Positions 1 to 19,777 of a stretch of 19,777 nucleotides of DNA are shown one piece after another. Source of the stretch: a virus (lineage: Duplodnaviria; Heunggongvirae; Uroviricota; Caudoviricetes). Location of the stretch: the IMG/VR virus record IMGVR_UViG_2850808358_000001. The stretch is one strand, 5' to 3'. Below the pieces are notes generated by a model. That model did no database searches, was not told the origin of the DNA, and saw nothing but the letters and a program-made list of their open reading frames with translations. The number at the start of each line of letters is the position of its first letter. The first letter of the stretch is position 1. A program made the position numbers and the translations under genes.

Positions 1-303
1 ATGAGCAGAAAAACCCAACGTTACTCTAAAGAGTTCAAAGCCGAAGCTGTCAGAACGGTTCTTGAAAATCAACTTTCGATCAGTGAAGGCGCTTCCCGAT
101 TATCCCTTCCTGAAGGCACTTTAGGACAATGGGTTACCGCCGCCAGAAAAGGGCTCGGTACTCCTGGTTCCCGCACGGTGGCTGAACTGGAATCTGAAAT
201 TCTGCAACTGCGTAAGGCGTTAAATGAAGCTCGCCTTGAGCGAGATATATTAAAAAAAGCAACAGCGTATTTTGCACAGGAGTCGCTGAAAAATACGCGT
301 TAA
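1..303 (+). CDS. IS3-family transposase OrfA (HTH DNA-binding part)
   Basis: 100-aa [23 protein letters not shown]...; typical IS3 OrfA with HTH and leucine-zipper-like C-terminus; A7G slippery run at 252..259 near its 3' end. Confidence 0.9.
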   Translation: MSRKTQRYSKEFKAEAVRTVLENQLSISEGASRLSLPEGTLGQWVTAARKGLGTPGSRTVAELESEILQLRKALNEARLERDILKKATAYFAQESLKNTR

Positions 304-338
304 TCGAACAATGGCGACAACAATTTCCCATTGAAGCG

Positions 339-1157
339 ATGTGTCAGGTATTTGGTGTATCCAGGAGCGGTTATTACAACCGGGTACAGCATGAACCCTC
401 AGACAGAAAACAAAGTGATGAGCGGCTAAAACTGGAGATTAAGGTGGCACATATCCGCACTCGCGAAACATATGGAACCCGGCGGCTCCAGACGGAGCTG
501 GCAGAGAATGGCATCATCGTTGGTCGTGACCGACTGGCACGTCTTCGTAAGGAGCTAAGGCTACGCTGTAAGCAGAAACGCAAGTTCAGAGCGACTACGA
601 ACCCGAACCACAATCTGCCAGTTGCGCCAAATCTGCTGAACCAGACGTTCGCTCCTACAGCACCAAATCAGGTCTGGGTGGCGGACCTGACGTATGTTGC
701 CACACAGGAGGGATGGTTGTACCTCGCTGGCATCAAAGATGTTTATACGTGCGAAATTGTCGGCTACGCCATGGGAGAGCGCATGACAAAAGAGCTGACA
801 GGTAAAGCCCTGTTTATGGCGCTCAGGAGCCAGCGCCCACCTGCCGGGCTAATCCACCACTCTGATCGAGGTTCACAGTACTGCGCATACGATTACCGGG
901 TCATACAGGAGCAGTTTGGTCTGAAAACATCAATGTCGCGTAAAGGTAACTGTTACGACAACGCTCCGATGGAAAGCTTCTGGGGAACGCTGAAAAATGA
1001 GAGCCTGAGCCACTATCGTTTTAATAACCGGGATGAAGCCATCTCAGTAATACGGGAATACATTGAGATTTTCTACAATCGTCAGCGTCGTCACTCTCGT
1101 CTGGGGAATATCTCCCCGGCAGCCTTCAGGGAAAAATATCATCAGATGGCTGCTTAA
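339..1157 (+). CDS. IS3-family transposase OrfB (DDE catalytic domain), probably made as an OrfAB fusion by -1 frameshift
   Basis: 272-aa ORF; the -1 frame is open from the A7G motif (252..259) into this ORF; the ...HHSDRGSQY...YDNAPMESFWGTLK... region fits a DDE integrase-type core. Confidence 0.9.
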   Translation: MCQVFGVSRSGYYNRVQHEPSDRKQSDERLKLEIKVAHIRTRETYGTRRLQTELAENGIIVGRDRLARLRKELRLRCKQKRKFRATTNPNHNLPVAPNLLNQTFAPTAPNQVWVADLTYVATQEGWLYLAGIKDVYTCEIVGYAMGERMTKELTGKALFMALRSQRPPAGLIHHSDRGSQYCAYDYRVIQEQFGLKTSMSRKGNCYDNAPMESFWGTLKNESLSHYRFNNRDEAISVIREYIEIFYNRQRRHSRLGNISPAAFREKYHQMAA

Positions 1158-1200
1158 AAAAAGAACAAATGGTAGTGTCCGCTATTGCCAGTACACCTCA

Positions 1201-1320
1201 AAGTGCAAGCTGGTTCTTTAGTTTTGTTACTTCTTCAAGTTCAGTGAACACCCCGGACTTAATTAAAGCGTTACGAGCGATTGTCTCTTTCATTCTCGTT
1301 GTTAAGCGGATTGATGACAT
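1201..1320 (-). pseudogene. 5' portion of a hypothetical phage gene, 3'-truncated by IS600 copy 1
   Basis: ATG at 1320..1318 preceded by GAGAGG SD; reading frame MSSIRLTTRMKETIARNALIKSGVF... runs straight into the IS terminus, which supplies the stop codon. Confidence 0.4.
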
Positions 1321-1499
1321 ATTAATTCCTCTCAAATAAGTGGTTTGCTGCCTGATTTCATTTTCTGGCGACCAACACAAGTCACCCCCATTTCACTGCG
1401 TGGCTTGCGGTAGTAAAGATTGTGCCTGTCTTTTAACCACATCAGGCTCGGTGGTTCCTTCACTTTCCACAGTCAAAGGAAAGGAAGGTTCAGCGGCTG

Positions 1500-1916
1500 C
1501 TATTGAGGTGCTGGAAGTTCAGAAACCGATTTATCAAATGCTTTTCGCTCACGTGAAATAGTTTCTGCCTGATTAATCATTACCTGAGCCTGCTGGCGAA
1601 CAGCTTCACTGGCAGGCTCTTTTGTTAAGAGCTGTGTAAAACCCGCGATAATGTTGCTGGCTAACATCTCAAACCGTTTTTTCTGAATATCTCTTGATTC
1701 TTCATCAATTGGTGGTTCACTATTGCTTAGTGCCGTTACATATACGCGAATTGCCGCTGACCGGACATCATCAGGAAGATGATCAAATGTACTGGCTCTT
1801 GTTTTTACAAGTTCGACAATATTTGCCTTCTTAATATCTTCAGTTTTTTCATCAAGTACTGAGATAAAATTTTTTACTGATGCTTCTAATAACGCTTCTA
1901 ATTTATTTAAATCCAT
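1500..1916 (-). CDS. hypothetical early-left protein (138 aa)
   Basis: ORF MDLNKLEALLEASVKNF...; GAGG SD 8 nt upstream of ATG at 1916; lies directly downstream of the N-like gene; no family recognised. Confidence 0.5.
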   Translation of the reverse strand: MDLNKLEALLEASVKNFISVLDEKTEDIKKANIVELVKTRASTFDHLPDDVRSAAIRVYVTALSNSEPPIDEESRDIQKKRFEMLASNIIAGFTQLLTKEPASEAVRQQAQVMINQAETISRERKAFDKSVSELPAPQ

Positions 1917-1918
1917 AA

Positions 1919-2302
1919 TTACCTCGCTGTCAGTTGTTTTGATTTCCGGTAGCCTGCCGCGTAAATGGCTACGTTTGGAAGACATACACCAGTTTCTGGT
2001 TGCTTATGTCCAAACTCATTCGCGTACACAATGGCCGCTCGCTCCAGATTGCGTCTGTATTCTTTCTGTTGCCAGATCACGTCCTGTGCCATGAACTTAA
2101 TTGGCTTAGCGTCTTCTATGCGCTCAGGCGTTTCGTGAGTACCTTTAGCCTGAATCTGCGCTCTGCTTAGAGTAGGGCGGTGTAATACTTCTGAACTTAT
2201 TGCTTCTTCGCGGGCCAGCACGCCGTTAGCTAATGCCTTTGCCTTTAAACGCTCACGACGACGAGAACGTGAATTGCCTTTGAACTGAGTTCTGCGTGTC
2301 AT
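1919..2302 (-). CDS. N: N-like transcription antitermination protein (P22 gp24 type)
   Basis: Arg-rich N-terminus (MTRRTQFKGNSRSRRRERLK) resembling an arginine-rich RNA-binding motif; C-terminus ...IYAAGYRKSKQLTAR resembles P22 gene 24 protein as I recall it; AGGAGG SD 6 nt upstream; nutL boxB sits 165 nt upstream. Confidence 0.7.
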   Translation of the reverse strand: MTRRTQFKGNSRSRRRERLKAKALANGVLAREEAISSEVLHRPTLSRAQIQAKGTHETPERIEDAKPIKFMAQDVIWQQKEYRRNLERAAIVYANEFGHKQPETGVCLPNVAIYAAGYRKSKQLTAR

Positions 2303-2467
2303 ATAGACCTCCTGATGAACTTTGGTGGTGTGGTAGGTGGGAGACCCATTTTGACCTGTTTCGGCCTACTTCAATTCGGCAATAGTCCCGCAGGCCTCGC
2401 CGCTTTACGTGCGACATATTCCCGTCCATGAACCCTTCACCACACCCCAAAGTTCACTTTGGTTATT

Positions 2468-2482
2468 GCGCTTTGTCAGCGC
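2468..2482 (-). promoter_or_regulatory. nutL boxB hairpin
   Basis: Minus strand reads GCGCTGACAAAGCGC, a 5-bp stem with GACAA-type loop, between OL/pL and N; same core as the nutR boxB at 5291..5305. Confidence 0.7.
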
Positions 2483-2553
2483 CGTAGATTCATATTCGAA
2501 TCGTTGTATATTCACCGCCCTGGTGAGTAGTGCGTCCTGCTGATGGCTTAAAG

Positions 2554-2640
2554 ATAACCTAGGTTATAGCGGCGGTCAATAACTTAATTTATGGATTCTG
2601 ATAAATAAGTTATAAGTGATGGATAATAAAGGTATTTTAT
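2554..2640. promoter_or_regulatory. OL operator cluster / pL promoter region
   Basis: Palindrome ATAACCTAGGTTAT (2554..2567) plus related ATAA-rich repeats; same ATAAC-N4-GTTAT architecture as the OR sites at 4929..4991. Confidence 0.5.
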
Positions 2641-2751
2641 TTTTGTAAATGTTGCGGATTGGTCGGTATTGGAAGGGGGGCGCTGTATTGCTGGCGTGTT
2701 GGTTCGTGGTTTACCGCATTTGCGGCTGTTAAATATGGGGGACGATCGCGA

Positions 2752-2790
2752 GGCAAAGAAAACCCGGCGCGGAAGCCGGGTTTGAGATTT
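2752..2790. terminator. bidirectional intrinsic terminator-like hairpin
   Basis: CCCGGC-GCGGAA-GCCGGG hairpin (2763..2780) flanked by A-run on one side and TTTGAGATTT on the other; follows the stop of the 44-aa ORF on the - strand. Confidence 0.5.
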
Positions 2791-2798
2791 AGTTATTT

Positions 2799-2933
2799 TC
2801 AGCAGCTCGGATAAGAGCGGAAGTGCTGACGAACATGTTCGAGCTCACCGAAACGTATGCGGCAGTAACTGCGCACATAAACCGGCTTGTCGTGTTCGTA
2901 GATGAAGTCATCGCGATTAACATCGTGAGCCAT
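2799..2933 (-). CDS. small hypothetical protein (44 aa, His/Cys-containing)
   Basis: Not in the ORF track (below 60 aa); ATG 2933 with AGGAGA SD 6 nt upstream; translation MAHDVNRDDFIYEHDKPVYVRSYCRIRFGELEHVRQHFRSYPSC; followed by a terminator. Confidence 0.45.
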   Translation of the reverse strand: MAHDVNRDDFIYEHDKPVYVRSYCRIRFGELEHVRQHFRSYPSC

Positions 2934-3082
2934 AGCTTTTCTCCTGTTTTTGTATACAGCCTGTTTACCCGAACAGGTTGTAGTTTGTTGGGAGAACCGC
3001 TATCCTTGGCTTGCGGTTGCCAAGGGTGTAGCGGTAGGTAATCCTCCATACACTTCGGAAATACTGGATATATTTCCGACCC

Positions 3083-3117
3083 AAAAAGCCCCGTTCCCTC
3101 GGGGCTTTATTCTTTTG
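3083..3117. terminator. bidirectional rho-independent terminator
   Basis: GCCCCG-TTCCCT-CGGGGC hairpin (3088..3105) flanked by AAAAA upstream and TTTATTCTTTTG downstream; abuts the stop codon (3107) of the 177-aa gene. Confidence 0.6.
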
Positions 3118-3640
3118 TTCCGCCATCAATCATCGCAAAAGATTCCACAATCAGACTGATACGCTTGGCTTCATCTTTTGTCAGGTCGCGAGGCAGGTTG
3201 CCAATGGTGACGATAAGATCTCCGCGCAATGGAATCGGCAGTTCAAATGTTTTTACACCAACCTGTACGTCAGCTACCGCCTTCTTCTTAGGTGCCATCT
3301 TTTTACGCTCCTTTTTTTTATTTACATCACCAACTGACACATTAATCTCACCATTCTGGTAGGAGATAAATTTATCAATAGCACTTTGCATTCGGCTTTT
3401 GTATGCCTGCAAAGATGATTCAGAGGGTTTGCTTTCTGCTGAGTCTGCGTACGAACTTGCTAAGTTGGCAACGCTATAATCACGGATATCGGCATCGGTG
3501 AAATCCGACCCAAGAACAGTAAGAAGGCGCAGGGAAGAGTCACGGAGATTGCGGGCTGTAGCATCATTGACGATACCAAGCTCAGGAAGCATCTGTAAGA
3601 AGTCCTGAAATGCTTTGATGGTGTAGCTTTTGGTTTGCAT
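3107..3640 (-). CDS. hypothetical protein (177 aa) in the cI-linked accessory slot
   Basis: ORF MQTKSYTIKAFQDFLQMLPELGIV...; two segments separated by a Lys-rich linker (KKKERKKMAPKKKA); no family recognised. Confidence 0.6.
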   Translation of the reverse strand: MQTKSYTIKAFQDFLQMLPELGIVNDATARNLRDSSLRLLTVLGSDFTDADIRDYSVANLASSYADSAESKPSESSLQAYKSRMQSAIDKFISYQNGEINVSVGDVNKKKERKKMAPKKKAVADVQVGVKTFELPIPLRGDLIVTIGNLPRDLTKDEAKRISLIVESFAMIDGGTKE

Positions 3641-3667
3641 AAAAAAGCCTCATACAGTTGATGAGGC
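3641..3667 (-). terminator. hairpin plus U-tract immediately upstream of the 177-aa gene; the 3' arm contains its SD
   Basis: Minus strand GCCTCAT-CAACTGT-ATGAGGC followed by TTTTTT and then ATG (3640); the GAGG in the 3' arm is the only SD-like sequence for this gene. Confidence 0.4.
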
Positions 3668-3829
3668 AATACTAATTTGATCGTCAAAACAAATCAAGAC
3701 CCAAGAAACGATCGTTGATTCCTTTCTTTGTGACAATACAGTCAAATCAAGTTTTACAAGGATTACTTTTCTTCGATTACATTAAAGGCCGCACTTCTGC
3801 GACCATCCATCACCAAAATGTCTCTTCAC

Positions 3830-4171
3830 TCATCCGAAGAAGCAGCAATCCGGGTCAGCACGCACAAGCTCAAGCGCATCAGTCAGCGAAAGTTCAGTAC
3901 TGTACTGATGCCATTTCATATCCTTCCGCATCCAATAGATTTTCCATCTATCCAGAGAACGTATGTACTTGATTCTTGCTGATGGCAGGATGTTTGTTTC
4001 ACCTGGGTTGCCCTGCCACACGGGGCGCTGTTCGCCGATATCTATCGTTTGGTCATTGATGCTATAAACAATATCCAGTTCATTGCGGATATGTTCAGGC
4101 GGCCTTATGCTTTCAATGAATTGGTGAACTTCTTTTTTGACCGCTTGATATTCAAGGTCAGTGAACGCCAT
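3830..4171 (-). CDS. hypothetical protein (113 aa) immediately downstream of cI
   Basis: ORF MAFTDLEYQAVKKEVHQFIESIRPPEH...; starts 38 bp after the cI stop on the same strand, so probably co-transcribed with cI; followed by an imperfect hairpin (3788..3805). Confidence 0.6.
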   Translation of the reverse strand: MAFTDLEYQAVKKEVHQFIESIRPPEHIRNELDIVYSINDQTIDIGEQRPVWQGNPGETNILPSARIKYIRSLDRWKIYWMRKDMKWHQYSTELSLTDALELVRADPDCCFFG

Positions 4172-4208
4172 CTATCCTCCTCACCCAAACGTTTCTTCAG
4201 GCCACTGG

Positions 4209-4916
4209 TTACCAGCTATGCGATGACCAGAATACTCTGCCAATAATCCTTACGGTTTTATGAAATTCATCTCTATCCATTACTTCATCCGGGTACTCTT
4301 CGCGATTTATTGATCTGATTATCACCGATGTAGGAGTGGCGATTAATGTTTTTACTCGCAACAAATCAGACTGGCAAATAGCGTAGGTTTTACCATCTCT
4401 GATGGTGGTATCTTGTGTGTTAACACCAACAACATCGCCATCGTGAAGAGTTGGTTCCATGCTTTGACCTGTTACCCTTACCAGCTTGGCAGAACTTTCA
4501 GTTACCCCCATCTTTTTCAGATAGTACTTTCTGAAAACCAAAGAGAACTCTGATGATTCTTCTATCTCGCAGCTACCGCTTCCAGCCGAAAGCGAAACGT
4601 TAAGAAGAGGCAATGCGACAAACTCGTCATCGTTTTTTTTAATGTCTTCCCATACCACAGCTTTTAAAGATGACTCACGGATATTGGATGGTTCTTCATG
4701 TGTACCATCCCTCATTTCACCAATACCAGAACTAAGCCATTCAGGGCGTACTTTTAAAGCATTAGCTAACTCAACCATCTTGCGAGATCCGTTTGTTTTA
4801 CCGGATGACATCTTCTGTATGGCTGGCTGAGATATTCCAACCATGTCCGCAAGCTGTGATTGCGACACCCCTGCCGATCTCATGGCTGCATTTAGTCTTT
4901 CTGCGAATGTTTTCAT
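4209..4916 (-). CDS. cI: CI-like prophage repressor (HTH plus S24 LexA-like autopeptidase domain)
   Basis: HTH (QSQLADMVGISQPAIQKM), Ala-Gly cleavage site (LSAGSG), Ser nucleophile motif GQSMEPT and downstream Lys; ATG at 4916 with no SD (leaderless-type start); the ORF track begins earlier at a TTG inside the operator. Confidence 0.85.
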   Translation of the reverse strand: MKTFAERLNAAMRSAGVSQSQLADMVGISQPAIQKMSSGKTNGSRKMVELANALKVRPEWLSSGIGEMRDGTHEEPSNIRESSLKAVVWEDIKKNDDEFVALPLLNVSLSAGSGSCEIEESSEFSLVFRKYYLKKMGVTESSAKLVRVTGQSMEPTLHDGDVVGVNTQDTTIRDGKTYAICQSDLLRVKTLIATPTSVIIRSINREEYPDEVMDRDEFHKTVRIIGRVFWSSHSW

Positions 4917-4927
4917 ATCCACAAATC

Positions 4928-5004
4928 TATAACTACGGTTATCCAAAGTAAAATAATAAAGGTTATTGCTATCTTTTATAACTTGGGTTATCCTTGGTTA
5001 TAAG
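4928..5004. promoter_or_regulatory. OR operator cluster with divergent pRM/pR promoters
   Basis: Palindromes ATAACTACGGTTAT (4929..4942) and ATAACTTGGGTTAT (4979..4991) plus related half-sites between divergent cI and cro. Confidence 0.6.
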
Positions 5005-5027
5005 TAATGGCTGAAAGAGGTATGCTC

Positions 5028-5252
5028 ATGAATTTAGTAATTCAACGAGCCTTGAAGATTGTCGGTAGTCAAAAGCGGCTTGCCGACAAGTGTGGTGTAA
5101 CGCAGCCAGCAGTACACAAATGGCTGAAAGGCGGGCAGGTTTCTCCAGAGAAAGTTACCGCCATCGTTAACGCCACTGGAGGGCAGATCAAGGCTTACGA
5201 AATTCGCCCAGATTTACCACACCTGTTTCCAAAACCGAATCAGGCAGCATAA
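5028..5252 (+). CDS. cro: Cro-like repressor (HTH)
   Basis: 75-aa ORF MNLVIQRALKIVGSQKRLADKCGVTQPAVHKWLKGG...; AGAGG SD 7 nt upstream of ATG 5028; divergent from cI across the operators. The ORF track starts at 5007, but that ATG lacks an SD. Confidence 0.65.
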   Translation: MNLVIQRALKIVGSQKRLADKCGVTQPAVHKWLKGGQVSPEKVTAIVNATGGQIKAYEIRPDLPHLFPKPNQAA

Positions 5253-5259
5253 GTAACAC

Positions 5260-5305
5260 CGCTATTTTCACAATGGGCATTCGTCCTACGTCGCTGACAA
5301 AGCGA
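5260..5305 (+). promoter_or_regulatory. nutR (boxA-like CGCTATTTT at 5260..5268; boxB TCGCTGACAAAGCGA at 5291..5305)
   Basis: boxA/boxB arrangement directly downstream of cro; boxB core CGCTGACAAAGCG is identical to nutL. Confidence 0.65.
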
Positions 5306-5390
5306 GCCCCAAGATATCTGACCAACTAAGGCCATATGCGTTTCCATGCATACCTTTCAACTAACTATTCACTATTGGAAATCTTAAGAA

Positions 5391-5690
5391 ATGGAACAAA
5401 CAAGTTACAGCAAACTATCACAGCGCGACGTTGATCGCGCAGAAACAGATTTACTTATCAACCTGTCAACGCTTACACAGCGCGGTCTGGCAAAGATGAT
5501 TGGCTGCCATGAATCGAAGATCAGTCGTACCGACTGGCGGTTTATTGCTTCGGTCTTGTGTGCTTTCGGAATGGCATCAGACATCAGTCCGATTAGCAGG
5601 GCTTTTAAGTATGCGCTTGATGGACTCACCAATAAAAAACGCCCGGTGTGCAAAACCGAGCGTTCTGAACAAATCCAGATGGAATTTTAA
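5391..5690 (+). CDS. cII: CII-like transcriptional activator
   Basis: C-terminus LTNKKRPVCKTERSEQIQMEF closely matches lambda CII C-terminus as I recall it; HTH region present; position after nutR. Confidence 0.85.
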   Translation: MEQTSYSKLSQRDVDRAETDLLINLSTLTQRGLAKMIGCHESKISRTDWRFIASVLCAFGMASDISPISRAFKYALDGLTNKKRPVCKTERSEQIQMEF

Positions 5691-5712
5691 CAACATCCAA
5701 CGAGGTAATTAT

Positions 5713-5985
5713 ATGCGAAACAAAGGCTTTAATCCACCTGATACACACAAAGAAGCTAAGCGTTTGCGCTTCCTTCGTTCCATTGATGAAAGAACTCAAA
5801 TCTCTTTTGTGAAAGTTGCCAGAACTGAGCTTCTGAAAGCTGAGGCGAGGGCATTGCTCCCGTCTCTACCAAAAGAGGAGGGATATACGTTCATTCCAAA
5901 CGCATTTCTGGAAAAGCTGCTCAAAGAAGACATATCCGTAAGTCAGTTTAACGATGTTCTTAAGGTCTTTCGTCAAGGCAGGTAG
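5713..5985 (+). CDS. hypothetical protein (90 aa) between cII and the replication genes
   Basis: ORF MRNKGFNPPDTHKEAKRLRF...; GAGG SD 7 nt upstream of ATG 5713; stop overlaps the start of the next gene. Confidence 0.5.
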   Translation: MRNKGFNPPDTHKEAKRLRFLRSIDERTQISFVKVARTELLKAEARALLPSLPKEEGYTFIPNAFLEKLLKEDISVSQFNDVLKVFRQGR

Positions 5986-5987
5986 TG

Positions 5988-6872
5988 ATGAGCAATACAG
6001 CAAAAATCTACGATTTCAGCGCCGCACACGAGCGCAGGAGCAACAGGATGGAGAACCAGAAAACTGGTTACATTCCGTTGTACCGGAGCATTCTGAAACA
6101 GTCATGGGCGAAAGATGTTTATCTTCGCACCCTGTGGGAAAACCTTCTCCTGAATGCTGCCAGAAAGCCATACAAAGCGAATTTCAAAGGTCATGAATGG
6201 CATGTGCAACCCGGTCAACTGGTTGTGACAGCAGCTGATTTAGGTCTTCAGTTATGCGACAGGCATGGCAAGCCAGCAAGCCGTGATCAGGTTGAGCGGA
6301 TGCTTCAGGTTTTTGTGAAAGAGGGGATGATCTCCATTGATGGAGAGAAGCAAAAAGGTCGTGTGATCACCATCACAAATTACCATGAATATGCTCAAAA
6401 AATGGACAATTCACCCGCACATGAAGCCGCACAAACAACCGCACATCATGAACAAGAAGGTATTAACAAGAATATAAATAATATCTCTAATACTGACGTA
6501 TTAGAGAGTGCCACAGCAGACAAAAAGTCTGACAAGAAAAAACCTTCCGTTAGCTGTCAGGATGTTGTCGATGCTTACCACGAAATCCTTCCTGAAGCGC
6601 CAAGAATCCGCGCACTGAATGACAAGCGTAAAAACCAGATCCGAACGTTCTGGCGCAAAGCCGGAGTGATAACCCGCCAGCTTGACGGGCATGGGTTCAC
6701 GATGCAGGACTGGAGAAATTATTTGAGCTACGTAGGCGAAAATTGCCGATGGATGTTCGAAGAGCGCCCAAACCATCAGCGCGGAACCGTCTGGCACAAA
6801 AAGGGATTTGATTACCTGCTTAACGATAATACCTACCTGAAAGTTCGTGAGGGTGAACACGATGACCGATAA
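5988..6872 (+). CDS. replication initiation protein (O-like / P22 gene 18-like)
   Basis: 294-aa ORF directly upstream of and overlapping the DnaB-like helicase gene; position and size fit an initiator protein; family assignment from memory only. Confidence 0.7.
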   Translation: MSNTAKIYDFSAAHERRSNRMENQKTGYIPLYRSILKQSWAKDVYLRTLWENLLLNAARKPYKANFKGHEWHVQPGQLVVTAADLGLQLCDRHGKPASRDQVERMLQVFVKEGMISIDGEKQKGRVITITNYHEYAQKMDNSPAHEAAQTTAHHEQEGINKNINNISNTDVLESATADKKSDKKKPSVSCQDVVDAYHEILPEAPRIRALNDKRKNQIRTFWRKAGVITRQLDGHGFTMQDWRNYLSYVGENCRWMFEERPNHQRGTVWHKKGFDYLLNDNTYLKVREGEHDDR

Positions 6873-8298
6873 TTTTTATGCGCCGCCCCATAGCATCGAG
6901 GCAGAGCAGGCGGTGATTGGTGGATTGCTTCTGGATGATGACAGCAGTGAGCGCGTCCAGAAGGTTCTTGCGATGCTGAAGCCTGACTCATTTTACAGCC
7001 GGCCACACAAAATCCTTTTCGAAGAAATAACCAGAATGCACCGGGAGCAAAAGCCAGTAGATGGCCTGACGCTTTTCGATGAACTGGAGCGTAAATCGTT
7101 AACGGCGTCTGTTGGCGGTTTTGCTTATATCGCTGAGATCGCAAAGAACACGCCAAGCGCCGCAAACATCGTTGCCTATGCAATGCAGGTTCGCGAAACC
7201 GCAATGGAACGCTACGCCATCAACCGCATGACTGAAGCGACGGAATTGCTCTATTCCCGCAACGGAATGACTGCAACGCAGAAGTACGAAGCTATTCAGG
7301 CGATTTTCACGCAACTGACAGACCATGCAAAAACCGGATCACGTCGCGGCCTTCGCTCATTTGGTGAGGTCATGGAAGACTGGGTTAGCGACCTTGAGAA
7401 GCGTTTTGACCCGTCAGGCGAACAACGAGGAATGAGCACAGGGATCCCATCGCTGGACAGGATGCTGTCACCGAAAGGTCTGGTGAAAGGCTCTCTGTTT
7501 GTCATTGGCGCTCGCCCTAAGATGGGGAAAACGACGCTATACAGCCAGATGGCAATCAACTGCGCAGTGCATGAGAAAAAGCCCGCTCTGATGTTCAGCC
7601 TTGAAATGCCAGGTGATCAGATACTGGAAAAACTGGTAGGGCAGAAGTCTGGTGTTAACCCGAATATTTTTTACCTTCCGGCGACAAATGACGCCGATGA
7701 CGGCTATCAGGGTGATTACGATGGTGACTTCAACAGGGCGATCGAAACAGCCAATCGCTTGAGTGAAATCGACCTGCTTTACATCGACGACACGCCGGGA
7801 TTATCTCTGGCTCAAATCGTCAGCGAAAGCCGTCGAATCAAGCGAGAAAAAGGATGTGTTGGCATGATTCTGGTCGATTACCTGACACTAATGACCGCTG
7901 AAAAGGCCGATCGCAACGACCTTGCCTACGGCATGATCACCAAAGGACTGAAGAACCTTGCCAAAGAGCTTGATTGCGTTGTTGTGCTTCTGACGCAGCT
8001 TAACCGCGCACTGGAAAGCCGAACCAATAAACGCCCATTACCAAGTGACTCACGAGATACAGGGCAGATTGAACAGGATTGCGATTATTGGGTGGGGATC
8101 CATCGTGAAGGTGCTTTTGATGACAGTGTTCCACCTGGTGAAACCGAACTAATCCTTCGTCTCAATCGTCATGGCAATACCGGCACGGTGTATTGCATTC
8201 AGGCAAATGGAGCTATTTATGACACAGACCAACAGTCTGCTGAAATGCGCCGCCGTGAACGCGAGGAACCGCAGTCCAAGAAGAAAGGAGGATTCTGA
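6862..8298 (+). CDS. replicative DNA helicase (DnaB-like, P22 gene 12 type)
   Basis: N-terminal DnaB-like domain (PHSIEAEQAVIGGLLLD), Walker A-like GARPKMGKT, Walker B-like ILVDYL; ATG 6862 with GAGGG SD. Confidence 0.85.
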   Translation: MTDNFYAPPHSIEAEQAVIGGLLLDDDSSERVQKVLAMLKPDSFYSRPHKILFEEITRMHREQKPVDGLTLFDELERKSLTASVGGFAYIAEIAKNTPSAANIVAYAMQVRETAMERYAINRMTEATELLYSRNGMTATQKYEAIQAIFTQLTDHAKTGSRRGLRSFGEVMEDWVSDLEKRFDPSGEQRGMSTGIPSLDRMLSPKGLVKGSLFVIGARPKMGKTTLYSQMAINCAVHEKKPALMFSLEMPGDQILEKLVGQKSGVNPNIFYLPATNDADDGYQGDYDGDFNRAIETANRLSEIDLLYIDDTPGLSLAQIVSESRRIKREKGCVGMILVDYLTLMTAEKADRNDLAYGMITKGLKNLAKELDCVVVLLTQLNRALESRTNKRPLPSDSRDTGQIEQDCDYWVGIHREGAFDDSVPPGETELILRLNRHGNTGTVYCIQANGAIYDTDQQSAEMRRREREEPQSKKKGGF

Positions 8299-8378
8299 TG
8301 ACCATCTACATCACTGAGCTAATAACAGGCCTGCTGGTAATCGCAGGCCTTTTTATTTGGGGGAGAGGGAAGTCATGA
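8298..8378 (+). CDS. putative small hydrophobic peptide (26 aa)
   Basis: Not in the ORF track; ATG overlaps the helicase stop (TGATG) with AAGGAGGA SD 7 nt upstream; translation [26 protein letters not shown]; stop overlaps the ninB ATG (ATGA). Confidence 0.3.
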   Translation: MTIYITELITGLLVIAGLFIWGRGKS

Positions 8379-8815
8379 AAAAACTAACCTTTGAAATTCG
8401 ATCTCCAGCACATCAGCAAAACGCTATTCACGCGGTACAGCAAATTCTTCCAGACCCAACCAAACCAATCGTAGTAACCATTCAGGAACGCAACCGCAGC
8501 TTAGACCAGAATCGAAAGCTTTGGGCTTGCCTTGGTGACGTCTCTCGTCAGGTTGAATGGCATGGTCGCTGGCTGGATGCAGAAAGCTGGAAGTGTGTGT
8601 TTACCGCGGCATTAAAGCAGCAGGACGTTGTTCCTAACCTTGCCGGGAATGGCTTTGTGGTAATAGGCCAGTCAACCAGCAGGATGCGTGTAAGCGAATT
8701 TGCGGAGTTATTAGAGCTTATACAGGCATTCGGTACAGAGCGTGGCGTTAAGTGGTCAGACGAAGCGCGACTGGCTCTGGAGTGGAAAGCGCGATGGGGA
8801 GATCGGGCTGCATGA
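8375..8815 (+). CDS. ninB: NinB-like recombination protein
   Basis: [24 protein letters not shown]...; position after the replication genes matches lambdoid ninB; assignment from memory. Confidence 0.8.
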
Positions 8816-9501
8816 CTATCAAATCAAATACGCCAGCACACGACAAGGACTGCTGGCAAACGCCACTTTGGCTTTTTGATGCGCTGGATATTGAGTTTGG
8901 ATTCTGGCTGGATTCGGCAGCGAGCGACAAAAATGCTCTGTGCGCTCACTGGCTAACTGAGGCCGACGACGCGCTCAATTCTGAGTGGGTAAGCCACGGT
9001 GCAATCTGGAATAACCCACCGTACAGCAATATCAGGCCGTGGGTGGAAAAAGCCGCTGAGCAGTGTATACAACAGCGACAGACGGTAGTTATGCTTGTGC
9101 CAGAGGATATGTCAGTCGGATGGTTCAGCAAGGCTCTGGAGAGTGTTGACGAAGTTCGCATCATCACTGATGGACGGATTAATTTTATCGAACCATCGAC
9201 AGGGCTGGAGAAAAAGGGAAACAGTAAAGGCTCAATGCTGCTGATTTGGCGACCGTTCATCAGTCCCCGGCGAATGTTTACTACCGTATCCAAAGCGGCA
9301 TTGATGGCGATCGGGCAGGGCGGCATGAGGCGACAGCGACGAAGTATTACCGACATAATCTGTGAAAACTGCAAATACCTTCCAACGAAACGCTCCAGAA
9401 ATAAACGCAAGCCAATCCCAAAAGAATCTGACGTAAAAACCTTCAACTACACGGCTCACCTGTGGGATATCCGGTGGCTAAGACATCGTGCGAGGAAATG
9501 A
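8812..9501 (+). CDS. phage DNA N6-adenine methyltransferase (Dam-like) with an unusual basic C-terminal extension
   Basis: NPPYS motif (DPPY-type motif IV) and CWQTP...F.LD.AA pattern of phage Dam family; ATG 8812 overlaps the ninB stop; last ~55 aa are Lys/Arg-rich and atypical. Confidence 0.75.
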
Positions 9502-9542
9502 CTATTTATCCGGTGCGCCGCCAGAATGACGGCGCGGTGTGG

Positions 9543-9851
9543 TTAAACGAAGCGGATCTGGAGTTTTTTTCCAGTAGCGCGGGCGAATTTTTTTAGTGTG
9601 GCAAATGATGGGCCGCTGATACCTGATGCGAGATTACTTTCCATTCTGGTGATCGCGGTCGCTTTTGTTCCCATTCGCTCGGCAACTTCAGCCTGAGTTA
9701 AGCCAGCTTCTTTGCGTGCTGCCAGCATTTCATCAAGCAGTGCGAATTCGTCAGCGATAGCGTCGTATTCTGCTTTAAAAGCCGGGTCTTCCATCCATTT
9801 GGCTGCCATTTCGTCGTGTGTCATGGTGGGGAGAGTGCGTTTACCAGTCAT
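9543..9851 (-). CDS. HTH (XRE-family) antitoxin, HigA-like
   Basis: 102-aa ORF with HTH (GLTQAEVAERMGTKATAITRME); its ATG overlaps the toxin stop by 11 nt (ATGACTGGTAA); toxin-first gene order is typical of HigBA-type modules. Confidence 0.75.
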   Translation of the reverse strand: MTGKRTLPTMTHDEMAAKWMEDPAFKAEYDAIADEFALLDEMLAARKEAGLTQAEVAERMGTKATAITRMESNLASGISGPSFATLKKFARATGKKLQIRFV

Positions 9852-10170
9852 GCTTAACCTCCTTCATTCTGGTTTCAGCTTTCTTGCGTTCGGCTGGCGG
9901 TGTTTTCTGCGTTTTCTTTACAAAACTATGCAGCATGATGATGCGTTTCCCTGTCAGAGTGCAGTAAAAAACACGCGCGATCCCATCGTTGCCTTTAATT
10001 CTGAGTTCGAAAAGTCCGTCACCAAAGGCGCTGGTGTGAGGTTCTCCGAGATTGCTGCCATATATCTTCATACGTTCAACGAGATGTTGGTATCGGGCAC
10101 GCATACTCAATGGAAGCCGATCGACTTCCAGCCTTACATCTTCACTGTAGTATTCGATAGTGTAGTTCAT
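9841..10170 (-). CDS. RelE/HigB-superfamily toxin (Gp49-like)
   Basis: 109-aa ORF from MNYTIEYYSEDVRLEVDRLP...; size, toxin-first order and overlap with an HTH partner fit a type II toxin. The ORF track extends it to 10251 via an upstream start that I reject. Confidence 0.75.
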   Translation of the reverse strand: MNYTIEYYSEDVRLEVDRLPLSMRARYQHLVERMKIYGSNLGEPHTSAFGDGLFELRIKGNDGIARVFYCTLTGKRIIMLHSFVKKTQKTPPAERKKAETRMKEVKHDW

Positions 10171-10180
10171 AGGTATCAAC

Positions 10181-10196
10181 ATAACAAAATCGTTAT
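10181..10196. promoter_or_regulatory. palindromic putative operator upstream of the toxin gene
   Basis: ATAAC-AAAATC-GTTAT perfect inverted repeat 11..26 bp upstream of the toxin ATG, overlapping a candidate -10 region on the - strand. Confidence 0.4.
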
Positions 10197-10292
10197 ATGC
10201 ATTCAAGGCCTGTAGTTGACGACAACACATATCCGGGGCTATATTCCTCATACGCCAGCAAAATCTGGCGTCGGGATTGAGACCCCGGATGT

Positions 10293-10749
10293 TTACGGAG
10301 CGATATGAGACGCGCCCGCGTCTTTTTTCATATCGTTTGCACAGTCACATTCGCGATTTATGGTGGGCTGTGTGGGGGAGCCGAAACCGATAACCATTTC
10401 TTTGTTGAAGAGACAAAGCGAGCAGGCCAGTCCGATCGCGGTCCAACTGAGCCCCATTTCACGGGATTTTTCGGTAATACCATTCTCCCGATTGCTCCAG
10501 CGTTCCATAATCCAGTGGATCCACTCCTCCTGCTTAGGGAAGAGTAAAAACGGAATGGTCACCGGCAGGCCATAATCAATATTACGCGGGTCCGTTGTCA
10601 TGCCCCAGCCGATAATGAACTGAGCCGGGTTGGTACGGTAAAACTGTTTTAGTGCAGGCAATATTTCAGGATTCTGGCGAATGCGCTGTAGGCGTTCCAT
10701 CCGCCATTCAAAAACCATCTGGTAATCAGGATGTTTAAAATCGAAGGGT
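10293..10749 (-). pseudogene. large terminase subunit, N-terminal ATPase portion only; split by IS600 and 3'-truncated
   Basis: Frame ...[15 protein letters not shown]...[20 protein letters not shown]... resembles the N-terminal ATPase region of P22-like TerL; continuous in frame with the 6 codons at 12014..12030 across IS600 copy 2; stops after ~150 aa where a full TerL would be ~450-500 aa. Confidence 0.65.
10308..10328 (+). terminator. intrinsic terminator-like hairpin with T5 tract on the + strand
   Basis: AGACGCG..CGCGTCT stem followed by TTTTT; lies inside the 3' end of the truncated terL reading frame, suggesting foreign junction sequence. Confidence 0.45.
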
Positions 10750-10813
10750 TGAGGTAGCCTGAGTTTAACGGACACTCCTTCCTGAAATAGAATGGCATCA
10801 GAAGGAGCTAATA

Positions 10814-11116
10814 ATGAGCAGAAAAACCCAACGTTACTCTAAAGAGTTCAAAGCCGAAGCTGTCAGAACGGTTCTTGAAAATCAACTTTCGATCAGTGAA
10901 GGCGCTTCCCGATTATCCCTTCCTGAAGGCACTTTAGGACAATGGGTTACCGCCGCCAGAAAAGGGCTCGGTACTCCTGGTTCCCGCACGGTGGCTGAAC
11001 TGGAATCTGAAATTCTGCAACTGCGTAAGGCGTTAAATGAAGCTCGCCTTGAGCGAGATATATTAAAAAAAGCAACAGCGTATTTTGCACAGGAGTCGCT
11101 GAAAAATACGCGTTAA
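10814..11116 (+). CDS. IS3-family transposase OrfA
   Basis: Identical protein to copy 1 OrfA. Confidence 0.9.
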
Positions 11117-11151
11117 TCGAACAATGGCGACAACAATTTCCCATTGAAGCG

Positions 11152-11970
11152 ATGTGTCAGGTATTTGGTGTATCCAGGAGCGGTTATTACAACTGGGTAC
11201 AGCATGAACCCTCAGACAGAAAACAAAGTGATGAGCGGCTAAAACTGGAGATTAAGGTGGCACATATCCGCACTCGCGAAACATATGGAACCCGGCGGCT
11301 CCAGACGGAGCTGGCAGAGAATGGCATCATCGTTGGTCGTGACCGACTGGCACGTCTTCGTAAGGAGCTAAGGCTACGCTGTAAGCAGAAACGCAAGTTC
11401 AGAGCGACTACGAACCCGAACCACAATCTGCCAGTTGCGCCAAATCTGCTGAACCAGACGTTCGCTCCTACAGCACCAAATCAGGTCTGGGTGGCGGACC
11501 TGACGTATGTTGCCACACAGGAGGGATGGTTGTACCTCGCTGGCATCAAAGATGTTTATACGTGCGAAATTGTCGGCTACGCCATGGGAGAGCGCATGAC
11601 AAAAGAGCTGACAGGTAAAGCCCTGTTTATGGCGCTCAGGAGCCAGCGCCCACCTGCCGGGCTAATCCACCACTCTGATCGAGGTTCACAGTACTGCGCA
11701 TACGATTACCGGGTCATACAGGAGCAGTTTGGTCTGAAAACATCAATGTCGCGTAAAGGTAACTGTTACGACAACGCTCCGATGGAAAGCTTCTGGGGAA
11801 CGCTGAAAAATGAGAGCCTGAGCCACTATCGTTTTAATAACCGGGATGAAGCCATCTCAGTAATACGGGAATACATTGAGATTTTCTACAATCGTCAGCG
11901 TCGTCACTCTCGTCTGGGGAATATCTCCCCGGCAGCCTTCAGGGAAAAATATCATCAGATGGCTGCTTAA
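11152..11970 (+). CDS. IS3-family transposase OrfB (DDE domain)
   Basis: Identical to copy 1 OrfB except R14W (c to t at 11194). Confidence 0.9.
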   Translation: MCQVFGVSRSGYYNWVQHEPSDRKQSDERLKLEIKVAHIRTRETYGTRRLQTELAENGIIVGRDRLARLRKELRLRCKQKRKFRATTNPNHNLPVAPNLLNQTFAPTAPNQVWVADLTYVATQEGWLYLAGIKDVYTCEIVGYAMGERMTKELTGKALFMALRSQRPPAGLIHHSDRGSQYCAYDYRVIQEQFGLKTSMSRKGNCYDNAPMESFWGTLKNESLSHYRFNNRDEAISVIREYIEIFYNRQRRHSRLGNISPAAFREKYHQMAA

Positions 11971-12013
11971 AAAAAGAACAAATGGTAGTGTCCGCTATTG
12001 CCAGTACACCTCA

Positions 12014-12030
12014 GGGAATGGTAACGGCAT
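12014..12030 (-). pseudogene. first 6 codons of terL (MPLPFP), separated from the rest by IS600 copy 2
   Basis: ATG at 12030..12028 overlapping the terS stop region; joins in frame to 10749 when the IS is removed. Confidence 0.5.
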
Positions 12031-12032
12031 AC

Positions 12033-12587
12033 TTAGCCCATCATTTTTCTATACACCTCTGCGGCCTGCTCAGGCGTTAATTTGGTAATTTCTGTTCTGA
12101 CTGGTCCTCCGTCAGCGCCAGTCACTTCATTTTTGACGTTGTCTTTAAACGCCTGAACAGAAACATGACGCCCAAGCAACTCAAGGTTTTTAACCTTATC
12201 AGGCCATTTGATTTTCTTCAGAAGTGCGGTGCTATCTGCGGATACCATCTCCACGACATCCATTCCTGATAGCGTTGTGCGCCATACCTTAGGCCAGTCT
12301 TTAATGGGCTTTAGCTCACCGTTTTGCAGGAGAATGTCGAGCACATCCATCTGGTCGATTTCAACCAATCTACGAAGAACATAGGCGGCATCTATACCCG
12401 TCTGCTCAACGCGGGCGGATTTAAGTTCAGCAACGAATTTTTGAACATTAACATTTGCTAATAATCGAGATGCCTGCTCATTGGCGGTCTTCTCGCTGTA
12501 GCCCGCCCTGATAGCTGCCTGTGTGCCGTTCAGATCTTTCAGGTACTCACGGGCAAACAGCTCTTGTTTGTCGGTGAGCTTTGCCAT
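12033..12587 (-). CDS. terminase small subunit
   Basis: 184-aa ORF MAKLTDKQELFAREYLKDLNGTQAAIRAGYSEKTA...; HTH-like N-terminus typical of small terminase subunits; immediately upstream of terL. Confidence 0.75.
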   Translation of the reverse strand: MAKLTDKQELFAREYLKDLNGTQAAIRAGYSEKTANEQASRLLANVNVQKFVAELKSARVEQTGIDAAYVLRRLVEIDQMDVLDILLQNGELKPIKDWPKVWRTTLSGMDVVEMVSADSTALLKKIKWPDKVKNLELLGRHVSVQAFKDNVKNEVTGADGGPVRTEITKLTPEQAAEVYRKMMG

Positions 12588-12688
12588 TATTTGTGCTCCG
12601 TTTATCCGTTAAAAGGGATATCAGTTAAGTTATCCCGTGTAGGGTATAAGCCATTATCAAGCCCACCAGTAGATGGGCTTTGTAATGG

Positions 12689-12946
12689 CTACTTCGCTTT
12701 TGCTTCCGCTCGCTTACGCCGGCGCTCTTCTTTCCTCTCGGCTTTTGCCATGTCCATGAATGTCTGCATGATCGAGTTCCGCATCATGTAGCTAACAAAG
12801 TGATGATTGACACAGCCGTTGAGGCGCAGCTGCTCGCCAAACTCATCCACCGAGGCCAATGCTTCCATCATGCCCTTCTCGCCTTTCATGAACTCTGAGA
12901 AGTCGCGCCCCGCTCTGGAGGCGCATTCAATGACACGATCACTCAT
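12689..12946 (-). CDS. hypothetical protein (85 aa) with basic C-terminus
   Basis: ATG overlaps the stop of the KilA-N gene (ATGA coupling); C-terminal ERKEERRRKRAEAKAK; no family recognised. Confidence 0.5.
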   Translation of the reverse strand: MSDRVIECASRAGRDFSEFMKGEKGMMEALASVDEFGEQLRLNGCVNHHFVSYMMRNSIMQTFMDMAKAERKEERRRKRAEAKAK

Positions 12947-13440
12947 CCCGGAAGCCCGGGGATCGTTATCTGCAGCTGGTTAGCCAGGGAGTTAATCTCA
13001 GCGACCAACACTGGCTTCGTATAGCGCCATGCCGCCAGCCCTTGTCCACAGAAGCTCGCCATATCTTTTTTCTGATCAAACTCATGACACTTCATATTGA
13101 GCTGCGCACTTAAGCTGTTGCGATGCTGAAGTTCTCCGGTGAAGTAGTCATCCAGGACTTTATAGGCTGCATATTTAAATCCGGGGTTTAGCCATGCTGC
13201 ATAATCATAAGCAACAAACTTCCCGCCATATGTTCCACCGTGTACACCGCGCTCAGTAAAAACCACAGATTCGTGGTTTTTCTCCAGCTCGGCTAAGAAC
13301 TCTTTGGTCTGCTTGTTTCGCAGGTAGTGGTACGGAGATTCAGATTCACTTTTACCACTGGCTTTCCACATATCAGTGAGGCAGATCATTCCTGATTCAT
13401 CAACACGGATCGGTGTATTAAAAAGCGTGATTGCTTTCAT
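12943..13440 (-). CDS. KilA-N domain protein
   Basis: Pattern ...KQTKEFLAELEK...TERGVHGGTYGGKFVAYDYAAWLNPGF... fits the KilA-N DNA-binding domain signature as I recall it. Confidence 0.7.
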   Translation of the reverse strand: MKAITLFNTPIRVDESGMICLTDMWKASGKSESESPYHYLRNKQTKEFLAELEKNHESVVFTERGVHGGTYGGKFVAYDYAAWLNPGFKYAAYKVLDDYFTGELQHRNSLSAQLNMKCHEFDQKKDMASFCGQGLAAWRYTKPVLVAEINSLANQLQITIPGLPG

Positions 13441-13588
13441 GGCGTCTTTACCTTTTAGAAAGATGAGCCTGTTCGCACAGAAAAGCCGTCCCCGAGATGG
13501 TCGCCACCATATACGGCAATTCTCAGGCTCAGCTTTCTGAAAGACTCGGGGTTTATATGCGCTGCGATGCGCGGTTTACTGCGGACAT

Positions 13589-13612
13589 ATAAAAGCCCCG
13601 CAAGTGCGAGGC
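13589..13612 (-). terminator. terminator-like hairpin downstream of Rz/Rz1
   Basis: Minus strand GCCTCGCA-CT-TGCGGGGC (one mismatch) followed by TTTTAT. Confidence 0.45.
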
Positions 13613-13645
13613 TCATTAAATGGACTTTGTGATTTGCAAAAAAAT

Positions 13646-14113
13646 TTATTTCAGGCACTGAGTCCTGATGTACTCCTGAAGCATTCTCAATGCTGTCTGG
13701 TCGCTGATGATTCCGTCCCGGATACCGAGAACGTTTCGTCCAGCAACTGGAGAGAGTTCGACGGTGGCATCATTGCCCATGCCGGAGGCGCTGGAGGTTT
13801 CGGCTGAGGATGGCACAGGGCATTTTCCTTTGACGAGCACCCGACCACCATTATCAAGCTTGCGCCGAAGAGCATCATTTTCAGCTTTCGCATTGGCTAA
13901 CTCCTTCGTGTATTTAGCATCGAGTGCATCAGCAGCACGCTGGCGCTGCTGCATGTCAGTAATGGTTGCGTTCGCCAGCTTCAGTTCTCTTGCGTTTTTG
14001 TCGCGCTGCTCTTTGTAGGTAATGGCGTTATCACGGTAATGATTAACAGCCCATGACAGGCGGACGATGATGCAGATAACCAGAGCGGAGATAATCGCGG
14101 TGACTCTGCTCAT
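13646..14113 (-). CDS. Rz: Rz i-spanin
   Basis: [17 protein letters not shown]...[11 protein letters not shown]...[18 protein letters not shown] closely resembles lambda Rz; ATG overlaps the R stop (ATGA). The ORF track starts 4 codons earlier at 14125. Confidence 0.85.
13687..13893 (-). CDS. Rz1: Rz1 o-spanin (lipoprotein) embedded in the +1 frame of Rz
   Basis: [21 protein letters not shown]... with lipobox-like VVGC and Pro-rich PKPPAPPAW, like lambda Rz1; fully inside Rz in another frame. Confidence 0.6.
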
Positions 14114-14607
14114 TGCTGCCCCCACAAACAGACTTCACGCTCAATCTCACGACGGGTCATCAGCCCTTTCCATTGCTTACCGCCAGCATATGTCCAGCGA
14201 CGTAGCTGGTCACATGCGCCTTTGATATCGCCCTGGTTTATTTTGCGAAGAAGCGTCGATGTTCTGAAATTGCCAGCGCCCACGTTGTAAACGAACGAGT
14301 AAAGAGCGCCGCGCGTTGTTTCCGGTATATCGACTTTGATGTACGGGTTAATTTGTCTGGCGACAGTGGCAAGGTCTTTATTCAGGAGAGCTTTGCATTC
14401 TGCTTCGGTATACGTTTTACCAGGCATGATGTCTTTTCCGGTGTGTCCGTGACATACAGTCCATACACCAATGATATCTTTGTATGGTATGTAGCTGACA
14501 CCTTCCAGACCATCGTTACCACCTGGGCCAGTGATTAACACAGATGCTATAGCAACAGCCCCGCCACCAATAGCAACTGCAACAGCCTTGCGTAATGATG
14601 GCGACAT
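14110..14607 (-). CDS. R: SAR endolysin (phage-21 R type lysozyme)
   Basis: N-terminal Gly/Ala-rich signal-anchor-release segment ([18 protein letters not shown]) followed by a lysozyme domain; near-identical to phage 21 R as I recall it. Confidence 0.9.
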
Positions 14608-14822
14608 TATTCACCTCTCGCAGCCTTACGCTTGTCTTCTCTTAATTTGAAATACAGATTCGTCAGATAAGTCAGAAGCCCCAGAAGCAGACTTCCCAGC
14701 ACACCAATCGCAGCCCACTGTGATGGACTGACCTGATCCAACCACTGCAAAAACCAGTAGCCGGCACTGCCGGCGGAGGTGCCGTAGGCAATGCCCGTTG
14801 AAATTTTGTCCATGGATTTCAT
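14607..14822 (-). CDS. S: pinholin (phage-21 S type) with dual-start motif MKSM
   Basis: 71-aa [47 protein letters not shown]...; two TM segments; GGAGG SD upstream; start overlaps the R gene. Confidence 0.9.
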
Positions 14823-14937
14823 AGCCTCACCTCCGCAAATAACGGATGGCGTAGTTCTTATATTGGAAGGGAAAAAAAAGGCCGCAGCGTAACTGTCACT
14901 GATGAATTCAGGATAGCCAGTGGCTACGGCTCAGTTA

Positions 14938-15013
14938 TGGTGCTGGTTAACGGACTTGAACCGCTACCCATTCGCTTACAAGGCGACTGCTCTACCATTA
15001 GAGCTAAACCAGC
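14938..15013 (-). tRNA. phage-encoded tRNA, anticodon read as UGU (tRNA-Thr), CCA encoded
   Basis: Manual fold of the minus strand: acceptor GCUGGUU/AACCAGC, D-arm GCUC/GAGC with GG loop, anticodon loop CUUGUAA, T-arm with UUCAAGU loop, 3' ACCA; one non-WC pair at the top of the anticodon stem. Confidence 0.6.
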
Positions 15014-15018
15014 ATATT

Positions 15019-15093
15019 TGGCGGGACAGCGTGGACTCGAACCACGATAAGAAGGTTAACAGCCTTCCGTAATGACCTTTATACGACTGACCC
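15019..15093 (-). tRNA. phage-encoded tRNA, anticodon read as GUU (tRNA-Asn), CCA encoded; may be degenerate
   Basis: Manual fold: T-arm CGUGG-UUCGAGU-CCACG perfect, anticodon stem GAAGG/CCUUC perfect with loop CUGUUAA; acceptor and D stems each carry one mismatch. Confidence 0.5.
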
Positions 15094-15125
15094 AAATAAA
15101 AAATCCCGAAAGCAGGCTCTATTCC
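15094..15125 (-). terminator. putative tR'-like terminator region (U-tract) ending the short pR' transcript
   Basis: Minus strand ...AGAGCCTGCTTTCGGGATTTTTTATTT about 180 nt downstream of pR'; resembles the lambda tR' 3' end as I recall it, but I could not fold a clean stem. Confidence 0.35.
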
Positions 15126-15282
15126 TATGTGCTCTCGAGTTTATGATGCGCATGTCAGTGCGCTTAGCGAAAAACGCCGTAAACCCTCGCCCGACAGGGC
15201 GGGGAGCAGTCACAACTTAAAGATGAGGTGGGTAAAAAACCGAAAGAATGTGAACGGATATAAACCTGCCATTCTTGAGTCA

Positions 15283-15311
15283 AATTTACCCAACTTTATT
15301 CAAAAAGTCAA
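15283..15311 (-). promoter_or_regulatory. late promoter pR' with qut-like region
   Basis: Minus strand TTGACT-N17-TAAATT followed by TTGACTCAAGAATGG; closely resembles lambda pR'/qut as I recall it; located ~40 bp downstream of Q. Confidence 0.65.
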
Positions 15312-15353
15312 TATCATGCCGTTAAGATATTGCCATCCATGGCAATCATGCCG

Positions 15354-15977
15354 CTAACGTGTGACCGCATTCAAAATGTTGTCTGCGATTGACTCTTCTT
15401 TGTGGCATTGCACCACCAGAGCGTCATACAGCGGCTTAACAGTGCGTGACCATGTGGGTTGGGTGAGGTTTGGGATTAGCATCGTTACAGCGCGATATGC
15501 TGCACTTGCTGGCATCCTTGAATAGCCGACACCTTTGCATCTTCCGCACTCTTTCTCGACAACTCTCCCCCACTGCTCTGTTTTGGCTATATCAACTGCC
15601 AGACCTGTTCCGTGGCAATCTCTGCATCTTGCGCCCGGCGTCGCGGCACTACGGCAATAATCCGCATAAGCGAATGTTGCGAGCACTTGCAGTACCTTTG
15701 CCTTAGTATTTCCTTCGAGCTTTGCCACACCACGGTATTTCCCCGATACCTTGTGTGCAAATTGCATCAGATAGTTGATAGCCTTTTGTTTGTCGTTCTG
15801 GCTGAGTTCATGCTTACCGCAAAATGCAGCCATTCCGAATCCGGCTTGTGATTGCGCCATCCCCATAGCAGCCATCACATCAGTACCGGAAAGAGAGTCA
15901 GAAGCCGTAGCCCGTGGTGAGTCGCTCATCATCGGGCTTTTTGGCGAATGAAATTTAGCTACGCTTTCGAGTCTCAT
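15354..15977 (-). CDS. Q: antitermination protein Q (Cys-rich type, as in phage 82/21-like Q)
   Basis: 207-aa ORF with CRDCHGTG...CGRCKGVGY zinc-binding-like motifs; directly upstream of pR'; ATG overlaps the upstream gene stop. Confidence 0.7.
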   Translation of the reverse strand: MRLESVAKFHSPKSPMMSDSPRATASDSLSGTDVMAAMGMAQSQAGFGMAAFCGKHELSQNDKQKAINYLMQFAHKVSGKYRGVAKLEGNTKAKVLQVLATFAYADYCRSAATPGARCRDCHGTGLAVDIAKTEQWGRVVEKECGRCKGVGYSRMPASAAYRAVTMLIPNLTQPTWSRTVKPLYDALVVQCHKEESIADNILNAVTR

Positions 15978-16162
15978 CGTCTTCCCCTCTTGCCCTGTTT
16001 GACCATCAGGACGCCGTTAACTATTACGTGACGCTCGCCTTTGCTGTCTCGGTTGTACTTGAGCACTGTTCCTCTTGCGCAGGAAAGCATCCTCGCCACT
16101 TCGGTCTGATTGCCTCGTGTCTGGATAAGAAGCTCTGGTATCGTTTGAATTGTGGCGTTCAT
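15974..16162 (-). CDS. small nin-region protein (62 aa), possibly DNA-binding
   Basis: ORF MNATIQTIPELLIQTRGNQTEVARMLSCARGTVLKY...; translationally coupled (ATGA overlaps) with rusA upstream and Q downstream. Confidence 0.5.
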   Translation of the reverse strand: MNATIQTIPELLIQTRGNQTEVARMLSCARGTVLKYNRDSKGERHVIVNGVLMVKQGKRGRR

Positions 16163-16521
16163 ACGTTCTCCAGTTCGGTGATTTTTATTCCAAGCCTTCC
16201 GCCTGGTACTTTCACACCACGAATTACGCGAATGTCATCGAATTGCTCGTCGTCTTCCGCAAATCCGGCGTGGATAAGAGAGTCGAGTAGCCCCTTCAGG
16301 ATGTTGTCGAGGTCGCGGCGGCGGGAGTCTGGAACGTCTGCGATGACTTTGATGCGGAGTCGTGCTTTGGTGAAAATATCTAACTTGAGTTGGCGGATGA
16401 TTTGCTGAACGTCTTTTCGGTATTTCTGGCCTTTATCGCTGATGTAGTATTGGCTTCCCCGTCTTCGCCAGTAGGTGTTCAGCGACGGTGGGTATGGAAG
16501 CACAAACTGATATTCGTTCAT
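16159..16521 (-). CDS. rusA: RusA Holliday-junction resolvase
   Basis: Motifs PPSLNTYW and DSRRRDLDNILKGLLDSL match the RusA family signature. Confidence 0.85.
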   Translation of the reverse strand: MNEYQFVLPYPPSLNTYWRRRGSQYYISDKGQKYRKDVQQIIRQLKLDIFTKARLRIKVIADVPDSRRRDLDNILKGLLDSLIHAGFAEDDEQFDDIRVIRGVKVPGGRLGIKITELENV

Positions 16522-16808
16522 GGCTTAATCTTCCCCTCCTTCAGCAGTATCGCCTGCGTCCTGATCACGCCTTCGAGGTGGTAAAGTCTGGCGTCTTTGT
16601 TGTCGAGGTTATGGGTGCGTCGGTCGATTTCATCGTGACACGCGCTACAAGCCCATGCGCCGATCAGGTCGTCAGGCTTCATTCCCGTTCCGCAAATTCC
16701 AGCCATCCGGTAATGTGCCAGAACTGTAGTTTCAGGATTGCCATTGCATACGCCGTAAATACGTACCTGGCATTCTCTGCCGCGCGCTTCTTTGCGTAAG
16801 TTAGCCAT
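16518..16808 (-). CDS. YbcO-like nin-region protein (DUF1364-type, Cys/His-rich putative nuclease)
   Basis: MANLRKEARGRECQVRIYGVCNGNPETTVLAH...CSACHDEIDRR resembles DLP12 YbcO as I recall it; GGAGG SD; upstream of rusA as in DLP12. Confidence 0.75.
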   Translation of the reverse strand: MANLRKEARGRECQVRIYGVCNGNPETTVLAHYRMAGICGTGMKPDDLIGAWACSACHDEIDRRTHNLDNKDARLYHLEGVIRTQAILLKEGKIKP

Positions 16809-17536
16809 TAAGCAGCCTCCCCTGTTACTTTCAGCATTCCGTTATAGAGCAGCTTTCTGGTCAGCCACTGTTGGCCACGCCCGGTGATTTTTGTGGTGAA
16901 CGATATCTGTATTCCGTGATTTGTGTTGACTGCTGTTTCTTTCACTGTGAAATAGCCGCGATCCATATATTCCTGCATTGGCACATTGCGCCGGGAACCT
17001 GAAGCAATAAGGATTTTGTGATCGCGCATCCACGCAAACAGTTTGTTTGGACCAATTCCAACAACCTTTGCAAAGTTTCCAATCAAAATTCCGCTGGCCT
17101 CGCTAACGCGATCGGCAAACTCAACTTTAGGTGCTGCGAGAGCAAGCTGTTTCTCCAGTTCAGCCTTCTGGTCTTCAAGGTCGGCCGCAAGGCGCAATGC
17201 CTCAGAAAAGGTTTGTGGGATTTTCGCGGTTGCCCCTTCAAGCTCTCGCCAACGGTCAACAAGACGAGCGGTGAATTCCGGCGACAACTGGGCAACGACA
17301 ATAATGCTGTCGCGCTTACCTTGTTCGCCTTCGAAGACGTAATGCTCGTACTGAACATTGAACCCTAAGTTATTGATTCTTTCGGAAACCTCAAATTGAG
17401 GATGCCGGATAACACCATTTTTAGCCAGCGTTTCGATGGTACGTTTCACATTGTCATGACGCTTACCCACCAACTCAGCGATTTCAATGCTGGTCATTTT
17501 GATGGCGTTGCTATTTATCAGCTCGTTCATTGTCAT
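16808..17536 (-). CDS. phage antirepressor (Rha-type N-terminal domain plus Ant-like C-terminal domain)
   Basis: N-terminus ...MTSIEIAELVGKRHDNVKRTIETL matches the Rha family signature; the likelier start is ATG 17530 (GAGG SD at 8 nt) rather than 17536. Confidence 0.75.
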   Translation of the reverse strand: MTMNELINSNAIKMTSIEIAELVGKRHDNVKRTIETLAKNGVIRHPQFEVSERINNLGFNVQYEHYVFEGEQGKRDSIIVVAQLSPEFTARLVDRWRELEGATAKIPQTFSEALRLAADLEDQKAELEKQLALAAPKVEFADRVSEASGILIGNFAKVVGIGPNKLFAWMRDHKILIASGSRRNVPMQEYMDRGYFTVKETAVNTNHGIQISFTTKITGRGQQWLTRKLLYNGMLKVTGEAA

Positions 17537-17553
17537 GTCCTCTCATATTGAAA

Positions 17554-17575
17554 ATTCAGCAATAAAAAACCCAGC
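17554..17575 (-). terminator. rho-independent terminator
   Basis: Minus strand CCCAGC-TTCG-GCTGGG hairpin followed by TTTTTT; downstream of the ORF ending at 17605. Confidence 0.6.
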
Positions 17576-17604
17576 CGAAGCTGGGTCGTTGCGTTGGCAA
17601 TCTG

Positions 17605-17976
17605 TCAGTAGTGATGTAGTGAAGGAGGTAATTCTTTGTTCTTAAGTCTTACCCATGCAGAAAGATTCGTTGGTCCGTCTGGCTCATTAATATCAACATC
17701 TCGTGTGTGATTGATTAAAACGTCTCTCGCCATTCCGATAACATACGAGAACTCATGACCGTAGTCGTGGCATCTGCCGGAATAGTTAGACTGAATTTGT
17801 CTTAGCGCCGGATACAGTTCGCGGAATAATGCCTGTGAGCGGTTGGCATAATCCCACAACCATACCAGACTGTTTGCATCTTTTGCAGAAAGCTCGCTGG
17901 TTTTCTTCTCGTGATGACCTGCGCTTTTCGAAGTCTGGCTGAAATAGCAGTCTTCCAGTTTTTCGAACACGTCCAT
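17605..17976 (-). CDS. hypothetical protein, or C-terminal part of a frameshifted ORF6N-domain gene
   Basis: 123-aa [17 protein letters not shown]... overlapping by ~175 nt the other open frame that continues from the ORF6N domain. Confidence 0.4.
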
Positions 17977-18281
17977 GCCTGATCGGTTTCGAGCATCTTC
18001 GCGTGACGGGCTGCGCCTCGTTCTGTCCAGAGGATGAGCGAGCGGGCATTTTTACCAACTAACCCGATTGTTTCGGGTCTGTTCTTAAACTCGCGTAATT
18101 CGTTTTTTTCAATTTTAAAGTAATGCTTTCCTACCACGAATCGCATCGTGTTGTTCAGAAAATTATCAGAAATGTTTTTGATTTTTGTTCCGTATAACTG
18201 CGCCAGAAGTTCAGTTGTAATAACGGGGATCTGGTTGTGGGTGATTGCAGGAAGAGTGTCGACAGAAATTTGAGTGAGCAT
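17802..18281 (-). CDS. ORF6N-domain (antirepressor-like) protein
   Basis: ...[15 protein letters not shown]...NISDNFLNN...[14 protein letters not shown]...[24 protein letters not shown] fits the ORF6N-type domain pattern; ATG 18281 with GGAG SD; the ORF track extends the frame into IS600 because the IS end is open in that frame. Confidence 0.55.
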
Positions 18282-18409
18282 AACGATAACTCCGTACATT
18301 TGGTCATTATCGCCACCTTCTGGTCTCAATAATCTGGTGGCGAGCTGAGGTAGCCTGAGTTTAACGGACACTCCTTCCTGAAATAGAATGGCATCAGAAG
18401 GAGCTAATA

Positions 18410-18712
18410 ATGAGCAGAAAAACCCAACGTTACTCTAAAGAGTTCAAAGCCGAAGCTGTCAGAACGGTTCTTGAAAATCAACTTTCGATCAGTGAAGGCG
18501 CTTCCCGATTATCCCTTCCTGAAGGCACTTTAGGACAATGGGTTACCGCCGCCAGAAAAGGGCTCGGTACTCCTGGTTCCCGCACGGTGGCTGAACTGGA
18601 ATCTGAAATTCTGCAACTGCGTAAGGCGTTAAATGAAGCTCGCCTTGAGCGAGATATATTAAAAAAAGCAACAGCGTATTTTGCACAGGAGTCGCTGAAA
18701 AATACGCGTTAA
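18410..18712 (+). CDS. IS3-family transposase OrfA
   Basis: Identical protein to copies 1 and 2. Confidence 0.9.
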   Translation: MSRKTQRYSKEFKAEAVRTVLENQLSISEGASRLSLPEGTLGQWVTAARKGLGTPGSRTVAELESEILQLRKALNEARLERDILKKATAYFAQESLKNTR

Positions 18713-18747
18713 TCGAACAATGGCGACAACAATTTCCCATTGAAGCG

Positions 18748-19564
18748 ATGTGTCAGGTATTTGGTGTATCCAGGAGCGGTTATTACAACCGGGTACAGCA
18801 TGAACCCTCAGACAGAAAACAAAGTGATGAGCGGCTAAAACTGGAGATTAAGGTGGCACATATCCGCACTCGCGAAACATATGGAACCCGGCGGCTCCAG
18901 ACGGAGCTGGCAGAGAATGGCATCATCGTTGGTCGTGACCGACTGGCACGTCTTCGTAAGGAGCTAAGGCTACGCTGTAAGCAGAAACGCAAGTTCAGAG
19001 CGACTACGAACCCGAACCACAATCTGCCAGTTGCGCCAAATCTGCTGAACCAGACGTTCGCTCCTACAGCACCAAATCAGGTCTGGGTGGCGGACCTGAC
19101 GTATGTTGCCACACAGGAGGGATGGTTGTACCTCGCTGGCATCAAAGATGTTTATACGTGCGAAATTGTCGGCTACGCCATGGGAGAGCGCATGACAAAA
19201 GAGCTGACAGGTAAAGCTCTGTTTATGGCGCTCAGGAGCCAGCGCCCACCTGCCGGGCTAATCCACCACTCTGATCGAGGTTCACAGTACTGCGCATACG
19301 ATTACCGGGTCATACAGGAGCAGTTTGGTCTGAAAACATCAATGTCGCGTAAAGGTAACTGTTACGACAACGCTCCGATGGAAAGCTTCTGGGAACGCTG
19401 AAAAATGAGAGCCTGAGCCACTATCGTTTTAATAACCGGGATGAAGCCATCTCAGTAATACGGGAATACATTGAGATTTTCTACAATCGTCAGCGTCGTC
19501 ACTCTCGTCTGGGGAATATCTCCCCGGCAGCCTTCAGGGAAAAATATCATCAGATGGCTGCTTA
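18748..19564 (+). pseudogene. IS3-family transposase OrfB inactivated by frameshift
   Basis: G-run is GGG at 19391..19393 where copies 1 and 2 have GGGG; the ORF stops prematurely at 19401 (217 aa instead of 272). Confidence 0.8.
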
Positions 19565-19608
19565 AAAAAAGAACAAATGGTAGTGTCCGCTATTGCCAGT
19601 ACACCTCA

Positions 19609-19777
19609 CCCTGACGTATACCCACAGACGACCCGTTTTCGTCTTTCCGTTCCCCGGGGCCAGTACTTTCACCGGAGTGTCATCTGCGTGCACCTTTCCT
19701 GCCTCCAGAACATAGTCATTCAGCGCTATATACAGAGGACGGAGTTTGTCTGCCATTTCTGATACCCAGCGCACCAT
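19609..19777 (-). pseudogene. IS66-family transposase fragment, interrupted by IS600 copy 3 and running off the window
   Basis: Frame ...HADDTPVKVLAPGNGKTKTGRLWVYVR ends exactly at the IS600 terminus; motif typical of IS66-family transposases. Confidence 0.6.

Follow-up and report, generated by a model that had tools for sequence, protein, structure and literature searches.

Results

Truncated frame at the end of an IS600 element

The window, that is, the whole 19,777-nt stretch of DNA analysed here, opens at the orfA ATG of an IS600 element (copy 1; 1–1200, plus strand), which was delimited by its direct repeats with two further copies (copy 2, 10750–12013; copy 3, 18346–19608) and by Pfam matches. 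The first 64 nt of copy 1 lie outside the window. Its orfA spans 1–303 (frame 1; Pfam HTH_Tnp_1) and its orfB 339–1157 (frame 3, corresponding to −1; Pfam rve, rve_2, rve_3 and HTH_21). The three copies remain identical up to exactly 1200, 12013 and 19608, respectively, which places the right end of IS600 at nucleotide 1200. The right terminal inverted repeat (1174–1200, plus strand; ...GGACACTACC...ACACCTCA), which ends in CA at 1200, emerges when the left end at 10750 (TGAGGTAGCCTGAGTTTAACGGACACT) is compared with the reverse-complemented right end (TGAGGTGTACTGGCAATAGCGGACACT). A length of ~1264 bp, imperfect terminal inverted repeats of the form TG...CA, an orfA with a helix–turn–helix domain and an orfB with a DDE-type rve domain in the −1 frame are the structural features of IS600 within the IS3 family.

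Directly adjacent to this terminus, an ATG on the minus strand (1320–1318) starts a reading frame with exactly 40 sense codons (1320–1201), followed by TGA. Translation from 1320 to 1198 yields MSSIRLTTRMKETIARNALIKSGVFTELEEVTKLKNQLAL and then the stop, with no earlier stop in this frame. According to translation and alignment, the TGA (1198–1200, minus strand) consists of the outermost three nucleotides of IS600. The element is oriented convergently with the truncated gene and is placed exactly after codon 40, so that its terminus TGAGG... provides the in-frame TGA; the sequence across the junction reads ...CAGCTTGCACTT|TGAGGTGTACTGGC.... A Shine–Dalgarno sequence, GAGAGG (1328–1333, minus strand), can be read 7 nt 5′ of the ATG and is kept in the aligned intact homologues. 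The original prediction of a frame with a good Shine–Dalgarno sequence that starts at 1320, meets no natural stop before the IS boundary and receives its stop codon from the IS600 terminus is thus borne out by re-translation. Read in either of the other two frames, the IS600 end would likewise have brought a stop, after 6 or 15 codons, so that a stop supplied by the IS is expected and unremarkable. A TTG at 1380, which would give a product of 60 aa, was considered as an alternative start and rejected, as homologues begin at the ATG equivalent to 1320.

Identity of the truncated gene

The 40-aa peptide is identical at 39 of 40 positions (E = 8e-25) to residues 1–40 of WP_000095081.1, a 207-aa protein of the E. 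coli O157:H7 Stx1 prophage that reads on past codon 40 as ...LAL-DARVIAFGGKKK...; the 207-aa homologues run through the breakpoint as ...LAL-DARVIAFGG.... The Pfam family Nmad5 (PF18757) matches the peptide with 32.4 bits (E = 1.3e-7), above the gathering cut-off of 27 bits, at profile positions 1–36 of 206, whereas the intact 207-aa protein matches the profile from end to end with 239.7 bits. The remnant thus holds only positions 1–36 of a complete Nmad5 domain (~206 profile positions), and on these profile matches we class it as a fragment of an Nmad5 family member and not as a functional member. Together, the 39/40 identity, the Pfam match and the break in the DNA alignment annotate 1201–1320 (minus strand) as the start of an Nmad5-family gene, a pseudogene fragment with 40 of 207 codons.

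The DNA break is sharp. In a three-way alignment, identity to the intact gene extends from 1201 on and there is none to the left of 1201, so that the breakpoint at 1200/1201 falls precisely at the IS end. Copy 2, full-length at 1264 bp, shows 100% identity to elements on S. boydii and E. coli plasmids that carry the annotation 'IS3-like element IS600 family transposase'. That IS600 truncates the gene, as originally proposed, is confirmed.

The intact gene is widespread. The 90% cluster of the peptide has 2436 members, and nearly all among those listed are 207 aa long; the 120 nt and the region upstream of them have matches in hundreds of lambdoid phages and in about one third of complete E. 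coli genomes, in which the product is annotated as 'Nmad5 family putative nucleotide modification protein'. The protein belongs to phrog_1965, a PHROG family of unknown function, and its biochemical role is a predicted one in nucleotide modification only. It had been suggested to compare the peptide with early-left proteins of P22-like phages: an early-left protein is indeed the match, but the best matches are found in Stx1-type lambdoid prophages and not specifically in P22-like phages.

Early-left operon context

The first gene of the early-left operon encodes an antitermination protein N of the 933W/Stx-phage type (1919–2302, minus strand; Pfam N_peptide, E = 2e-15), whose DNA is 99.4–99.6% identical to N of 933W and other Stx phages. 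N is separated from the truncated gene by a complete gene for a 138-aa hypothetical protein (1500–1916, minus strand), which is called in the loci L003 to L007. Its exact product sequence is on record as 'hypothetical protein [Shigella boydii]', and searches of both the Pfam and the PHROG profile sets returned no significant family for it. The remnant shares its strand with N and is located downstream of N, and this synteny is kept in intact phages, which identifies it as an early-left (pL) gene in agreement with the original prediction.

Intact relatives show two arrangements, (i) N, Nmad5, DUF2528, cIII, kil, gam, bet and exo, and (ii) N, hypothetical genes, Nmad5, erf and anti-RecBCD. The combination of N, the 138-aa gene and Nmad5 was found in no complete E. 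coli genome of the collection searched, so that the intact ancestral order is a reconstruction from mosaic relatives. The ~180 nt that separate the 138-aa gene from the start of Nmad5 (1321–1499) are themselves mosaic: 1201–1457 matches E. coli NCCP 13717, and the O157 Stx1 prophage departs from the window sequence after 1384.

A consensus scan of 1100–2800 for promoters and terminators gave nothing above shuffled expectation. Between the 138-aa gene and the remnant it detected no site resembling an intrinsic terminator; the sole terminator-like site (2000–1988) lies inside the N gene, and only a weak promoter-like match was predicted upstream of N.

DNA beyond copy 1

The window is 100% identical to the Shigella boydii chromosome CP026877.1 over all 11,320 comparable nucleotides. 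An S. boydii origin is also indicated by the plasmids with adjoining accession numbers, which belong to S. boydii, and by the record of the exact 138-aa protein. An exact look-up of the 40-aa product returned 12 contigs, namely two complete chromosomes (CP026877.1 and CP026845.1) and ten short-read contigs. In CP026877.1 (locus L004) copy 1 is complete, with 1264 nt at L004 10121–11384. Beyond it, the sequence to the left of the window, which the original prediction had singled out for inspection, enters the chromosome at K-12 coordinate 965429 inside ycaI and continues leftwards via ihfB, rpsA, cmk and ycaL. In CP026845.1, the DNA beyond IS600 instead starts at K-12 coordinate 948262 inside ycaM and proceeds rightwards via ycaN, ycaK, pflA, pflB, focA and ycaO. 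The distal flank of copy 1 thus differs at position 11385 of L003 versus 11385 of L004, beyond the left edge of the window. Both flanks derive from a single 17.2-kb K-12 segment, one from each of its ends and in opposite orientation, a pattern that would fit an inversion between two inverted IS600 copies.

In neither CP026877.1 nor CP026845.1 is IS600 adjoined by the remainder of the Nmad5 gene or by the left arm. Genes for integrase, xis, exo/bet/gam and erf and genes of the att side were found neither in the window nor in the 20-kb loci, in keeping with the original prediction that recombination, integrase and attachment functions are missing from the window. The accompanying proposal that the left arm is cut off beyond N stands insofar as chromosomal DNA lies across IS600 and no left-arm genes adjoin it; the cut is not directly beyond N, as the 138-aa gene intervenes.

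A simple insertion of IS600 is expected to produce a 3-bp target-site duplication. Copy 1 is flanked by no such duplication in either CP026877.1 or CP026845.1, where the flanks in gene orientation are CTT-IS-AAG and CTT-IS-TTT.

Further IS600 copies and rearrangements in the window

Copy 2 is missing from the otherwise 99.9% identical CP026845.1, where the empty site reads CGAAGGGGAATGG. Its flanks (GGT-IS-GGG; empty site GGGG) represent a near-perfect, that is, imperfect, 3-bp duplication; because of these flanks and the empty site, copy 2 is a recent simple insertion. It splits the 5′ fragment of a large-terminase gene (phrog_2, E = 3e-8). In copy 3, a 1-nt deletion shifts the reading frame of orfB (217 aa versus 272 aa); this copy has no target duplication (AGC-IS-CCC) and joins two unrelated truncated genes. 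One of its neighbours, at 19609–19777 (minus strand), is part of an IS66-family transposase gene (PF03050, E = 2e-15, profile positions 42–97) that is cut by copy 3.

The late and nin segment (10387–18345) is inverted relative to the replication genes and contains TerL′, TerS, KilA-N, Rz, lysozyme, holin, Q, RusA, YbcO, ANT/Rha and ORF6N′; a look-up of the ANT protein matched S. dysenteriae genomes and showed this inversion. Compared with S. dysenteriae Sd197, ORF6N is split, with ~80 nt of its 5′ end at 10306–10386 (plus strand) and the rest running from 18347 to 16780 (minus strand). No IS is present at the 10386/10387 junction. A 123-aa ORF at 17605–17976 had no record in the look-up.

Within the nin region, 9543–10251 (minus strand) encodes a HigB/HigA-like pair (Gp49 family toxin and HTH_3 antitoxin) with 99% identity in the Sd197 remnant. 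A single gene at 8752–9501 has both Dam (PF05869) and NinE (PF05322) Pfam matches and is called with a 229-aa product in S. boydii loci; in its Sd197 counterpart only a 73-aa NinE gene is called.

The combination of a 933W-type N and IS600 flanks suggested the stx region of S. dysenteriae type 1 as a source of the window. This reading was rejected because the window contains no stxA-sized ORF, the late-region ORFs scanned contain no Pfam toxin family, and the identity to the S. boydii chromosome is 100%.

Discussion

Copy 1 as a rearrangement breakpoint

Taken together, we hold it to be highly probable that 1201–1320 is what is left of the 5′ end (codons 1–40 of 207) of a gene of the Nmad5 family, situated in the N-dependent pL operon of an S. 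boydii prophage of lambdoid, Stx-phage-like type, and that IS600 here connects the prophage with truncated housekeeping DNA. Copy 1 marks a rearrangement or deletion breakpoint and is not a simple insertion. In the pathway that we consider most likely, IS600 would have inserted into the Nmad5 gene after codon 40, and homologous recombination between IS600 copies, by deletion and/or inversion, would then have swapped the distal flank. An Nmad5 null allele would result, together with an early-left operon to which no integration, excision or recombination module adjoins. The 167 remaining codons, the genes that normally follow (cIII, kil, the recombination genes, xis and int) and attL do not lie across the IS; the 3′ part of the gene and the left arm may survive elsewhere in the genome beside another IS600 copy. 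With regard to the order of events, insertion followed by IS–IS recombination is the course we infer, as opposed to a one-step IS-mediated adjacent deletion.

If copy 1 were a simple insertion, the gene would merely be interrupted, and its remaining codons and the entire left arm would follow across the IS, outside the window. The window contains such an insertion in copy 2 and itself stops inside the IS, so that taken alone it leaves room for this explanation. The complete genomes do not: across the IS, CP026877.1 has ycaI′, ihfB, rpsA and cmk and CP026845.1 has ycaM′, ycaN and pflA/pflB, and the 3-bp duplication is present in neither, which makes a simple insertion very unlikely. Both distal flanks also bear on the question of a mis-join at a repeated IS. 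IS600 is multicopy, and repeats are a common cause of mis-assembly, yet this junction is seen in both complete genomes, whose distal flanks differ, and again in ten independent short-read assemblies with contigs that reach 27 nt into the IS before they end; we give an assembly artefact hardly any credence.

A genuine short gene of 40 aa, or of 60 aa from the TTG at 1380, that ends naturally here and merely has the IS as a neighbour would be in line with the good ribosome-binding site and with the listing of the 40-aa product by gene callers. It would be hard to reconcile with homologues that are 207 aa long and read through the breakpoint, with DNA identity that ends at the IS end and with a peptide that covers only positions 1–36 of the 206 of the Nmad5 profile, and we regard it as exceedingly improbable. 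The breakpoint reading, with a truncated Nmad5 gene and a swapped distal flank, is the one we retain.

Consequences for the gene and the prophage

Since only 17% of the domain is left, the truncated Nmad5 allele is presumably null. At most the 40-aa peptide could be made, and only with pL derepressed. We see no sign that the truncation goes beyond neutral decay. In one experimental study, the nmad5 of a Dhillonvirus was connected with sensing by the Tmn defence system and could not be cloned, apparently because of toxicity (PMC11846954). Loss of full-length Nmad5 might have been selected and not neutral, in which case IS600 would have removed a costly or defence-triggering gene, or the 40-aa peptide would keep an activity of its own; we see only a slim chance of this. 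Because no integration, excision or recombination module adjoins the early-left operon, the prophage should be unable to excise from here as a complete phage.

For annotation, the 40-codon ORF is best labelled as an IS600-truncated Nmad5 pseudogene and the prophage as a defective remnant; the importance of the locus beyond annotation is small. The junction between Nmad5 codon 40 and IS600 offers a handy clade marker for a group of S. boydii genomes, and the ycaI and ycaM distal flanks would provide a clean example of an IS600-mediated chromosomal inversion of ~17 kb between strains.

Comparison with known systems

What we describe is an ordinary pseudogene, truncated by IS600 at the margin of a defective lambdoid S. 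boydii prophage that has been heavily rearranged, and as such it is known in kind. IS600 is one of five IS types that have expanded in all Shigella species, producing pseudogenes and strain-to-strain variation (PMC7373316), and IS-driven rearrangements are described as frequent in Shigella (PMC8072062). The window copies resemble reference IS600 in length (1264 bp), in orfA with HTH_Tnp_1 and orfB with rve, in their TG...CA ends and in sequence (99.9–100% identity). Copy 1 differs from the reference in that it has no target-site duplication and joins unrelated DNA, as a recombination junction would and a fresh insertion would not. Compared with intact Nmad5 (WP_000095081.1), the remnant shares residues 1–40 (98% identity), the same ribosome-binding site and the position downstream of N, but keeps only 40 of 207 codons.

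Among the IS-bounded defective lambdoid prophages of Shigella, a close counterpart is the prophage remnant of S. dysenteriae Sd197 (CP000034), in which IS600 joins int directly to ninB. Both share ninB, ninE, the HigBA-like pair, ORF6N and ANT at 99% identity as well as an IS600-bounded deletion of the same kind. They differ in what the deletion has spared: Sd197 keeps the integrase and has lost the immunity and early-left region, whereas the prophage in the window keeps the immunity region, N and the replication genes and has lost the integrase side. The two IS600-bounded prophages represent one process with different breakpoints.

Follow-up and report, generated by a model that had tools for sequence, protein, structure and literature searches.

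A 44-codon open reading frame that lies between two transcription terminators directly upstream of the left operator of a lambdoid prophage raises the questions whether it is a gene, how its message is supplied and what its product might do. It had been noticed in a reading of the bare sequence of a 19,777-nucleotide stretch from a virus of the Caudoviricetes (IMG/VR record IMGVR_UViG_2850808358_000001), which we refer to as the window and whose relevant features are listed in Table 1.

Table 1. Positions of the features in and around the cI-OL interval of the window.
Feature	Position	Strand	Basis
N gene	1919-2302	-	Pfam N_peptide, E 2e-15
OL operator cluster (context outside the cassette)	2550..2635	.	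operator repeats common to OR
Intrinsic terminator before OL	2752..2790	-	dG -16.8, U-rich tail; in both clades
Small-protein gene (phrog_21154 family; WP_000929756.1)	2799..2933	-	ORF list, PHROG match, PGAP/GenBank annotation, dN/dS
Shine-Dalgarno AGGAGA(A)	2939..2945	-	sequence; AGGAGA = 2945-2940, then 6-nt spacer AAAGCT before ATG
Leader hairpin H4, inside the anti-SD:SD helix	2955..2982	-	2 compensatory pairs; 96% of cells paired
Anti-SD UUCUCC, pairs with SD GGAGAA	2991..2996	-	MFE fold
Leader hairpin H3	2996..3035	-	outer stem ACCGCUA:UAGCGGU, inner stem CCUUGGC:GCCAAGG; RNAalifold consensus and pair counts
Leader hairpin H2 (CGGAAAUA...UAUUUCCG)	3056..3078	-	100% of cells paired
Intrinsic terminator/attenuator overlapping the stop codon (TAA) of the 177-aa gene	3083..3117	-	dG -15.3 kcal/mol, U5 tail
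Upstream partner gene, 177 aa (phrog_2602; homologue of Sp5 ORF23/ECs1184/VT2-Sap23)	3107..3640	-	PHROG E 5e-79
cI, HTH and S24 domains	4209-4946	-	domain matches

Operator repeats of the TATAAC-N4-GGTTATC type occur at 2553-2571 and 2609-2635 and have matching counterparts in the cI-cro interval (4928-5023). Since OL lies directly downstream of the small ORF, the latter occupies the accessory position of a lambdoid prophage between cI and OL, the 'rex' slot; it is encoded on the cI strand, and a terminator precedes OL. The initial description of a small cistron between two terminators directly upstream of OL is thus borne out by the terminators and operator repeats found. In lambdoid and Stx prophages the cI-OL slot houses exclusion and lysogeny-stability genes, namely rexAB, stk and hex.

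The frame runs on the minus strand from an ATG at 2933-2931 to a TGA at 2801-2799, and the minus-strand sequence confirms the strong translation signal, AGGAGA at a spacing of 6 nt, that had drawn attention to it. As a check, the sequence-only reading had proposed to follow the frame and its dN/dS through relatives. The frame is retained, and dN/dS values of 0.02-0.11, at dS of 0.17 to >2 among the relatives compared, attest to strong purifying selection. Variable sites are distributed 9/7/31 over codon positions 1, 2 and 3, and the alternative frames over the ORF show no conservation. Start codon and frame persist in 29 distinct module variants, and about 70 related loci repeat the frame, the start codon and both terminators, apart from the Sakai clade, which lacks the upstream terminator. 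The 44-codon frame is a genuine, conserved small-protein gene under strong purifying selection. The expectation that standard annotation would miss it does not hold for the window ORF, which PGAP annotates as WP_000929756.1, which is annotated in the GenBank record of phage SH2026Stx1 and whose residues 1-44 match phrog_21154, a family of unknown function, over positions 1-47 of its 47-position profile (E 1.9e-31). It does hold for the divergent Sakai-type homologue, for which annotation is either missing or placed on the wrong strand or in the wrong frame.

Scans of the 44-aa peptide against Pfam, NCBIfam and PADLOC returned no match. A phmmer search gave 12 representative matches, and a profile search with the peptide family recovered 113 clusters of peptides with lengths of 30-75 aa from throughout the Proteobacteria, with V18, V20, Y23, R25, R27, E32, V34, R35, H37, R39 and P42 invariant in the family. 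AlphaFold2 (AF2) models the peptide as a basic, two-stranded beta-hairpin with a core at residues 19-38 (pLDDT >90 at residues 21-40), for which a fold search returned generic hairpin matches only. Fourteen charged residues and four histidines are found among its 44 residues, and there is no hydrophobic run or transmembrane segment. The peptide is a member of a wide family of beta-hairpin peptides.

The original view of the locus was that of an autonomous mini-cistron, driven by its own promoter in 2934-3082 and encoding a peptide whose spaced Cys and His residues may bind a metal. The window allele does contain four putative ligands, C24, H33, H37 and C44, and the top PDB profile match of the peptide is the C2H2 finger of ADR1, albeit at a non-significant E of 0.32. 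Three of these ligands vary, however: Cys24 is exchanged for Glu, Tyr or Thr in relatives, His33 for Asn, Tyr or Leu, and Cys44 for Arg or Asn or is missing, so that His37 is the sole invariant one. The positions of the ADR1 finger cysteines are taken by Val and Tyr in the peptide family. Because of the varying ligands and a modelled plain hairpin with neither knuckle nor helix, we rejected a zinc-ribbon or C2H2-like metal-binding peptide.

The second element of that view, the promoter, fared no better. A search for sigma-70-like promoters on the minus strand of 2934-3082 found none (non-consensus promoters lie outside such a search), nor did any positionally conserved promoter, on either strand, emerge across 11 homologous modules. 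While the terminators on both flanks fit a self-contained unit, the lack of a promoter-like site in the spacer and the variable ligands make an autonomous metal-binding mini-cistron extremely unlikely.

Both flanking terminators are present as described. The upstream one has a stem of AAAGCCCCG/CGGGGCUUU at 3085-3108 and a minus-strand tail of UUUUUGGG, and it is kept in the relatives of the window clade with a C-G to U-A compensation. It had been claimed that both act bidirectionally. This is plausible for the upstream terminator, because its plus-strand reading has a dG of -16.3 and the tail UUUAUUCUUUUGUU, and doubtful for the downstream one, because its plus-strand tail UUUGAGAUUUAG is weak. 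The downstream stem, AAACCCGGC/GCCGGGUUU at 2760-2783, is followed on the minus strand by the tail UCUUUG, or by UUUUCUUUG when the closing A-U pairs are included. A simple terminator scanner listed neither element on the minus strand, an artefact that arises when the stem is extended into A/U pairs and too few U are left for the tail. The downstream terminator stops the leftward transcript of the immunity side ahead of OL/PL, in the position that corresponds to timm of lambda. Homology with phage SH2026Stx1 ends at about 2736, and this terminator marks the left edge of the mobile cassette.

The small ORF looks like a tail that is transcribed by read-through from the cI operon or the upstream cassette. 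With no promoter of its own, it would be reached by transcripts that read through the attenuating upstream terminator and that would start at PRM/PRE or at a weak promoter ahead of the 177-aa gene. Occlusion of the SD would then add a second brake on translation of the ORF.

Such occlusion is predicted by the fold of the 173-nt spacer that separates the 177-aa gene from the small ORF. The minimum free energy fold of this leader has a z of -7.2. Its sequence diverges among relatives by a Jukes-Cantor (JC) distance of 0.18-0.75, about equal to dS, as expected for drift at a neutral rate. Over 35 pairs of the leader, 95.7% of the cells are paired and 8 pairs show compensatory changes; none of 500 shuffles reached this, and slid controls gave 35-51%. 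In hairpin H2, 4 distinct sequences have G-C in place of A-U as a compensatory change, and the inner stem of H3 is swapped in sequence in relatives with its pairing retained. For the helix between anti-SD and SD, about 85-90% of the cells are paired (85.5% in the comparison with slid controls, which gave 37-51%), with compensatory changes between UCUCC:GGAGA and UUACC:GGUAA in relatives. A further helix may form across the start codon between AUAGC (2999-3003) and GCUAU (2932-2936) and is only partly conserved. Judging from these alignments, the leader drifts neutrally in sequence and its predicted helices, including that of anti-SD and SD, are held by compensatory changes.

Thermodynamic prediction gives the SD of the window allele a probability of being unpaired of 0.00, a value that is unexceptional among the genes of the window, which range from 0 to 0.48; occlusion is weaker in a CAGGU sub-clade (0.25-0.62). 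Mean accessibility of the ribosome binding site (-15..+3) did not separate the small ORF from neighbouring genes, and we therefore relied on the SD-core values and the covariation alone. With translation throttled by the predicted SD occlusion, production of the peptide in the lysogen would consequently be low and gated.

A leader with a fold this stable (z about -7) and several covarying helices may suggest that the functional product is a structured RNA, either an sRNA or a cis element, with the ORF being incidental. We regard this as barely conceivable given the clear constraint at the protein level, seen in the dN/dS values and the third-position bias, and the conservation of the peptide across Proteobacteria where leaders are not alignable. 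Already the Sakai-type leader cannot be aligned with that of the window. Moreover, an Rfam scan of the window found no leader family at gathering score, and a permissive scan of 2650-3200 gave sok, RNAI and leader matches far below threshold, such as a sok-like match that scored 16.6 bits where the gathering score is 59.

As is predicted for the small ORF, type I toxin mRNAs of the hok, tisB and zorO class carry extended, structured 5' leaders whose anti-SD, placed upstream, base-pairs with the SD, an arrangement that implies very low basal translation. A type I toxin-antitoxin system was considered, in which the folded leader, together with an antisense RNA ending at the upstream terminator, would silence the toxin mRNA. 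The long structured leader with its predicted occluded SD, the predicted function of the upstream terminator on the plus strand and the failure to delete the upstream neighbour in prophage Sp5 (PMC5155283) agree with this. In contrast to the products of that class, the peptide is highly charged and soluble and not a membrane peptide, and no antisense RNA gene, no conserved antisense promoter and no Rfam antitoxin at gathering score was found, which renders this explanation very unlikely.

The upstream neighbour is a 177-aa protein with 40% identity to its Sakai homologue. In about 70 loci the small ORF follows a phrog_2602 gene of about 175 aa at a distance of 162-201 nt. Scans of the 177-aa protein gave no Pfam or PADLOC match, including the DUF5343 and PDC-M34A models, and a sequence-profile search of the PDB was equally without a match. 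The N-terminal domain of its AF2 model weakly resembles integrase core-binding domains (fold search E 0.5), which we consider a lead and not a finding. In-frame deletion of the Sakai homologue ECs1184 from the Sp5 prophage proved unobtainable and 'appears to be lethal' (PMC5155283); in the early region of Sp5, it is one of just two ORFs that Mondal et al. were unable to delete. ECs1184 is unconvincing as an RNA binder (PMC7618764). The literature on DUF3024, DUF5343 and ECs1182/1183 yielded nothing useful.

Neither gene strictly requires the other. Orphan peptides occur in other taxa, and the small ORF is retained at four loci where the 177-aa-type gene is frameshifted (L022/24/30/34) and at L072, where most of that gene is replaced and the peptide still lies beside a lambda cI. 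Conversely, the phrog_2602-type gene is found without the peptide at L025-27 and in Yersinia phage YP3. Since either gene can occur alone, a strict toxin/antidote model is weakened. The separate occurrence of each gene and the 173-nt spacer with a terminator between them also speak against a type II toxin-antitoxin pair, for which the undeletable ECs1184 of Sp5 is a lead from the literature.

We compared the cassette to already known systems. With rexA-rexB/timm of lambda, stk of 933W and hex of 434 it has in common the position between cI and OL, the orientation on the cI strand and a terminator ahead of OL. The region of the Sakai homologue is likewise expressed in the lysogen, and the slot is swapped for other candidate defence cassettes: at L072 a PDC-M63A-like cassette fills the corresponding slot, and in the window the neighbouring DUF3024 gene matches PADLOC PDC-S43. 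In contrast to these systems, the genes of the window are unrelated to RexA/B, Stk or Hex in sequence and fold, the second of them comprises only 44 codons, and in this clade a terminator and a structured leader of 150 nt come between the two; a role in exclusion is only a candidate function here. The unit also resembles phage morons in being small and bounded by terminators, with homology breakpoints at a terminator and varied immunity and N alleles beside it, as the phrog_2602-peptide pair adjoins differing cI and N alleles in Sakai, Oslo and SH2026Stx1. It differs from morons in that the small ORF has no detected promoter of its own and acts as the tail of a two-gene cassette.

A further likeness concerns DUF5343 (PF17278), proteins of which match PADLOC PDC-M34A. 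In Paraburkholderia and on a high-GC contig, a DUF5343/PDC-M34 gene lies 238-330 nt ahead of a homologous peptide, a gene order that matches phrog_2602 plus peptide at similar spacing, and both proteins have in common a C-terminal 'FE-P-P ... P-D-T' motif. However, phrog_2602 remains below these models, its hhalign alignment to DUF5343 is weak (E 0.004-0.03 over about 30 residues, covering the C-terminal motif only), and the HNH_5 gene in third position is absent here.

The peptide could instead be a regulator that stabilises lysogeny, i.e. a generic gene at the end of repressor operons with a role in tuning induction or repressor stability, and no defence or toxin effector. Homologues do lie about 170-250 nt downstream of unrelated repressor-type operons, with cI/S24 in the window, an ImmA-like Peptidase_M78 at L091 and HTH_3 at L094-96, and at L072 the peptide retained its place beside cI despite replacement of the larger gene. 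There is also a precedent in the corresponding slot of phage 434, where translation of the PRM mRNA yields Hex, which dampens the cleavage of repressor stimulated by RecA (PMC3564112). Against this stand the lack of any sequence relationship to Hex, the orphan homologues in other taxa, several of which are chromosomal with no repressor nearby, and the Paraburkholderia homologues, which lie between DUF5343 and an HNH nuclease. We thus consider a lysogeny regulator unlikely. Homology to Hex was rejected, as phage 434 is absent among the tblastn matches of the 177-aa protein.

Published data on the Sakai homologue's region report RNA RPKM values of 452/807/235 in uninduced cultures, ribosome RPKM values of 135/88/2.6 and low ribosome coverage values (RCV) of 0.30/0.09/0.01 (PMC5597208), which for the window gene is indirect evidence of transcription in the uninduced lysogen. 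The authors of that study attributed the footprints to XECs114, an overlapping ORF in another frame (PMC5597208); the footprints speak for occupancy, not for the frame.

Our best reading is that of an accessory peptide that would be expressed in the lysogen and tightly throttled. The small ORF is probably the distal cistron of a mobile two-gene cassette in the cI-OL slot that is supplied by read-through and throttled at its SD. On the cI strand, this cassette would consist of the phrog_2602 gene, a structured spacer of about 170 nt, the phrog_21154 peptide gene and the terminator. In a cassette for exclusion or addiction, the peptide may serve as the effector. That it acts as a potent and perhaps toxic effector in such a module expressed by the lysogen, with the ECs1184-like protein as its partner or antidote, is a tentative proposal that we rate below even chances. 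Less likely still is a wider model, in which the SD-occluded, attenuated hairpin peptide would be the effector of a widespread prophage system together with a phrog_2602/DUF5343-type protein and sometimes an HNH nuclease, and would kill or arrest the cell upon superinfection or addict the host, with the larger protein serving as sensor or antidote. If the latter applied, the failure to delete ECs1184 from the Stx2 prophage Sp5 would follow from it.

These results place a catalogued but uncharacterised 44-aa gene as a constrained member of the cI-OL slot. In this clade, two layers of control are predicted for the gene, namely an attenuator and occlusion of its SD. The link to ECs1184 offers a testable candidate explanation for an unexplained published deletion failure. 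Should the peptide be neither toxic nor active in exclusion, it would be another conserved hypothetical small protein; should it be either, a very small class of effector would be added to the defence and addiction biology of Stx-phage prophages.

The 44-aa ORF is a gene on four grounds, namely its PHROG match, its annotation, its dN/dS and its codon-position bias. The peptide matches PHROG family phrog_21154 over its full length (E 1.9e-31), and it does not escape standard annotation, as the sequence-only reading had supposed: PGAP carries WP_000929756.1 and the GenBank entry of phage SH2026Stx1 annotates the gene. Comparison with relatives bore out the proposed conservation, as pairwise dN/dS among 11 distinct alleles of enterobacterial prophages was 0.02–0.11 at dS of 0.17 to >2, so that the reading frame is constrained. 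Variable sites at codon positions 1, 2 and 3 number 9, 7 and 31, and none of the remaining five frames at this place holds a conserved ORF. A second clade, with 46% identity to the window peptide, has 40–41-aa members in VT2-Sakai/Sp5, Stx2-1717, YYZ-2008 and Salmonella phage Oslo (gp51). Searching 1.8 billion representatives with phmmer gave 12 matches at E <= 0.001, mostly further peptides of 34–49 aa, and a profile search collected 113 clusters of 'hypothetical' proteins of 30–75 aa from Klebsiella, Yersinia, Pseudomonas, Paraburkholderia, Cupriavidus, Bosea and Caudoviricetes. The family core reads V-x-V-x2-Y-x-R-x-R-x-G-x2-E-x-V-R-x-H-x-R-S-x-P. AlphaFold2, run on a 10-sequence alignment, predicts a two-stranded beta-hairpin (residues 19–27 and 30–38; pLDDT >90 at residues 21–40) and a disordered, acidic N-terminus; a fold search with this model was uninformative. 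Spaced Cys and His residues had been thought capable of metal binding, an idea rejected here because Cys24, His33 and Cys44 are all variable: relatives carry Glu, Tyr or Thr at position 24 and Asn, Tyr or Leu at position 33, and their C-termini finish with VR, NN or HR. The best PDB profile match, the ADR1 C2H2 finger, is not significant (E 0.32), and the finger Cys ligands are absent from the family.

The window is an E. coli prophage of the lambdoid, Stx-phage-like type. Two RefSeq E. coli chromosomes (O39:NM F8704-2 and FDAARGOS_944) match positions 2700–3120 at 100% identity, and phage SH2026Stx1 matches 2736–3300 at 98.8%. F8704-2, identical at the small-ORF locus, has lambda-type O/P replication genes where the window has a DnaB-like helicase, and since these genes differ, the two are mosaic prophages with a common immunity cassette. 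Operator repeats identify OL and therefore place the 44-aa ORF in the cI–OL interval, which in lambda is the position of rexAB and timm and in 933W is occupied by stk. In phage 434, hex lies at this position (PMC3564112). A terminator-like hairpin (3787–3804, minus strand) stands behind the DUF3024 gene; VT2-Sakai retains this hairpin (~2650–2676 of L003, the Sakai locus) behind a DUF3024 gene that, judged by eye from the sequence, appears decayed.

Features of the window, with the helices of the leader and one distant gene row
Feature	Coordinates	Strand	Remarks
IS3-family insertion sequence	1–1157	+	orfA 1–303, orfB 339–1157; left of N operon
N antiterminator gene	1919–2302	-	beyond OL
OL	~2550–2635		repeats TATAAC-N4-GGTTATC, common to OR
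Second (downstream) terminator		-	after 44-aa ORF, before OL
44-aa ORF	2799–2933	-	phrog_21154
Spacer/leader	173 nt	-	between upstream terminator/177-aa gene and 44-aa ORF
Anti-SD:SD helix	2991–2996 with 2939–2944		UUCUCC with GGAGAA
Leader helix H4	2955–2982
Leader helix H3	2996–3035
Leader helix H2	3056–3078
Upstream terminator (consensus helix)	3083–3117	-	between 177-aa gene and spacer
177-aa gene	3107–3640	-	phrog_2602
DUF3024 gene	3830–4171	-	directly after cI; PADLOC candidate defence family PDC-S43, E 7e-42
cI	4209–4946	-	HTH_3 + Peptidase_S24
OR			between cro and cI in leftward listing
cro	5007–5252	+
isrK-family Hfq-binding sRNA	10252–10328	+	RF01394, 70.6 bits, full length
Two tRNA genes	14941–15013, 15022–15093	-	Rfam tRNA, 63 and 55 bits
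Paraburkholderia three-gene row	L082–L084, 2041–4451		DUF5343 (240 aa), 238-nt gap, 44-aa peptide homologue, HNH_5 nuclease (402 aa)

The ORF, its SD and both terminators all lie where the sequence-only reading had placed them. Translation runs from ATG (2933–2931) to TGA (2801–2799) on the minus strand behind the SD AGGAGA (2945–2940) and a 6-nt spacer. Direct folding gives the upstream terminator a stem at 3085–3108 (-15.3 kcal/mol, tail U5) and the downstream one a stem at 2760–2783 (-16.8 kcal/mol, tail UCUUUG, or UUUUCUUUG counting closing A-U pairs). A consensus scanner had overlooked both minus-strand terminators because their stems get extended into A-U pairs, a discrepancy that direct folding resolves. 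Both elements had been called bidirectional; this holds for the upstream one and fails for the downstream one, as the plus-strand U-rich tail is convincing only upstream. The downstream terminator is kept in both clades, and by its position it would play the role of lambda timm, insulating OL, PL and N; the Sakai clade has no strong terminator between the two genes. The ORF had also been described as a self-contained mini-cistron, yet the minus strand between the terminators yielded no sigma-70-like site, and 11 divergent modules contained no positionally conserved promoter-like site, sense or antisense, which speaks against an autonomous cistron and equally against a type I antisense RNA. Since no promoter was found there, we infer that the small ORF would be supplied by read-through of the 3083–3117 terminator, with transcripts presumably starting at PRM/PRE or at a weak promoter in front of the 177-aa gene. 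For the latter, TTGATT-N17-TAGTAT at ~3669–3697 is a candidate that was picked by eye and falls under the scanner threshold. The feature is real and represents a lysogen-side accessory gene, while the claims on its annotation status, metal binding and autonomy were wrong.

The 158 nt from 3082 to 2925 fold at -60.8 kcal/mol (z = -7.2), and the entire segment 2740–3125 reaches z = -6.9. An RNAalifold consensus of 12 modules, 10 of them distinct, contains five helices (the upstream terminator, H2, H3, H4 and the anti-SD:SD helix), in which 95.7% of cells are paired vs 35–51% with the partners slid; compensatory changes occur in 8 pairs, and 0/500 shuffles reached the observed pairing or covariation. 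The anti-SD and SD covary (UCUCC:GGAGA in one sub-clade, UUACC:GGUAA in the other), and the extended anti-RBS helix is paired in 85.5% vs 37–51% when slid. Since leader divergence (JC 0.18–0.75) equals the synonymous divergence of the small ORF, it is the structure that is conserved and not the sequence. The Sakai-type leader cannot be aligned to the window type, yet it has the same length (173–174 nt), and in its fold the SD pairs with a U-rich anti-SD upstream, the helix enclosing a hairpin. Predicted accessibility of the small-ORF SD is 0.00, a value not unique among the window's genes, and 0.25–0.62 in the CAGGU sub-clade; a broader measure of RBS accessibility did not discriminate the small ORF. 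The SD of the 177-aa gene is likewise predicted to be inaccessible (0.00), so the ribosome-binding sites of both cassette genes would be occluded. Immediately ahead of the 177-aa ORF start, a hairpin GCCUCA...UGAGGC followed by U6 (3647–3667, minus strand) includes its SD (GAGG). Taken together, output of the small gene is probably low and gated by attenuation and SD occlusion, with no promoter of its own.

HMMs for the two proteins were run over 76 loci. The phrog_2602 gene lies 162–201 nt upstream on the same strand in essentially every peptide-bearing enterobacterial locus, despite differences in the flanking cI, N and replication genes, and SH2026Stx1 homology stops ~15 nt past the downstream terminator. 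Big gene, spacer, small gene and terminator therefore behave as a mobile cassette. The pairing is nonetheless not obligate. In four IMG/VR loci (L022, L024, L030 and L034) the big gene is frameshifted in a Lys-rich linker (A8 to A7 at 3312–3319, minus strand) and the peptide gene is intact; in L072 only the last ~20 codons of the big gene survive replacement by a PDC-M63A-like cassette after lambda cI, and leader and peptide gene are kept. The big gene occurs without the peptide in L025–L027 and Yersinia phage YP3, and several distant peptide genes are orphans. Shortly after the A8 run lie an internal GGAG and ATG (Met116; 3296–3298, minus strand), and the C-terminal 63 aa have a PHROGs family of their own, phrog_36396; this could reflect slippage, a C-terminal domain expressed by itself or a sequencing error. 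L072 (877–3296), an IMG/VR prophage, has an exact lambda-type cI followed by a 192-aa PDC-M63A-like gene and a 309-aa gene in place of rexAB, and retains the terminator together with the leader and small ORF. YP3, which is not lambdoid and has a gin invertase and a P2/Mu-like tail module, carries at L097 2501–3131 the phrog_2602 gene (73% identity), the terminator and the first ~70 nt of the leader, and has no small ORF. The N-terminal domain of the phrog_2602 protein, as modelled by AlphaFold2 (pLDDT ~88), is closest to integrase core-binding domains, weakly so (E 0.5).

In Paraburkholderia and one high-GC contig, the peptide gene lies 238–330 nt downstream of a DUF5343 protein (PADLOC PDC-M34A, E ~1e-5), and in Paraburkholderia an HNH_5 nuclease follows; phrog_2602 and DUF5343 have only a C-terminal motif in common (hhalign E 0.004–0.03). 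In other elements homologues lie ~170–250 nt downstream of unrelated repressor-type operons, either Peptidase_M78/ImmA-like or HTH_3 plus a second gene; in L091 and L094–L096 the distance is 177–245 nt. The family may accordingly be associated in general with the 3' ends of lysogeny or immunity operons. On a 1.6-kb contig (L077 486–1105), 57 nt separate a 37-aa homologue from a ToxN-like type III toxin gene (PF13958, E 1e-5) upstream of it. We are confident that the small ORF is a true small-protein gene that is already catalogued and forms the last cistron of an accessory cassette in the cI–OL slot, with a conserved structured leader in front and, behind it, a terminator ending the immunity-side transcript.

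The Sakai-type small gene (L003 3471–3593, plus strand; NC_002695.2 ~1255735–1255857, minus strand) has no annotation in RefSeq Sakai, and RefSeq VT2-Sakai has the opposite-strand GeneMark ORF VT2-Sap22 instead. Hücker et al. 2017 list XECs114 as MEILNMCVSIIAQGHTANHQPGLHAGFSFPLAQKNT (PMC5597208), an out-of-frame ORF (L003 3541–3651) that overlaps the 3'-terminal 53 nt of the Sakai peptide gene, and its terminator. In LB, BHI and BHI-stress, its RNA RPKM was 452/807/235, its ribosome RPKM 135/88/2.6 and its ribosome coverage value 0.30/0.09/0.01, and their classifier labelled it 'pseudo' (PMC5597208). In our reading, this signal comes from the true Sakai peptide gene, which would be transcribed and modestly occupied by ribosomes. 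For the phrog_2602 homologue Sp5 ORF23/ECs1184, Mondal et al. 2016 obtained no in-frame deletion, concluded that deletion 'appears to be lethal to the host' and held the gene to be probably required for stable lysogeny (PMC5155283). In a 2025 RNA-interactome study ECs1184 fell just short of significance (FDR 0.065), and in PNK labelling it gave no better signal than the GFP control, so that ECs1184 is no strong RNA binder (PMC7618764). Speculatively, the peptide might be a potent effector of a module for exclusion or addiction that has the ECs1184-like protein as its partner. This is suggested by the twofold throttling, by the defence-rich nature of the slot and by a partner that resisted deletion; that the pairing is not obligate speaks against it, and we regard it as a tentative possibility. 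The main rival explanation, a Hex-like, lysogeny-stabilising role, seems rather improbable to us. The small gene gives a candidate, testable explanation for the ECs1184 deletion result in the Stx2 prophage Sp5.

What the first reader, a model, noticed from the sequence alone, without database searches (positions are those of the whole stretch)
2799..4171. Uncharacterised three-gene, lysogen-side cassette in the rexAB-equivalent slot between cI and OL/pL
Between the cI stop (4209) and the OL/pL operators (2554..2640) lie three - strand ORFs: 113 aa (3830..4171), 177 aa with a Lys-rich linker (3107..3640) and 44 aa (2799..2933). The first starts 38 bp after cI and is probably co-transcribed from pRM; each is followed by a hairpin or terminator. 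In lambda this slot holds rexA/rexB, and in other lambdoid prophages it is a known hotspot for superinfection-exclusion and anti-phage genes expressed in the lysogen. I cannot place any of the three proteins in a family I know, so this is the best candidate here for an undescribed exclusion or defense module.
Basis: partly seen in the sequence, partly recalled or inferred. Interest (0 to 1): 0.72.

Follow-up and report, generated by a model that had tools for sequence, protein, structure and literature searches.

The report
Two accessory modules behind prophage repressor
The stretch between the repressor gene and the leftward operators of this defective Shiga-toxin-phage-like prophage holds three real, conserved genes of unknown function. 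They form two independent mobile modules rather than one cassette, in a slot where related phages carry proven anti-phage genes, and no function has been tested.

Summary
Three intact minus-strand genes lie between cI (4209..4916) and OL/pL (2551..2592), and each is followed by a hairpin.

- **Gene A (3830..4171)** is Pfam DUF3024 and the untested PADLOC candidate PDC-S43. In 76 of 80 viral loci it sits directly behind an S24-type cI, across at least 12 repressor types, with variable genes after it: Stk, a ParA-like protein, B+C or others.
- **Genes B (3107..3640) and C (2799..2933)** form a separate unit that also occurs without A or cI.
  - It has its own predicted promoter.
  - B has a variable N-terminal domain with the fold of a tyrosine-recombinase core-binding domain, a basic linker and a near-invariant 41-residue tail.
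  - A conserved, structured leader of about 140 nt can hide C's ribosome-binding site.
  - C is a 44-residue protein under strong purifying selection.

The slot is a known hotspot: rexAB in lambda, bstA, and stk in 933W. A role in conflict between phages is therefore the best guess, at about 40-45%, and it is untested. Distant relatives of both A and B lie in ordinary chromosomal settings, which keeps non-defence roles open.

No paper in the searched library mentions DUF3024, and PDC-S43 appears only as a tally in one genome survey. I made no literature search for B or C.

The parts
4929..4991 (.). OR: three operator sites matching ATAAC-N4-GTTAT (4929-4942, 4953-4966, 4978-4991)
   Evidence: 5 matches in the window against 0.45 expected. 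The other two are OL.
4209..4916 (-). cI repressor (HTH_3 + Peptidase_S24). The likely start is ATG 4916, not the TTG 4946 listed by the ORF tool.
   Evidence: RefSeq annotates 235 aa in a 99.9% identical genome. TTG 4946 lies inside an OR site.
3830..4171 (-). Gene A: 113-aa DUF3024 protein (PADLOC candidate PDC-S43, phrog_3467), orthologue of 933W L0084. It starts 37 nt after cI behind a GAGGAGG Shine-Dalgarno sequence.
   Evidence: AF2 model with pLDDT 90.9.
3787..3804 (-). Hairpin GGTCGCAGAAGTGCGGCC after A, here followed by a weak T tract (TTTAATG). It is a conserved junction element.
   Evidence: One search shows the same stem followed by T6-8 in VT2-Sakai, Oslo and L120, and by no T run in 933W.
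3669..3697 (-). Predicted sigma-70 promoter of B (P_B): -35 TTGATT (3697-3692), 17-nt spacer, -10 TAGTAT (3674-3669)
   Evidence: One search shows the -35 and spacing conserved in the Salmonella and Yersinia homologues. The Salmonella version (TTGATT-17-TATTAT) passes the consensus scan. The window version scores 8 of 12 and was not called.
3647..3667 (-). Hairpin GCCTCAT...ATGAGGC followed by T6, directly before B's ATG. Its 3' arm contains B's Shine-Dalgarno sequence (GAGG). It begins 2 nt after the -10 of P_B.
3107..3640 (-). Gene B: 177-aa protein (phrog_2602; 39% identical to VT2-Sakai Sap23). Residues 1-95 form a four-helix core-binding-like domain, 100-135 a disordered basic linker, and 130-170 a near-invariant tail.
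3085..3108 (-). Hairpin AAAGCCCCG...CGGGGCTTT after B. It can form on either strand.
2940..3083 (-). Conserved structured RNA leader between B and C. It has a hairpin, a long-range helix enclosing a second hairpin, and a hairpin before C's Shine-Dalgarno sequence.
   Evidence: MFE -55 kcal/mol, z = -5.56.
2799..2933 (-). Gene C: 44-aa protein (phrog_21154), Shine-Dalgarno AGGAG 8 nt upstream
   Evidence: dN/dS about 0.05-0.1.
2762..2781 (-). Terminator hairpin ACCCGGC-N6-GCCGGGT followed by TTTTCTTT after C
   Evidence: Read from the sequence. Conserved in all B+C loci and retained in Y. pseudotuberculosis loci that lack C. Detected by the scan in the Salmonella copy.
2551..2592 (-). OL operators (2554-2567, 2579-2592) and a pL-like promoter (TTGACC-17-TATCTT, 2579->2551)
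1919..2302 (-). N antiterminator, the left boundary of the slot

Best explanation
The interval is the accessory ('moron') slot of a lambdoid, Stx-phage-like prophage. It holds two independent modules.

**Module 1: gene A**
- A is a small alpha/beta DUF3024 protein with no detectable catalytic domain.
- It is most likely transcribed with cI from pRM in the lysogen.
- In this enterobacterial phage clade it is the constant first gene behind cI, and exchangeable genes follow it.

**Module 2: a self-contained unit**
- It consists of predicted promoter P_B, B, a leaky hairpin, a structured leader of about 140 nt, C and a terminator.
- A hairpin followed by a U tract sits directly before B's AUG and contains B's Shine-Dalgarno sequence. 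It should stop or silence read-through from pRM. Transcripts that start at P_B would begin inside the hairpin's 5' arm and so escape it.
- B probably binds DNA through a variable domain resembling a recombinase core-binding domain. It probably contacts a conserved partner through its invariant C-terminal tail.
- Translation of C is gated by a leader in which one anti-Shine-Dalgarno segment can pair either with an upstream mimic or with C's Shine-Dalgarno sequence.

**Most likely role**
- The role I favour is conflict between phages, meaning superinfection exclusion or abortive infection. In that reading B is the specificity component and C is a tightly silenced effector or co-factor.

**Shown here**
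- Gene reality, gene positions, the modularity of A versus B+C, the predicted folds and the conserved RNA architecture.

**Inferred**
- The promoters and transcript structure, DNA binding by B, and any defence function. I put the defence function at about 40-45%.
For: **Modularity**
- A lies directly 3' of S24 repressors of at least 12 sequence types in 76 of 80 viral loci, at gaps of 9, 37, 60 or 66 nt.
- The genes after A vary: L0083+Stk+L0081 (29 loci), B+C (17), Sakai-type B (2), a ParA-like protein (3), a 162-aa + 206-aa pair (12) and others.
- B+C occurs without A in several settings: Salmonella prophage ends next to dinI, and cfPICI-like satellites between the replication and capsid genes, where the small ORF is a different one.
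- B also occurs without C: Yersinia lambdoid prophages directly after cI or after bstA, and Yersinia phage YP3 next to gin.

**Hotspot**
- Stk matches PADLOC PD-T4-6 and mad6, and the Yersinia neighbour matches BstA.
- Literature on the slot: rexAB, bstA and the cI-N mosaic hotspot (PMC8585504); stk co-transcribed with cI and excluding HK97 (PMC3564112).
- A matches PADLOC candidate PDC-S43 at 7e-42. PDC families were derived from genes embedded in BREX, DISARM and type I RM loci and are untested.

**Gene B**
- AF2 gives a four-helix N-domain with pLDDT about 90.
- Some homologues give sub-threshold hits to the Phage_int_SAM Pfam families.
- N-domain identity falls to 20-29% while the 41-residue tail stays 80-98% identical.
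- TTGAT/ATCAA occurs 5 times upstream of B against 0.69 expected.

**Gene C and the leader**
- C is 86-100% conserved where B is only 44% identical. Its dN/dS is about 0.05-0.1.
- Twelve sequence variants of the leader fold independently into the same helices with different stem sequences.
- The covariance model finds the leader in 35 loci at 92-139 bits.
- 76.5% of cells are paired against 29-49% for slid controls, and the covariation score is 0.130 against 0.081 in shuffles (0 of 500 reach it).
- The window leader folds with z = -5.56, with C's Shine-Dalgarno sequence paired.

**Promoter and hairpin before B**
- The arrangement is conserved in the window, Salmonella and Yersinia versions.
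Against: - No phenotype, expression or binding data exist for any of the three genes.
- B and C match no PADLOC model.
- Distant B-family members are single chromosomal genes in housekeeping neighbourhoods, twice right after cobS-cobT. The family has 1126 representatives in the deep search. That fits a general DNA-binding or regulatory protein better than a dedicated defence gene.
- Among 80 distant A relatives from many phyla, only 1 of 72 upstream neighbours is an S24 repressor, and the neighbours are heterogeneous.
- P_B in the window scores 8 of 12 and was not called by the consensus scan.
- In the covariation test, the count of pairs with changes on both sides was not above the shuffles: 11 against 10.1.
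- B's C-terminal tail is poorly modelled, with pLDDT 50-72.
- The prophage in the window is decayed by IS600 insertions.
Confidence: 0.45

Rival explanations
1. B+C is a regulatory module rather than a defence system. B would be a DNA-binding transcription factor or nucleoid-associated protein with a DNA-binding head and a partner-contacting tail. It would regulate itself and control genes of the element or the host. C would be a small co-regulator.
For: - Distant family members are single chromosomal genes in housekeeping contexts, with repeated cobS-cobT synteny.
- The N-domain has a core-binding-domain fold.
- The tail motif is conserved across the family members aligned from the deep search, which suggests a universal partner.
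- TTGAT/ATCAA repeats and palindromes overlap B's own promoter in several lineages.
- In cfPICI-like satellites the module sits just before the capsid operon, with a zinc-ribbon protein in place of C.
Against: - The mobile versions occupy classic moron or defence positions in four unrelated kinds of element.
- The N-domain diverges to 20-29% identity while the tail is frozen, a pattern typical of arms-race specificity domains.
- Heavy translational silencing of both B and C is unusual for a simple regulator.
Confidence: 0.3
2. A is an accessory of the repressor switch, like 434 Hex, PsiB or DinI. It would tune RecA-dependent cI cleavage or counter antirepressors, so it would set the induction frequency rather than block other phages.
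For: - A is strictly adjacent to S24-type repressors in 76 of 80 viral loci, across at least 12 repressor types and down to 37% A identity.
- 434 Hex is a precedent: it is co-transcribed from pRM and blocks RecA-mediated autocleavage (PMC3564112).
Against: - The PsiB match is weak (5% identity, rank 16) and the alpha-beta sandwich fold is generic.
- A also occurs without cI, next to a ParA-like gene.
- In 80 relatives from many phyla only 1 of 72 upstream neighbours is an S24 protein.
- PADLOC lists the family as a defence candidate (PDC-S43). The PDC set as a whole was built from genes embedded in defence loci, where no repressor need be nearby. I could not retrieve the specific origin of PDC-S43.
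Confidence: 0.15
3. One reading: one three-gene operon transcribed from pRM that works as a single exclusion system.
For: - All three genes are on the same strand, between cI and OL, with no gene on the other strand.
- A and B co-occur with two very different B alleles, the window type and the Sakai type.
Against: - A and B+C are inherited independently.
- Two terminator-like hairpins and a conserved promoter lie between A and B.
- In VT2-Sakai-type phages A is frameshifted while B is intact.
Confidence: 0.05
4. The genes are inert leftovers of a decaying prophage and have no current function.
For: The window carries three IS600 copies. One of them truncates the gene downstream of N.
Against: - All three ORFs are intact. 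They are 95-100% identical at the protein level to those in the Stx1 phage record SH2026Stx1.
- C is under strong purifying selection.
- The regulatory hairpins show compensatory changes.
Confidence: 0.05

Closest known systems
Phage 933W / Stx2 phage 86 immunity-region operon: cI - L0084 - L0083 - stk - L0081 - tM
   Same: It has the same slot and the same first gene: L0084 is 98% identical to A. It is expressed on the lysogen side from pRM according to PMC3564112.
   Different: Here B+C replaces L0083, the Stk kinase and L0081. The hairpin after A carries a short T tract here and none in 933W.
Lambda rexA/rexB
   Same: It occupies the same position between cI and OL/pL. It is an accessory, lysogen-expressed abortive-infection system (PMC8585504).
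   Different: A, B and C gave no Rex match in the PADLOC scan: A matched only PDC-S43, and B and C matched nothing. Nothing here suggests an ion-channel partner like RexB.
BstA (Salmonella BTP1 and relatives)
   Same: It is encoded directly downstream of cI. It has two domains, an N-terminal DNA-binding-type domain and a second domain. In Yersinia, BstA and a B homologue share one slot.
   Different: B has no KilA-N or BstA_C domain. No aba-like self-immunity element was identified.
PADLOC phage defence candidate PDC-S43 / Pfam DUF3024
   Same: A matches both models over its full length.
   Different: PDC families are untested predictions from guilt by embedding. The tight coupling to cI seen here is not a property of the wider family.
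Core-binding (SAM-like) domain of tyrosine recombinases (lambda Int, XerC/D, IntI)
   Different: B has no catalytic domain. It is only 177 aa and gives no Phage_integrase hit. In its place it has a basic linker and a unique conserved tail.
434 Hex
   Same: It is a small accessory protein on the pRM-cI transcript.
   Different: Hex is reported to overlap the repressor ORF; I did not compare its sequence with A. A's wider family is not linked to repressors.
Type I toxin mRNAs with long structured 5' leaders (hok, tisB, zorO; from my own knowledge)
   Same: C is a very small ORF behind a long, conserved leader that sequesters its Shine-Dalgarno sequence.
   Different: C is hydrophilic and is not a membrane peptide. 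No antisense RNA promoter was found by the simple scans.

Membership tests
Pfam DUF3024 (PF11225) | The profile HMM match exceeds the gathering score. | tested here: met
   Gene A scores 108.7 bits against a cut-off of 24.9, E = 2.4e-31, covering residues 4-113 of 113.
PADLOC PDC-S43 | The protein matches the candidate's HMM. | tested here: met
   E = 7.2e-42, covering 1-113 of a 115-position model.
PADLOC PDC-S43 | Anti-phage activity has been demonstrated. | not testable with these tools
   The source paper calls all 145 PDC systems untested. The searched library lists PDC-S43 only as a tally in one O157 survey.
Lambda RexAB | The proteins are homologous to RexA and RexB. | tested here: not met
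   In the PADLOC scan A matched only PDC-S43, and B and C matched nothing at E <= 1, so there was no Rex match. Pfam gave no Rex match either.
BstA | The protein has a KilA-N-like N-domain and a BstA C-domain. | tested here: not met
   A, B and C gave no such hits. The Yersinia neighbour did match BstA, which serves as a positive control.
Tyrosine recombinase | The protein has an N-terminal core-binding (SAM-like) four-helix domain. | tested here: met
Tyrosine recombinase | The protein has the C-terminal catalytic domain with the RHR-Y active site. | tested here: not met
   B is 177 aa. It gives no Phage_integrase hit, and residues 100-177 are a disordered linker plus a short strand-helix tail.
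Stk / PD-T4-6 kinase defence | A protein kinase domain gene lies in the slot. | tested here: not met
   The kinase is present in 933W and phage 86 and absent from the window.
Type I toxin-antitoxin (for C) | A small ORF is silenced by a structured 5' leader. | tested here: met
   The leader architecture is conserved. C's Shine-Dalgarno sequence is paired in the MFE structure, z = -5.56.
Type I toxin-antitoxin (for C) | The toxin is a hydrophobic membrane peptide and there is an antisense sRNA. | tested here: not met
   C's sequence is rich in charged residues and has no hydrophobic stretch. The consensus scans found no convincing antisense promoter. The scans are crude, so the antisense half of this test is inconclusive.
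Single pRM operon (rex-like cassette) | The genes are inherited together and share one transcript. | tested here: not met
   A and B+C are distributed independently. Internal hairpins and a promoter separate them. The transcripts themselves cannot be tested with these tools.

The most novel reading that the evidence does not exclude
B-leader-C is an undescribed two-protein conflict system carried by lambdoid and P2/Mu-like prophages and by capsid-forming satellites.

- A catalytically dead protein resembling a recombinase core-binding domain, with a fast-evolving head and an invariant tail, would sense foreign DNA.
- With a 44-residue protein kept silent by a dedicated RNA switch, it would abort or exclude the infection.
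- Separately, DUF3024 would be a genuine single-gene anti-phage factor that this clade of enterobacterial temperate phages has fixed as the first gene of the repressor operon.
Probability: 0.2. Interest if true: 0.8.

Novelty: new variant of a known kind. Interest (0 to 1): 0.55.

Why it matters
**Why the genes matter**
- The cI-N slot of lambdoid phages is where rexAB, bstA and stk were found, so its other occupants are good leads for new functions in conflict between phages.
- These genes sit in Shiga-toxin phages of O157-type E. coli and in Shigella-like genomes. A is present in 229 of 5426 complete E. coli genomes. Any effect on superinfection or on induction would therefore bear on the spread and expression of the toxin phages.

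**Three concrete, testable objects**
- A DUF3024 protein tied to the repressor operon across at least 12 immunity types.
- A widespread protein family with no Pfam model, combining a recombinase-type DNA-binding head with an invariant tail.
- A conserved RNA leader that appears to switch translation of a 44-residue protein.

**Practical outcome**
- The analysis shows that the three genes should be cloned and tested as two units, not one.

Tried and rejected
**Sequence searches that found nothing useful**
- NCBIfam gave no family for A, B or C.
- Sequence search of the PDB gave only chance-level hits for A, for B and for the B profile.
- Rfam gave nothing in the region at gathering scores, and only chance-level hits at E <= 10.

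**Fold searches**
- The afdb50 library was not available.

**Literature**
- No paper mentions DUF3024.
- PDC-S43 appears only as a tally in one survey. The supplements held for the PADLOC preprint mention neither PDC-S43 nor DUF3024.
- Tyler et al. 2004 is not held in the library.
- The lysogeny transcriptomics review has nothing on 933W or Sp5.

- Locus searches with the most divergent B alignments failed because no stretch was conserved enough.
- Cluster look-up of distant B relatives gave almost no names. One source calls a member 'XerC'.

**Ideas considered and rejected**
- A LexA box upstream of B: CTGT-N8-AAAG is not a match.
- An FNR-type TTGAT-N4-ATCAA site: the spacing is wrong.
- The C-terminal tail of B as an AbrB-like or RHH fold: there is no support.
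- C as a zinc-binding protein: the Cys residues are not conserved in the Sakai-type homologue.
- An obligate A-B partnership: their independent distribution rules it out.
Full report
**1. What is in the sequence**

The window is a lambdoid prophage of the Stx-phage (Traversvirus) type, riddled with IS600. On the minus strand the order is as follows.
- OR: three ATAAC-N4-GTTAT sites at 4929-4991.
- cI: 4209..4916, with HTH_3 and Peptidase_S24 domains.
- A: 3830..4171.
- B: 3107..3640.
- C: 2799..2933.
- OL: two sites at 2554-2592, with a pL-like promoter at 2579->2551.
- N: 1919..2302.

These assignments rest. The operator motif occurs 5 times against 0.45 expected. The ORF tool's TTG start for cI (4946) lies inside OR. 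ATG 4916 matches the 235-aa RefSeq call in a 99.9% identical genome.

**2. The ORFs are real genes**

- Each matches a PHROG family end to end.
- The cassette is 95% identical in Stx1 phage SH2026Stx1 (gp19-21). It is 99.3-99.9% identical in six complete E. coli genomes.
- C has dN/dS of about 0.05-0.1 against its homologues, and 26 of 38 variable sites are at third codon positions.

**3. Gene A**

*Family and fold*
- A is Pfam DUF3024 (108.7 bits) and PADLOC PDC-S43 (7e-42).
- PDC families are 145 untested candidates derived from genes embedded in BREX, DISARM, type I RM and Hma loci.
- No paper in the searched library mentions DUF3024.
- The AF2 model is confident, with pLDDT 90.9. It shows a helix, a five-stranded antiparallel sheet and a second helix.

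*Position*
- In 80 IMG/VR loci, 76 have an S24-type repressor ORF directly upstream on the same strand. The gaps are mostly 9, 37, 60 or 66 nt.
- These repressors fall into at least 12 sequence clusters, several with no detectable similarity to each other.
- The same holds for 933W (L0084), phage 86 (gp61), Salmonella SE1 (gp24) and a Morganella phage whose A is only 33% identical.
- The genes after A vary:
  - L0083+Stk+L0081 in 29 loci;
  - B+C in 17;
  - Sakai-type B in 2;
  - a ParA-like ATPase in 3;
  - a 162-aa + 206-aa pair in 12;
  - nothing at all in the Morganella phage.
- In 933W, stk is reported to be co-transcribed with cI, so that transcript must cross L0084 (PMC3564112; annotation).

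*The coupling to cI is specific to this clade*
- A scan of species-representative genomes found 217 relatives across many phyla.
- In the best 80 (36-60% identity), only 1 of 72 upstream neighbours is an S24 protein.
- The neighbours are heterogeneous. They include Fic, YoeB, AbiEii, HicB, PIN and WapI proteins, transposases and ordinary metabolic genes.
- A also occurs without cI next to a ParA-like gene.

**4. Genes B and C form their own unit**

*Gene B*
- B has no Pfam, NCBIfam or PADLOC match.
- The AF2 model shows a confident four-helix N-domain (residues 1-95), a disordered basic linker and a poorly modelled tail.
- A full HMM search finds 1126 cluster representatives with the same architecture. 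They share the tail motif F/Y-x-(L)P-I-P-L-R...L-P-x-D-L-T-x-x-E-A.
- Within Enterobacterales, N-domain identity drops to 20-29% while the 41-residue tail stays 80-98% identical.

*Where B homologues occur*

| Setting |
|---|
| cI-N slot of VT2-Sakai (Sap23, 39% identical) |
| cI-N slot of Salmonella phage Oslo |
| cI-N slot of Y. pseudotuberculosis prophages, once behind bstA |
| Next to gin in Yersinia phage YP3 |
| Behind dinI at the end of Salmonella prophages near pepN |
| Between replication and capsid genes of cfPICI-like Enterobacter satellites |

- Far relatives are single chromosomal genes, twice just after cobS-cobT.

*Gene C travels with B*
- C is 86-100% conserved even where B is only 44% identical.
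- VT2-Sakai and Oslo carry a diverged C homologue on the same strand. It is unannotated in VT2-Sakai, where the record instead annotates an ORF on the opposite strand.
- The satellites carry a different small Cys-rich ORF in the same place.
- The Y. pseudotuberculosis loci lack C but keep the terminator.

**5. Signals**

*After A*
- The hairpin GGTCGCAGARRTGCGGCC follows A. Here it is followed by TTTAATG. In 933W there is no T run, which is compatible with read-through to stk. In Sakai, Oslo and L120 it is followed by T6-8.

*Upstream of B*
- A promoter-like element is conserved in three lineages:
  - window: TTGATT-17-TAGTAT;
  - Salmonella: TTGATT-17-TATTAT, which passes the consensus scan;
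  - Yersinia: TTGATT-17-TACCAT.
- The -10 element abuts a hairpin followed by a U tract. The hairpin's 3' arm holds B's Shine-Dalgarno sequence (3667..3647).
- I infer that read-through from pRM is terminated or left untranslatable. Transcripts from P_B would start inside the 5' arm and escape.
- TTGAT/ATCAA occurs five times in 3641-3829 against 0.69 expected (P about 6e-4). This may be an operator array.

*Between B and C*
- Twelve distinct sequence variants fold independently into the same set of helices with different stem sequences.
- A covariance model finds the element in 35 loci at 92-139 bits. It does not find it in Sakai-type, Oslo or Y. pseudotuberculosis loci.
- 76.5% of cells are paired against 29-49% with slid partners. 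The covariation score is 0.130 against 0.081 +/- 0.008 in shuffles, and none of 500 shuffles reaches it.
- The number of pairs with changes on both sides is not above the shuffles, at 11 against 10.1, so the support is good but not conclusive.
- G-U pairs place the RNA on the B/C strand.
- The window copy folds at -55 kcal/mol, z = -5.56. In that fold UUCUCC pairs with C's Shine-Dalgarno sequence GGAGAA.
- The same UUCUCC can instead pair with an upstream GGAGGA.
- In the other sequence types all three segments change together (GGUAAAC / GUUUACC / GGUAA; read). That is what a translational switch would show.

**6. Interpretation**

*What the evidence establishes*
- There are two independent accessory modules in a known hotspot.

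*Arguments for a role in conflict between phages*
- The hotspot's record: rexAB, bstA and stk/PD-T4-6.
- A's independent listing as a defence candidate.
- The occurrence of B+C at moron positions in four kinds of mobile element.
- B's fast-evolving head on a frozen tail.
- The unusually tight silencing of both B and C.

*Arguments against*
- There are no functional data.
- B and C match no defence model.
- Distant relatives of A and B lie in ordinary chromosomal contexts.

*Weights*

| Reading | Weight |
|---|---|
| Defence or exclusion | 40-45% |
| B+C as a regulatory DNA-binding module | about 30% |
| A as a Hex-like accessory of the repressor switch | about 15% |
| Inert leftovers of a decaying prophage | about 5% |

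**7. Novelty and score**

- The genes have been in databases as 'hypothetical' since 933W and VT2-Sakai were sequenced.
- A is already flagged as an untested candidate.
- The following are not described in anything I could find:
  - the modular anatomy;
  - the rule that couples cI and DUF3024;
  - the core-binding-like fold and head/tail asymmetry of B;
  - the B-C linkage;
  - the RNA leader.
- I rate the finding a new variant of a known kind, namely hotspot accessory modules of temperate phages.
- Interest is 0.55. It is a good, well-defined experimental lead and not yet a discovery.

Noticed in passing
window 2940-3083 (-): A conserved, structured RNA of about 140 nt lies between B and C. 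Helix sequences co-vary across 12 variants, and an apparent three-way switch (mimic / anti-SD / SD) controls C's ribosome-binding site. It has no Rfam match.
   Followed up: partly
window 3647-3697 (-): A promoter-like element abuts a terminator-like hairpin that contains B's Shine-Dalgarno sequence, so the predicted transcript start falls inside the 5' arm. This could insulate B from pRM read-through. The arrangement is conserved in the Salmonella and Yersinia copies.
   Followed up: partly
window 3658-3750: Five TTGAT/ATCAA pentamers lie within about 95 nt upstream of B, against 0.69 expected. Related palindromes containing CTTGA overlap the -35 region in other B lineages. These may be operator sites.
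   Followed up: partly
window 4916-4946: The mechanical ORF start of cI (TTG 4946) overlaps an OR operator (4929-4942). The likely start is ATG 4916, giving 235 aa.
   Followed up: yes
window 1-1157, 10814-11970, 18410-19401: There are three IS600 (IS3-family) copies. The first sits just beyond a 60-aa fragment (1198-1380, minus strand). That fragment matches the N-terminus of a 227-aa ORF found downstream of N in a related viral locus (L017), so the pL operon is truncated and the prophage is defective.
   Followed up: partly
window 10252-10328 (+); 14941-15093 (-): Rfam calls an isrK-type Hfq-binding sRNA (70.6 bits) and two tRNA genes. The tRNAs are on the minus strand. The late region was not examined.
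   Followed up: no
L010 (VT2-Sakai NC_000902), locus 3000-4300: VT2-Sakai-type phages carry a frameshifted DUF3024 remnant between cI and Sap23. They also carry an unannotated 40-aa C homologue on the Sap23 strand, where the record annotates Sap22 on the opposite strand. Sap22 is probably a mis-call.
   Followed up: partly
L007-L009, L121-L127 (Enterobacter satellites), about 6650-6790 in L007: In cfPICI-like satellites the B homologue and the same RNA leader are followed by a different 44-aa Cys-rich ORF (MANGICPKCGNACEV...CNC). It gives a weak treble-clef zinc-finger hit and takes the place of C.
   Followed up: partly
L013 (Salmonella phage SE1) 3481-4554; L083 1729-2784: A ParA-like AAA_31 ATPase follows DUF3024 both behind cI (SE1) and in a context without cI (L083-85). 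It may be a second recurring partner of A. It matches PADLOC PDC-M28B weakly.
   Followed up: no
L129 6001-6564; L135 6001-6543: Distant B-family genes sit just downstream of bolA, a dnaJ-like gene, cobS and cobT in two unrelated metagenomic contigs. This suggests a conserved chromosomal role for the wider family.
   Followed up: no

Follow-up and report, generated by a model that had tools for sequence, protein, structure and literature searches.

The window analysed here, a stretch of 19,777 nucleotides, represents a lambdoid, Stx-phage-like prophage and is, in the region under study, 99.7% identical to Escherichia phage SH2026Stx1. On its minus strand, a cI-type repressor ORF with HTH_3 and Peptidase_S24 domains (4209..4946), which is listed from a TTG and probably has its true start further downstream within the ORF, heads an operon that continues into a co-oriented 113-aa DUF3024 gene (3830..4171). 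The latter, a PADLOC candidate (PDC-S43) and the upstream source of read-through, encodes a domain of which no mention was found in the literature. The first hairpin 3' of the DUF3024 gene, GGTCGCAGAAGTGCGGCC followed by TTTAATG (3787..3804, minus strand), is weakly terminator-like, and near-identical hairpins occur directly after cI in L060/L061, where they carry a T6-T7 run, and in L068/L069. Similarity to phage 933W spans the DUF3024 gene and ends at 3786, just past this hairpin; beyond that point 933W carries L0083-stk-L0081-tM (annotated order cI-L0084-L0083-stk-L0081-tM). Because 933W shares the DUF3024 block but differs after 3786, the 177-aa gene that follows in the window (phrog_2602; 3107..3640, minus strand) and the 145 nt upstream of it form a separate module.

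Homologues of the 177-aa protein are confined to Enterobacterales and are all annotated as hypothetical, and the protein itself had no match in Pfam, NCBIfam or PADLOC. An AlphaFold2 model, built from a 41-sequence alignment, shows four helices that form an N-terminal domain modelled with confidence (residues 1-100, pLDDT about 70-89), followed by a lysine-rich linker and a C-terminal part of about 50 aa that is poorly modelled yet highly conserved. In this model the N-terminal ~100 residues resemble integrase core-binding (DNA-binding) domains, and a DNA-binding function seems more likely than that of a toxin. The proposal, made from the sequence alone, that the gene encodes a toxic effector thus finds no support in either the database searches or the predicted fold.

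The stop codon of the 177-aa gene is followed by a stem-loop, AAAGCCCCG-AGGGAA-CGGGGCUUU (3085..3108, minus strand), with UU next on the sense strand. The terminator scan assigns this stem-loop to the plus (antisense) strand, on which a T-run is present in all homologues examined, while a sense-strand T-run is found in the window and L017 lineages only. At 12 of 17 loci the 177-aa gene is accompanied, further downstream, by a 44-aa ORF (phrog_21154; 2799..2933, minus strand). Ahead of this ORF lies a conserved spacer of some 170 nt (2934-3106) that is structured; a TTCTCC motif in it pairs with the SD of the 44-aa ORF, and compensatory changes are present. The cassette that we propose would comprise its own promoter, a hairpin with the SD, the 177-aa gene, the 3' stem-loop, the structured spacer and the 44-aa ORF. 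It is mobile: the 177-aa gene lies after cI and DUF3024 in the window, directly after cI in L024, L060, L064-L069 and L140, after a DinI gene at the prophage end in L017, L018, L020 and L062, beside chromosomal or divergent genes in L056 and L058/L059, elsewhere in L003, and in a Yersinia phage in L053. The cassette is rare: 6 of 5426 complete E. coli genomes carry it, and it was absent from the well-studied model phages.

The hairpin and its conservation

Immediately ahead of the 177-aa gene the minus strand reads TTGATT tgttttgacgatcaaat TAGTAT t GCCTCAT caactgt ATGAGGC TTTTTT ATG CAA. The corresponding RNA hairpin (3647..3667) consists of a 5' arm GCCUCAU (3667-3661), a loop CAACUGU (3660-3654) and a 3' arm AUGAGGC (3653-3647), giving a 7-bp stem (GCCTCAT/ATGAGGC) with 4 GC pairs and a 7-nt loop. 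Directly 3' of the stem lies a T6 (U6) tract (3646-3641), which is both the terminator tail in the window lineage and the spacer between SD and AUG, and which adjoins the ATG of the gene (3640-3638). The Shine-Dalgarno sequence GAGG (3651-3648) is located within the 3' arm of the hairpin, 7 nt from the AUG. Re-reading the minus strand placed the element at exactly 3638-3667, as the sequence-only reading had it, and likewise agreed that no SD-like motif other than GAGG is present and that GAGG falls within the 3' arm. The folding that this reading had called for was carried out on 3638-3672 and on a 121-nt context, and the stem-loop formed in both: the 35-nt segment has an energy of -10.1 kcal/mol (RNAfold), compared to -2.9 +/- 2.0 kcal/mol for 200 dinucleotide shuffles (z = -3.57; 3/200 equally stable), and the hairpin is kept in both the MFE and the centroid structure of the longer context. 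In the single-sequence MFE structure, 3700-3682 also paired with codons 8-14; this long-range pairing is missing from the alignment consensus and was dropped.

To compare the element between lineages, homologues of the 177-aa protein were gathered together with their flanks, which yielded 11 aligned hairpin-bearing sequences. Identical or compensated hairpins were found 5' of homologues in 10 further distinct sequences, and the hairpin is conserved ahead of homologues that are 52-88% identical and reside in unrelated genomic contexts. It lies directly 5' of the ATG in every homologue down to 52% identity, with the exception of the L054/L066 lineage (56-59% identity), where it is absent, and of phage YP3 (L053), which has only a degenerate remnant; L056 is also devoid of it. 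Because several homologues (L054/L066, L056) do without the hairpin, it is dispensable. All 11 aligned sequences have an unchanged GAGG core that forms part of the 3' arm, and there is hardly any variation among hairpin-bearing homologues in the CCUCA/UGAGG core, which comprises the SD and the bases that pair with it. The loop sequence, by comparison, is free (caactgt, cgactgt, tactct, aggttgttt, cta, gttga), and the stem is lengthened to 11 bp in L024, L027 and L062. Outside the CCUC/GAGG core, the first pair covaries between G-C, A-U and U-A and the second between C-G and U-A, and the inner pairs vary as well (A-U/C-G, G-U/A-U, G-U/G-C/A-U). Moreover, two C-to-U changes in the 5' arm (L027, L062) retain G-U pairs; on the opposite strand these pairs would become C-A mismatches, and in DNA T-G mismatches, so that the changes fit only a structure formed by the sense-strand RNA. 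The stems of L003 and L029 are weakened.

MAFFT misplaced the 3' arm across lineages, and pairs were instead tabulated at anchored positions, with sliding and shuffling as controls. At non-core stem positions, 41/60 cells were canonical, compared to 33-56% with the partner slid, and 8 extra pair types were counted as against 1-6 in the slid controls, while none of 2000 column shuffles matched the observed canonical pairing, in a covariation sample that amounts to only about 4-5 independent lineages. RNAalifold, run on the closest five sequences, retained the simple hairpin alone in the consensus. With a covariance model based on a single lineage, the window, L064, L068, L053 and L024 were recovered, L003 and L029 were missed, and palindrome matches appeared on the reverse strand as well. 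When viral contigs were scanned for the combination of promoter and CCTCA, 71 matches were obtained and the hairpin was found in members of the 177-aa gene family only; the remaining matches look like chance. The possibility that the inverted repeat itself is a functionless coincidence has to be weighed because the stem is short (7 bp) and chance alone should yield about 2.8 terminator-like sites per 3 kb in the consensus terminator scan, which lists the hairpin with 7 pairs, 4 GC, a loop of 7 and the tail TTTTTTAT. However, the stability of the fold (z of -3.6) and the compensatory changes across such divergent homologues in differing contexts make this explanation extremely improbable. The hairpin is real and more than a chance occurrence.

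A predicted promoter adjoining the stem

A predicted sigma-70 promoter (3669..3697, minus strand) directly precedes the hairpin, with a -35 hexamer TTGATT (3697-3692), a 17-nt spacer and a -10 hexamer TAGTAT (3674-3669) that ends one base short of the stem. In the 11-sequence alignment, the invariant blocks are cTTGATT, TAnnAT, CCTCA, GAGG and ATG, with a variable 17-nt promoter spacer, and the geometry is equally constrained: among homologues, the end of the -10 hexamer is separated by 0-2 nt from the stem and by 27-33 nt from the ATG, and in 11/11 hairpin-bearing sequences the A of CCTCA occupies the seventh position past the -10 hexamer. When about 1.1 kb was scanned for promoters in L064 and in L017, the equivalent site was the sole call in each, ending 1 nt (L064) and 0 nt (L017) ahead of the hairpin. 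The promoter of the window has 8/12 consensus positions, which is just under the threshold of the scan, so that it remained uncalled. In the distant homologues L054, L066 and L056, the promoter is retained and its distance to the ATG is unchanged, despite the absence of the hairpin. Furthermore, at loci such as L058/L059 the gene would have to rely on its own promoter because the upstream gene is divergent.

RNA polymerase normally initiates 6-9 nt past the -10 hexamer. From the geometry of the promoter, transcription in the window is predicted to start at the A at 3662 (minus strand), the seventh nucleotide past the -10 hexamer, which lies inside the 5' arm of the hairpin. With a start at this position the gene's own mRNA should begin within the 5' arm, so that the hairpin could not form and the SD would be free. 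This arrangement also speaks against the earlier suggestion that expression of the gene depends on opening of the hairpin or on antitermination, since a conserved promoter abuts the stem and its predicted start falls within the 5' arm. If transcription instead started upstream of 3667, the hairpin would be part of the gene's own 5' untranslated region, where it could throttle translation or be the target of a small RNA or protein. Such a role would agree with the covariation of the SD-containing stem and has a precedent in the SD-sequestering leader hairpin documented in IS200 (PMC4513863), but no other conserved promoter was found upstream, and the conserved -10 hexamer, at 0-2 nt from the stem, is too close for RNA polymerase to start ahead of it, so that we regard a hairpin-containing native leader as unlikely.

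The promoter is embedded in repeated sequence. The upstream 150 nt contain five TTGAT/ATCAA pentamers, compared to 0.54 expected, and this cluster includes a palindrome, AACGATCGTT (3707..3716, minus strand), which has a central GATC, lies about 10 nt upstream of the -35 hexamer and is conserved in many homologous loci. A second GATC is located in the promoter spacer (3682-3679, minus strand; positions -20..-17). Thus, two GATC sites occur at fixed positions across lineages, one at -20..-17 in most of them and the other central in AACGATCGTT, and the fixed spacer site sits outside the -10 hexamer. The TTGAT/ATCAA repeats are suggestive of protein binding and raise the question of whether the hairpin sequence is itself a DNA operator for a dimeric repressor, e.g. 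for autoregulation by the 177-aa protein with its integrase core-binding-like domain, the more so as the inverted repeat overlaps the predicted start. Against such an operator, both the length of the arms (5-11 bp) and their spacing differ between lineages, the C-to-T changes that keep G-U pairs in RNA would be mismatched half-sites in DNA, and the conserved core corresponds exactly to the SD and its complement. Taken together, these features make a DNA operator very unlikely.

The consequence of the predicted start position was also followed in the computed accessibility of the translation start, expressed as the cost of opening the region from -14 to +3 (SD to AUG). In the window, this cost was 11.7 kcal/mol in the read-through RNA compared to 5.5 kcal/mol in the RNA from the predicted start, and the corresponding ranges for the 11 hairpin-bearing sequences were 7.7-15.5 and 3.4-8.3 kcal/mol. 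When only the upstream sequence was shuffled, the native sequence exceeded 98-100 of 100 shuffles in the window, L068, L029, L017, L062 and L060, while in L018, L024, L054, L056 and L058 the native upstream sequence was not above its shuffled control (100 shuffles). L060 has a different promoter (TTGCAT-17-TAAACT) and L140 a variant of the conserved one (TTGATT-18-TAAACT). In both, the bases that pair with the SD/AUG region are located at the predicted start or 5' of it, despite the different upstream sequence, which suggests that occlusion of the SD by sequence at or upstream of the start may be a recurring principle.

Termination and proposed insulation from read-through

The window hairpin displays the features of an intrinsic terminator, a stable GC-containing stem-loop with a U-tract directly 3' of the stem, and the combination of a 5-7-bp stem and U6 is shared by L064, L068 and L029. 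Judged by its anatomy, the element would qualify as a moderate intrinsic terminator in these lineages. The tails of the other hairpin-keeping homologues read TTTGTT, TTTT, TTCT, TATC or AACGTTCA, and in L018, L027 and L024 the hairpin is retained while the U-tract is absent. Because the T-tract is missing in several homologues that keep the hairpin, termination does not appear to be the conserved function; rather, SD sequestration would be the conserved property and termination a lineage-specific addition. The sequence-only reading had proposed a terminator for transcripts from cI and the 113-aa gene, and the terminator anatomy in the window supports this claim, whereas the T-tract is not conserved in other lineages.

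According to the strongest form of that claim, the hairpin would mainly be the terminator of the cI-DUF3024 operon, and the 177-aa gene would be switched on by antitermination, attenuation or conditional opening of the stem. The canonical anatomy in the window, L064, L068 and L029 is in agreement with this scenario, and the hairpin at 3804-3787 has a tail of only 3 U, making read-through to the second hairpin plausible. However, a conserved promoter adjoins the stem with its predicted start inside it, L018, L027 and L024 keep the hairpin in the absence of a U-tract, and the hairpin moves together with the downstream gene and not with cI or DUF3024, as illustrated by 933W, which differs after 3786. 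Likewise, signs of a regulatory switch were missing: a gathering-score search of the whole window against Rfam assigned neither the hairpin nor the spacer to any family, an E-value search of 2900-4300 gave matches at chance level only (e.g. MicC, E 4.1), and neither an attenuator or riboswitch family in Rfam nor a conserved, mutually exclusive structure in the alifold consensus was found. In the lambda paradigm, PRM and PRE transcripts are devoid of a nut site and not modified by N, and N antitermination is thus not expected for the 177-aa gene; nutL lies downstream of pL in that paradigm, which, going by the 933W annotation, is beyond the cassette. Overall, a primary role as operon terminator seems rather unlikely.

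The reading we favor, at a probability of roughly 0.55, is that the hairpin acts as a cassette-borne insulator against read-through from cI and DUF3024, leaving expression of the 177-aa gene to its own promoter. The hairpin would thereby be the element that bounds this mobile accessory cassette of prophages on its 5' side. Read-through RNA from PRM/PRE, extending through the cI/DUF3024 operon, would carry both arms, so that the hairpin would form and bury the GAGG, and in this phage the U6 tract would cause RNA polymerase to terminate as well, just ahead of the AUG. In lineages without the U-tract, the untranslated read-through RNA would probably be exposed to Rho-dependent polarity. RNA from the cassette promoter, on the other hand, would start at A3662; its leader of about 22 nt would be unstructured, leave the SD free and lead through a U-rich spacer to the AUG, so that this RNA would be translated. 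In this way expression of the 177-aa gene would be uncoupled from transcription of the repressor operon and set by the cassette promoter only. Within this model we infer the position of the transcription start, the efficiency of termination and the translational silencing of read-through RNA from the promoter geometry, the terminator anatomy and the computed folds. A terminator placed downstream of a promoter is no shield for the promoter itself against occlusion by incoming polymerases.

If the insulator model is true, prophage accessory cassettes share with insertion sequences a solution for remaining silent under outside transcription, and immunity-region genes that are assumed to be co-expressed with cI, such as rexAB and stk, could be deliberately uncoupled from it. 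This would bear on the annotation of prophage operons and on the interpretation of RNA-seq data from lysogens, in which reads over a gene would not equal protein, and it would help to tell when candidate genes for defence or exclusion are expressed. In addition, a 21-nt hairpin that combines terminator and anti-SD functions and overlaps the transcription start would be a compact natural part usable for synthetic insulation. A broader and more tentative proposal, which we consider possible but doubtful, is that the cassette represents a self-contained module found time and again at the 'rex position' beside cI in prophages of enterobacteria, comprising a 177-aa DNA-binding-like protein, a conserved SD-sequestering RNA spacer of about 170 nt and a highly conserved 44-aa protein. 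Such a module would be insulated from transcription of the repressor operon, and its promoter, lying amid TTGAT/ATCAA repeats and fixed GATC sites, would fit autoregulation or sensitivity to Dam or replication; it might constitute a new prophage-encoded exclusion/defence or lysogeny-control system whose expression is controlled in an unusually elaborate way.

Comparison with known systems

The lambda immunity region is organized as cI-rexA-rexB with the terminator tIMM and an internal promoter, PLIT, for rexB. As in lambda and 933W, the accessory genes of the window are located immediately 3' of cI and are co-oriented with it, and, as in lambda, a downstream gene appears to have its own promoter besides read-through from PRM. 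The difference is that the accessory genes of lambda and 933W are thought to be co-transcribed with cI, whereas the cassette element appears to prevent co-expression. A comparison can also be made with phage morons, e.g. HK97 gene 15, which are transcribed independently, each unit having a promoter and a terminator of its own (PMC3594210). The cassette resembles these in its own promoter, its 3' stem-loop, its varied positions in prophages and its place in an immunity region expressed in the prophage. Unlike a typical moron it is no compositional island, with a GC content of 0.41-0.47 across the cassette and its neighbours, although a distinct base composition is typical of, and not strictly defining for, morons. 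Moreover, a promoter-embedded anti-SD/terminator hairpin is absent from the classical description of a moron.

A parallel is provided by the left end of IS200, where a terminator acts against impinging transcription and the tnpA leader contains a stem-loop that sequesters the SD (PMC4513863). Common to both, in the proposed reading of the cassette, are a barrier that keeps out external transcription and a sequestered SD where the gene of a mobile element begins. In IS200, however, two separate inverted repeats are involved and the SD stem-loop is part of the element's own mRNA, while the cassette has one hairpin able to do both jobs, which is predicted to be missing from its own mRNA.

The logic of the proposed insulator is that of IS10 (pIN) and IS50 (T1), whose protection from external transcription is known as 'fold-back inhibition'. 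This protection from outside transcription was reportedly described by Davis, Simons & Kleckner in 1985, Krebs & Reznikoff in 1986 and Schulz & Reznikoff in 1991. As in these insertion sequences, a mobile unit carries complementary segments that flank its own (here predicted) transcription start, the 3' segment covers the ribosome binding site, and GATC sites occur in the promoter region; transcripts from outside contain both segments and would have an occluded ribosome binding site, while transcripts from the resident promoter would be translatable. The cassette differs in that it is a prophage accessory unit and not a transposase gene, that its start site is predicted, that its compact stem of 7-11 bp has the SD itself as the 3' arm, that U6 adds intrinsic termination in the window lineage, and that its GATC is located in the spacer (-20 to -17) and not in the -10 hexamer. 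By analogy, an anti-SD hairpin that overlaps the predicted start of its own promoter, and that here doubles as a terminator, may be best described as a read-through insulator whose logic is already known from IS10 and IS50.

A conserved small ORF and a structured spacer 3' of the 177-aa gene

Downstream of the 177-aa gene, a 44-aa ORF (MAHDVNRDDFIYEHDKPVYVRSYCRIRFGELEHVRQHFRSYPSC; phrog_21154) is encoded on the same minus strand at 2799-2933, for which no Pfam match was found. In 12 of 17 loci, and independently of the flanking context, this ORF is located approximately 165-200 nt 3' of the 177-aa gene. It is more highly conserved than the 177-aa protein itself. The 44-aa ORF appears to be part of the same mobile cassette as the 177-aa gene. 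The two coding regions are separated by a conserved and highly structured spacer (2934-3106, minus strand) containing several hairpins, which matched no Rfam family. Within this spacer, a TTCTCC motif pairs with the Shine-Dalgarno sequence GGAGAA of the 44-aa ORF, and compensatory changes were observed in 3-5 sequences. On the opposite, antisense (plus) strand, two terminator-like hairpins followed by T-runs (2955-2982 and 3085-3108) hint at an antisense RNA.

Recurring motifs 5' of the 177-aa gene

The 150 nt preceding the ATG of the 177-aa gene (3641-3790, minus strand) contain five TTGAT/ATCAA pentamers compared to 0.54 expected, and a similar enrichment was seen at most of the homologous loci. 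In addition, GATC occurs at the fixed positions -42 and -73 relative to this ATG, the first site (3682-3679, minus strand) being located inside the promoter spacer and the second at the center of the palindrome AACGATCGTT (3716-3707, minus strand). These motifs may represent a regulator-binding or Dam-sensitive site. One unrelated viral contig (L077, 7859-7925, plus strand) also carries this promoter pattern, with a comparable hairpin (CCTCATC...GACGAGG) and then an ATG behind it, which could be due to chance or could mark a second gene family with the same 5' element.

Insertion sequences and other features of the prophage

Three plus-strand copies of an IS3-family insertion sequence (1-1157, 10814-11970 and 18410-19401), comprising a 100-aa orfA and a 272-aa orfB or, in the shorter third copy, a 217-aa ORF, interrupt the prophage, which suggests that it is rearranged or defective. 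It possibly originates from Shigella, given that one protein with 99% identity carries a Shigella boydii name. The window also contains the Hfq-binding sRNA isrK (10252-10328, plus strand; Rfam, 70.6 bits) and two tRNA genes (14941-15093, minus strand).

The DUF3024 gene and a portable hairpin

The DUF3024 gene (3830-4171, minus strand) matches PDC-S43, a candidate defence protein in PADLOC (E 7e-42). In L054 (1668-2009) and L055 (209-550), a DUF3024 gene likewise precedes a homologue of the 177-aa gene with 59% identity. Because the pair also occurs together in this non-cI context, a functional link between them is possible. Following the DUF3024 gene, the hairpin GGTCGCAGAAGTGCGGCC (3787-3804, minus strand), with a tail of only TTT here, is a recurring portable element: it is found directly 3' of cI in L068/L069 and in L060/L061, where it is clearly a terminator owing to a run of T6-T7, and in phage 933W it is located after the DUF3024 gene L0084.

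Follow-up and report, generated by a model that had tools for sequence, protein, structure and literature searches.

A predicted toxin-first HigBA module of the Gp49 type, with a conserved palindrome as its probable operator, in a rearranged lambda-like prophage

Introduction

Toxin-antitoxin (TA) modules in which the toxin carries a Gp49 domain have the toxin gene first in all studied cases, and their toxins show little similarity to the HigB proteins of Rts1, E. coli K-12 and V. cholerae (PMC5906591). Among them are A. baumannii HigBA, Paracoccus pAMI2 Tad-Ata and M. tuberculosis HigBA2/3, which are plasmid or chromosomal systems; in A. baumannii HigBA the antitoxin autorepresses the operon and the toxin acts as co-repressor (PMC5906591). 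The HigBA complex of S. pneumoniae (PDB 6AF3/6AF4) binds palindromes in its own promoter, and residues R68, R73, F90 and K92 of its toxin (SpHigB) have been found to matter by mutagenesis (PMC7984235). HigB1 of the M. tuberculosis TAC system (PDB 7NBU, 7AWK) is a ribosome-bound mRNase (PMC9098466). Finally, with E. coli hicAB, which encodes unrelated proteins, an autoregulated promoter gives rise to a transcript that does not contain the ribosome-binding site of the toxin (review PMC7167474).

The locus considered here lies in a stretch of viral DNA of 19,777 nucleotides (Caudoviricetes; IMG/VR record IMGVR_UViG_2850808358_000001), the whole of which is referred to as the window. It is very likely a bicistronic, toxin-first Gp49 HigBA operon, belonging with the Tad-Ata, M. 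tuberculosis and S. pneumoniae HigBA group and carried as a moron by a lambdoid prophage, with an operator whose likeness to the half-sites of the phage repressor CI is coincidental. The features of the locus are collected in Table 1.

Table 1. Features of the TA locus and of its divergent neighbour, in window coordinates.
Feature	Coordinates	Strand	Remarks
Antitoxin gene	9543..9851	-	102 aa, HigA-like: N-terminal segment followed by C-terminal XRE helix-turn-helix (HTH)
Toxin gene	9841..10170	-	109 aa, Gp49-domain HigB-like, RelE/ParE superfamily, predicted mRNA interferase
Antitoxin Shine-Dalgarno (SD), AAGGAGG	9858..9864	-	Lies within the toxin gene at its 3' end; followed after 6 nt by the antitoxin ATG
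Inferred sigma-70 TA promoter	10178..10206	-	-35 TTGAAT 10206..10201, 17-nt spacer, -10 TATGTT 10183..10178
Operator palindrome ATAAC-N6(AT-rich)-GTTAT	10181..10196	.	Exact; predicted site of antitoxin dimer or TA complex
Divergent promoter-like site (TTGACG, 18 nt, TATATT)	10216..10245	+	10/12 consensus positions; belongs to the neighbour, not to the TA
IsrK-type sRNA/leader with C4-type a1-b1 targets	10252..10328	+	Rfam RF01394, 70.6 bits (GA 50), full length
C4 antisense RNA gene, 5' 31 nt	10356..10386	+	Cut by breakpoint 10386/10387; mapped from L003

The toxin and the antitoxin

Classification of both proteins by HMM, a check that had been set beforehand, gave matches above the cut-off in each case. 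The only Pfam family matched by the toxin is Gp49 (PF05973; E 7e-26, 90.5 bits, cut-off 23.9), and the antitoxin matches HTH_3 over residues 44-98 (E 3e-11, 43.5 bits, cut-off 23). In the PDB both proteins match best to a single complex, S. pneumoniae HigBA (6af3), the toxin to chain A and the antitoxin to chain B, with E values of 1.5e-5 (single sequence) and 8.5e-9 (profile) for the toxin against HigB and of 1e-3 and 3.3e-11, respectively, for the antitoxin against HigA. The toxin profile also matches M. tuberculosis HigB1 (E 2e-3), and further PDB matches of the antitoxin are HipB and, from M. tuberculosis, HigA2 and HigA3. An AF2 model of the toxin (pLDDT 89.6) predicts a RelE/HigB fold, and a Foldseek search with this model ranks SpHigB first (TM 0.75-0.79) and M. 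tuberculosis HigB1 second (TM 0.68-0.76), with YafQ, RelE, HigB2 and YoeB lower down. These matches bear out the original prediction of a HigBA-like pair in toxin-first order, and they identify the locus, as judged from its sequence, as an apparently intact type II TA module of the Gp49 type.

S. pneumoniae HigBA, the best match in sequence and in structure for both proteins, has in common with the module a toxin with a RelE-like beta-sheet core and an unusual C-terminal helix, the active-site E/R/R/F/K residues, the toxin-first order, and an antitoxin in which an N-terminal toxin-binding segment is followed by the XRE HTH; in the window protein this segment, of about 40 residues, is presumed to bind the toxin. 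For instance, residues E55, R57, R66, F83 and K85 of the window toxin, invariant in 31 family sequences, align with E66, R68, R73, F90 and K92 of SpHigB, and on this alignment the set of HigB catalytic residues is complete. The two systems differ in that their identity is about 20% over the fold alignment and that the S. pneumoniae system is Gram-positive, chromosomal and not prophage-borne; its promoter contains four longer palindromes of another sequence, and no leaderless arrangement has been reported for it.

The relationship to other described systems is looser. The Tad-Ata group shares PF05973, the reverse gene order and the HTH-Xre antitoxin with the window pair but represents another subfamily, and the ATAAC-N6-GTTAT operator and the start without a Shine-Dalgarno sequence are described here only for the subfamily of the window. 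HigB1 of TAC is related to the toxin in fold and sequence, and by analogy its action as a ribosome-bound mRNase supports the activity proposed for the window toxin. The pair itself does not have the make-up of a TAC system, as a SecB-like chaperone gene is absent downstream and the antitoxin has no chaperone-addiction (ChAD) extension, its C-terminus (...QIRFV) coming directly after the HTH. Nor does the toxin group with the canonical HigBs of Rts1, E. coli K-12 and V. cholerae, for which, besides its single Pfam match, V. cholerae HigB2 is a weaker structural match only (TM about 0.55). NCBIfam models match the pair below threshold only (TIGR02683 at 21 bits against 62.9, together with RstR and HipB), and PADLOC finds no full-length defence-system match, with residues 49-99 of the toxin matching just the final 50 positions of NsnC (E 8e-10) and the antitoxin giving generic HTH matches. 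Since the NCBIfam TA models fall below their cut-offs and the PADLOC match is partial, the pair represents a subfamily for which there is no curated equivalog. RefSeq already labels its relatives as type II TA, with a RelE/ParE toxin and an HTH protein, and as HigB/HigA in the case of PhiR5_2; no direct account of precisely this subfamily, as carried by lambdoid or Stx phages, was found in published work.

The two open reading frames and their 11-nt overlap (ATGACTGGTAA) were confirmed as originally predicted; the overlap is kept in all close relatives, and the antitoxin gene is directly downstream of the toxin gene in every relative examined. A longer frame of 136 aa for the toxin, with its ATG at 10251, was rejected. 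Relatives do not share its extension, which overlaps the isrK promoter (see below), and proteins of the family have lengths of 109-111 aa, so the ATG at 10170 is taken as the real toxin start.

Operator, predicted promoter and proposed regulation

The perfect palindrome that had been predicted upstream of the toxin is present, separated from the toxin ATG by 10 nt, and is the sole exact copy in the window. When up to one mismatch is allowed there are two matches in the window against 0.41 expected, an excess that is weak when taken alone, and the one-mismatch site (12618..12633) was treated as a chance occurrence. Strong evidence for an operator comes instead from the conservation of the palindrome at a fixed position. 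Among 17 distinct upstream sequences, which represent 56 phage or prophage loci, 16 contain it without a mismatch, and with at most one mismatch it is found in 55 of 80 species-representative genomes, at a distance of 9-10 nt from the start codon in 50 of the 55. Four distant chromosomes also keep it, and besides the phage loci its spread takes in chromosomes of Gamma- and Betaproteobacteria and of Nitrospirae. This family-wide conservation near the start codon supports the proposed role of the palindrome in the TA promoter and argues that it is a real operator, the TA family's own, to which the antitoxin or the TA complex is predicted to bind.

The palindrome is placed between the -35 and -10 elements of the putative TA promoter such that the -10 hexamer overlaps its right arm. 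The TTG of the -35 and the TAT..T of the -10, as well as the distance between them, are kept in sequences whose flanks diverge. The window hexamers agree with the consensus at only 8 of 12 positions, and a consensus scan of the window called the divergent isrK promoter only and not the TA promoter, which is why the latter rests on comparative conservation. The distance from the -10 to the toxin ATG is 7 nt, and a Shine-Dalgarno-like core is absent before the toxin start in 79 of the 80 species genomes and in the window; because of this short distance and the missing Shine-Dalgarno sequence, the toxin mRNA is probably leaderless, with transcription predicted to start at or close to the ATG. The antitoxin, by its sequence, has a strong Shine-Dalgarno, which is kept in relatives as AAGGAGG or AAAGAGG. 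Since many distant relatives start the toxin with GTG, which works poorly as a leaderless start in E. coli, the leaderless arrangement may fail for some members of the family, or a short leader may exist.

In the mechanism proposed for the operon, an antitoxin dimer or the TA complex would bind the palindrome between the promoter elements, overlapping the -10, and would thereby autorepress transcription. Transcription from at or beside the toxin AUG would generate a leaderless mRNA from which the toxin is poorly translated, the internal Shine-Dalgarno would allow efficient translation of the antitoxin, and this imbalance would provide an excess of antitoxin despite the reverse gene order. On depletion of the antitoxin, free toxin would cleave mRNA on the ribosome and bring about growth arrest. 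The role of the module may lie in prophage stabilisation and/or in abortive defence against other phages, two functions that the sequence does not separate. The logic resembles that of hicAB, in which an autoregulated promoter likewise starts near the toxin start and disfavours translation of the toxin relative to the antitoxin, but here the arrangement is deduced from conserved geometry and, unlike in hicAB, a 5'-terminal AUG could still permit some translation of the toxin.

The module carries little weight for core phage biology, and annotation pipelines already label TA pairs of this kind. What the survey of relatives yields is a precisely defined operator for the whole family, ATAAC-N6-GTTAT with an AT-rich N6, together with a conserved promoter geometry that predicts a leaderless toxin and hence a testable answer to the question of how an excess of antitoxin is obtained from a toxin-first operon.

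Genomic context

As had been predicted, the TA pair is on the strand opposite to the replication and nin genes and sits beside a rearrangement junction. It lies antisense within the nin region, between ninE and an antirepressor operon controlled by IsrK and C4, and the next gene after the antitoxin is the convergent dam-ninE (8752..9501). The window stays colinear with an intact relative up to 10386, a position 216 bp upstream of the toxin ATG, beyond which the late region follows in inverted order. When species-representative genomes were searched for the exact 10386/10387 junction, no match was obtained. The closest relatives are found in E. coli VL40 and RMDEC465 and in Shigella phages, and these, taken with the three IS600-like copies of the prophage, hint at a Shigella or EIEC-like genome as a possible source. 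The TA was found in 31 of the 5426 complete E. coli genomes, on the chromosome in each case, and a megablast search against plasmids gave no match. Together with the position beside the junction, this distribution supports the suggestion that the pair is not core phage content; it is accessory (moron) content of a decayed lambda-like prophage.

Could the pair then be decaying along with a dead prophage, as a non-functional remnant whose toxin is inactive or whose operon is silent? Rearrangement of the prophage has been extensive, leaving it with three IS600-like copies, the inverted late region and a truncated C4, and in the relatives PhiR5_2, L051 and L052 the toxin start codon has been lost (ATA). 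For the window pair such decay is nevertheless quite unlikely. Its toxin is full length, has 100% identical copies in 11 other viral contigs and contains every invariant family residue, and the promoter, operator, Shine-Dalgarno and 11-nt overlap are all intact. Moreover, dN/dS is far below 1 for the toxin (0.01-0.15) and the antitoxin (0.002-0.11, in computable comparisons only), which points to purifying selection on both genes. An intact TA in a scrambled prophage fits with TA persistence via addiction or host benefit.

A separate observation, missed in the first reading of the sequence, is that the TA promoter stands back-to-back with an IsrK/C4 RNA element. The divergent promoter-like site has a predicted transcription start at about 10252, which is the 5' end of isrK by the Rfam match; RF03163 (c4-a1b1) scores 45.3 bits (GA 46.7) over 10239..10291, and there is a terminator-like hairpin at 10307..10324. 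In intact relatives isrK is followed by C4 and then the antirepressor gene, in the same back-to-back arrangement with the TA, and the isrK element is the first element of this antirepressor (immI-like) operon. Antisense-RNA-controlled antirepressor modules are known from Gifsy-1 (IsrK-orf45-AnrP) and P1 (C4-icd-ant) (PMC4825925; Rfam RF01394, RF01695, RF03163). The neighbour of the TA is like these in having a full-length isrK with its own promoter and terminator (10216..10328), but in the window C4 breaks off after its first 31 nt and the antirepressor lies elsewhere, displaced by about 8 kb and in inverted orientation. In L003 the C4 gene occupies 7049..7133, and the window is homologous to L003 as far as 7079 and again, inverted, from 7119; the 3' remnant of C4 in the window is near 18333..18347 (-), beside an IS600-like copy. 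A 363-bp terL fragment is found between the inversion breakpoint and the IS copy.

This proximity raises the alternative that the pair is not an autonomous TA but belongs functionally to the antirepressor module, with the HTH protein acting like P22 Mnt on the isrK/ant promoter and the Gp49 protein as a modulator. The back-to-back arrangement with isrK-C4-ant is indeed seen in all close enterobacterial phage loci tested, with the two -35 elements about 5-9 bp apart across several variants of the RNA sequence. The idea is rather improbable all the same, given that the same TA and operator occur in numerous chromosomal settings that have neither isrK nor C4, that the palindrome lies over the TA -10 and off the isrK promoter, some 56-71 bp upstream of where isrK starts, that there are no further ATAAC/GTTAT sites at the isrK promoter, and that the RNase active site of the toxin is complete. 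It is also unlikely that in enterobacterial lambdoid phages the TA makes up half of a conserved cassette with the IsrK/C4 operon, in which it would gate the antirepressor, and hence prophage induction or anti-immunity, through HigA as a DNA-binding protein or through HigB as an mRNase directed against the isrK-C4-ant transcript, which is highly structured. More likely than such a cassette is that the family-wide leaderless toxin start would represent a general, so far undescribed device for limiting the toxin in reverse-order TA modules. In published work no direct description was found of a leaderless higB or of a TA linked to C4/IsrK.

The CI operators and the shared half-site

With the pair read as an autoregulated HigBA operon, there is still its resemblance to the phage operators to consider. 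The CI operators that had been predicted at OL and OR, with the same half-sites and an N4 spacer, were recovered by a site scan. At OR, ATAAC-N4-GTTAT is exact at 4929 and 4978 and is present with one mismatch at 4953 and two at 4988, and at OL it is exact at 2554 and has one mismatch at 2579. The proposal that CI co-regulates the TA promoter through the palindrome, such that the module is wired into the lysis-lysogeny switch, has a real identity of half-sites in its favour but is highly improbable, as (i) the palindrome is a trait of the TA family, which is found on chromosomes from many genera and also in phages whose immunity regions are unrelated, (ii) immunity type and TA assort independently, (iii) the half-sites are N6 apart at the TA and N4 apart at OR and OL, (iv) the extra inner positions common to the CI operators, a G before GTTAT, are missing from the TA site, and (v) BLASTP of the antitoxin against CI gave no meaningful similarity beyond a generic HTH. 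A change of 2 bp in spacing normally abolishes cooperative binding of HTH dimers.

In the RMDEC465 prophage a TA of 99% identity, with the same palindrome, is combined with an unrelated immunity region that contains no ATAAC/GTTAT sites, POCJ13 has the TA palindrome together with phage operators of the TTAAC type, and the Stx1 phage LC727904 has the immunity type of the window and no TA. The TA site thus does not behave as a member of a CI regulon, being of the N6 and not the N4 type and remaining unchanged under other immunity types and in non-phage chromosomes. No functional support was therefore found for the original prediction that the TA operator reuses the CI half-site, and the sharing is coincidental because the TA palindrome is conserved, at an unchanged distance from the start codon, in this TA family throughout Proteobacteria and in phages whose immunity is of another kind. 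Chance alone can account for a 5-bp half-site shared with a phage repressor, and ideas of cross-talk need relatives as a test. At up to two mismatches, N4 sites number 14 in the scan against 6.7 expected.

Identity of the gene pair

The toxin-antitoxin (TA) pair is a module of an already known kind, to which a family-wide operator, a probable leaderless toxin start and a conserved pairing with the IsrK/C4 antirepressor operon add findings of modest interest. The toxin matches Pfam Gp49 (PF05973, E 7e-26) and residues 44-98 of the antitoxin match HTH_3 (E 3e-11), with the top PDB matches of the two proteins being chain A (1.5e-5) and chain B (1e-3), respectively, of the Streptococcus pneumoniae HigBA complex 6AF3. 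The original prediction of a HigBA-like pair is supported by these classifications. Profiles built from relatives improve the 6AF3 matches to 8.5e-9 for the toxin and 3.3e-11 for the antitoxin, and additionally bring in M. tuberculosis HigB1 (toxin) and HigA2, HigA3 and HipB (antitoxin). The AlphaFold model of the toxin (mean pLDDT 89.6) has a beta-alpha-alpha-beta4 topology with a C-terminal helix, and the Foldseek ranking is led by S. pneumoniae HigB (TM 0.75-0.79), with M. tuberculosis HigB1 next, followed by YafQ, RelE, HigB2, YoeB and ParE2.

The proposed active site of S. pneumoniae HigB comprises E66, R68, R73, F90 and K92, of which the last four are supported by mutagenesis (PMC7984235). 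Aligned with these are E55, R57, R66, F83 and K85 of the window toxin, all of them invariant in a 31-sequence alignment. In the comparisons where it could be computed, dN/dS is 0.01-0.15 for the toxin and antitoxin genes, and both are under purifying selection. Gp49-domain TA modules, which fall within the HigB branch of the RelE/ParE superfamily, have a toxin-first order in all studied cases (PMC5906591); here too the antitoxin ORF lies 3' of the toxin ORF, overlapping it by 11 nt (ATGACTGGTAA). RefSeq labels close relatives "type II toxin-antitoxin system RelE/ParE family toxin" and "helix-turn-helix domain-containing protein", and those in phage PhiR5_2 are labelled HigB and HigA. The pair does not form a TAC system: it has no third gene, the antitoxin stopping right behind its HTH and facing a convergent neighbour.

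A longer mechanical toxin ORF from the ATG at 10251 was rejected; because relatives do not conserve the extension and the proteins of the family measure 109-111 aa, the toxin start is placed at 10170. The ORFs, the palindrome and the CI-operator sequences are all as first described. The PADLOC search of the TA gave a partial domain match only, in which the model of NsnC, a candidate defence-system protein, matches just toxin residues 49-99 through its C-terminal 50 positions (E 8e-10), which suggests that NsnC carries a Gp49/RelE-like domain.

Features of the TA locus, its neighbours and the immunity region
Feature	Coordinates	Strand	Remarks
Toxin ORF	9841..10170	-	109 aa
Antitoxin ORF	9543..9851	-	102 aa
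Palindrome	10181..10196		ATAAC-AAAATC-GTTAT, exact; 10 nt from toxin ATG
Inferred TA -35	10206..10201	-	TTGAAT, then 17-nt spacer
Inferred TA -10	10183..10178	-	TATGTT, then GATACCT, then toxin ATG
isrK promoter	10216-21, 10240-45	+	TTGACG, 18 nt, TATATT; start ~10252; sole scan call
isrK	10252..10328	+	Rfam RF01394, full length, 70.6 bits (gathering score 50)
Terminator-like hairpin	10307..10324		closes isrK
terL fragment	10387..10749	-	363 bp; between breakpoint and IS copy
IS600-like (IS3-family) copies	1..1200, 10750..12013, 18346..19608		direct orientation, nearly identical
cI	4209..4946	-	
cro	5007..5252	+	

A predicted family operator

Within the window the exact ATAAC-N6-GTTAT occurs once, and two sites are found at up to one mismatch where 0.41 would be expected, an excess that by itself is weak evidence. 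Upstream regions were compared in three sets of relatives, namely phage/prophage loci, distant chromosomes and species-representative genomes. The phage set consists of 56 loci (four annotated plus IMG/VR loci, with toxin identities of 53-100%) that collapse to 17 distinct upstream 63-mers, 16 of which have the exact palindrome at -26..-11 and all 17 of which have TAAC-N6-GTTA. Conservation otherwise extends only to a TTG 4-5 nt 5' of the palindrome and to the bases right after it, with the stretch between palindrome and ATG varying freely. The motif is also found in four distant chromosomal members, from Methylospira, Glaciimonas, Arsenophonus and Castellaniella. TA relatives are encoded in at least 578 species-representative genomes; in the best 80 of these, which cover Gamma- and Betaproteobacteria, Nitrospirae and a Desulfovibrionaceae MAG, the motif is present with at most one mismatch in 55 and at most two in 70, and 50 of those 55 have it ending 9-10 nt 5' of the start codon. 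The spacer is invariably AT-rich, with a consensus of ATATTT or AATTTT. Such conservation at a fixed place across phage loci and chromosomes supports the palindrome as an operator, and ATAAC-N6-GTTAT is thus a family-specific one at which binding is predicted, presumably shaped by co-evolution with the antitoxin's recognition helix, which is well conserved.

Does the palindrome also serve CI, the repressor of the window prophage, whose operator half-site it was originally thought to reuse? The 5-bp arms are indeed identical: ATAAC-N4-GTTAT is exact in OR at 4929 and 4978, with one mismatch at 4953 and two at 4988, and in OL it is exact at 2554 and has one mismatch at 2579. Functional cross-talk is nonetheless very improbable, as the palindrome is kept under unrelated immunity. 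The RMDEC465 prophage, an intact E. coli relative, carries a 99% identical TA with an identical palindrome, yet its cI-cro region has no homology to that of the window and its OR consists of GTAC-type repeats without ATAAC/GTTAT, while Shigella phage POCJ13 combines a 92% identical TA with TTAAC-type operators. Conversely, Stx1 phage LC727904 has the window's immunity region at 93% identity and lacks the TA. Moreover, the motif occurs in non-phage chromosomes across phyla, the half-site spacing differs by 2 bp, and CI resembles the antitoxin only as a generic HTH protein. The arm identity therefore stands and its functional reuse is not supported; the sharing of ATAAC/GTTAT is a coincidence. 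The window's immunity region (2554..2592 and 4929..5001), with 14-bp ATAAC-N4-GTTAT operators, at least four at OR and two at OL, is of a type that it shares, at 93-95% identity, with a few Stx1a phages such as SH2026Stx1 and Stx1a_10051.

Promoter and toxin start

The family operator occupies the spacer between the putative -35 and -10 elements, and the -10 takes its first three bases from the right arm of the palindrome. This layout is seen with stronger hexamers throughout the family, for instance TTGCAT-17-TATTAT in phage locus L056, TTGTCT-18-TATTAT in the Castellaniella relative and TATAAT at the corresponding promoter in Glaciimonas; the window hexamers match 8 of the 12 consensus positions and were not called by a consensus scan. 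A repressor bound to the palindrome would occlude RNA polymerase, and the TA would in this way be autoregulated.

In the family the start codon follows the -10 at a distance of 5-7 nt, and in the phage-locus upstream sequences the start A is usually preceded by a pyrimidine. An SD-like core precedes the toxin in just one of the best 80 of the at least 578 genomes. The antitoxin, by contrast, invariably carries AAGGAGG or AAAGAGG at a distance of 5-6 nt from its ATG, within the toxin 3' end. The toxin start is probably leaderless, with the transcript 5' end expected at or beside the toxin AUG; the toxin would consequently be translated inefficiently and the antitoxin efficiently. Caution is called for by the weak consensus match of the window hexamers and by the GTG start codon of many distant members. 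If true, such an arrangement would solve the problem that toxin-first operons have with stoichiometry. A similar logic is found in hicAB, where a promoter yields a transcript without the hicA ribosome-binding site (PMC7167474).

Genomic context and prophage decay

Intact relatives carry, in this order, O/P-type replication genes, ninB, dam (or a different gene), ninE, TA, isrK, C4, antirepressor, rusA, Q and lysis genes, with the antitoxin and toxin on the strand opposite to their neighbours; the TA is an antisense-oriented moron of the nin region. It is present in 31 of 5426 complete E. coli genomes, chromosomal every time, and none was found on plasmids in PLSDB. IsrK and C4 control antirepressor translation in Gifsy-1 and P1 (PMC4825925). 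A slightly sub-threshold c4-a1b1 target match overlaps isrK in Rfam, and the TA and isrK promoters stand back-to-back, 9 bp separating their -35 elements.

All close enterobacterial phage loci tested have the TA next to such an RNA module, despite several RNA sequence variants, and across enterobacterial phage loci a divergent neighbour of this kind is nearly always present. The RNA is isrK+C4 in L002-L005, L010, L016, L017, L022, L023, L026, L030, L031, L040, L042, L045, L047, L053 and L055, and sRNA-Xcc1 in L036, L037 and L056; isrK, C4 and sRNA-Xcc1 are absent beside the TA in the four distant chromosomal members tested (L086-L089). The adjacency may stem from a functional link or from an insertion hot spot.

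The proposed rearrangement junction is real, as colinearity with RMDEC465 stops at 10386, where an inversion breakpoint (10386/10387) cuts the C4 gene after its first 31 nt. The antirepressor-to-terminase segment is inverted at 12388..18347, and the whole late region (within 10387..18347) has been turned round relative to intact relatives (terS-side, lysis, tRNA-Thr/Asn, Q, rusA, antirepressors), the antirepressor gene expected under isrK/C4 control now lying inverted near 18281. The entire TA unit and its promoter are left untouched. On the other side of the TA, an 11-bp deletion (GTCAGGAGGGC, versus RMDEC465) at a junction near 9318 takes out the ninE Shine-Dalgarno together with the stop codon of dam and joins the phage Dam methyltransferase to NinE in a single 249-aa ORF (8752..9501, +) in which Pfam detects both.

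Role and variation of the toxin

The module may keep the prophage in place by addiction, may act in abortive defence, or may do neither. Related HigB-type toxins of TAC systems are reported in a preprint to mediate antiphage defence (bioRxiv 10.1101/2024.02.24.581848). An intact TA inside an otherwise decayed prophage is consistent with addiction or selection. Weighing against this are three relatives, PhiR5_2 (L002), L051 and L052, in which the toxin ATG has become ATA, probably silencing the toxin, with the operator, the remaining toxin ORF and the antitoxin all intact; such start-codon loss is the usual decay route of TA modules.

The PhiR5_2 'HigB' is annotated shorter in GenBank, and the POCJ13 toxin is annotated as 87 aa with the full 109-aa ORF intact. 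Identity to the window is ~87-91% for the antitoxin and for the C-terminal third of the toxin in L042-type loci and the E. coli hits H72-H77, and the N-terminal two-thirds of the toxin are far more diverged there (73% aa overall), a pattern that suggests recombination within the toxin gene.

Follow-up and report, generated by a model that had tools for sequence, protein, structure and literature searches.

An isrK small-RNA gene, apparently intact, beside a probable inversion junction in a decaying lambdoid prophage

The window (the whole 19,777-nt stretch of DNA analysed here) very probably carries an intact isrK small-RNA gene with its own promoter and intrinsic terminator, located in the nin region of a decaying lambdoid prophage that bears an inversion junction at 10376..10386 (Table 1). 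The initial annotation had interpreted the nested inverted repeats of this region, together with a terminator, as a possible recombination site or mobile-element remnant at the place where the 3' portion of terL was lost. The seeming recombination scar instead appears to be a small RNA of prophages that has been curated and studied by experiment and that standard annotation of genomes does not label, and this identity shifts the real breakpoint by about 50 nt.

Table 1. Positions of the features described in the text. Positions are those of the window unless a reference locus is named.
Feature	Position	Strand	Basis or remark
HTH (HigA-like) antitoxin gene	9543..9851	-	Pfam HTH_3, E = 3e-11; annotation
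Gp49/RelE-family toxin gene	9841..10170	-	Pfam PF05973, E = 7e-26; PGAP annotation of identical locus
PisrK, sigma-70-like promoter	10216..10245	+	-35 TTGACG 10216-10221, 18-nt spacer, -10 TATATT 10240-10245
Outer repeat, left arm ATCCGGGG	10231..10238	+	inside PisrK spacer, upstream of IsrK 5' end
isrK small-RNA gene, 77 nt	10252..10328	+	Rfam RF01394, MFE fold, homologue pairing
IsrK hairpin 1	10252-10271	+	ACGCCAG/CTGGCGT, 10252-10258/10265-10271, loop CAAAAT
IsrK hairpin 2	10272-10287	+	carries b1 word GATTGAGACC at 10275-10284
Outer repeat, right arm CCCCGGAT	10283..10290	+	within IsrK; 10283-10287 is the 3' strand of hairpin 2
IsrK terminator hairpin and U-run	about 10307-10328	+	G+C-rich stem 10307-10324, then T-run
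First 31 nt of C4/STnc1160-type RNA gene ('orf45' region, ATG 10360)	10356..10386	+	identical to L001 3957-3987
Recombination junction, 11-nt microhomology GGGAGCCGAAA	10376..10386		four-way alignment, BLAST
terL fragment, residues 6-129 of 540-aa TerL	10376..10748	-	DNA and BLASTP identity
IS600 copy in terL, between codons 5 and 6	10750..12013	+	self-BLAST
First five terL codons, then terS (Pfam Terminase_2)	from 12014	-	Pfam for terS
C4/ant remnant	18322..18347	-	last 15 nt of C4 18347-18333; b2-like TATTGAGACC 18331-18322, 9/10 identical to IsrK b1
Third IS600 copy	18346..19608	+	BLAST, alignment to RMDEC465
Block matching RMDEC465 L012 1888-3987	8298-10386	+	BLAST
Block matching RMDEC465 L012 10732-10360	10376-10748	-	BLAST
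Blocks matching RMDEC465 L012 10361-4027	12014-18347	-	BLAST

Membership in the isrK family was established by an Rfam scan of the whole window, in which 10252..10328 on the + strand matched the full length of the model (positions 1-77 of 77) with 70.6 bits and E = 1.3e-13, the gathering score being 50; a single copy of the element was found in the window. When IsrK was folded from 10252, both the MFE and the centroid structures gave the three hairpins of the model. The nested inverted repeats described by the initial annotation are present, and the inner hairpin has one more pair than had been reported. In pair counts over ten homologues, pairing was 100% for helix 1, 88% for helix 2 and, in the MAFFT register, 57% for the terminator helix, in which two pairs were changed on both sides. 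A terminator scan of 9300..10900 found one terminator-like site, the stem at 10307 followed by a T-run on the + strand. It overlaps the last codons of the truncated terL frame, as had been noted, and the description of it as a wrong-strand terminator holds only relative to terL: it is IsrK's own and points in the same direction as the adjoining ninB, dam and ninE genes, whose sense strand is the + strand.

Upstream of isrK, a consensus scan identified the promoter PisrK, which agrees with the consensus at 10 of 12 positions and whose -10 element stops 6 nt short of 10252. All ten homologous loci, Gifsy-1 among them, share TTGAC and TATATT without change. Transcription is predicted to start at about 10252, and a +1 at this position agrees with the published Gifsy-1 numbering of C18, G28 and G31 (PMC4825925). 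From these motifs, IsrK would be expected to be expressed in the present strain. Of 5,426 complete E. coli genomes, 778 (about 14%) carry the isrK family, and an isrK annotation was absent from every matching E. coli record among the matches listed.

The arms of the outer repeat, ATCCGGGG and CCCCGGAT, match at 8 of 8 positions and are separated by 44 nt. A single perfect inverted repeat of 8 nt occurred in 19% of shuffles of the 351-nt region, and the window contains 1.9 of them per kb on average, so that such a repeat by itself was rejected as significant. The ensemble of repeats is far beyond chance, given the end-to-end isrK match (E = 1e-13) and the conservation in ten prophage loci. The two outer arms could pair in 96% of the cells of the ten-homologue alignment, and the changes were one-sided only. 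The outer repeat was rejected as a helix of the small RNA, since no compensatory change was seen and every shuffle equalled or beat it. For an RNA begun upstream of PisrK, folding of the 10225-10292 region predicted one long hairpin that uses the outer stem (-47 kcal/mol, z = -5.5); it buries the b1 word of hairpin 2 and forms only if the start precedes PisrK. The outer stem may therefore be relevant to read-through transcripts, or it may be a mere by-product of two independently conserved segments.

The DNA on both sides of isrK locates the breakpoint. Positions 8298..10386 are continuous lambdoid nin-region DNA with 99% identity to a prophage of E. coli RMDEC465, rising to 99.7% over 9400..10386 and 100% over 10216..10340, which spans the promoter and isrK. 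Megablast likewise divided the region into two blocks, the lambdoid nin region at 9400..10386 and terL matches that start only at 10376. The 11-nt sequence GGGAGCCGAAA is common to the nin/C4 block and the terL block, and homology switches there. As judged from these alignments, the true breakpoint is 10376..10386, about 46-56 nt to the right of the stretch 10231..10330 that the initial annotation had singled out, and the loss of the terL 3' part does not fall within 10171..10330 as had been proposed.

The expectation that terL homology would be missing from 10231..10330 was borne out. BLASTP identity to intact TerL is continuous to '...GFGS' (residue 129, position 10376) and is then lost. The terL part is 98% identical at the DNA level to terL of phage vB_EcoM-606R2; no Pfam family was assigned to the 151-aa terL fragment, and it was identified through its DNA and BLASTP identity to annotated TerL proteins. 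The - strand frame (10293..10775) stays open to the stop at 10293; its final 27 codons are not terL. This odd tail arises because the frame runs antisense to the C4 fragment at 10356..10386 and to the 3' half of isrK.

The break lies within a C4/STnc1160-type antisense RNA gene, in the loop of its first internal hairpin. In RMDEC465, a full-length C4 antisense RNA (Rfam RF01695, 75.9 bits) lies 27 nt after isrK, its positions 1-31 correspond to L001 3957-3987, and the sequence past isrK runs on into the antirepressor gene. In the window, the C4 gene is cut at about model position 31 and Rfam scans gave no C4 match even at E <= 10; the antirepressor gene lies 8 kb away, inverted and behind IS600. 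The antirepressor gene also appears to be split in the window, where an ORF6N ORF (17802-18281) overlaps a P22_AR_C ORF (17605-17976) on the - strand. The RMDEC465 antirepressor is a single 225-aa protein, and the split gene is probably a frameshift pseudogene.

The module was compared among ten intact relatives, namely the loci of RMDEC465, P27, Min27, Stx2 II, phi330, PhiR5_2, PhiR12_2, phiSTEC1589, vB_Apl-pPE4 and Salmonella Gifsy-1. All ten showed the order isrK, C4, antirepressor gene, with C4 about 25 nt downstream of isrK and C4 scores of 67-77 bits. The 10-mer in the loop of hairpin 2 (b1) recurs as b2, 2-4 nt after C4, in 10 of 10 loci, and b', a 7-nt complement of the b1 word, is present at about C4 position 57, again in every locus. 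The b1 word is of five types among the ten loci (GAGAC, GGCGT, AGCAC, GGAAC and TGCAC), which suggests distinct immunity or anti-immunity specificities, as with P1 versus P7. The b1/b'/b2 pattern agrees with the c4 paradigm of P1 and P7. The three-way covariation of b1, b' and b2 also agrees with the G28/C162 and G31/C159 pairs of mutations described in Gifsy-1 (PMC4825925), and the same columns are involved when +1 is placed at 10252. Energies of whole-molecule duplexes, of IsrK with C4 and of C4 with the antirepressor leader, were no better than shuffled controls and were dropped in favor of comparison at the word level. A local scan of the window with the c4-a1b1 model (RF03163) gave 45.3 bits at 10239..10291, below the gathering score of 46.7; the element of RMDEC465, identical to that of the window, also scored 45.3 bits, and seven of the nine relatives scanned were above the threshold (46.9-50.6 bits). 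The window itself keeps b1 intact, has lost b' by deletion, and retains only a b2-like word on the - strand. One further observation concerns the Actinobacillus phage vB_Apl-pPE4 (PP818812.1; recorded host Actinobacillus pleuropneumoniae), whose isrK-C4 module is 95.5% identical to that of the window; the host label is odd for such enterobacterial lambdoid DNA.

The arrangement of the blocks to the right of the breakpoint is most readily explained by an inversion, between 11-bp inverted repeats, of the segment ant-Q-lysis-terS-terL', with IS600 damage afterwards; this would be the simplest history. In RMDEC465 L012, GGGAGCCGAAA occurs once forward in C4 (3977-3987) and once reverse-complemented in terL (10722-10732), 6.7 kb apart. 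The inversion would have been mediated by the inverted microhomology that the C4 gene shares with terL; IS600 would later have entered terL and eliminated the reciprocal junction, leaving IsrK complete with neither its cis partner nor its target. This order of events is the one that the present arrangement suggests. At the reciprocal junction, TTTCGGCTCCC would be expected to adjoin the remainder of terL. The third IS600 copy sits at this place and abuts about position 72 of C4; 39 nt of C4 are missing there, including the b' loop GTCTCAA. The C4/b2 remnant that abuts this copy lies ahead of the antirepressor ATG at 18281. GGG is found on both sides of the IS600 copy in terL.

Self-BLAST showed that the three IS600 copies (1-1200, 10750-12013 and 18346-19608) share at least 99.8% identity and have the same orientation; the name 'IS3-like element IS600' was taken from the annotation of matching records. 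To the right of the third copy, 19609-19777 belongs to a transposase gene of ISSfl3 (IS66-like), and phage DNA is present on one side only. The three IS600 copies and ISSfl3 point to an IS-rich genome of Shigella type. A protein look-up found the chimeric ORF in one finished chromosome only, of 5.1 Mb (GCA_002950035.1). None of 5,426 complete E. coli genomes has the nin/terL join, and exact-match searches with a 39-nt or a 23-nt pattern found the junction in none of the GTDB species representatives.

A toxin-antitoxin cassette separates ninE from PisrK; the cassette and PisrK are divergently transcribed. In P27, Min27 and Stx2 II, which have no cassette, homology with the window is confined to the DNA rightward of about 10230, which places the cassette boundary inside the PisrK spacer. 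Two other features of the neighborhood were noted. At 8752-9501 (+), the source assembly calls a 229-aa protein that fuses the domains of Dam methyltransferase and NinE; in RMDEC465 two overlapping genes occupy this place, and the single call could be a frameshift fusion. Two tRNA genes are present at 14941-15093 (-) between Q and the holin gene, and RMDEC465 annotates tRNA-Asn and tRNA-Thr in the matching Q-holin region.

The reading of 10171..10330 as foreign DNA at a junction, whether a recombination site or a small mobile-element remnant, where the 3' part of terL was lost, draws on the missing terL homology, the IS600-rich neighborhood and the perfect 8-nt inverted repeat. That repeat, however, is of a length to be expected in about a fifth of shuffled sequences, and the breakpoint lies outside the stretch. 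The stretch is collinear with the toxin-antitoxin cassette and ninE of an undisrupted prophage and identical to it or nearly so; it is the native continuation of the nin region, 99-100% identical through 10386. Stx phages likewise have this element between ninE and ant, as does Gifsy-1, and no rearrangement has taken place there; its repeats form stems in a small RNA that is known and has a curated model, and they are older than the rearrangement. We therefore regard an origin as foreign DNA as extremely improbable. An IS or MITE remnant was specifically rejected, as undisrupted prophages show no break between the element and its flanks and IS600 begins only at 10750. HigA-type antitoxins commonly bind palindromes, and the palindromes might be taken instead for operators of the HTH antitoxin at a divergent toxin-antitoxin promoter, with a terminator that insulates the cassette and with no small RNA made. 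Because the toxin gene begins at 10170 on the - strand, the promoter and operator that serve it should lie within about 10171-10260 and overlap PisrK. Yet the hairpins, promoter and terminator are kept in P27, Min27, Stx2 II, phi330, PhiR12_2 and Gifsy-1, none of which has a toxin-antitoxin cassette annotated there, homology with the cassette-less phages begins at about 10230, and an IsrK transcript has already been reported for Gifsy-1 (PMC4825925). This makes a purely operator role very unlikely.

The join between the nin region and terL could also be an assembly chimera, or a union of two prophages, in place of an inversion within one. The junction comes from one assembly only, the identity to RMDEC465 varies by block from 96% to 99%, and the reciprocal junction is missing; owing to this last point, an origin from two prophages or a more complex IS-mediated path is possible. 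We nevertheless consider an origin other than inversion within one prophage rather unlikely: the record is a 5.1-Mb finished chromosome, both sides of the junction match one RMDEC465 prophage in inversion order, and the inverted 11-nt pair in this collinear relative is the expected trace of short-homology recombination.

The known system closest in outline is Gifsy-1. Some transcripts from its PisrK pass the IsrK terminator into orf45-anrP, and the resulting mRNA is translationally silent (Hershko-Shalev et al. 2016, PMC4825925). Short IsrK acts in trans: by pairing with the C4/orf45 segment downstream, it activates translation of the antirepressor, which leads to antQ expression and prophage induction (PMC4825925). 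That IsrK is expressed, Hfq-associated and trans-activating is known for Gifsy-1 only; the same study called IsrK a structural homologue of P4 SeqA and likened STnc1160 to CI RNA (PMC4825925). The window resembles Gifsy-1 in the full-length covariance-model match, the three hairpins and the invariant promoter hexamers and, by way of the intact relatives, in the position of isrK upstream of C4/STnc1160 ('orf45') and the antirepressor gene. In contrast, its hairpin-2 loop word is GAGAC, that of Gifsy-1 is GGCGT, and the pairing specificity differs accordingly. The window also has a toxin-antitoxin cassette directly upstream, and the module follows ninE in the window and in Stx phages but Q in Gifsy-1. 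Since the partner is cut after 31 nt, the cis read-through mRNA cannot be made in the window.

The immI c4 system of P1 and P7 (a1b1 - c4 - a2b2 - icd/ant; RF01695, RF03163) is also similar. The relatives have an a1b1-like element, C4 and a repeated target word before the antirepressor gene, and b1 equals b2 and the complement of b'. Unlike in P1 and P7, the a1b1 element has its own terminator here and, by the Gifsy-1 result, gives rise to a small RNA of its own whose role is activating instead of repressing (PMC4825925). In the window, moreover, the c4-a1b1 element is just below its gathering score and the C4 gene is broken. The rearrangement resembles the illegitimate inversions and IS-driven decay of Shigella-type genomes, with an 11-bp inverted microhomology, truncated or frameshifted phage genes, and three IS600 copies and one ISSfl3 within 20 kb; compared with such decay nothing is unusual except that the breakpoint lies in a C4 hairpin loop.

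The present IsrK might retain some activity in trans. It is conceivable, though we think it rather doubtful, that either the orphan GAGAC-type IsrK has been kept as a trans decoy for C4 RNAs of co-resident prophages that share its specificity, or the outer stem switches between an IsrK initiated at PisrK, the active decoy, and an inactive read-through RNA of the early operon. If true, the orphan IsrK decoy would be a cross-prophage anti-immunity RNA. Taken together, the region is a known RNA family beside ordinary prophage rearrangement and decay. The covariation of b1, b' and b2 among IsrK, C4 and the antirepressor leader, with at least five specificity types, supports the published pairing model and introduces no new principle. 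In this prophage the antirepressor switch has been dismantled, and one of its RNA components, isrK, appears to survive intact but orphaned.

Follow-up and report, generated by a model that had tools for sequence, protein, structure and literature searches.

The window analysed here, a 19,777-nucleotide stretch of phage-derived DNA at CP026877.1:78665-98441 in its chromosome, raises a question of gene order. Its immunity and replication arm has a rightward early operon, and the antirepressor, antitermination, lysis and terminase genes are read from the opposite strand. Is this an inversion, a chance meeting of two prophage remnants or the native order of some phage? We conclude, from sequence comparison, that the window is very probably a defective lambdoid prophage in which a 6.7-kb segment, extending from the antirepressor genes as far as about codon 129 of terL, was flipped in situ with respect to the early arm.

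Gene identities were taken from precomputed Pfam hits on the gene calls of the source genome, and the related loci compared with the window carry L-numbers (L001, L002 and so on). The collinear reference, L001, is the prophage of E. coli RMDEC465 (NZ_CM177019.1 5047516-5081848). Pfam matches, collinearity with L001 and L002, and a terminator scan together define the early arm:

1201 to 10375, + strand: early arm as a whole (immunity, replication and proximal nin genes)
1198 to 1320, - strand: Nmad5'
1500 to 1916, - strand: 138-aa ORF
1919 to 2302, - strand: N (N_peptide, Pfam)
between N and cI: a 177-aa ORF, then DUF3024
4209 to 4916, - strand: cI (Peptidase_S24 repressor, Pfam)
5028 to 5252, + strand: cro (Pfam)
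5391 to 5690, + strand: cII (Pfam)
6048 to 6872, + strand: O (Rep_O, Pfam)
6862 to 8298, + strand: DnaB helicase (Pfam)
8375 to 8815, + strand: ninB (Pfam)
8812 to 9501, + strand: dam-ninE fusion (Pfam)
9543 to 9851, - strand: HTH antitoxin
9841 to 10230, - strand: Gp49/RelE-like toxin
10307 to 10324, + strand: terminator-like hairpin from the terminator scan, with spacer U1 after it

The order N, cI, cro, cII, O, DnaB, ninB, dam-ninE, toxin-antitoxin is lambdoid, with the pR operon on the + strand. Divergent cI and cro, together with cII and N, make up a lambdoid immunity region that is 98.9% identical to the annotated region of L002. A defective cI, as the 189-aa source call would imply, was ruled out by a fully open 235-codon frame starting at the ATG at 4916.

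The late block is entirely on the - strand and is listed here from its outer end downward:

10387 to 18345, - strand: late block as a whole (antirepressors, ybcO, rusA, ninH, Q, tRNAs, lysis genes, KilA-N, terS and a terL stub)
18282 to 18345: spacer U3, right end of the late block
17605 to 18281, - strand: ORF6N/P22AR_C antirepressor, frameshifted
16808 to 17530, - strand: ANT antirepressor (pRha/ANT)
16518 to 16808, - strand: ybcO
16159 to 16521, - strand: rusA
between Q and rusA, - strand: ninH
15354 to 15977, - strand: Q (Antiterm)
15019 to 15093, - strand: tRNA-Asn
14938 to 15013, - strand: tRNA-Thr
14607 to 14822, - strand: holin (holin_2_1)
14110 to 14607, - strand: lysozyme
13646 to 14113, - strand: Rz (Phage_lysis)
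13687 to 13893, - strand: Rz1 (Rz1 Pfam match on the equivalent ORF in L026)
12943 to 13440, - strand: KilA-N
between terS and KilA-N, - strand: 85-aa ORF
12033 to 12587, - strand: terS (Terminase_2)
12014 to 18345, - strand: main part of the late block, aligning to L001 14001-20335 and ending at 12014 with the first ~6 codons of terL
10387 to 10749, - strand: terL stub (codons ~7-129), 99.5% identical to the L001 TerL gene
10293 to 10775, - strand: chimeric 160-aa ORF, terL running out into spacer sequence

Going down the - strand from 18281, the Pfam matches read ORF6N, pRha/ANT, YbcO, RusA, NinH, Antiterm (Q) and holin_2_1, followed by lysozyme, Phage_lysis, KilA-N, the 85-aa ORF, Terminase_2 and the 160-aa TerL-derived ORF. 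The Q, holin, lysozyme and Rz frames are all open in the window's strain. All genes of the lambdoid succession from replication and nin through Q and lysis to terminase are thus present, but the block from the antirepressors to the terL remnant lies on the opposite strand, so that transcription does not run in one direction. The first-pass annotation had described this late block and a + strand cro-to-dam operon ending at 9501, and the Pfam and tRNA calls agree with it on gene content and strands. Two details require amendment: terL is present only as a stub of ~129 codons, itself split by IS600 copy 2, and the inverted block holds the distal nin genes rather than the whole nin region, ninB, dam and ninE being still part of the early arm.

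All modules from cro to terL are collinear, at 95-99% identity, in closely related prophages (E. coli RMDEC465, FDAARGOS_943 and the Shigella-type loci L024, L025, L027-L030, L032 and L033), a result consistent with inversion in the window, and nine further lambdoid or P22-like loci were collinear without exception (9/9). The collinear prophages of E. coli RMDEC465 and of the Shigella-type chromosomes CP061527.1 and CP026836.1 are 95-99% identical to the window over both ninB-dam-ninE-toxin-antitoxin-spacer and antirepressor-Q-tRNA-lysis-terS-terL, and they have the spacer and the 11-mer pair in common. Unlike the window, they run in one direction from cro to terL, their terL is full length (539 aa), and their spacer contains no IS600; a 60-mer of that spacer is uninterrupted in five collinear loci. 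These comparisons show that collinearity is the ancestral, widespread state. Among phage records and complete E. coli genomes, none had opposed gene order across the junction, and such an order cannot be native and functional because the inversion junction cuts short terL, an essential gene.

On L001 the window's two arms map in opposite directions, which bears out the earlier proposal of a late arm inverted with respect to the immunity-replication module. Window 8298-10386 corresponds to L001 22474-20375 in reverse (99.0% identity), and window 10376-18347 to L001 13630-20335 forward (95.8-99.5%). These alignments overlap by 11 nt, which defines the left junction:

10376 to 10386: left inversion junction J2, an 11-bp microhomology, GGGAGCCGAAA, common to the spacer and terL

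This sequence occurs once in the window. In the collinear relatives it forms an inverted repeat, with one copy in terL and one in the spacer between the toxin-antitoxin module and the antirepressor gene; in L001 it lies at 13630-13640, with its reverse complement at 20375-20385, 6.7 kb away. The breakpoint therefore falls inside a short sequence of both parental sites and involves no specialised site, and J2 is the only novel junction away from any IS. It cuts terL at about codon 129, and the last ~28 residues of the chimeric ORF are translated spacer (...GFGS|PTQPTINRE... in place of the usual ...GFGS|RKEEYVDS...). The left breakpoint had previously been placed within 9502-10330, about 50 bp too far left. 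The sequence at 9502-10375, with the antitoxin, the Gp49 toxin, the terminator-like hairpin and spacer, is native early arm and collinear with the relatives.

These alignments also bear on the alternative raised in the first-pass annotation, a juxtaposition of two prophage remnants. On that view, IS-mediated deletion or rearrangement would have joined pieces of different prophages, and their opposed orientation would be accidental. The chromosome is full of IS600 and ISSfl3, other IS-mediated rearrangements surround the locus, and lambdoid prophages are mosaic, such that shared relatives are not absolute proof of common origin. However, the early and the late arm each align at 99% with one common set of collinear relatives, and the join, which lacks an IS, uses an 11-bp repeat found in one phage genome precisely at the two sites that were joined. 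Moreover, the arm ends lie only 39-41 bp apart in a single intergenic spacer of the relatives (L001 20375 and 20335; 39 nt against L024, at 99.2-99.3% identity), which argues that one prophage was rearranged in place. We reject juxtaposed remnants as very unlikely.

An assembly artefact, or a programmed phase-variable segment, would also produce opposed arms. Three identical 1.26-kb repeats invite misassembly, and population heterogeneity had been raised earlier. Against this, J2 lies in unique sequence rather than in a repeat, and it is identical in four NCBI assemblies, at least one of them from a separate accession series, and in two IMG/VR contigs that differ elsewhere (a 75-mer across J2 in L007, L023, L026 and L031; a 36-mer in L035 and L036). 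A switch of the Hin/Gin/Cin or tyrosine-recombinase type did not emerge either: the gene calls at the locus include no recombinase or invertase, inverted repeats of ≥30 nt are absent, and a single orientation was found in 6/6 sequences carrying it. We therefore give this explanation hardly any credence. The genomes with J2 are nearly identical to the window (~6 SNPs per 9 kb) and differ from one another in later IS600 insertions, and a search of 5,426 genomes of E. coli and 50,697 phage records did not find J2 in any of them. The arrangement is accordingly genuine and derived. It is fixed in a single narrow, small clonal lineage and is older than further IS600 hops. The host chromosome is probably of Shigella type, given its IS600 and ISSfl3 load and the absence of the junction from the E. 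coli RefSeq set. The 75-mer spanning the junction (10346-10420) is a handy marker for the lineage.

The right boundary is of a different kind, and it requires a description of the insertion sequences:

1 to 1200, + strand: IS600 copy 1, identical to copies 2 and 3; RefSeq matches are annotated as IS3-like IS600 transposase
10750 to 12013, + strand: IS600 copy 2, 1264 bp, near the terL start
18346 to 19608, + strand: IS600 copy 3, right boundary of the inverted block
19609 to 19777, - strand: internal fragment of tnpC of ISSfl3 (IS66 family), a 100% match to ISSfl3 transposase genes, abutting IS600 copy 3

The elements are ~1.26 kb long, carry orfA (HTH_Tnp_1) and orfB (rve), and match annotated members of the IS600 family at 99-100%. 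The window begins 64 nt inside copy 1, whose right flank (1201-1384) matches Nmad5 in L001 and L002, and this copy cuts the pL operon within the Nmad5 gene. In L001 the two flanks of copy 2 directly adjoin, overlapping by 2-3 bp (GGT/GGG), and the copy 2 site is empty in L007, L023, L031 and L035, all of which share the inversion; copy 2 is, on this comparison, a later simple insertion. A composite transposon formed by copies 2 and 3 is ruled out by the sister genomes that have the inversion and lack copy 2, and by the mismatch of the outer flanks (GGT vs. CCC).

The earlier placement of the right breakpoint at IS600 copy 3 (18346) was correct. This copy has an orfB truncated by a 1-bp deletion. 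The sequences next to it, AGC at its left end and CCC at its right, lack the short (3-bp) target-site duplication expected of a simple insertion, implying recombinant flanks. Its U3|IS600 junction also occurs in L023 and was found in no E. coli genome searched, and its outer flank is foreign. L023 and L035 have ~2 kb of additional DNA at the ISSfl3 fragment, and their outer flank reads int'-attL-mlrA', which corresponds to the left end of a prophage that integrated at mlrA. All three IS600 copies share the + orientation and the left junction has no IS, so inverted IS copies do not bound the segment at both ends. Inversion between inverted IS copies may have contributed an earlier step.

Two routes to an inversion in place can be considered. 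In the first, a single reciprocal inversion would have flipped the segment, with short-homology recombination or replication template switching acting on the 11-bp inverted repeats, and IS600 copy 3 would have arrived independently. In its favour, the ancestral order has the 11-mers as inverted repeats separated by 6.7 kb, and this route yields J2 directly, with the fewest steps to that junction. However, it needs a chance IS600 landing within 41 bp of a breakpoint, inversions at such short inverted repeats are rare in E. coli, and searches of the window, IMG/VR, the GTDB representative genomes and JGI metagenomes turned up no copy of the predicted reciprocal junction (U2-11mer-terL distal). 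We regard it as a serious possibility that falls somewhat short of an even chance.

In the second route, the first event would have been an inversion between two IS600 copies in opposite orientation, one in the spacer and the other within mlrA immediately beyond attL, and J2 would have followed by exchange between short direct repeats. That inversion would place both 11-mers in direct orientation, such that the J2 exchange would be a duplication or an excision and reintegration. The int'-attL-mlrA' flank in L023 and L035 has exactly the predicted orientation, copy 3 lacks a target duplication, as expected of a recombinant IS, and a classical IS600 × IS600 inversion demonstrably occurred at the same locus and distinguishes its sister strains. 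Still, this route requires an 11-bp exchange over >20 kb and trimming deletions, the int-mlrA piece might come from another prophage, and the early region is different in the mlrA prophage that was examined in E. coli. No intermediate with IS600 at the spacer site of a collinear prophage was found in E. coli. We rate this order of events at close to even odds.

Under an inversion in place by either route, we infer two events, one exchange at the 11-bp repeat and one between IS600 copies. The mlrA-integrated prophage beside copy 3 is plausibly, if not demonstrably, the window's own; were it so, either order of events would give the same product. Subsequent IS-mediated deletions would then account for the loss of int/xis, recombination genes, the remaining terL and all structural genes. 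Neither the window nor its 10-kb flanks contained int/xis, a full terL, portal, head or tail genes, or att sites, and the element is not a complete lambdoid prophage.

Geometry predicts that neither pR nor the early operon still serves Q and the lysis genes, because transcripts from pR would now enter the terL stub and IS600 in antisense. This decoupling is of little consequence given that int/xis, all structural genes and most of terL are already lost. It is an improbable but conceivable idea that the inversion was selected as a "disarming" that blocks SOS-induced lysis, or that the microhomology join so near an IS600 end (39-41 bp) reflects repair of a break provoked by that end. If disarming were true, the lineage would keep its intact immunity region, toxin-antitoxin, Q, holin, lysozyme and Rz without SOS-induced lysis. 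More simply, the locus is an ordinary rearrangement scar in an IS-riddled, probably Shigella, chromosome, with no new biological system. Its importance is small and of housekeeping value, opening no long-standing question. It does offer a nucleotide-resolved case of a lambdoid prophage immobilised by, as we reconstruct it, one short-homology join, IS600 exchanges and deletions. It also carries an annotation warning: the ORF at 10293-10775 is a chimeric terL stub, and the element cannot be an inducible phage.

Known systems that resemble the locus include cryptic lambdoid prophages of E. coli K-12 such as DLP12, with its ybcO-rusA-Q-essD-rrrD-rzpD cassette; the homologue of the window's lysozyme is named rrrD in RefSeq. 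Like the window, DLP12 is a defective remnant with a ybcO-rusA-Q-holin-lysozyme-Rz cassette and IS elements at its edges. Unlike DLP12, which is collinear, the window has its cassette flipped relative to the immunity region, and its immunity and replication genes are still there.

The genomic setting is that of IS-mediated inversions in Shigella, where Shigella branches account for 103 of the 114 inversions reconstructed across a set of E. coli and Shigella (PMC8072062), and one boundary of the inverted block is an IS600 with hybrid flanks. By contrast, the left junction of the block has no IS and is an 11-bp microhomology join in unique phage DNA. In that respect it resembles short-repeat rearrangements, namely spontaneous E. 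coli deletions and inversions at short homologies and the template switching at short inverted repeats during replication that has been modelled in yeast (PMC10766183), where a short sequence is likewise common to both parental sites and no specialised recombination site takes part. It differs from them in that the event here is embedded in a multi-step, IS-driven history.

We inventoried the gene content of the window from the ORF list, a tRNA scan and a repeat scan, with Pfam matches for every called gene. The results agree with the gene content and strand assignments of the first-pass annotation. By exact protein matches, the window corresponds to positions ~78665-98441 of the 5.13-Mb chromosome CP026877.1 (GCA_002950035.1).

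Genes and insertion sequences of the window
Ending at 9501, + strand: Cro, CII, Rep_O, DnaB, NinB and a Dam+NinE fusion (Pfam on gene calls)
Upstream of the + strand set, - strand: S24 repressor, DUF3024, N and an Nmad5 stub cut by IS600 copy 1 (Pfam)
From 18281 downward, - strand: ORF6N, pRha/ANT, YbcO, RusA, NinH and Q (Pfam)
14938-15093, - strand: tRNA-Thr(TGT) and tRNA-Asn(GTT), between Q and the holin gene (tRNA scan)
After the tRNAs, - strand: holin, lysozyme, Rz, KilA-N, an 85-aa ORF, terS and a 160-aa TerL-derived ORF (Pfam)
<1-1200, + strand: IS600 copy 1 (repeat scan)
10750-12013, + strand: IS600 copy 2 (repeat scan)
18346-19608, + strand: IS600 copy 3 (repeat scan)
19609-19777: internal fragment of ISSfl3 tnpC, the outer flank of IS600 copy 3

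The nearest complete E. coli relative, a prophage of strain RMDEC465 (L001), runs in one direction throughout from cro onward, except for a toxin-antitoxin (TA) pair. Its order is cro-cII-replication-ninB-dam-ninE, a RelE/Gp49-type toxin and HTH antitoxin on the opposite strand, then P22AR/ORF6N, ANT, ybcO, rusA, Q, tRNA-Asn/Thr, holin, lysozyme and Rz, followed by terS, a full-length TerL and the head genes. The same collinear order was found in FDAARGOS_943, in eight Shigella-type loci with an identical toxin (L024, L025, L027-L030, L032 and L033) and in nine other lambdoid or P22-like loci. In line with the first-pass annotation, the opposed gene order of the window is therefore not native: every relative examined is collinear. 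DNA across the window's junction was found in 0 of 5,426 complete E. coli genomes and 0 of 50,697 phage records.

Several smaller features were apparent in these comparisons. L001 and L004, both collinear, also keep the tRNA-Thr/tRNA-Asn pair. The window's own TA pair (9543-10230; Gp49/RelE-family toxin and HTH antitoxin) is encoded on the opposite strand from the nin genes, a native placement that all collinear relatives share. The assembly collection lists the exact toxin protein in 159 blocks, Shigella-type chromosomes among them, and keeping it may have limited the sites at which deletions ended. The antirepressor ORF6N/P22AR_C (17605-18281) is 225 aa long in L001 and in L023, a sister locus of the window. 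Here a 1-bp deletion at 17973, seen in none of the relatives compared (L001, L023, L024 and L030), breaks it into ORFs of 159 and 123 aa; the gene may be a genuine pseudogene, or the deletion may be a sequencing error in a homopolymer.

We mapped the breakpoints by BLAST of L001 against the window.

Alignment of the window to L001
Window 8298-10386: L001 22474-20375, reversed, 98.95% identity
Window 10376-10748: L001 13630-14002, forward, 99.5%
Window 12014-12687: L001 14001-14674, forward, 99.3%
Window 16139-18347: L001 18127-20335, forward, 95.8%

Both arms thus map to one relative in opposite directions, bearing out the reading that the late arm is inverted relative to the immunity-replication module. 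The TA pair and spacer through 10375 belong to the early arm, and the inverted block (10387-18345) corresponds to L001 13641-20333, interrupted by the later arrival of IS600 copy 2. In L001, the arm ends lie 39-41 bp apart within a single intergenic spacer, and the gap is likewise 39 nt against CP061527.1 (L024), at 99.2-99.3% identity. Two unrelated remnants would not be expected to break off at neighbouring positions of one phage. This is therefore a rearrangement of a single prophage, and we rejected the alternative, also raised in the first-pass annotation, that two remnants had been juxtaposed.

At the left junction, the two L001 alignments overlap on window 10376-10386, the 11-mer GGGAGCCGAAA. 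This lies in L001 within terL (13630-13640) and, as its reverse complement, in the spacer (20375-20385), so the ancestral phage had two inverted copies separated by 6.7 kb; a single copy is present in the window. The join interrupts TerL at roughly codon 129 (full length 539), just past VIGFGS, and the chimeric ORF continues with a 27-letter tail from spacer sequence in place of RKEEYVDS. The breakpoint interval first suggested (9502-10330) was consequently ~50 bp too far left, and the proposed block start at 10293 only marks where the chimeric ORF terminates. Two Logan short-read contigs, L009 (ERR200280) and L010 (ERR200316), match the early arm at 99.9-100% identity and end at window 10368 and 10313, 8-63 nt before the junction, likely because a second prophage in those genomes contains the spacer as well.

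The exact junction 75-mer was present in four NCBI assemblies (CP026877.1, the source, and CP026845.1, CP026846.1 and JARKNR010000001.1), and a 36-mer across it also in two IMG/VR contigs. These carriers are near-clonal (~6 SNPs per 9 kb) but set apart by later events. Among them, only the source genome has IS600 copy 2, while other IS600 insertions interrupt lysozyme (L023), O (L031 and L036) and Q (L036), and 5 bp are missing from Q in L023. Where IS600 copy 2 does not interrupt it, the chimeric ORF has a 156-aa form, recorded for only three contigs in a collection of ~15 billion proteins. A shared junction with differing later events indicates that the inversion is genuine, older than these IS600 hops, fixed, and limited to one narrow lineage; an assembly artefact was rejected on the same grounds. 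We also rejected an inversion switch, as no recombinase gene was among the locus gene calls, the repeat scan found no long inverted repeats in the window, and all sequences with the junction share a single orientation. Separately, an 11-bp deletion at 9319-9323 relative to L001 and L031 joins dam and ninE into one 229-aa ORF (8812-9501). It is common to CP026845.1 and JARKNR01 and absent in CP026846.1, which has the inversion, so the deletion came later.

The other breakpoint had been placed at IS600 copy 3 (18346), and U3, the late-arm piece of the spacer, indeed directly adjoins this copy, 64 nt upstream of the ORF6N start. The three copies of the 1264-bp element, all on the + strand, are identical apart from a single-base deletion in copy 3, and RefSeq labels 99-100% identical DNA "IS3-like element IS600 family transposase". 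The deletion removes one G near 19391-19394 from orfB of copy 3 (18748-19401), giving 217 aa vs. 272 aa in copies 1 and 2, and this copy is probably transposition-defective. Copy 2 has an imperfect target duplication (GGT left, 10746-10749; GGG right, 12014-12016; empty site GGGG), and copy 3 has none (AGC left, CCC right). No E. coli genome carried IS600 at the U3 site. Beside copy 3, sisters L023 (535-2567) and L035 (9994-12022) have ~2.03 kb of extra DNA: the rest of ISSfl3 tnpC, a 5′-truncated tyrosine integrase, its att junction and mlrA codons ~20-95. This stretch represents the left end of a prophage inserted at mlrA, and the same junction is seen in 454 E. coli genomes. Since sister genomes keep this DNA, its loss from the window is a strain-specific IS-adjacent deletion.

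Functionally, pR transcripts would run past dam-ninE, antisense across the TA genes and through a terminator-like hairpin (10307-10324, terminator scan) into the terL stub and IS600. With Q on the opposite strand, this geometry implies that the early operon could not supply it. Decoupling of Q carries little practical weight, given that the element has no int/xis, recombination genes or virion genes and lacks 76% of terL.

If the int'-attL-mlrA' piece is assumed to belong to the same prophage, the L023-type final order (int'-attL-mlrA', IS600, U3-late block-terL', 11-mer, U1-TA-early arm-Nmad5', IS600, where U1 is the early-arm piece of the spacer) would result from one exchange at the 11-bp repeat and one IS600 × IS600 exchange, then trimming deletions. 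IS600 copies in the spacer and in mlrA would be the partners. The 11-mer inversion could have come first, followed by IS600-mediated duplication or excision, or an IS600 × IS600 inversion could have preceded a short-direct-repeat exchange; their products are identical, and we weight the two orders about equally. The predicted reciprocal junction was absent from the window, IMG/VR, GTDB representative genomes and JGI metagenomes.

Overall, the rearrangement is an unremarkable outcome of prophage decay in a genome rich in IS elements; the one mildly notable detail is a clean 11-bp microhomology junction 39-41 bp from an IS600 end. The outer flank of IS600 copy 1 is ycaM'-ycaN-ycaK-pflA in CP026845.1 and ycaI'-ihfB-rpsA-cmk in CP026877.1, where a fourth, inverted IS600 with the ycaN-pflA flank lies ~3 kb right of the window. 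The whole remnant thus appears to have flipped between sister strains, in what looks from these flanks like a classical IS600 × IS600 inversion at the locus. Inversion rates in Shigella are high, with 103 of 114 reconstructed inversions on Shigella branches (PMC8072062).

Follow-up and report, generated by a model that had tools for sequence, protein, structure and literature searches.

We consider it probable that the large terminase gene (terL) described here is a pseudogene within a decayed lambdoid prophage on a Shigella/EIEC-type chromosome (CP026877.1), shaped by an IS600 insertion, by an inversion at an 11-bp microhomology and by later IS600-by-IS600 recombination. The inserted element, the junction at terL codon 129, the inverted orientation of the late genes and the absence of structural genes are all observed in the window, the whole 19,777-nucleotide stretch of DNA (Table 1). 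From this arrangement we infer that terL was destroyed by at least two independent events, together with the order and mechanism of those events that are proposed below.

Table 1 Features of the terL locus and its surroundings (feature, window positions, strand, description)
IS600 copy 1	1..1200	+	cut by window start
Toxin-antitoxin pair, nin region	9543..10230	-	Gp49/HigB-like toxin 9841..10230; HTH antitoxin 9543..9851
Non-terL frame tail	10293..10375	-	27 codons + TAA, from DNA upstream of the toxin-antitoxin operon
Rearrangement junction	10376..10386		11-bp microhomology GGGAGCCGAAA
terL remnant	10376..10749	-	codons 6/7 to 129, ending ...VIGFGS
IS600 copy 2	10750..12013	+	complete, 1264 bp, TG..CA ends, imperfect terminal inverted repeats
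IS600 copy 2 orfA	10814..11116
IS600 copy 2 orfB	11152..11970
IS600 copy 2 target duplication	10747..10749		GGT (+ strand); partner GGG at 12014..12016
terL 5' stub	12014..12030	-	ATG + 14 nt (codons 1-5 + 2 nt of codon 6)
terS (small terminase subunit)	12033..12587	-	intact, 184 aa
Remaining inverted late block	12014..18345	-	collinear with RMDEC465 5067848..5061514; orientation opposite to window 8298..10386
IS600 copy 3	18346..19608	+	1263 bp, caps far end of inverted late block
ISSfl3 (IS66 family) fragment	19609..19777		part of tnpC; Pfam DDE_Tnp_IS66

Removal of IS600 copy 2 joins position 12014 to 10749 in frame, yielding an open reading frame of 157 codons that ends at a TAA at 10293..10295; the start codon, the position of the element and the in-frame join put forward in the original prediction are thus all present. 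The stop codon of terS (12033..12035) is followed after 2 nt by the ATG at 12030 (minus strand), which places the frame directly behind the small terminase gene, and the 5' stub is identical to the first bases of intact terL genes (atgccgttaccattccc). At the DNA level the remnant (10376..10748) is 99.5% identical over 373 nt to terL of the RMDEC465 prophage (5067847..5068219), and window 12014..12687 is 99.3% identical to an intact E. coli prophage. The protein alignment that had been suggested as a check gave 90.8% identity between residues 1-141 of the joined frame and the TerL of phage vB_EcoM-683R1, a match to an annotated phage protein that, judged on sequence, lies far above chance, and the terminase large subunit profile phrog_2 is matched by both the remnant (E = 3.3e-8) and the intact homologue (E = 7.8e-29). 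The gene likewise follows terS in E. coli prophages, in phages vB_EcoM-683R1, -689R2, -611R5 and -606R2 (ON470593 and others) and in Salmonella phage SEN34 (Brunovirus), and the phage proteins are 87-91% identical to window residues 1-129. A second terL, which would have weakened the case for a lost terminase, was sought in the window and not found.

Copy 2 carries the hallmarks of IS600, an IS3-family element of about 1264 bp: beyond the length, termini, inverted repeats and orfA/orfB pair listed in Table 1, it has an A6G slippery (-1 frameshift) motif at 11066 and the Pfam domains HTH_Tnp_1 and rve, and similar E. coli loci carry the annotation "IS3-like element IS600 family transposase". 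The element is a simple insertion inside terL codon 6, as had been supposed, because its two flanks directly adjoin each other in intact terL genes (window 10748 and 12014 correspond to the contiguous RMDEC465 positions 5067847 and 5067848). The target duplication expected of IS600 is 3 bp, in direct orientation. Here it is imperfect, with two of the three bases matching and the mismatch adjoining IRL (intact terL reads ATCGAA-GGGG-AATGG, and the window reads ATCGAAGGGT and GGGAATGG on either side of the IS); an alternative reading of the ends is a 2-bp duplication with one additional T at IRL. The joined frame contains one surplus codon owing to the target duplication: it reads MPLPFP-P-FDF, compared with MPLPFPFDF or a close variant of it at the N-termini of all 14 homologous TerL proteins.

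How much of the protein survives is set by the end of the homology and not by the stop codon. Of the joined frame, TerL accounts for residues 1-130 alone, the similarity ceasing at codon 129 of 539 (window 10376), and the last 27 residues (10375..10296) derive from intergenic DNA unrelated to terL; the segment 10293..10375 matches DNA beside a RelE/ParE-family toxin gene in RMDEC465 and FDAARGOS_943. A terminator-like hairpin lies within this segment, at 10307..10324 (plus strand). Intact homologues are proteins of 539-540 aa with Walker B and nuclease domain, whereas the window retains codons 1-129, themselves split by IS600. An 11-residue Walker-A-like motif (reference residues 98-108) is kept at 10472..10440, and the candidate Walker B motif VDEAAF (202-207) and the SSVNG motif (229-233) fall beyond the breakpoint and are absent, so the remnant does not hold a complete N-terminal ATPase with Walker A, Walker B with its catalytic Glu, and coupling motif. 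These motifs were assigned from established knowledge of TerL P-loops rather than from a structure. The RNase-H-like C-terminal nuclease domain, at 289-523 in the intact homologue, is likewise missing from the window. The remnant should consequently be unable to act as a working terminase, because 76% of the protein has been lost, including Walker B with the catalytic Glu (reference ~200-204) and the whole nuclease domain.

Searches of Pfam and NCBIfam returned no family for the remnant or for the intact 539-aa homologue, and sequence and profile searches of the PDB, as well as hhalign against Sf6 gp2, detected the nuclease domain and no N-terminal ATPase domain. The N-terminal part is predicted to be the ATPase from its motifs, its position and the PHROG profile. 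An AlphaFold2 model of a close homologue (P0016, 17-sequence alignment) had a mean pLDDT of 40.8, which was too poor, and it was not used. The description of this TerL as P22-like did not hold up in the strict sense. Residues 214-450 of Sf6 gp2 (PDB 4idh, 5c10-5c15) align with residues 289-523 of the intact homologue (hhalign probability 99.5%, identity 37%), and 8dkr also aligns to the nuclease domain, but Sf6 gp2 gives no sequence or profile alignment with the N-terminal part, which is all that the window still has of the protein. The RMDEC465 head and tail genes also differ from P22-type morphogenesis genes, with a DUF3383 protein, a neck terminator protein and a tail fiber protein. Neither full-length similarity to P22/Sf6 gp2 nor a P22-type morphogenesis module was therefore found, and the closest phages are labelled vB_EcoM, with SEN34 as another.

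The DNA that follows codon 129 reveals the second lesion. Two alignments to RMDEC465, one on its plus strand (5059375..5061474, matching window 8298..10386) and one on its minus strand (5068219..5061514, matching window 10376..18347), overlap by exactly the 11 bases 10376..10386. This sequence, GGGAGCCGAAA, is common to antisense terL (codons 127-130) and to the intergenic DNA upstream of the toxin gene, so that terL codon 129/130 runs directly into the DNA upstream of the toxin-antitoxin operon in this prophage's own nin region, and the toxin-antitoxin pair now stands directly downstream of the remnant in the same orientation. Both genes have clear Pfam matches (toxin Gp49, E = 1.4e-25; antitoxin HTH_3, E = 3.4e-11), and their homologues in the reference prophages are annotated as a type II TA system. 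The canonical order in three related prophages is early genes, toxin-antitoxin pair, antirepressor, Q and lysis genes; one of the three, RMDEC465, also has this terS-terL together with head and tail genes. When two intact prophages of E. coli are taken as the standard, the window's late block (antirepressor, Q, two tRNAs, lysis genes, terS and terL codons 1-129) has the reverse orientation with respect to the early region. Its genes comprise the terL start, terS (Pfam Terminase_2, E = 4e-38; phrog_51, E = 8e-51; same length as the reference gene), a KilA-N protein, Rz, lysozyme, holin, tRNA-Thr, tRNA-Asn, Q, NinH, RusA, YbcO, and Rha/ANT and ORF6N/P22AR antirepressors. The intergenic region between the toxin-antitoxin pair and P22AR, unbroken in two reference prophages, is split in the window: one part stops at 10386 and the other begins, inverted, at 18345, with 41 nt missing between them. 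As a separate observation, the DNA upstream of the toxin-antitoxin pair holds a small palindrome, GAGCC-GAAA-GGCTC, whose 5' arm and loop overlap the microhomology.

The far ends of the element are also marked by insertion sequences. Three near-identical IS600 copies occur in the window. Copy 1 ends the left (pL) arm of the prophage, after an Nmad5 gene. Copy 3 has a 1-bp deletion at IS position 1046 that leaves an OrfB of only 217 aa, and it lacks a target duplication (flanks AGC and CCC): its left flank is intergenic DNA from upstream of P22AR and its right flank is the interior of ISSfl3 tnpC, the ISSfl3 fragment being 100% identical to annotated ISSfl3 transposase genes.

We propose the following history. 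Ordinary transposition would first have placed IS600 inside codon 6, leaving a 3-bp duplication that now reads GGT/GGG. Illegitimate recombination or replication template switching at the 11-bp inverted microhomology, between GGGAGCCGAAA upstream of the nin-region toxin gene and TTTCGGCTCCC at terL codons 127-130, would then have inverted a 6.7-kb late block from the antirepressors through terL codons 1-129, with the result that terL would run from codon 129 into the toxin-antitoxin upstream region and meet a stop 27 codons on. Such an inversion predicts a reciprocal junction, CCGGGTACGGAAACCGGCGAGCC-TTTCGGCTCCC-GTAAAGAGGAATACG. Later IS600-by-IS600 recombination may have removed or relocated this junction along with the remaining terL and all morphogenesis genes, a step suggested by the absence of a target duplication at copy 3 and by its abutment on the ISSfl3 fragment. 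Recombination between IS600 copies 2 and 3 was also considered as a source of the inversion and was rejected, since both flanks of copy 2 are contiguous terL and copy 2 thus cannot have been a partner.

A different origin for the inverted arrangement would be illegitimate recombination between two lambdoid prophages in opposite orientation, giving a large chromosomal inversion in which the early and late parts come from different prophages. Several related lambdoid prophages do occur in Shigella-type genomes, identity to the one reference, RMDEC465, varies from 96.1% to 99.5% along the window, and the immunity region differs from that reference; this origin is nevertheless unlikely, as in two reference prophages both breakpoints map to a single intergenic region and within 41 nt of each other, which is expected of an inversion in place and would otherwise be a coincidence. 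We give little credence to an adaptive version of events, in which hairpin-stimulated template switching caused the inversion and the antisense placement of Q, the lysis cassette and terS acts as a one-step "safety catch" that fixes the remnant in its host. In a still more speculative variant, the hybrid ORF would be expressed with the toxin-antitoxin operon and block packaging by related superinfecting phages. In this ORF an IS600-derived start is followed by TerL residues 7-129 and the 27-residue tail.

All three junctions of the locus are seen only in assembly CP026877.1. None of 5,426 complete E. coli genomes has the junction between terL and the toxin-antitoxin region, exact-match scans of species-representative genomes and metagenome contigs did not find it, and the exact hybrid protein occurs on one contig among ~15 billion proteins. 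When TerL residues 131-539 were used as a protein query, the hits were 90%-cluster representatives alone, from which a copy in the source genome itself is not separable, and a search of the literature on accession CP026877.1 and its assembly found nothing. This rarity, with the junction in no other collection searched, is what would be expected of an assembly or chimeric-read artefact at a locus that in reality carries the IS600 insertion only. We regard such an artefact as very improbable: misassembly normally occurs at long repeats, such as the 1.26-kb IS600, and not at 11 bp of microhomology, the record is a finished 5.13-Mb chromosome, and the other two junctions are equally strain-specific, as expected in an IS-rich lineage. 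Least tenable is the model in which the prophage is otherwise collinear and terL has, besides the IS600 insertion, a premature stop or a simple loss of its 3' part. It correctly has a simple insertion and a frame ending after 157 codons but is refuted because the DNA past codon 129 is the prophage's own nin-region toxin-antitoxin upstream DNA, not downstream phage or host DNA. Such DNA is normally found 6.7 kb upstream of terL, with the relative orientation reversed, and a deletion cannot give the arrangement seen here. The 3' truncation of the original prediction is thus a rearrangement junction at codon 129 rather than a stop inside terL.

With the in-place inversion as the preferred reading, the state of the prophage can be reassessed. 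It had been called packaging-defective, which agrees with a terminase that should be inactive but understates the damage, in that portal, head and tail genes are absent from the window and the borders of the element are formed by IS600 copies and the ISSfl3 fragment. The lysis, tRNA and accessory genes had also been taken as its only retained functions, yet repressor, cro, cII, O, DnaB-like helicase, NinB and the toxin-antitoxin pair are full-length ORFs too. After the inversion Q and the lysis genes would face away from the early rightward operon and be uncoupled from it, making their expression doubtful. The idea that the window could be the IS600-flanked stx region of S. dysenteriae 1 was considered and rejected, there being no stxA- or stxB-sized ORFs between Q and holin, just two tRNAs.

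The cryptic lambdoid remnants DLP12, Rac and Qin of E. coli K-12 similarly still have Q with the lysis and nin genes but no longer their morphogenesis genes, and IS elements bound or interrupt them; here the late block is also inverted relative to the early operon, via an 11-bp microhomology. In Shigella/EIEC, IS600 is multicopy and breaks genes and prophages, as it does here, the departures from its norm being the one-base mismatch in the copy 2 duplication and the missing duplication of copy 3. The terL locus is a case of ordinary prophage decay, of an already known kind and usual in Shigella-type genomes. Its significance is small beyond annotation, where the gene would be entered as a terL pseudogene belonging to a prophage remnant that is rearranged and non-inducible, rather than as part of a defective but complete prophage. 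It does offer a base-resolved case of three decay processes, IS insertion, microhomology-mediated inversion and IS-by-IS recombination, at one gene and its surroundings, and with three directly repeated IS600 copies the segments between them are likely prone to more deletion or amplification. IS600, which contributes to gene loss, is one of the five IS that have expanded in every Shigella species (PMC7373316), and the locus fits the role of IS600 expansion in the degradation of Shigella/EIEC genomes (PMC7373316).

The terL ATG lies at 12030, two bases past the terS stop codon, and the reading frame continues through atgccgttaccattccc (12030..12014) up to IS600 copy 2, whose termini (TGAGGT...ACCTCA) form imperfect inverted repeats. 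Two further copies of the element, ..1-1200 and 18346..19608, share its orientation, and the three differ at only three positions; E. coli loci matching the element carry the annotation "IS3-like element IS600 family transposase". When copy 2 was excised in silico, 12014 joined 10749 in frame, as the original prediction had proposed, giving 157 codons that end with TAA at 10293..10295. The proposed simple insertion is likewise borne out: the reference positions on either side of the element, 5067847 and 5067848, are neighbors in the intact terL of the E. coli RMDEC465 prophage, and copy 2 is therefore a simple insertion inside terL codon 6. The window sequence around the element is ccattccc-IS600-acccttcgat, against ccatt-cccc-ttcgat (MPLPFPFDF) in intact homologues. 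The flanks on the plus strand, GGT (10747..10749) and GGG (12014..12016), are explained with equal parsimony by a 3-bp target duplication with one mismatch beside the IRL or by a 2-bp duplication plus an extra T. The additional proline in the joined frame (MPLPFP-P-FDF), absent from all 14 homologous TerL N-termini retrieved, is the duplicated codon.

Coordinates of the terminase, IS600 copy 2 and antirepressor features in the window
Feature	Coordinates	Strand	Details
terS, small terminase	12587..12033	-	184 aa; Pfam Terminase_2 E=4e-38; phrog_51 E=8e-51
IS600 copy 2	10750..12013		1264 bp; directly after the terL 12030..12014 stub
IS600 copy 2 orfA	10814..11116		Pfam HTH_Tnp_1
IS600 copy 2 orfB	11152..11970		Pfam rve
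IS600 copy 2 A6G slippery motif	11066		
ORF6N/P22AR-type antirepressor ORF	17802..18281	-	159 aa; 225 aa in RMDEC465 (5061580..5062257)

Over residues 1-141 only, the joined-frame protein is 90.8% identical to the annotated large terminase of Escherichia phages vB_EcoM-683R1, -689R2, -611R5 and -606R2 and 87.2% identical to that of Salmonella phage SEN34; the DNA at 10376..10748 is 99.5% identical to terL of the RMDEC465 prophage, a gene of 539 codons followed by portal, head-morphogenesis and tail genes. No Pfam or NCBIfam model detects this TerL family, even when the full-length protein is used, and the PHROGs family phrog_2 ("terminase large subunit") is matched by the remnant (E=3.3e-8) and by residues 33-529 of the intact protein (E=7.8e-29). 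Residues 289-523 of intact TerL align with the nuclease domain of Sf6 gp2 (PDB 4idh, 5c10) and with 8dkr; no solved structure aligned by sequence with the N-terminal part. Based on motifs invariant across 14 homologues and on established knowledge of TerL P-loops, the 11-residue motif at 98-108 would be a Walker-A-like motif of the lambda gpA "KSxxxGxS" type, Y-x-VDEAAF (200-207) a putative Walker B with the catalytic Glu, and SSVNG (229-233) a candidate coupling motif; the AlphaFold model (pLDDT 40.8) is too poor to serve as a test of these readings. The window TerL belongs with that of the vB_EcoM-named phages and SEN34; P22/Sf6 gp2 is only a distant relation.

At its 3′ end, terL homology stops at 10376, right after codon 129 (...VIGFGS), where intact genes continue with RKEEYVDSTGD and the window encodes 27 different residues and a stop. 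Window 8298..10386 matches RMDEC465 5059375..5061474 (98.95% identity); this segment carries the genes for NinB, an N6-adenine methyltransferase, NinE, an HTH antitoxin and a Gp49/HigB-like toxin of the RelE/ParE family, together with the first 216 bp on the upstream side of the last. Window 10376..18347 matches 5068219..5061514 of the same prophage on the opposite strand. These alignments have exactly 11 bases in common, GGGAGCCGAAA (10376..10386); one copy of this sequence lies upstream of the toxin gene and another, reverse-complemented, at terL codons 127-130. In RMDEC465 and FDAARGOS_943, one unbroken intergenic region separates the toxin gene from the P22AR antirepressor gene; the window has the left part of this region up to 10386 and the right part, inverted, from 18345, and lacks the 41 nt between them. 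The canonical order, common to three related prophages, is early genes, toxin-antitoxin pair (divergently oriented), antirepressors, Q, tRNA-Asn, tRNA-Thr, holin, lysozyme and Rz; of these prophages, RMDEC465 also has this terS, terL and structural genes. Judged against these prophages, the stretch running from the antirepressor gene through terL codon 129 is therefore inverted in the window relative to the early region; it measures 6.7 kb in the reference, to which the window adds IS600 copy 2. The predicted 3′ truncation is thus real, and its description incomplete: terL is fused at an inversion junction to the upstream region of the prophage's own toxin-antitoxin pair, and no stop lies inside terL itself.

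In the reference (L003), the upstream 11-bp copy sits on a short palindrome, GAGCC-GAAA-GGCTC (~11463..11482; window 10376..10400), whose GAAA loop is where the breakpoint falls; the palindrome may have stimulated template switching, or its position may be coincidental. A terminator-like hairpin, GAGACGCGCCCGCGTCTT followed by TTTTT (10307..10324, plus strand), lies upstream of the toxin gene within the 27 codons that are not terL; on the rightward strand of the canonical prophage, its place would be between the antirepressor gene and the toxin-antitoxin pair. Gene calling gave a 160-aa ORF (10775..10293) whose GTG start lies inside the IRL of IS600, with an AAGGAG motif directly abutting that GTG, a poor ribosome-binding-site spacing; this ORF is considered an artefact of the fusion.

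Within a 15-billion-protein collection, the exact hybrid ORF occurs on one contig, the 5.13-Mb chromosome CP026877.1 of GCA_002950035.1. Among 5,426 complete E. coli genomes, not one contains the terL/toxin-antitoxin, IS600/terL or antirepressor-upstream/IS600 junction, and the first is also absent from species-representative genomes and metagenome contigs; the arrangement therefore looks strain- or lineage-specific. The terL/toxin-antitoxin junction could alternatively be a misassembly, yet one formed at an 11-bp microhomology rather than at a 1.26-kb repeat would be unusual. IS600 is one of five IS expanded in all Shigella species and is found in EIEC lineages (PMC7373316); the presence of IS600 and ISSfl3 points to a Shigella/EIEC-type lineage.

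At its far end (18345), the inverted block adjoins the IRL of IS600 copy 3, which has no target duplication (flanks AGC and CCC); on the other side of that copy, 19609..19777 matches an internal part of tnpC from ISSfl3 (IS66 family) at 100% identity. A 1-bp deletion at IS position 1046, one of the three differences among the copies, cuts the OrfB of copy 3 to 217 aa; copy 3 has the appearance of a recombinant copy and is probably unable to transpose on its own. On the left side, the pL arm breaks off at copy 1, following an Nmad5 gene remnant. Full-length ORFs remain for the repressor (HTH_3 and S24 peptidase domains), cro, cII, N, O, a DnaB-like helicase, NinB, the toxin-antitoxin pair, Q, NinH, RusA, holin, lysozyme, Rz and terS, with Q, holin, lysozyme, Rz and terS equal in length to the reference. 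The window's ORF6N/P22AR-type antirepressor gene, shorter than its RMDEC465 counterpart, may be truncated or frameshifted. Compared with RMDEC465, the window has lost 11 bp at 9316/9317 (AGGGCGTCAGG, flanked by short AGGGCG repeats); this deletion merges the genes for the phage N6-adenine methyltransferase and NinE into a single ORF of 229-249 aa (8752..9501, plus strand), in which Pfam Dam and Pfam NinE are both present. Between Rz and terS (12689..13440, minus strand), the window encodes two proteins, one of 165 aa (KilA-N/ORF11CD3) and one of 85 aa (phrog_875), where RMDEC465 (L003 16347..16943) has a Rha-family regulator, an ordinary lambdoid module exchange.

The insertion, the junction and the orientations are directly observed; for the order and mechanism of events, we infer the following. 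IS600 would have transposed into terL codon 6, after which the late block would have flipped via illegitimate recombination or template switching at the 11-bp inverted microhomology, possibly favored by the palindrome under its upstream copy. An IS600 at the distal junction would then have recombined with another IS600 seated in an ISSfl3, so that terL codons 130-539 and the morphogenesis genes were removed or relocated along with the 41 nt and the reciprocal junction. Copy 2 took no part in these recombinations, as the terL sequence on its two sides is still contiguous.

With 24% of TerL left, and neither Walker B nor the nuclease domain, the remnant cannot package DNA; no second terL is present in the window. 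"Packaging-defective prophage", the earlier description, is too mild for an IS-bounded remnant with no portal, head or tail gene in the window: the locus cannot make particles in any case. The late block now presents its antisense strand to the early rightward operon, so that Q has lost its place downstream of that operon; Q, the lysis cassette and terS are therefore unlikely to be expressed from it. The locus represents ordinary IS-driven prophage decay, a kind of event already known, and its three direct IS600 copies, which enclose segments of ~9.5 kb and 6.3 kb, permit deletion or tandem amplification of these segments via homologous recombination.

Follow-up and report, generated by a model that had tools for sequence, protein, structure and literature searches.

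An intact tRNA-Asn/tRNA-Thr cassette of the phage 21 type in the late leader of a prophage remnant, and the probable substitution of nuclease-cleaved host tRNAs

The two tRNA genes that lie between the late terminator tR' and the lysis genes of the viral sequence analysed here (IMG/VR record IMGVR_UViG_2850808358_000001; 19,777 nt, referred to as the window) form, by every feature tested, the late-leader tRNA cassette of phages 21 and Sf6. As to its role, we consider it quite likely that this intact cassette provides a tRNA-Thr that acts as a nuclease-insensitive substitute for the host tRNA encoded by thrU, and its tRNA-Asn probably acts likewise. The pair is already known: both genes have been annotated in other phages, and a mechanism has been described for tRNA-Thr.

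Two tRNA genes in the late leader

When the whole window was searched with ARAGORN exactly two tRNA genes were returned, both on the minus strand, and Rfam agrees with this result, both matches scoring above the RF00005 gathering score of 29 (Table 1). The two RNAs show the cloverleaf of bacterial elongator tRNAs, with stems of 7, 4, 5 and 5 bp. The order of transcription is tRNA-Asn, a spacer of 5 nt, and tRNA-Thr. These results bear out most of the sequence-only reading, which had recognised two phage-encoded tRNA genes on this strand; the anticodons that it had read by hand folding, UGU (Thr) and GUU (Asn), are those called by ARAGORN, the encoded CCA is present at both gene ends, and the placement after tR' and before S agrees with a lambda-like pR' and the hairpin and U-tract of tR' upstream and an S21-type holin gene downstream. 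Its boundaries needed a correction: the interval given, 14938..15125, is right at the 3' end of the pair, but on the other side it is 32 nt too long: it passes the 5' end of tRNA-Asn and takes in U-tract and 3'-arm sequence of tR'. Likewise, the tRNA described as the second one does have the mismatches reported for its acceptor and D stems, but this tRNA is tRNA-Asn, the first to be transcribed.

tRNA-Asn carries all the conserved loop and tertiary nucleotides (U8, A14, G18G19, U33, G53-U54-U55-C56, A58, C61 and the 3' CCA), and tRNA-Thr carries the same ones except A14, which is U here and C, U or G in the family. The identity set of the E. coli AsnRS, G34, U35, U36 and G73, is present in tRNA-Asn (loop CUGUUAA, discriminator G); that of the ThrRS, G1-C72, C2-G71, G35 and U36, is present in tRNA-Thr (acceptor stem GCUGGUU/AACCAGC, loop CUUGUAA). 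Judged by sequence, both are intact elongator tRNA genes.

Table 1. Features of the late region of the window, in the order of transcription
Feature	Position	Strand	Description
Q, late antiterminator	15354..15977	-	lambda type, 207 aa; Pfam PF03589 Antiterm, E 3e-57
pR', late promoter	15283..15311	-	TTGACT, 17-nt spacer, TAAATT
tR'-like intrinsic terminator	15094..15139	-	hairpin with 10-bp stem 15139..15105, then A + UUUUUUAUUU; RNA fold of leader
tRNA-Asn(GUU)	15019..15093	-	75 nt, CCA encoded, discriminator G73; ARAGORN (gtt); Rfam RF00005 55.3 bits, E 1e-9, full-length model match
tRNA-Thr(UGU)	14938..15013	-	76 nt, CCA encoded, discriminator A73; ARAGORN (tgt); Rfam RF00005 63.2 bits, E 7e-12, full-length model match
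Conserved hairpin	14930..14881	-	between tRNA-Thr and holin gene; fold -37 kcal/mol, z = -3.6
U8 run	14879..14872	-	after the hairpin; hairpin and run span 14872..14930
S, class II (S21-type) holin	14607..14822	-	first gene of the lysis cassette; Pfam PF04971
R, lysozyme	14110..14607	-	Pfam PF00959
Rz	13646..14125	-	Pfam PF03245

The same Q gene is named 'antitermination protein' in E. coli FDAARGOS_943 and 'late gene regulator Q' in phage HK446. Downstream of it, pR' is the only sigma-70-like site detected in 14500..16100, and its counterpart in an alignment with HK446 is a promoter that carries the annotation 'similar to coliphage lambda PR' with 2bp mismatch'. The leader between pR' and tR' is approximately 190 nt long; its start and its last ~35 nt, which correspond to a lambda-type tR', align with HK446, and the middle is unrelated. 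The U-run that ends tR' (UUUUUUAUUU) stops at position 15094, the base that precedes tRNA-Asn. On the other side of the pair, the conserved hairpin and the U8 run that follows it look like a terminator in the window, and a terminator scan flagged the inner part of this hairpin. Phage 21, HK446 and Sf6 all keep the hairpin next to the tRNAs, and conservation reaches 62 nt past tRNA-Thr in 67 loci; the hairpin variants show one-sided or wobble changes only, with no compensatory pairs, hence no structural claim is made for it beyond its fold. An Rfam search of 14820..15360 at a permissive E-value found the two tRNAs and nothing else, which leaves the downstream hairpin and the leader without a known family.

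From this anatomy we infer the steps of expression. Transcription would start at pR' and, without Q, would mostly halt at tR', the U-tract of which directly adjoins tRNA-Asn; once Q is present, RNA polymerase would pass tR', both tRNA genes and the downstream hairpin and proceed into S-R-Rz. RNase P, together with exonucleolytic 3' trimming to the encoded CCA, would then excise the tRNAs from the late mRNA leader.

A portable cassette of enterobacterial phages

The tRNA-Asn of the window is identical (75/75) to that of phages 21, Sf6, L and HK446, and its tRNA-Thr matches that of phages 21, Sf6 and HK446 in 75 of 76 positions, the sole difference being a U for C at position 14, in the D loop. 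As a unit, the 156-nt pair is 99.4% identical to that of HK446 and of further Escherichia phages. Searches found it in 54-61 phage records, whose hosts are Escherichia, Shigella, Salmonella and, in a few cases, Klebsiella. Among 5426 complete E. coli genomes 347-369 contain it, four with 100% identity. Its genes bear the names tRNA-Asn and tRNA-Thr in the records of phage 21, Sf6 (as 'similar to phage 21'), SfI, BTP1, Kapi1, mEp506 and others, and it has been discussed in the genome papers of SfI (PMC3636060), phage L (PMC8022706) and phage 21. A pattern scan of species-representative genomes returned three loci, i.e., Escherichia sp. E1V33 and two probably mis-binned MAG contigs, and says little beyond a restriction to enterobacterial phages.

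In 67 loci the shared block extends from 10 nt upstream of tRNA-Asn, in the U-tract of tR', to 62 nt past tRNA-Thr, and identity collapses outside it. The block is joined to a tR' of either the phage 21 or the lambda type, and to differing holin genes. These sharp edges and varied partners indicate a portable cassette of approximately 230 bp. The window shares with the phage 21/Sf6-type cassette the near-identity of the genes, the order Asn, 5 nt, Thr, the start at the U-tract of tR' and the hairpin before the holin gene. The identity to host genes is only 58% for tRNA-Asn (versus E. coli asnT) and 66% for tRNA-Thr (versus thrU), and therefore the phage tRNAs are not recent captures of host genes.

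Comparison with individual phages shows how the surroundings vary. Phage 21 (OL657228) has the same gene order, the same spacer length, the start at the U-tract of tR', the downstream hairpin and an S21 holin; however, it has Q21 with its own pR' and QBE and a short leader, with 91 nt from Q to tRNA-Asn, in contrast with the lambda-type Q and the 260-nt gap of the window. Position 14 of its tRNA-Thr is C instead of U, and one base of the spacer differs (AAACA versus AAATA). HK446 (JQ086372) shares with the window the lambda-type Q, the lambda-like pR' and the end of a lambda-type tR' fused to the cassette, but in addition to its unrelated leader middle it has a lambda-type S holin and lacks a U-run after the downstream hairpin, where the window has the S21 holin and U8. 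In the GenBank record of HK446 the tRNAs are unannotated. The same cassette occupies the same slot in Sf6, SfI, P22-like phages (BTP1, SPN9CC and others) and phage L/ST64T. These phages have podovirus or myovirus backgrounds and holins other than that of the window; L/ST64T differs, besides, in the anticodon arm of its second gene, a 72-nt gene called Leu(UAA) instead of Thr(UGU).

Other tRNA genes resemble the cassette in position or in anticodons. The array ileZ-argN-argO of Stx phages (933W-like; Stx2a_WGPS6) also opens the late transcript, after Q, pR' and tR', so that the analogy with Stx phages drawn from the sequence holds as to position; however, that array reads Ile, Arg, Arg and has stx, not S, directly after it, whereas the window has GUU and UGU and no stx, and position is all that they have in common. 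The Stx2a phage WGPS6 retains, directly after tR', a 5' stub of approximately 25 nt of the cassette tRNA-Asn, and this points to a replacement of one array by the other. Both anticodons of the cassette are also found together in N4 and in the P1-like phage RCS47, where the two genes are adjacent. The tRNA-Thr of N4 is ~86% identical to that of the window over 87 nt, with the same acceptor stem; nevertheless, the genomic context in RCS47 and N4 is unrelated, and their Asn genes are not homologous to that of the window beyond general tRNA features.

Fixed mismatches in the stems

tRNA-Asn has two non-canonical pairs, U4·U69 in the acceptor stem and U13·U22 in the D stem, and tRNA-Thr has a G27·A43 mismatch atop the anticodon stem as well as U14 where tRNAs normally carry A. 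Three non-canonical pairs and the replacement of the nearly universal A14 could be taken as signs of decaying genes, and the tRNA with mismatched acceptor and D stems had been considered possibly degenerate in the sequence-only reading. The family was examined in an alignment of 28 distinct variants, from viral contigs and phages, in which pairs were counted against both cloverleaves. Standard pairs occupy 92.6% of the cells, versus 29-50% when the partners are slid by 1-3 columns, and seven pairs have changed on both sides, versus 0.9 ± 0.9 in shuffles, none of which (0/500) reached seven. The compensatory pairs are 6-67 (A-U to G-C), 7-66 (G-C to A-U) and 28-42 (A-U to C-G) in tRNA-Asn, and 3-70, 5-68, 6-67 and 51-63 in tRNA-Thr. 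U4·U69 is unpaired in 27 of the 28 variants, and U13·U22 and G27·A43 in all of them. The mismatches are thus fixed while the flanking pairs covary; they are constant features of a constrained family, not decay. Pairs 13-22 and 27-43 are, besides, often non-Watson-Crick in genuine tRNAs. Furthermore, the identical mismatches are found in the viable phages 21, Sf6 and HK446, the tRNA-Asn is the same in these and in phage L, and the Thr alleles of phage 21 and HK446 work in vivo. That the genes are degenerate pseudo-tRNAs is thus highly improbable, and the suggestion is discarded on the identity to copies in viable phages and on the covariation.

tRNA-Thr and the P2 OLD nuclease

[quoted passage not shown] Govande et al. 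(NAR 2025) demonstrated that cleavage of host tRNA-Thr(UGU) is how P2 OLD, the effector of P2-lambda interference, kills, and that cells are rescued when coliphage Thr(UGU) tRNAs take over from the cut host tRNA, the rescue by related Thr alleles being anticodon-dependent (PMC12445682). In that work the 'tRNA-Thr21' of phage 21, which we equate with the cassette gene from the text of the paper and the phage 21 genome record, protected against P2 OLD and resisted cleavage in vitro; its G27·A43 is a published determinant of resistance to the tRNase, and C28U/G42A was tested as a substitution that alters the CNG motif (PMC12445682).

In the tRNA-Thr of the window, residues 27-31 are GUCGC and residues 39-43 are GCGAA, which gives G27·A43, UCG at 28-30 and CGA at 40-42. 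U28-A42 takes the place of the host C28-G42 and alters the paired CNG motif; the family shows no variation in this arrangement. The sequence features of a P2-OLD-resistant tRNA-Thr, i.e., the UGU anticodon, the loss of the 27-43 pair and the altered paired CNG at 28-30/40-42, are all present, and resistance would result from the altered cut motif together with a stem shortened by G27·A43. Resistance to OLD or rescue is known for the alleles of phage 21 and HK446, both with C14; the U14 allele of the window would be expected to behave like them.

A recent preprint reported that the Thr(UGU) of HK446 counters P2 OLD (bioRxiv 10.64898/2026.07.10.737580), and ARAGORN finds a single Thr(UGU) gene in HK446, which is the cassette gene. 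The same preprint indicates that viral Thr(UGU) alone rescues neither lambda nor recB cells from OLD toxicity, that HK446 also encodes Oad2, a protein that inhibits OLD, and, in the view of its authors, that the tRNA of HK446 may instead be an adaptation to temperate life (bioRxiv 10.64898/2026.07.10.737580). A single tRNA thus falls short of complete escape.

tRNA-Asn and PARIS

The tRNA-Asn of the cassette probably does for host tRNA-Asn, a secondary target of AriB, what tRNA-Thr does for thrU, replacing it in like manner. Belukhina et al. (2025) showed that Lys(UUU) and Thr(UGU) of the host and, to a lesser degree, Asn(GUU) are cut by AriB between residues 40 and 41 within U36-A-A-U39-C40; that U39A in tRNA-Lys abolishes the cleavage; that further parts of the tRNA are read too; and that full rescue from PARIS needs the T5 versions of the Lys, Thr and Asn tRNAs (PMC12409363). 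Residues 36-41 are UAAGCG in the tRNA-Thr of the window versus UAAUCA in the host, and UAACCU in its tRNA-Asn versus UAAUCC. Both tRNAs lack the U39 context of AriB, which is compatible with resistance although sequence does not prove it. The host tRNA-Asn also fits the substrate rule of P2 OLD by its paired CNG motif and A37, and the tRNA-Asn of the window has neither a paired CNG motif nor U39. The cassette shares with T5 two of the three anticodons needed against PARIS, and its tRNA-Thr has G39 as in T5 (UAAGC); however, T5 (Lys/Thr/Asn) and T4 (Thr) carry large arrays expressed early or in the middle of infection, in contrast with the two genes in the late leader of a temperate phage seen here, and the cassette has no tRNA-Lys, the prime target of AriB.

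Several observations temper this reading of tRNA-Asn. Klebsiella-type variants regain CNG/CNG in the anticodon stem (GCAGG/CCUGC), and the tRNA-Asn of the P1-like phage keeps a host-like UAAUCA; both weaken it. A third point against it is that identity between phage and host tRNAs is only 58-66%, so that general divergence would account for the differences at positions 28, 39, 41 and 42; those at 39 and 41 were discounted as a sign of selection, because whole anticodon stems differ. It is with considerable doubt that we raise the possibility that the cassette is a two-tRNA anti-defence kit, in which tRNA-Asn is a nuclease-insensitive replacement and not a passenger.

Codon usage and other readings of the locus

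A role in translation could account for the tRNAs with no link to defence, if they topped up the host pool for codons that are over-used in the late genes. ACA makes up 12.5 per 1000 codons in the late genes of phage 21 (20 morphogenesis genes; odds ratio 2.3, P 1e-7 versus K-12) and 14.6 per 1000 in the seven ORFs of the prophage piece in the window (P 1e-3 versus K-12), in comparison with 5.4 per 1000 in 42 E. coli K-12 genes; these phage gene sets thus use ACA 2.3 to 3.2 times more often than E. coli genes. For SfI, values of 17.3 versus 7.1 were reported for ACA, with the same split verdict between Thr and Asn (PMC3636060), and 24 of the 25 Asn codons of the phage L capsid gene are AAC (PMC8022706). 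The comparison of the anticodons with late-gene codon usage that had been called for therefore comes out for Thr but not for Asn, whose codons are not enriched in the late genes of phage 21 with respect to K-12 (37.7 versus 37.7 per 1000, P = 1); moreover, the major capsid gene of phage 21 has one single ACA. Extra host tRNA-Thr(UGU) gives little or no protection against OLD, whereas the phage alleles are protective (PMC12445682; bioRxiv 10.64898/2026.07.10.737580), and hence sequence matters, beyond dose. As the sole reason for the cassette, codon supply fits Thr and fails for Asn, and we regard it as improbable; it nevertheless overlaps with substitution of the cleaved host tRNA, because rescue operates through the decoding of ACA.

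The state of the prophage raises a different objection. The cassette lies in a 6.3-kb piece (12014..18345) between two 1264-bp copies of IS600, in the order P22AR', Ant, RusA, NinH, Q, tRNAs, S, R, Rz, KilA-N, terS; no terL, head or tail genes were found in this piece. IS600 cuts the prophage off after terS, Q is without its upstream early operon, and a second prophage piece in the opposite orientation (1201..10749) contains N, a cI-like repressor, O, a DnaB-like P and nin genes. The locus is thus a prophage remnant, probably in an IS600-rich chromosome of the Escherichia/Shigella type; among complete E. coli genomes none covers more than 34% of the window. The genes could accordingly be intact passengers that are no longer transcribed and are useless to the cell: the morphogenesis genes are missing, the piece is split from the early region with the cI-like repressor, N, O and P, and tR' lies directly upstream, with no other promoter found in 14500..16100. 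On the other hand, Q, pR', tR', both tRNAs and S-R-Rz are all intact, and identical copies in other genomes indicate that decay has not begun. The pR' of lambda is constitutive, and tRNAs are stable, so that the product of a leak through tR' could accumulate. In the study of the BTP1 lysogen 'the two tRNA genes' are excluded from the prophage genes listed with TPM > 100, which implies that both exceed 100 TPM, though BTP1 induces spontaneously (PMC7067206). We judge silence of the genes to be unlikely on balance, and the cassette may have some activity in the truncated prophage. Still less can be said for the idea that the tRNA makes up for a host tRNA gene that the inserting prophage had damaged. 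Fragments of tRNA genes occur at the att sites of many prophages, and the attP of HK446 is thrW-like. Such a compensation has been suggested for HK446 in the OLD preprint (bioRxiv 10.64898/2026.07.10.737580); however, these are full-length genes that lie ~14 kb from attP in the HK446 late leader, show only the low identity to host genes given above, and have the anticodon UGU instead of the CGU of thrW, and the same cassette is found in phage 21, whose attP adjoins an icd-like (isocitrate dehydrogenase) pseudogene. Position and sequence rule this idea out, and we give it practically no credence.

Implications

The finding of the two genes adds nothing in itself, and the role of tRNA-Thr comes from the peer-reviewed work of 2025 and the preprint of 2026. 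If the cassette were indeed a two-tRNA anti-defence kit, this would explain why unrelated coliphages, namely the phage 21 family, P1-like phages, N4 and T5, share the combination of Asn(GUU) and Thr(UGU), and why U4·U69 is so strictly retained in the acceptor stem of tRNA-Asn. In that case, the two flanking terminator-like elements could let a leak through tR' yield the tRNAs without the lysis proteins, and lysogens and prophage remnants, including that of the window, could stay protected. The G27·A43 of tRNA-Thr, a determinant of resistance, offers in turn a worked example of how an 'imperfect' stem of a phage tRNA can be a functional part.

Conserved features of the tRNA-Asn and tRNA-Thr genes

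The U4·U69 mismatch in the acceptor stem of tRNA-Asn (15019..15093, - strand) is retained in 27 of the 28 distinct variants of the phage 21-type pair that were aligned from viral contigs and phages. Another phage tRNA-Asn lineage found in viral contigs (GGGTCAGAAGCAC...) has this mismatch too; its acceptor stem, GGGUCAG/CUGUCCC, is the same as that of the window tRNA-Asn, whereas its D, anticodon and T arms are different. Position 14 of a tRNA is usually an A, which pairs with U8; in the phage 21-type tRNA-Thr family this residue is C, U or G, and never A. The U14 of the window tRNA-Thr (14938..15013, - strand) is a minority allele, also carried by E. coli FDAARGOS_943/944, EC32 and 19AR0254.

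Asn(GUU) and Thr(UGU) genes also occur together in P1-like phages, N4 and T5. The four phage Thr(UGU) genes (phage 21 type, P1-like, N4 and T5) all have G39, in contrast with the U39 of the host gene thrU; likewise, U39 is absent from three of the four Asn genes of the same phages.

Location of the features described in the text
Feature	Source	Position	Strand
Hairpin of ~60 nt, directly 3' of tRNA-Thr	Window	14872..14930	-
Equivalent hairpin	Phage 21 (L001)	3120..3185	
Equivalent hairpin	HK446 (L139)	35253..35318	
Second tRNA, annotated Leu(UAA), 72 nt	Phage L (L004)	1294..1365	
5' part of tRNA-Asn gene, ~25 nt	Stx2a phage WGPS6 (L132)	911..934	
Asn(GUU) + Thr(UGU), adjacent	P1-like RCS47 (L137)	1425..1578	
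Asn(GUU) + Thr(UGU)	N4 (L138)	1337..1586	
Asn(GUU) + Thr(UGU)	T5 (L136)		
IS600, three identical copies in one orientation	Window	<1..1200, 10750..12013, 18346..19609	

A hairpin that accompanies the pair

The hairpin that follows tRNA-Thr accompanies the two tRNAs in 67 loci, and its degree of conservation equals theirs. A U-run behind it gives it the look of a terminator in the window and in phage 21; in contrast, the hairpins of HK446 and Sf6 lack this run. No Rfam family was detected for it in a permissive E-value search of 14820..15360, and no compensatory changes were found in it among the variants.

Genes around the cassette

The IS600 copies divide the window: one interval (1201..10749) holds prophage DNA of the early region, the other (12014..18345) prophage DNA of the late region in inverted orientation. 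The ORFs 10293..10775 and 17802..18371 start within the IS ends, therefore they are 5'-truncated genes. An isrK-like Hfq-binding sRNA (10252..10328, + strand; 70.6 bits in Rfam, threshold 50) adjoins a RelE/Gp49-type toxin and HTH pair (9543..10251, - strand). Dam methyltransferase and NinE domains are both found in a single ORF of 249 residues (8752..9501, + strand); in the related prophage of E. coli FDAARGOS_943 they are encoded by separate genes.

Versions of the cassette in other phages

In HK446, ARAGORN detects both tRNA-Asn and tRNA-Thr (35097..35252); its GenBank record has no annotated tRNA, and a 2026 preprint on the OLD nuclease describes a 'single' Thr(UGU) gene in this phage (bioRxiv 10.64898/2026.07.10.737580). 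The second tRNA of phages L and ST64T has the acceptor stem and T arm of the phage 21-type tRNA-Thr, whereas its anticodon arm is shorter and different; such a tRNA could be a derivative that has been remodelled or is defective. In Stx2 phages whose Q, pR' and tR' are of the phage 21 type, the initial ~25 nt of the tRNA-Asn gene persist directly behind the terminator, as seen in WGPS6, in Nil2 and in other Stx2 phages. This segment is followed by unrelated DNA and then by ileZ-argN-argO; the remnant looks like the scar left when one tRNA array was replaced by another.
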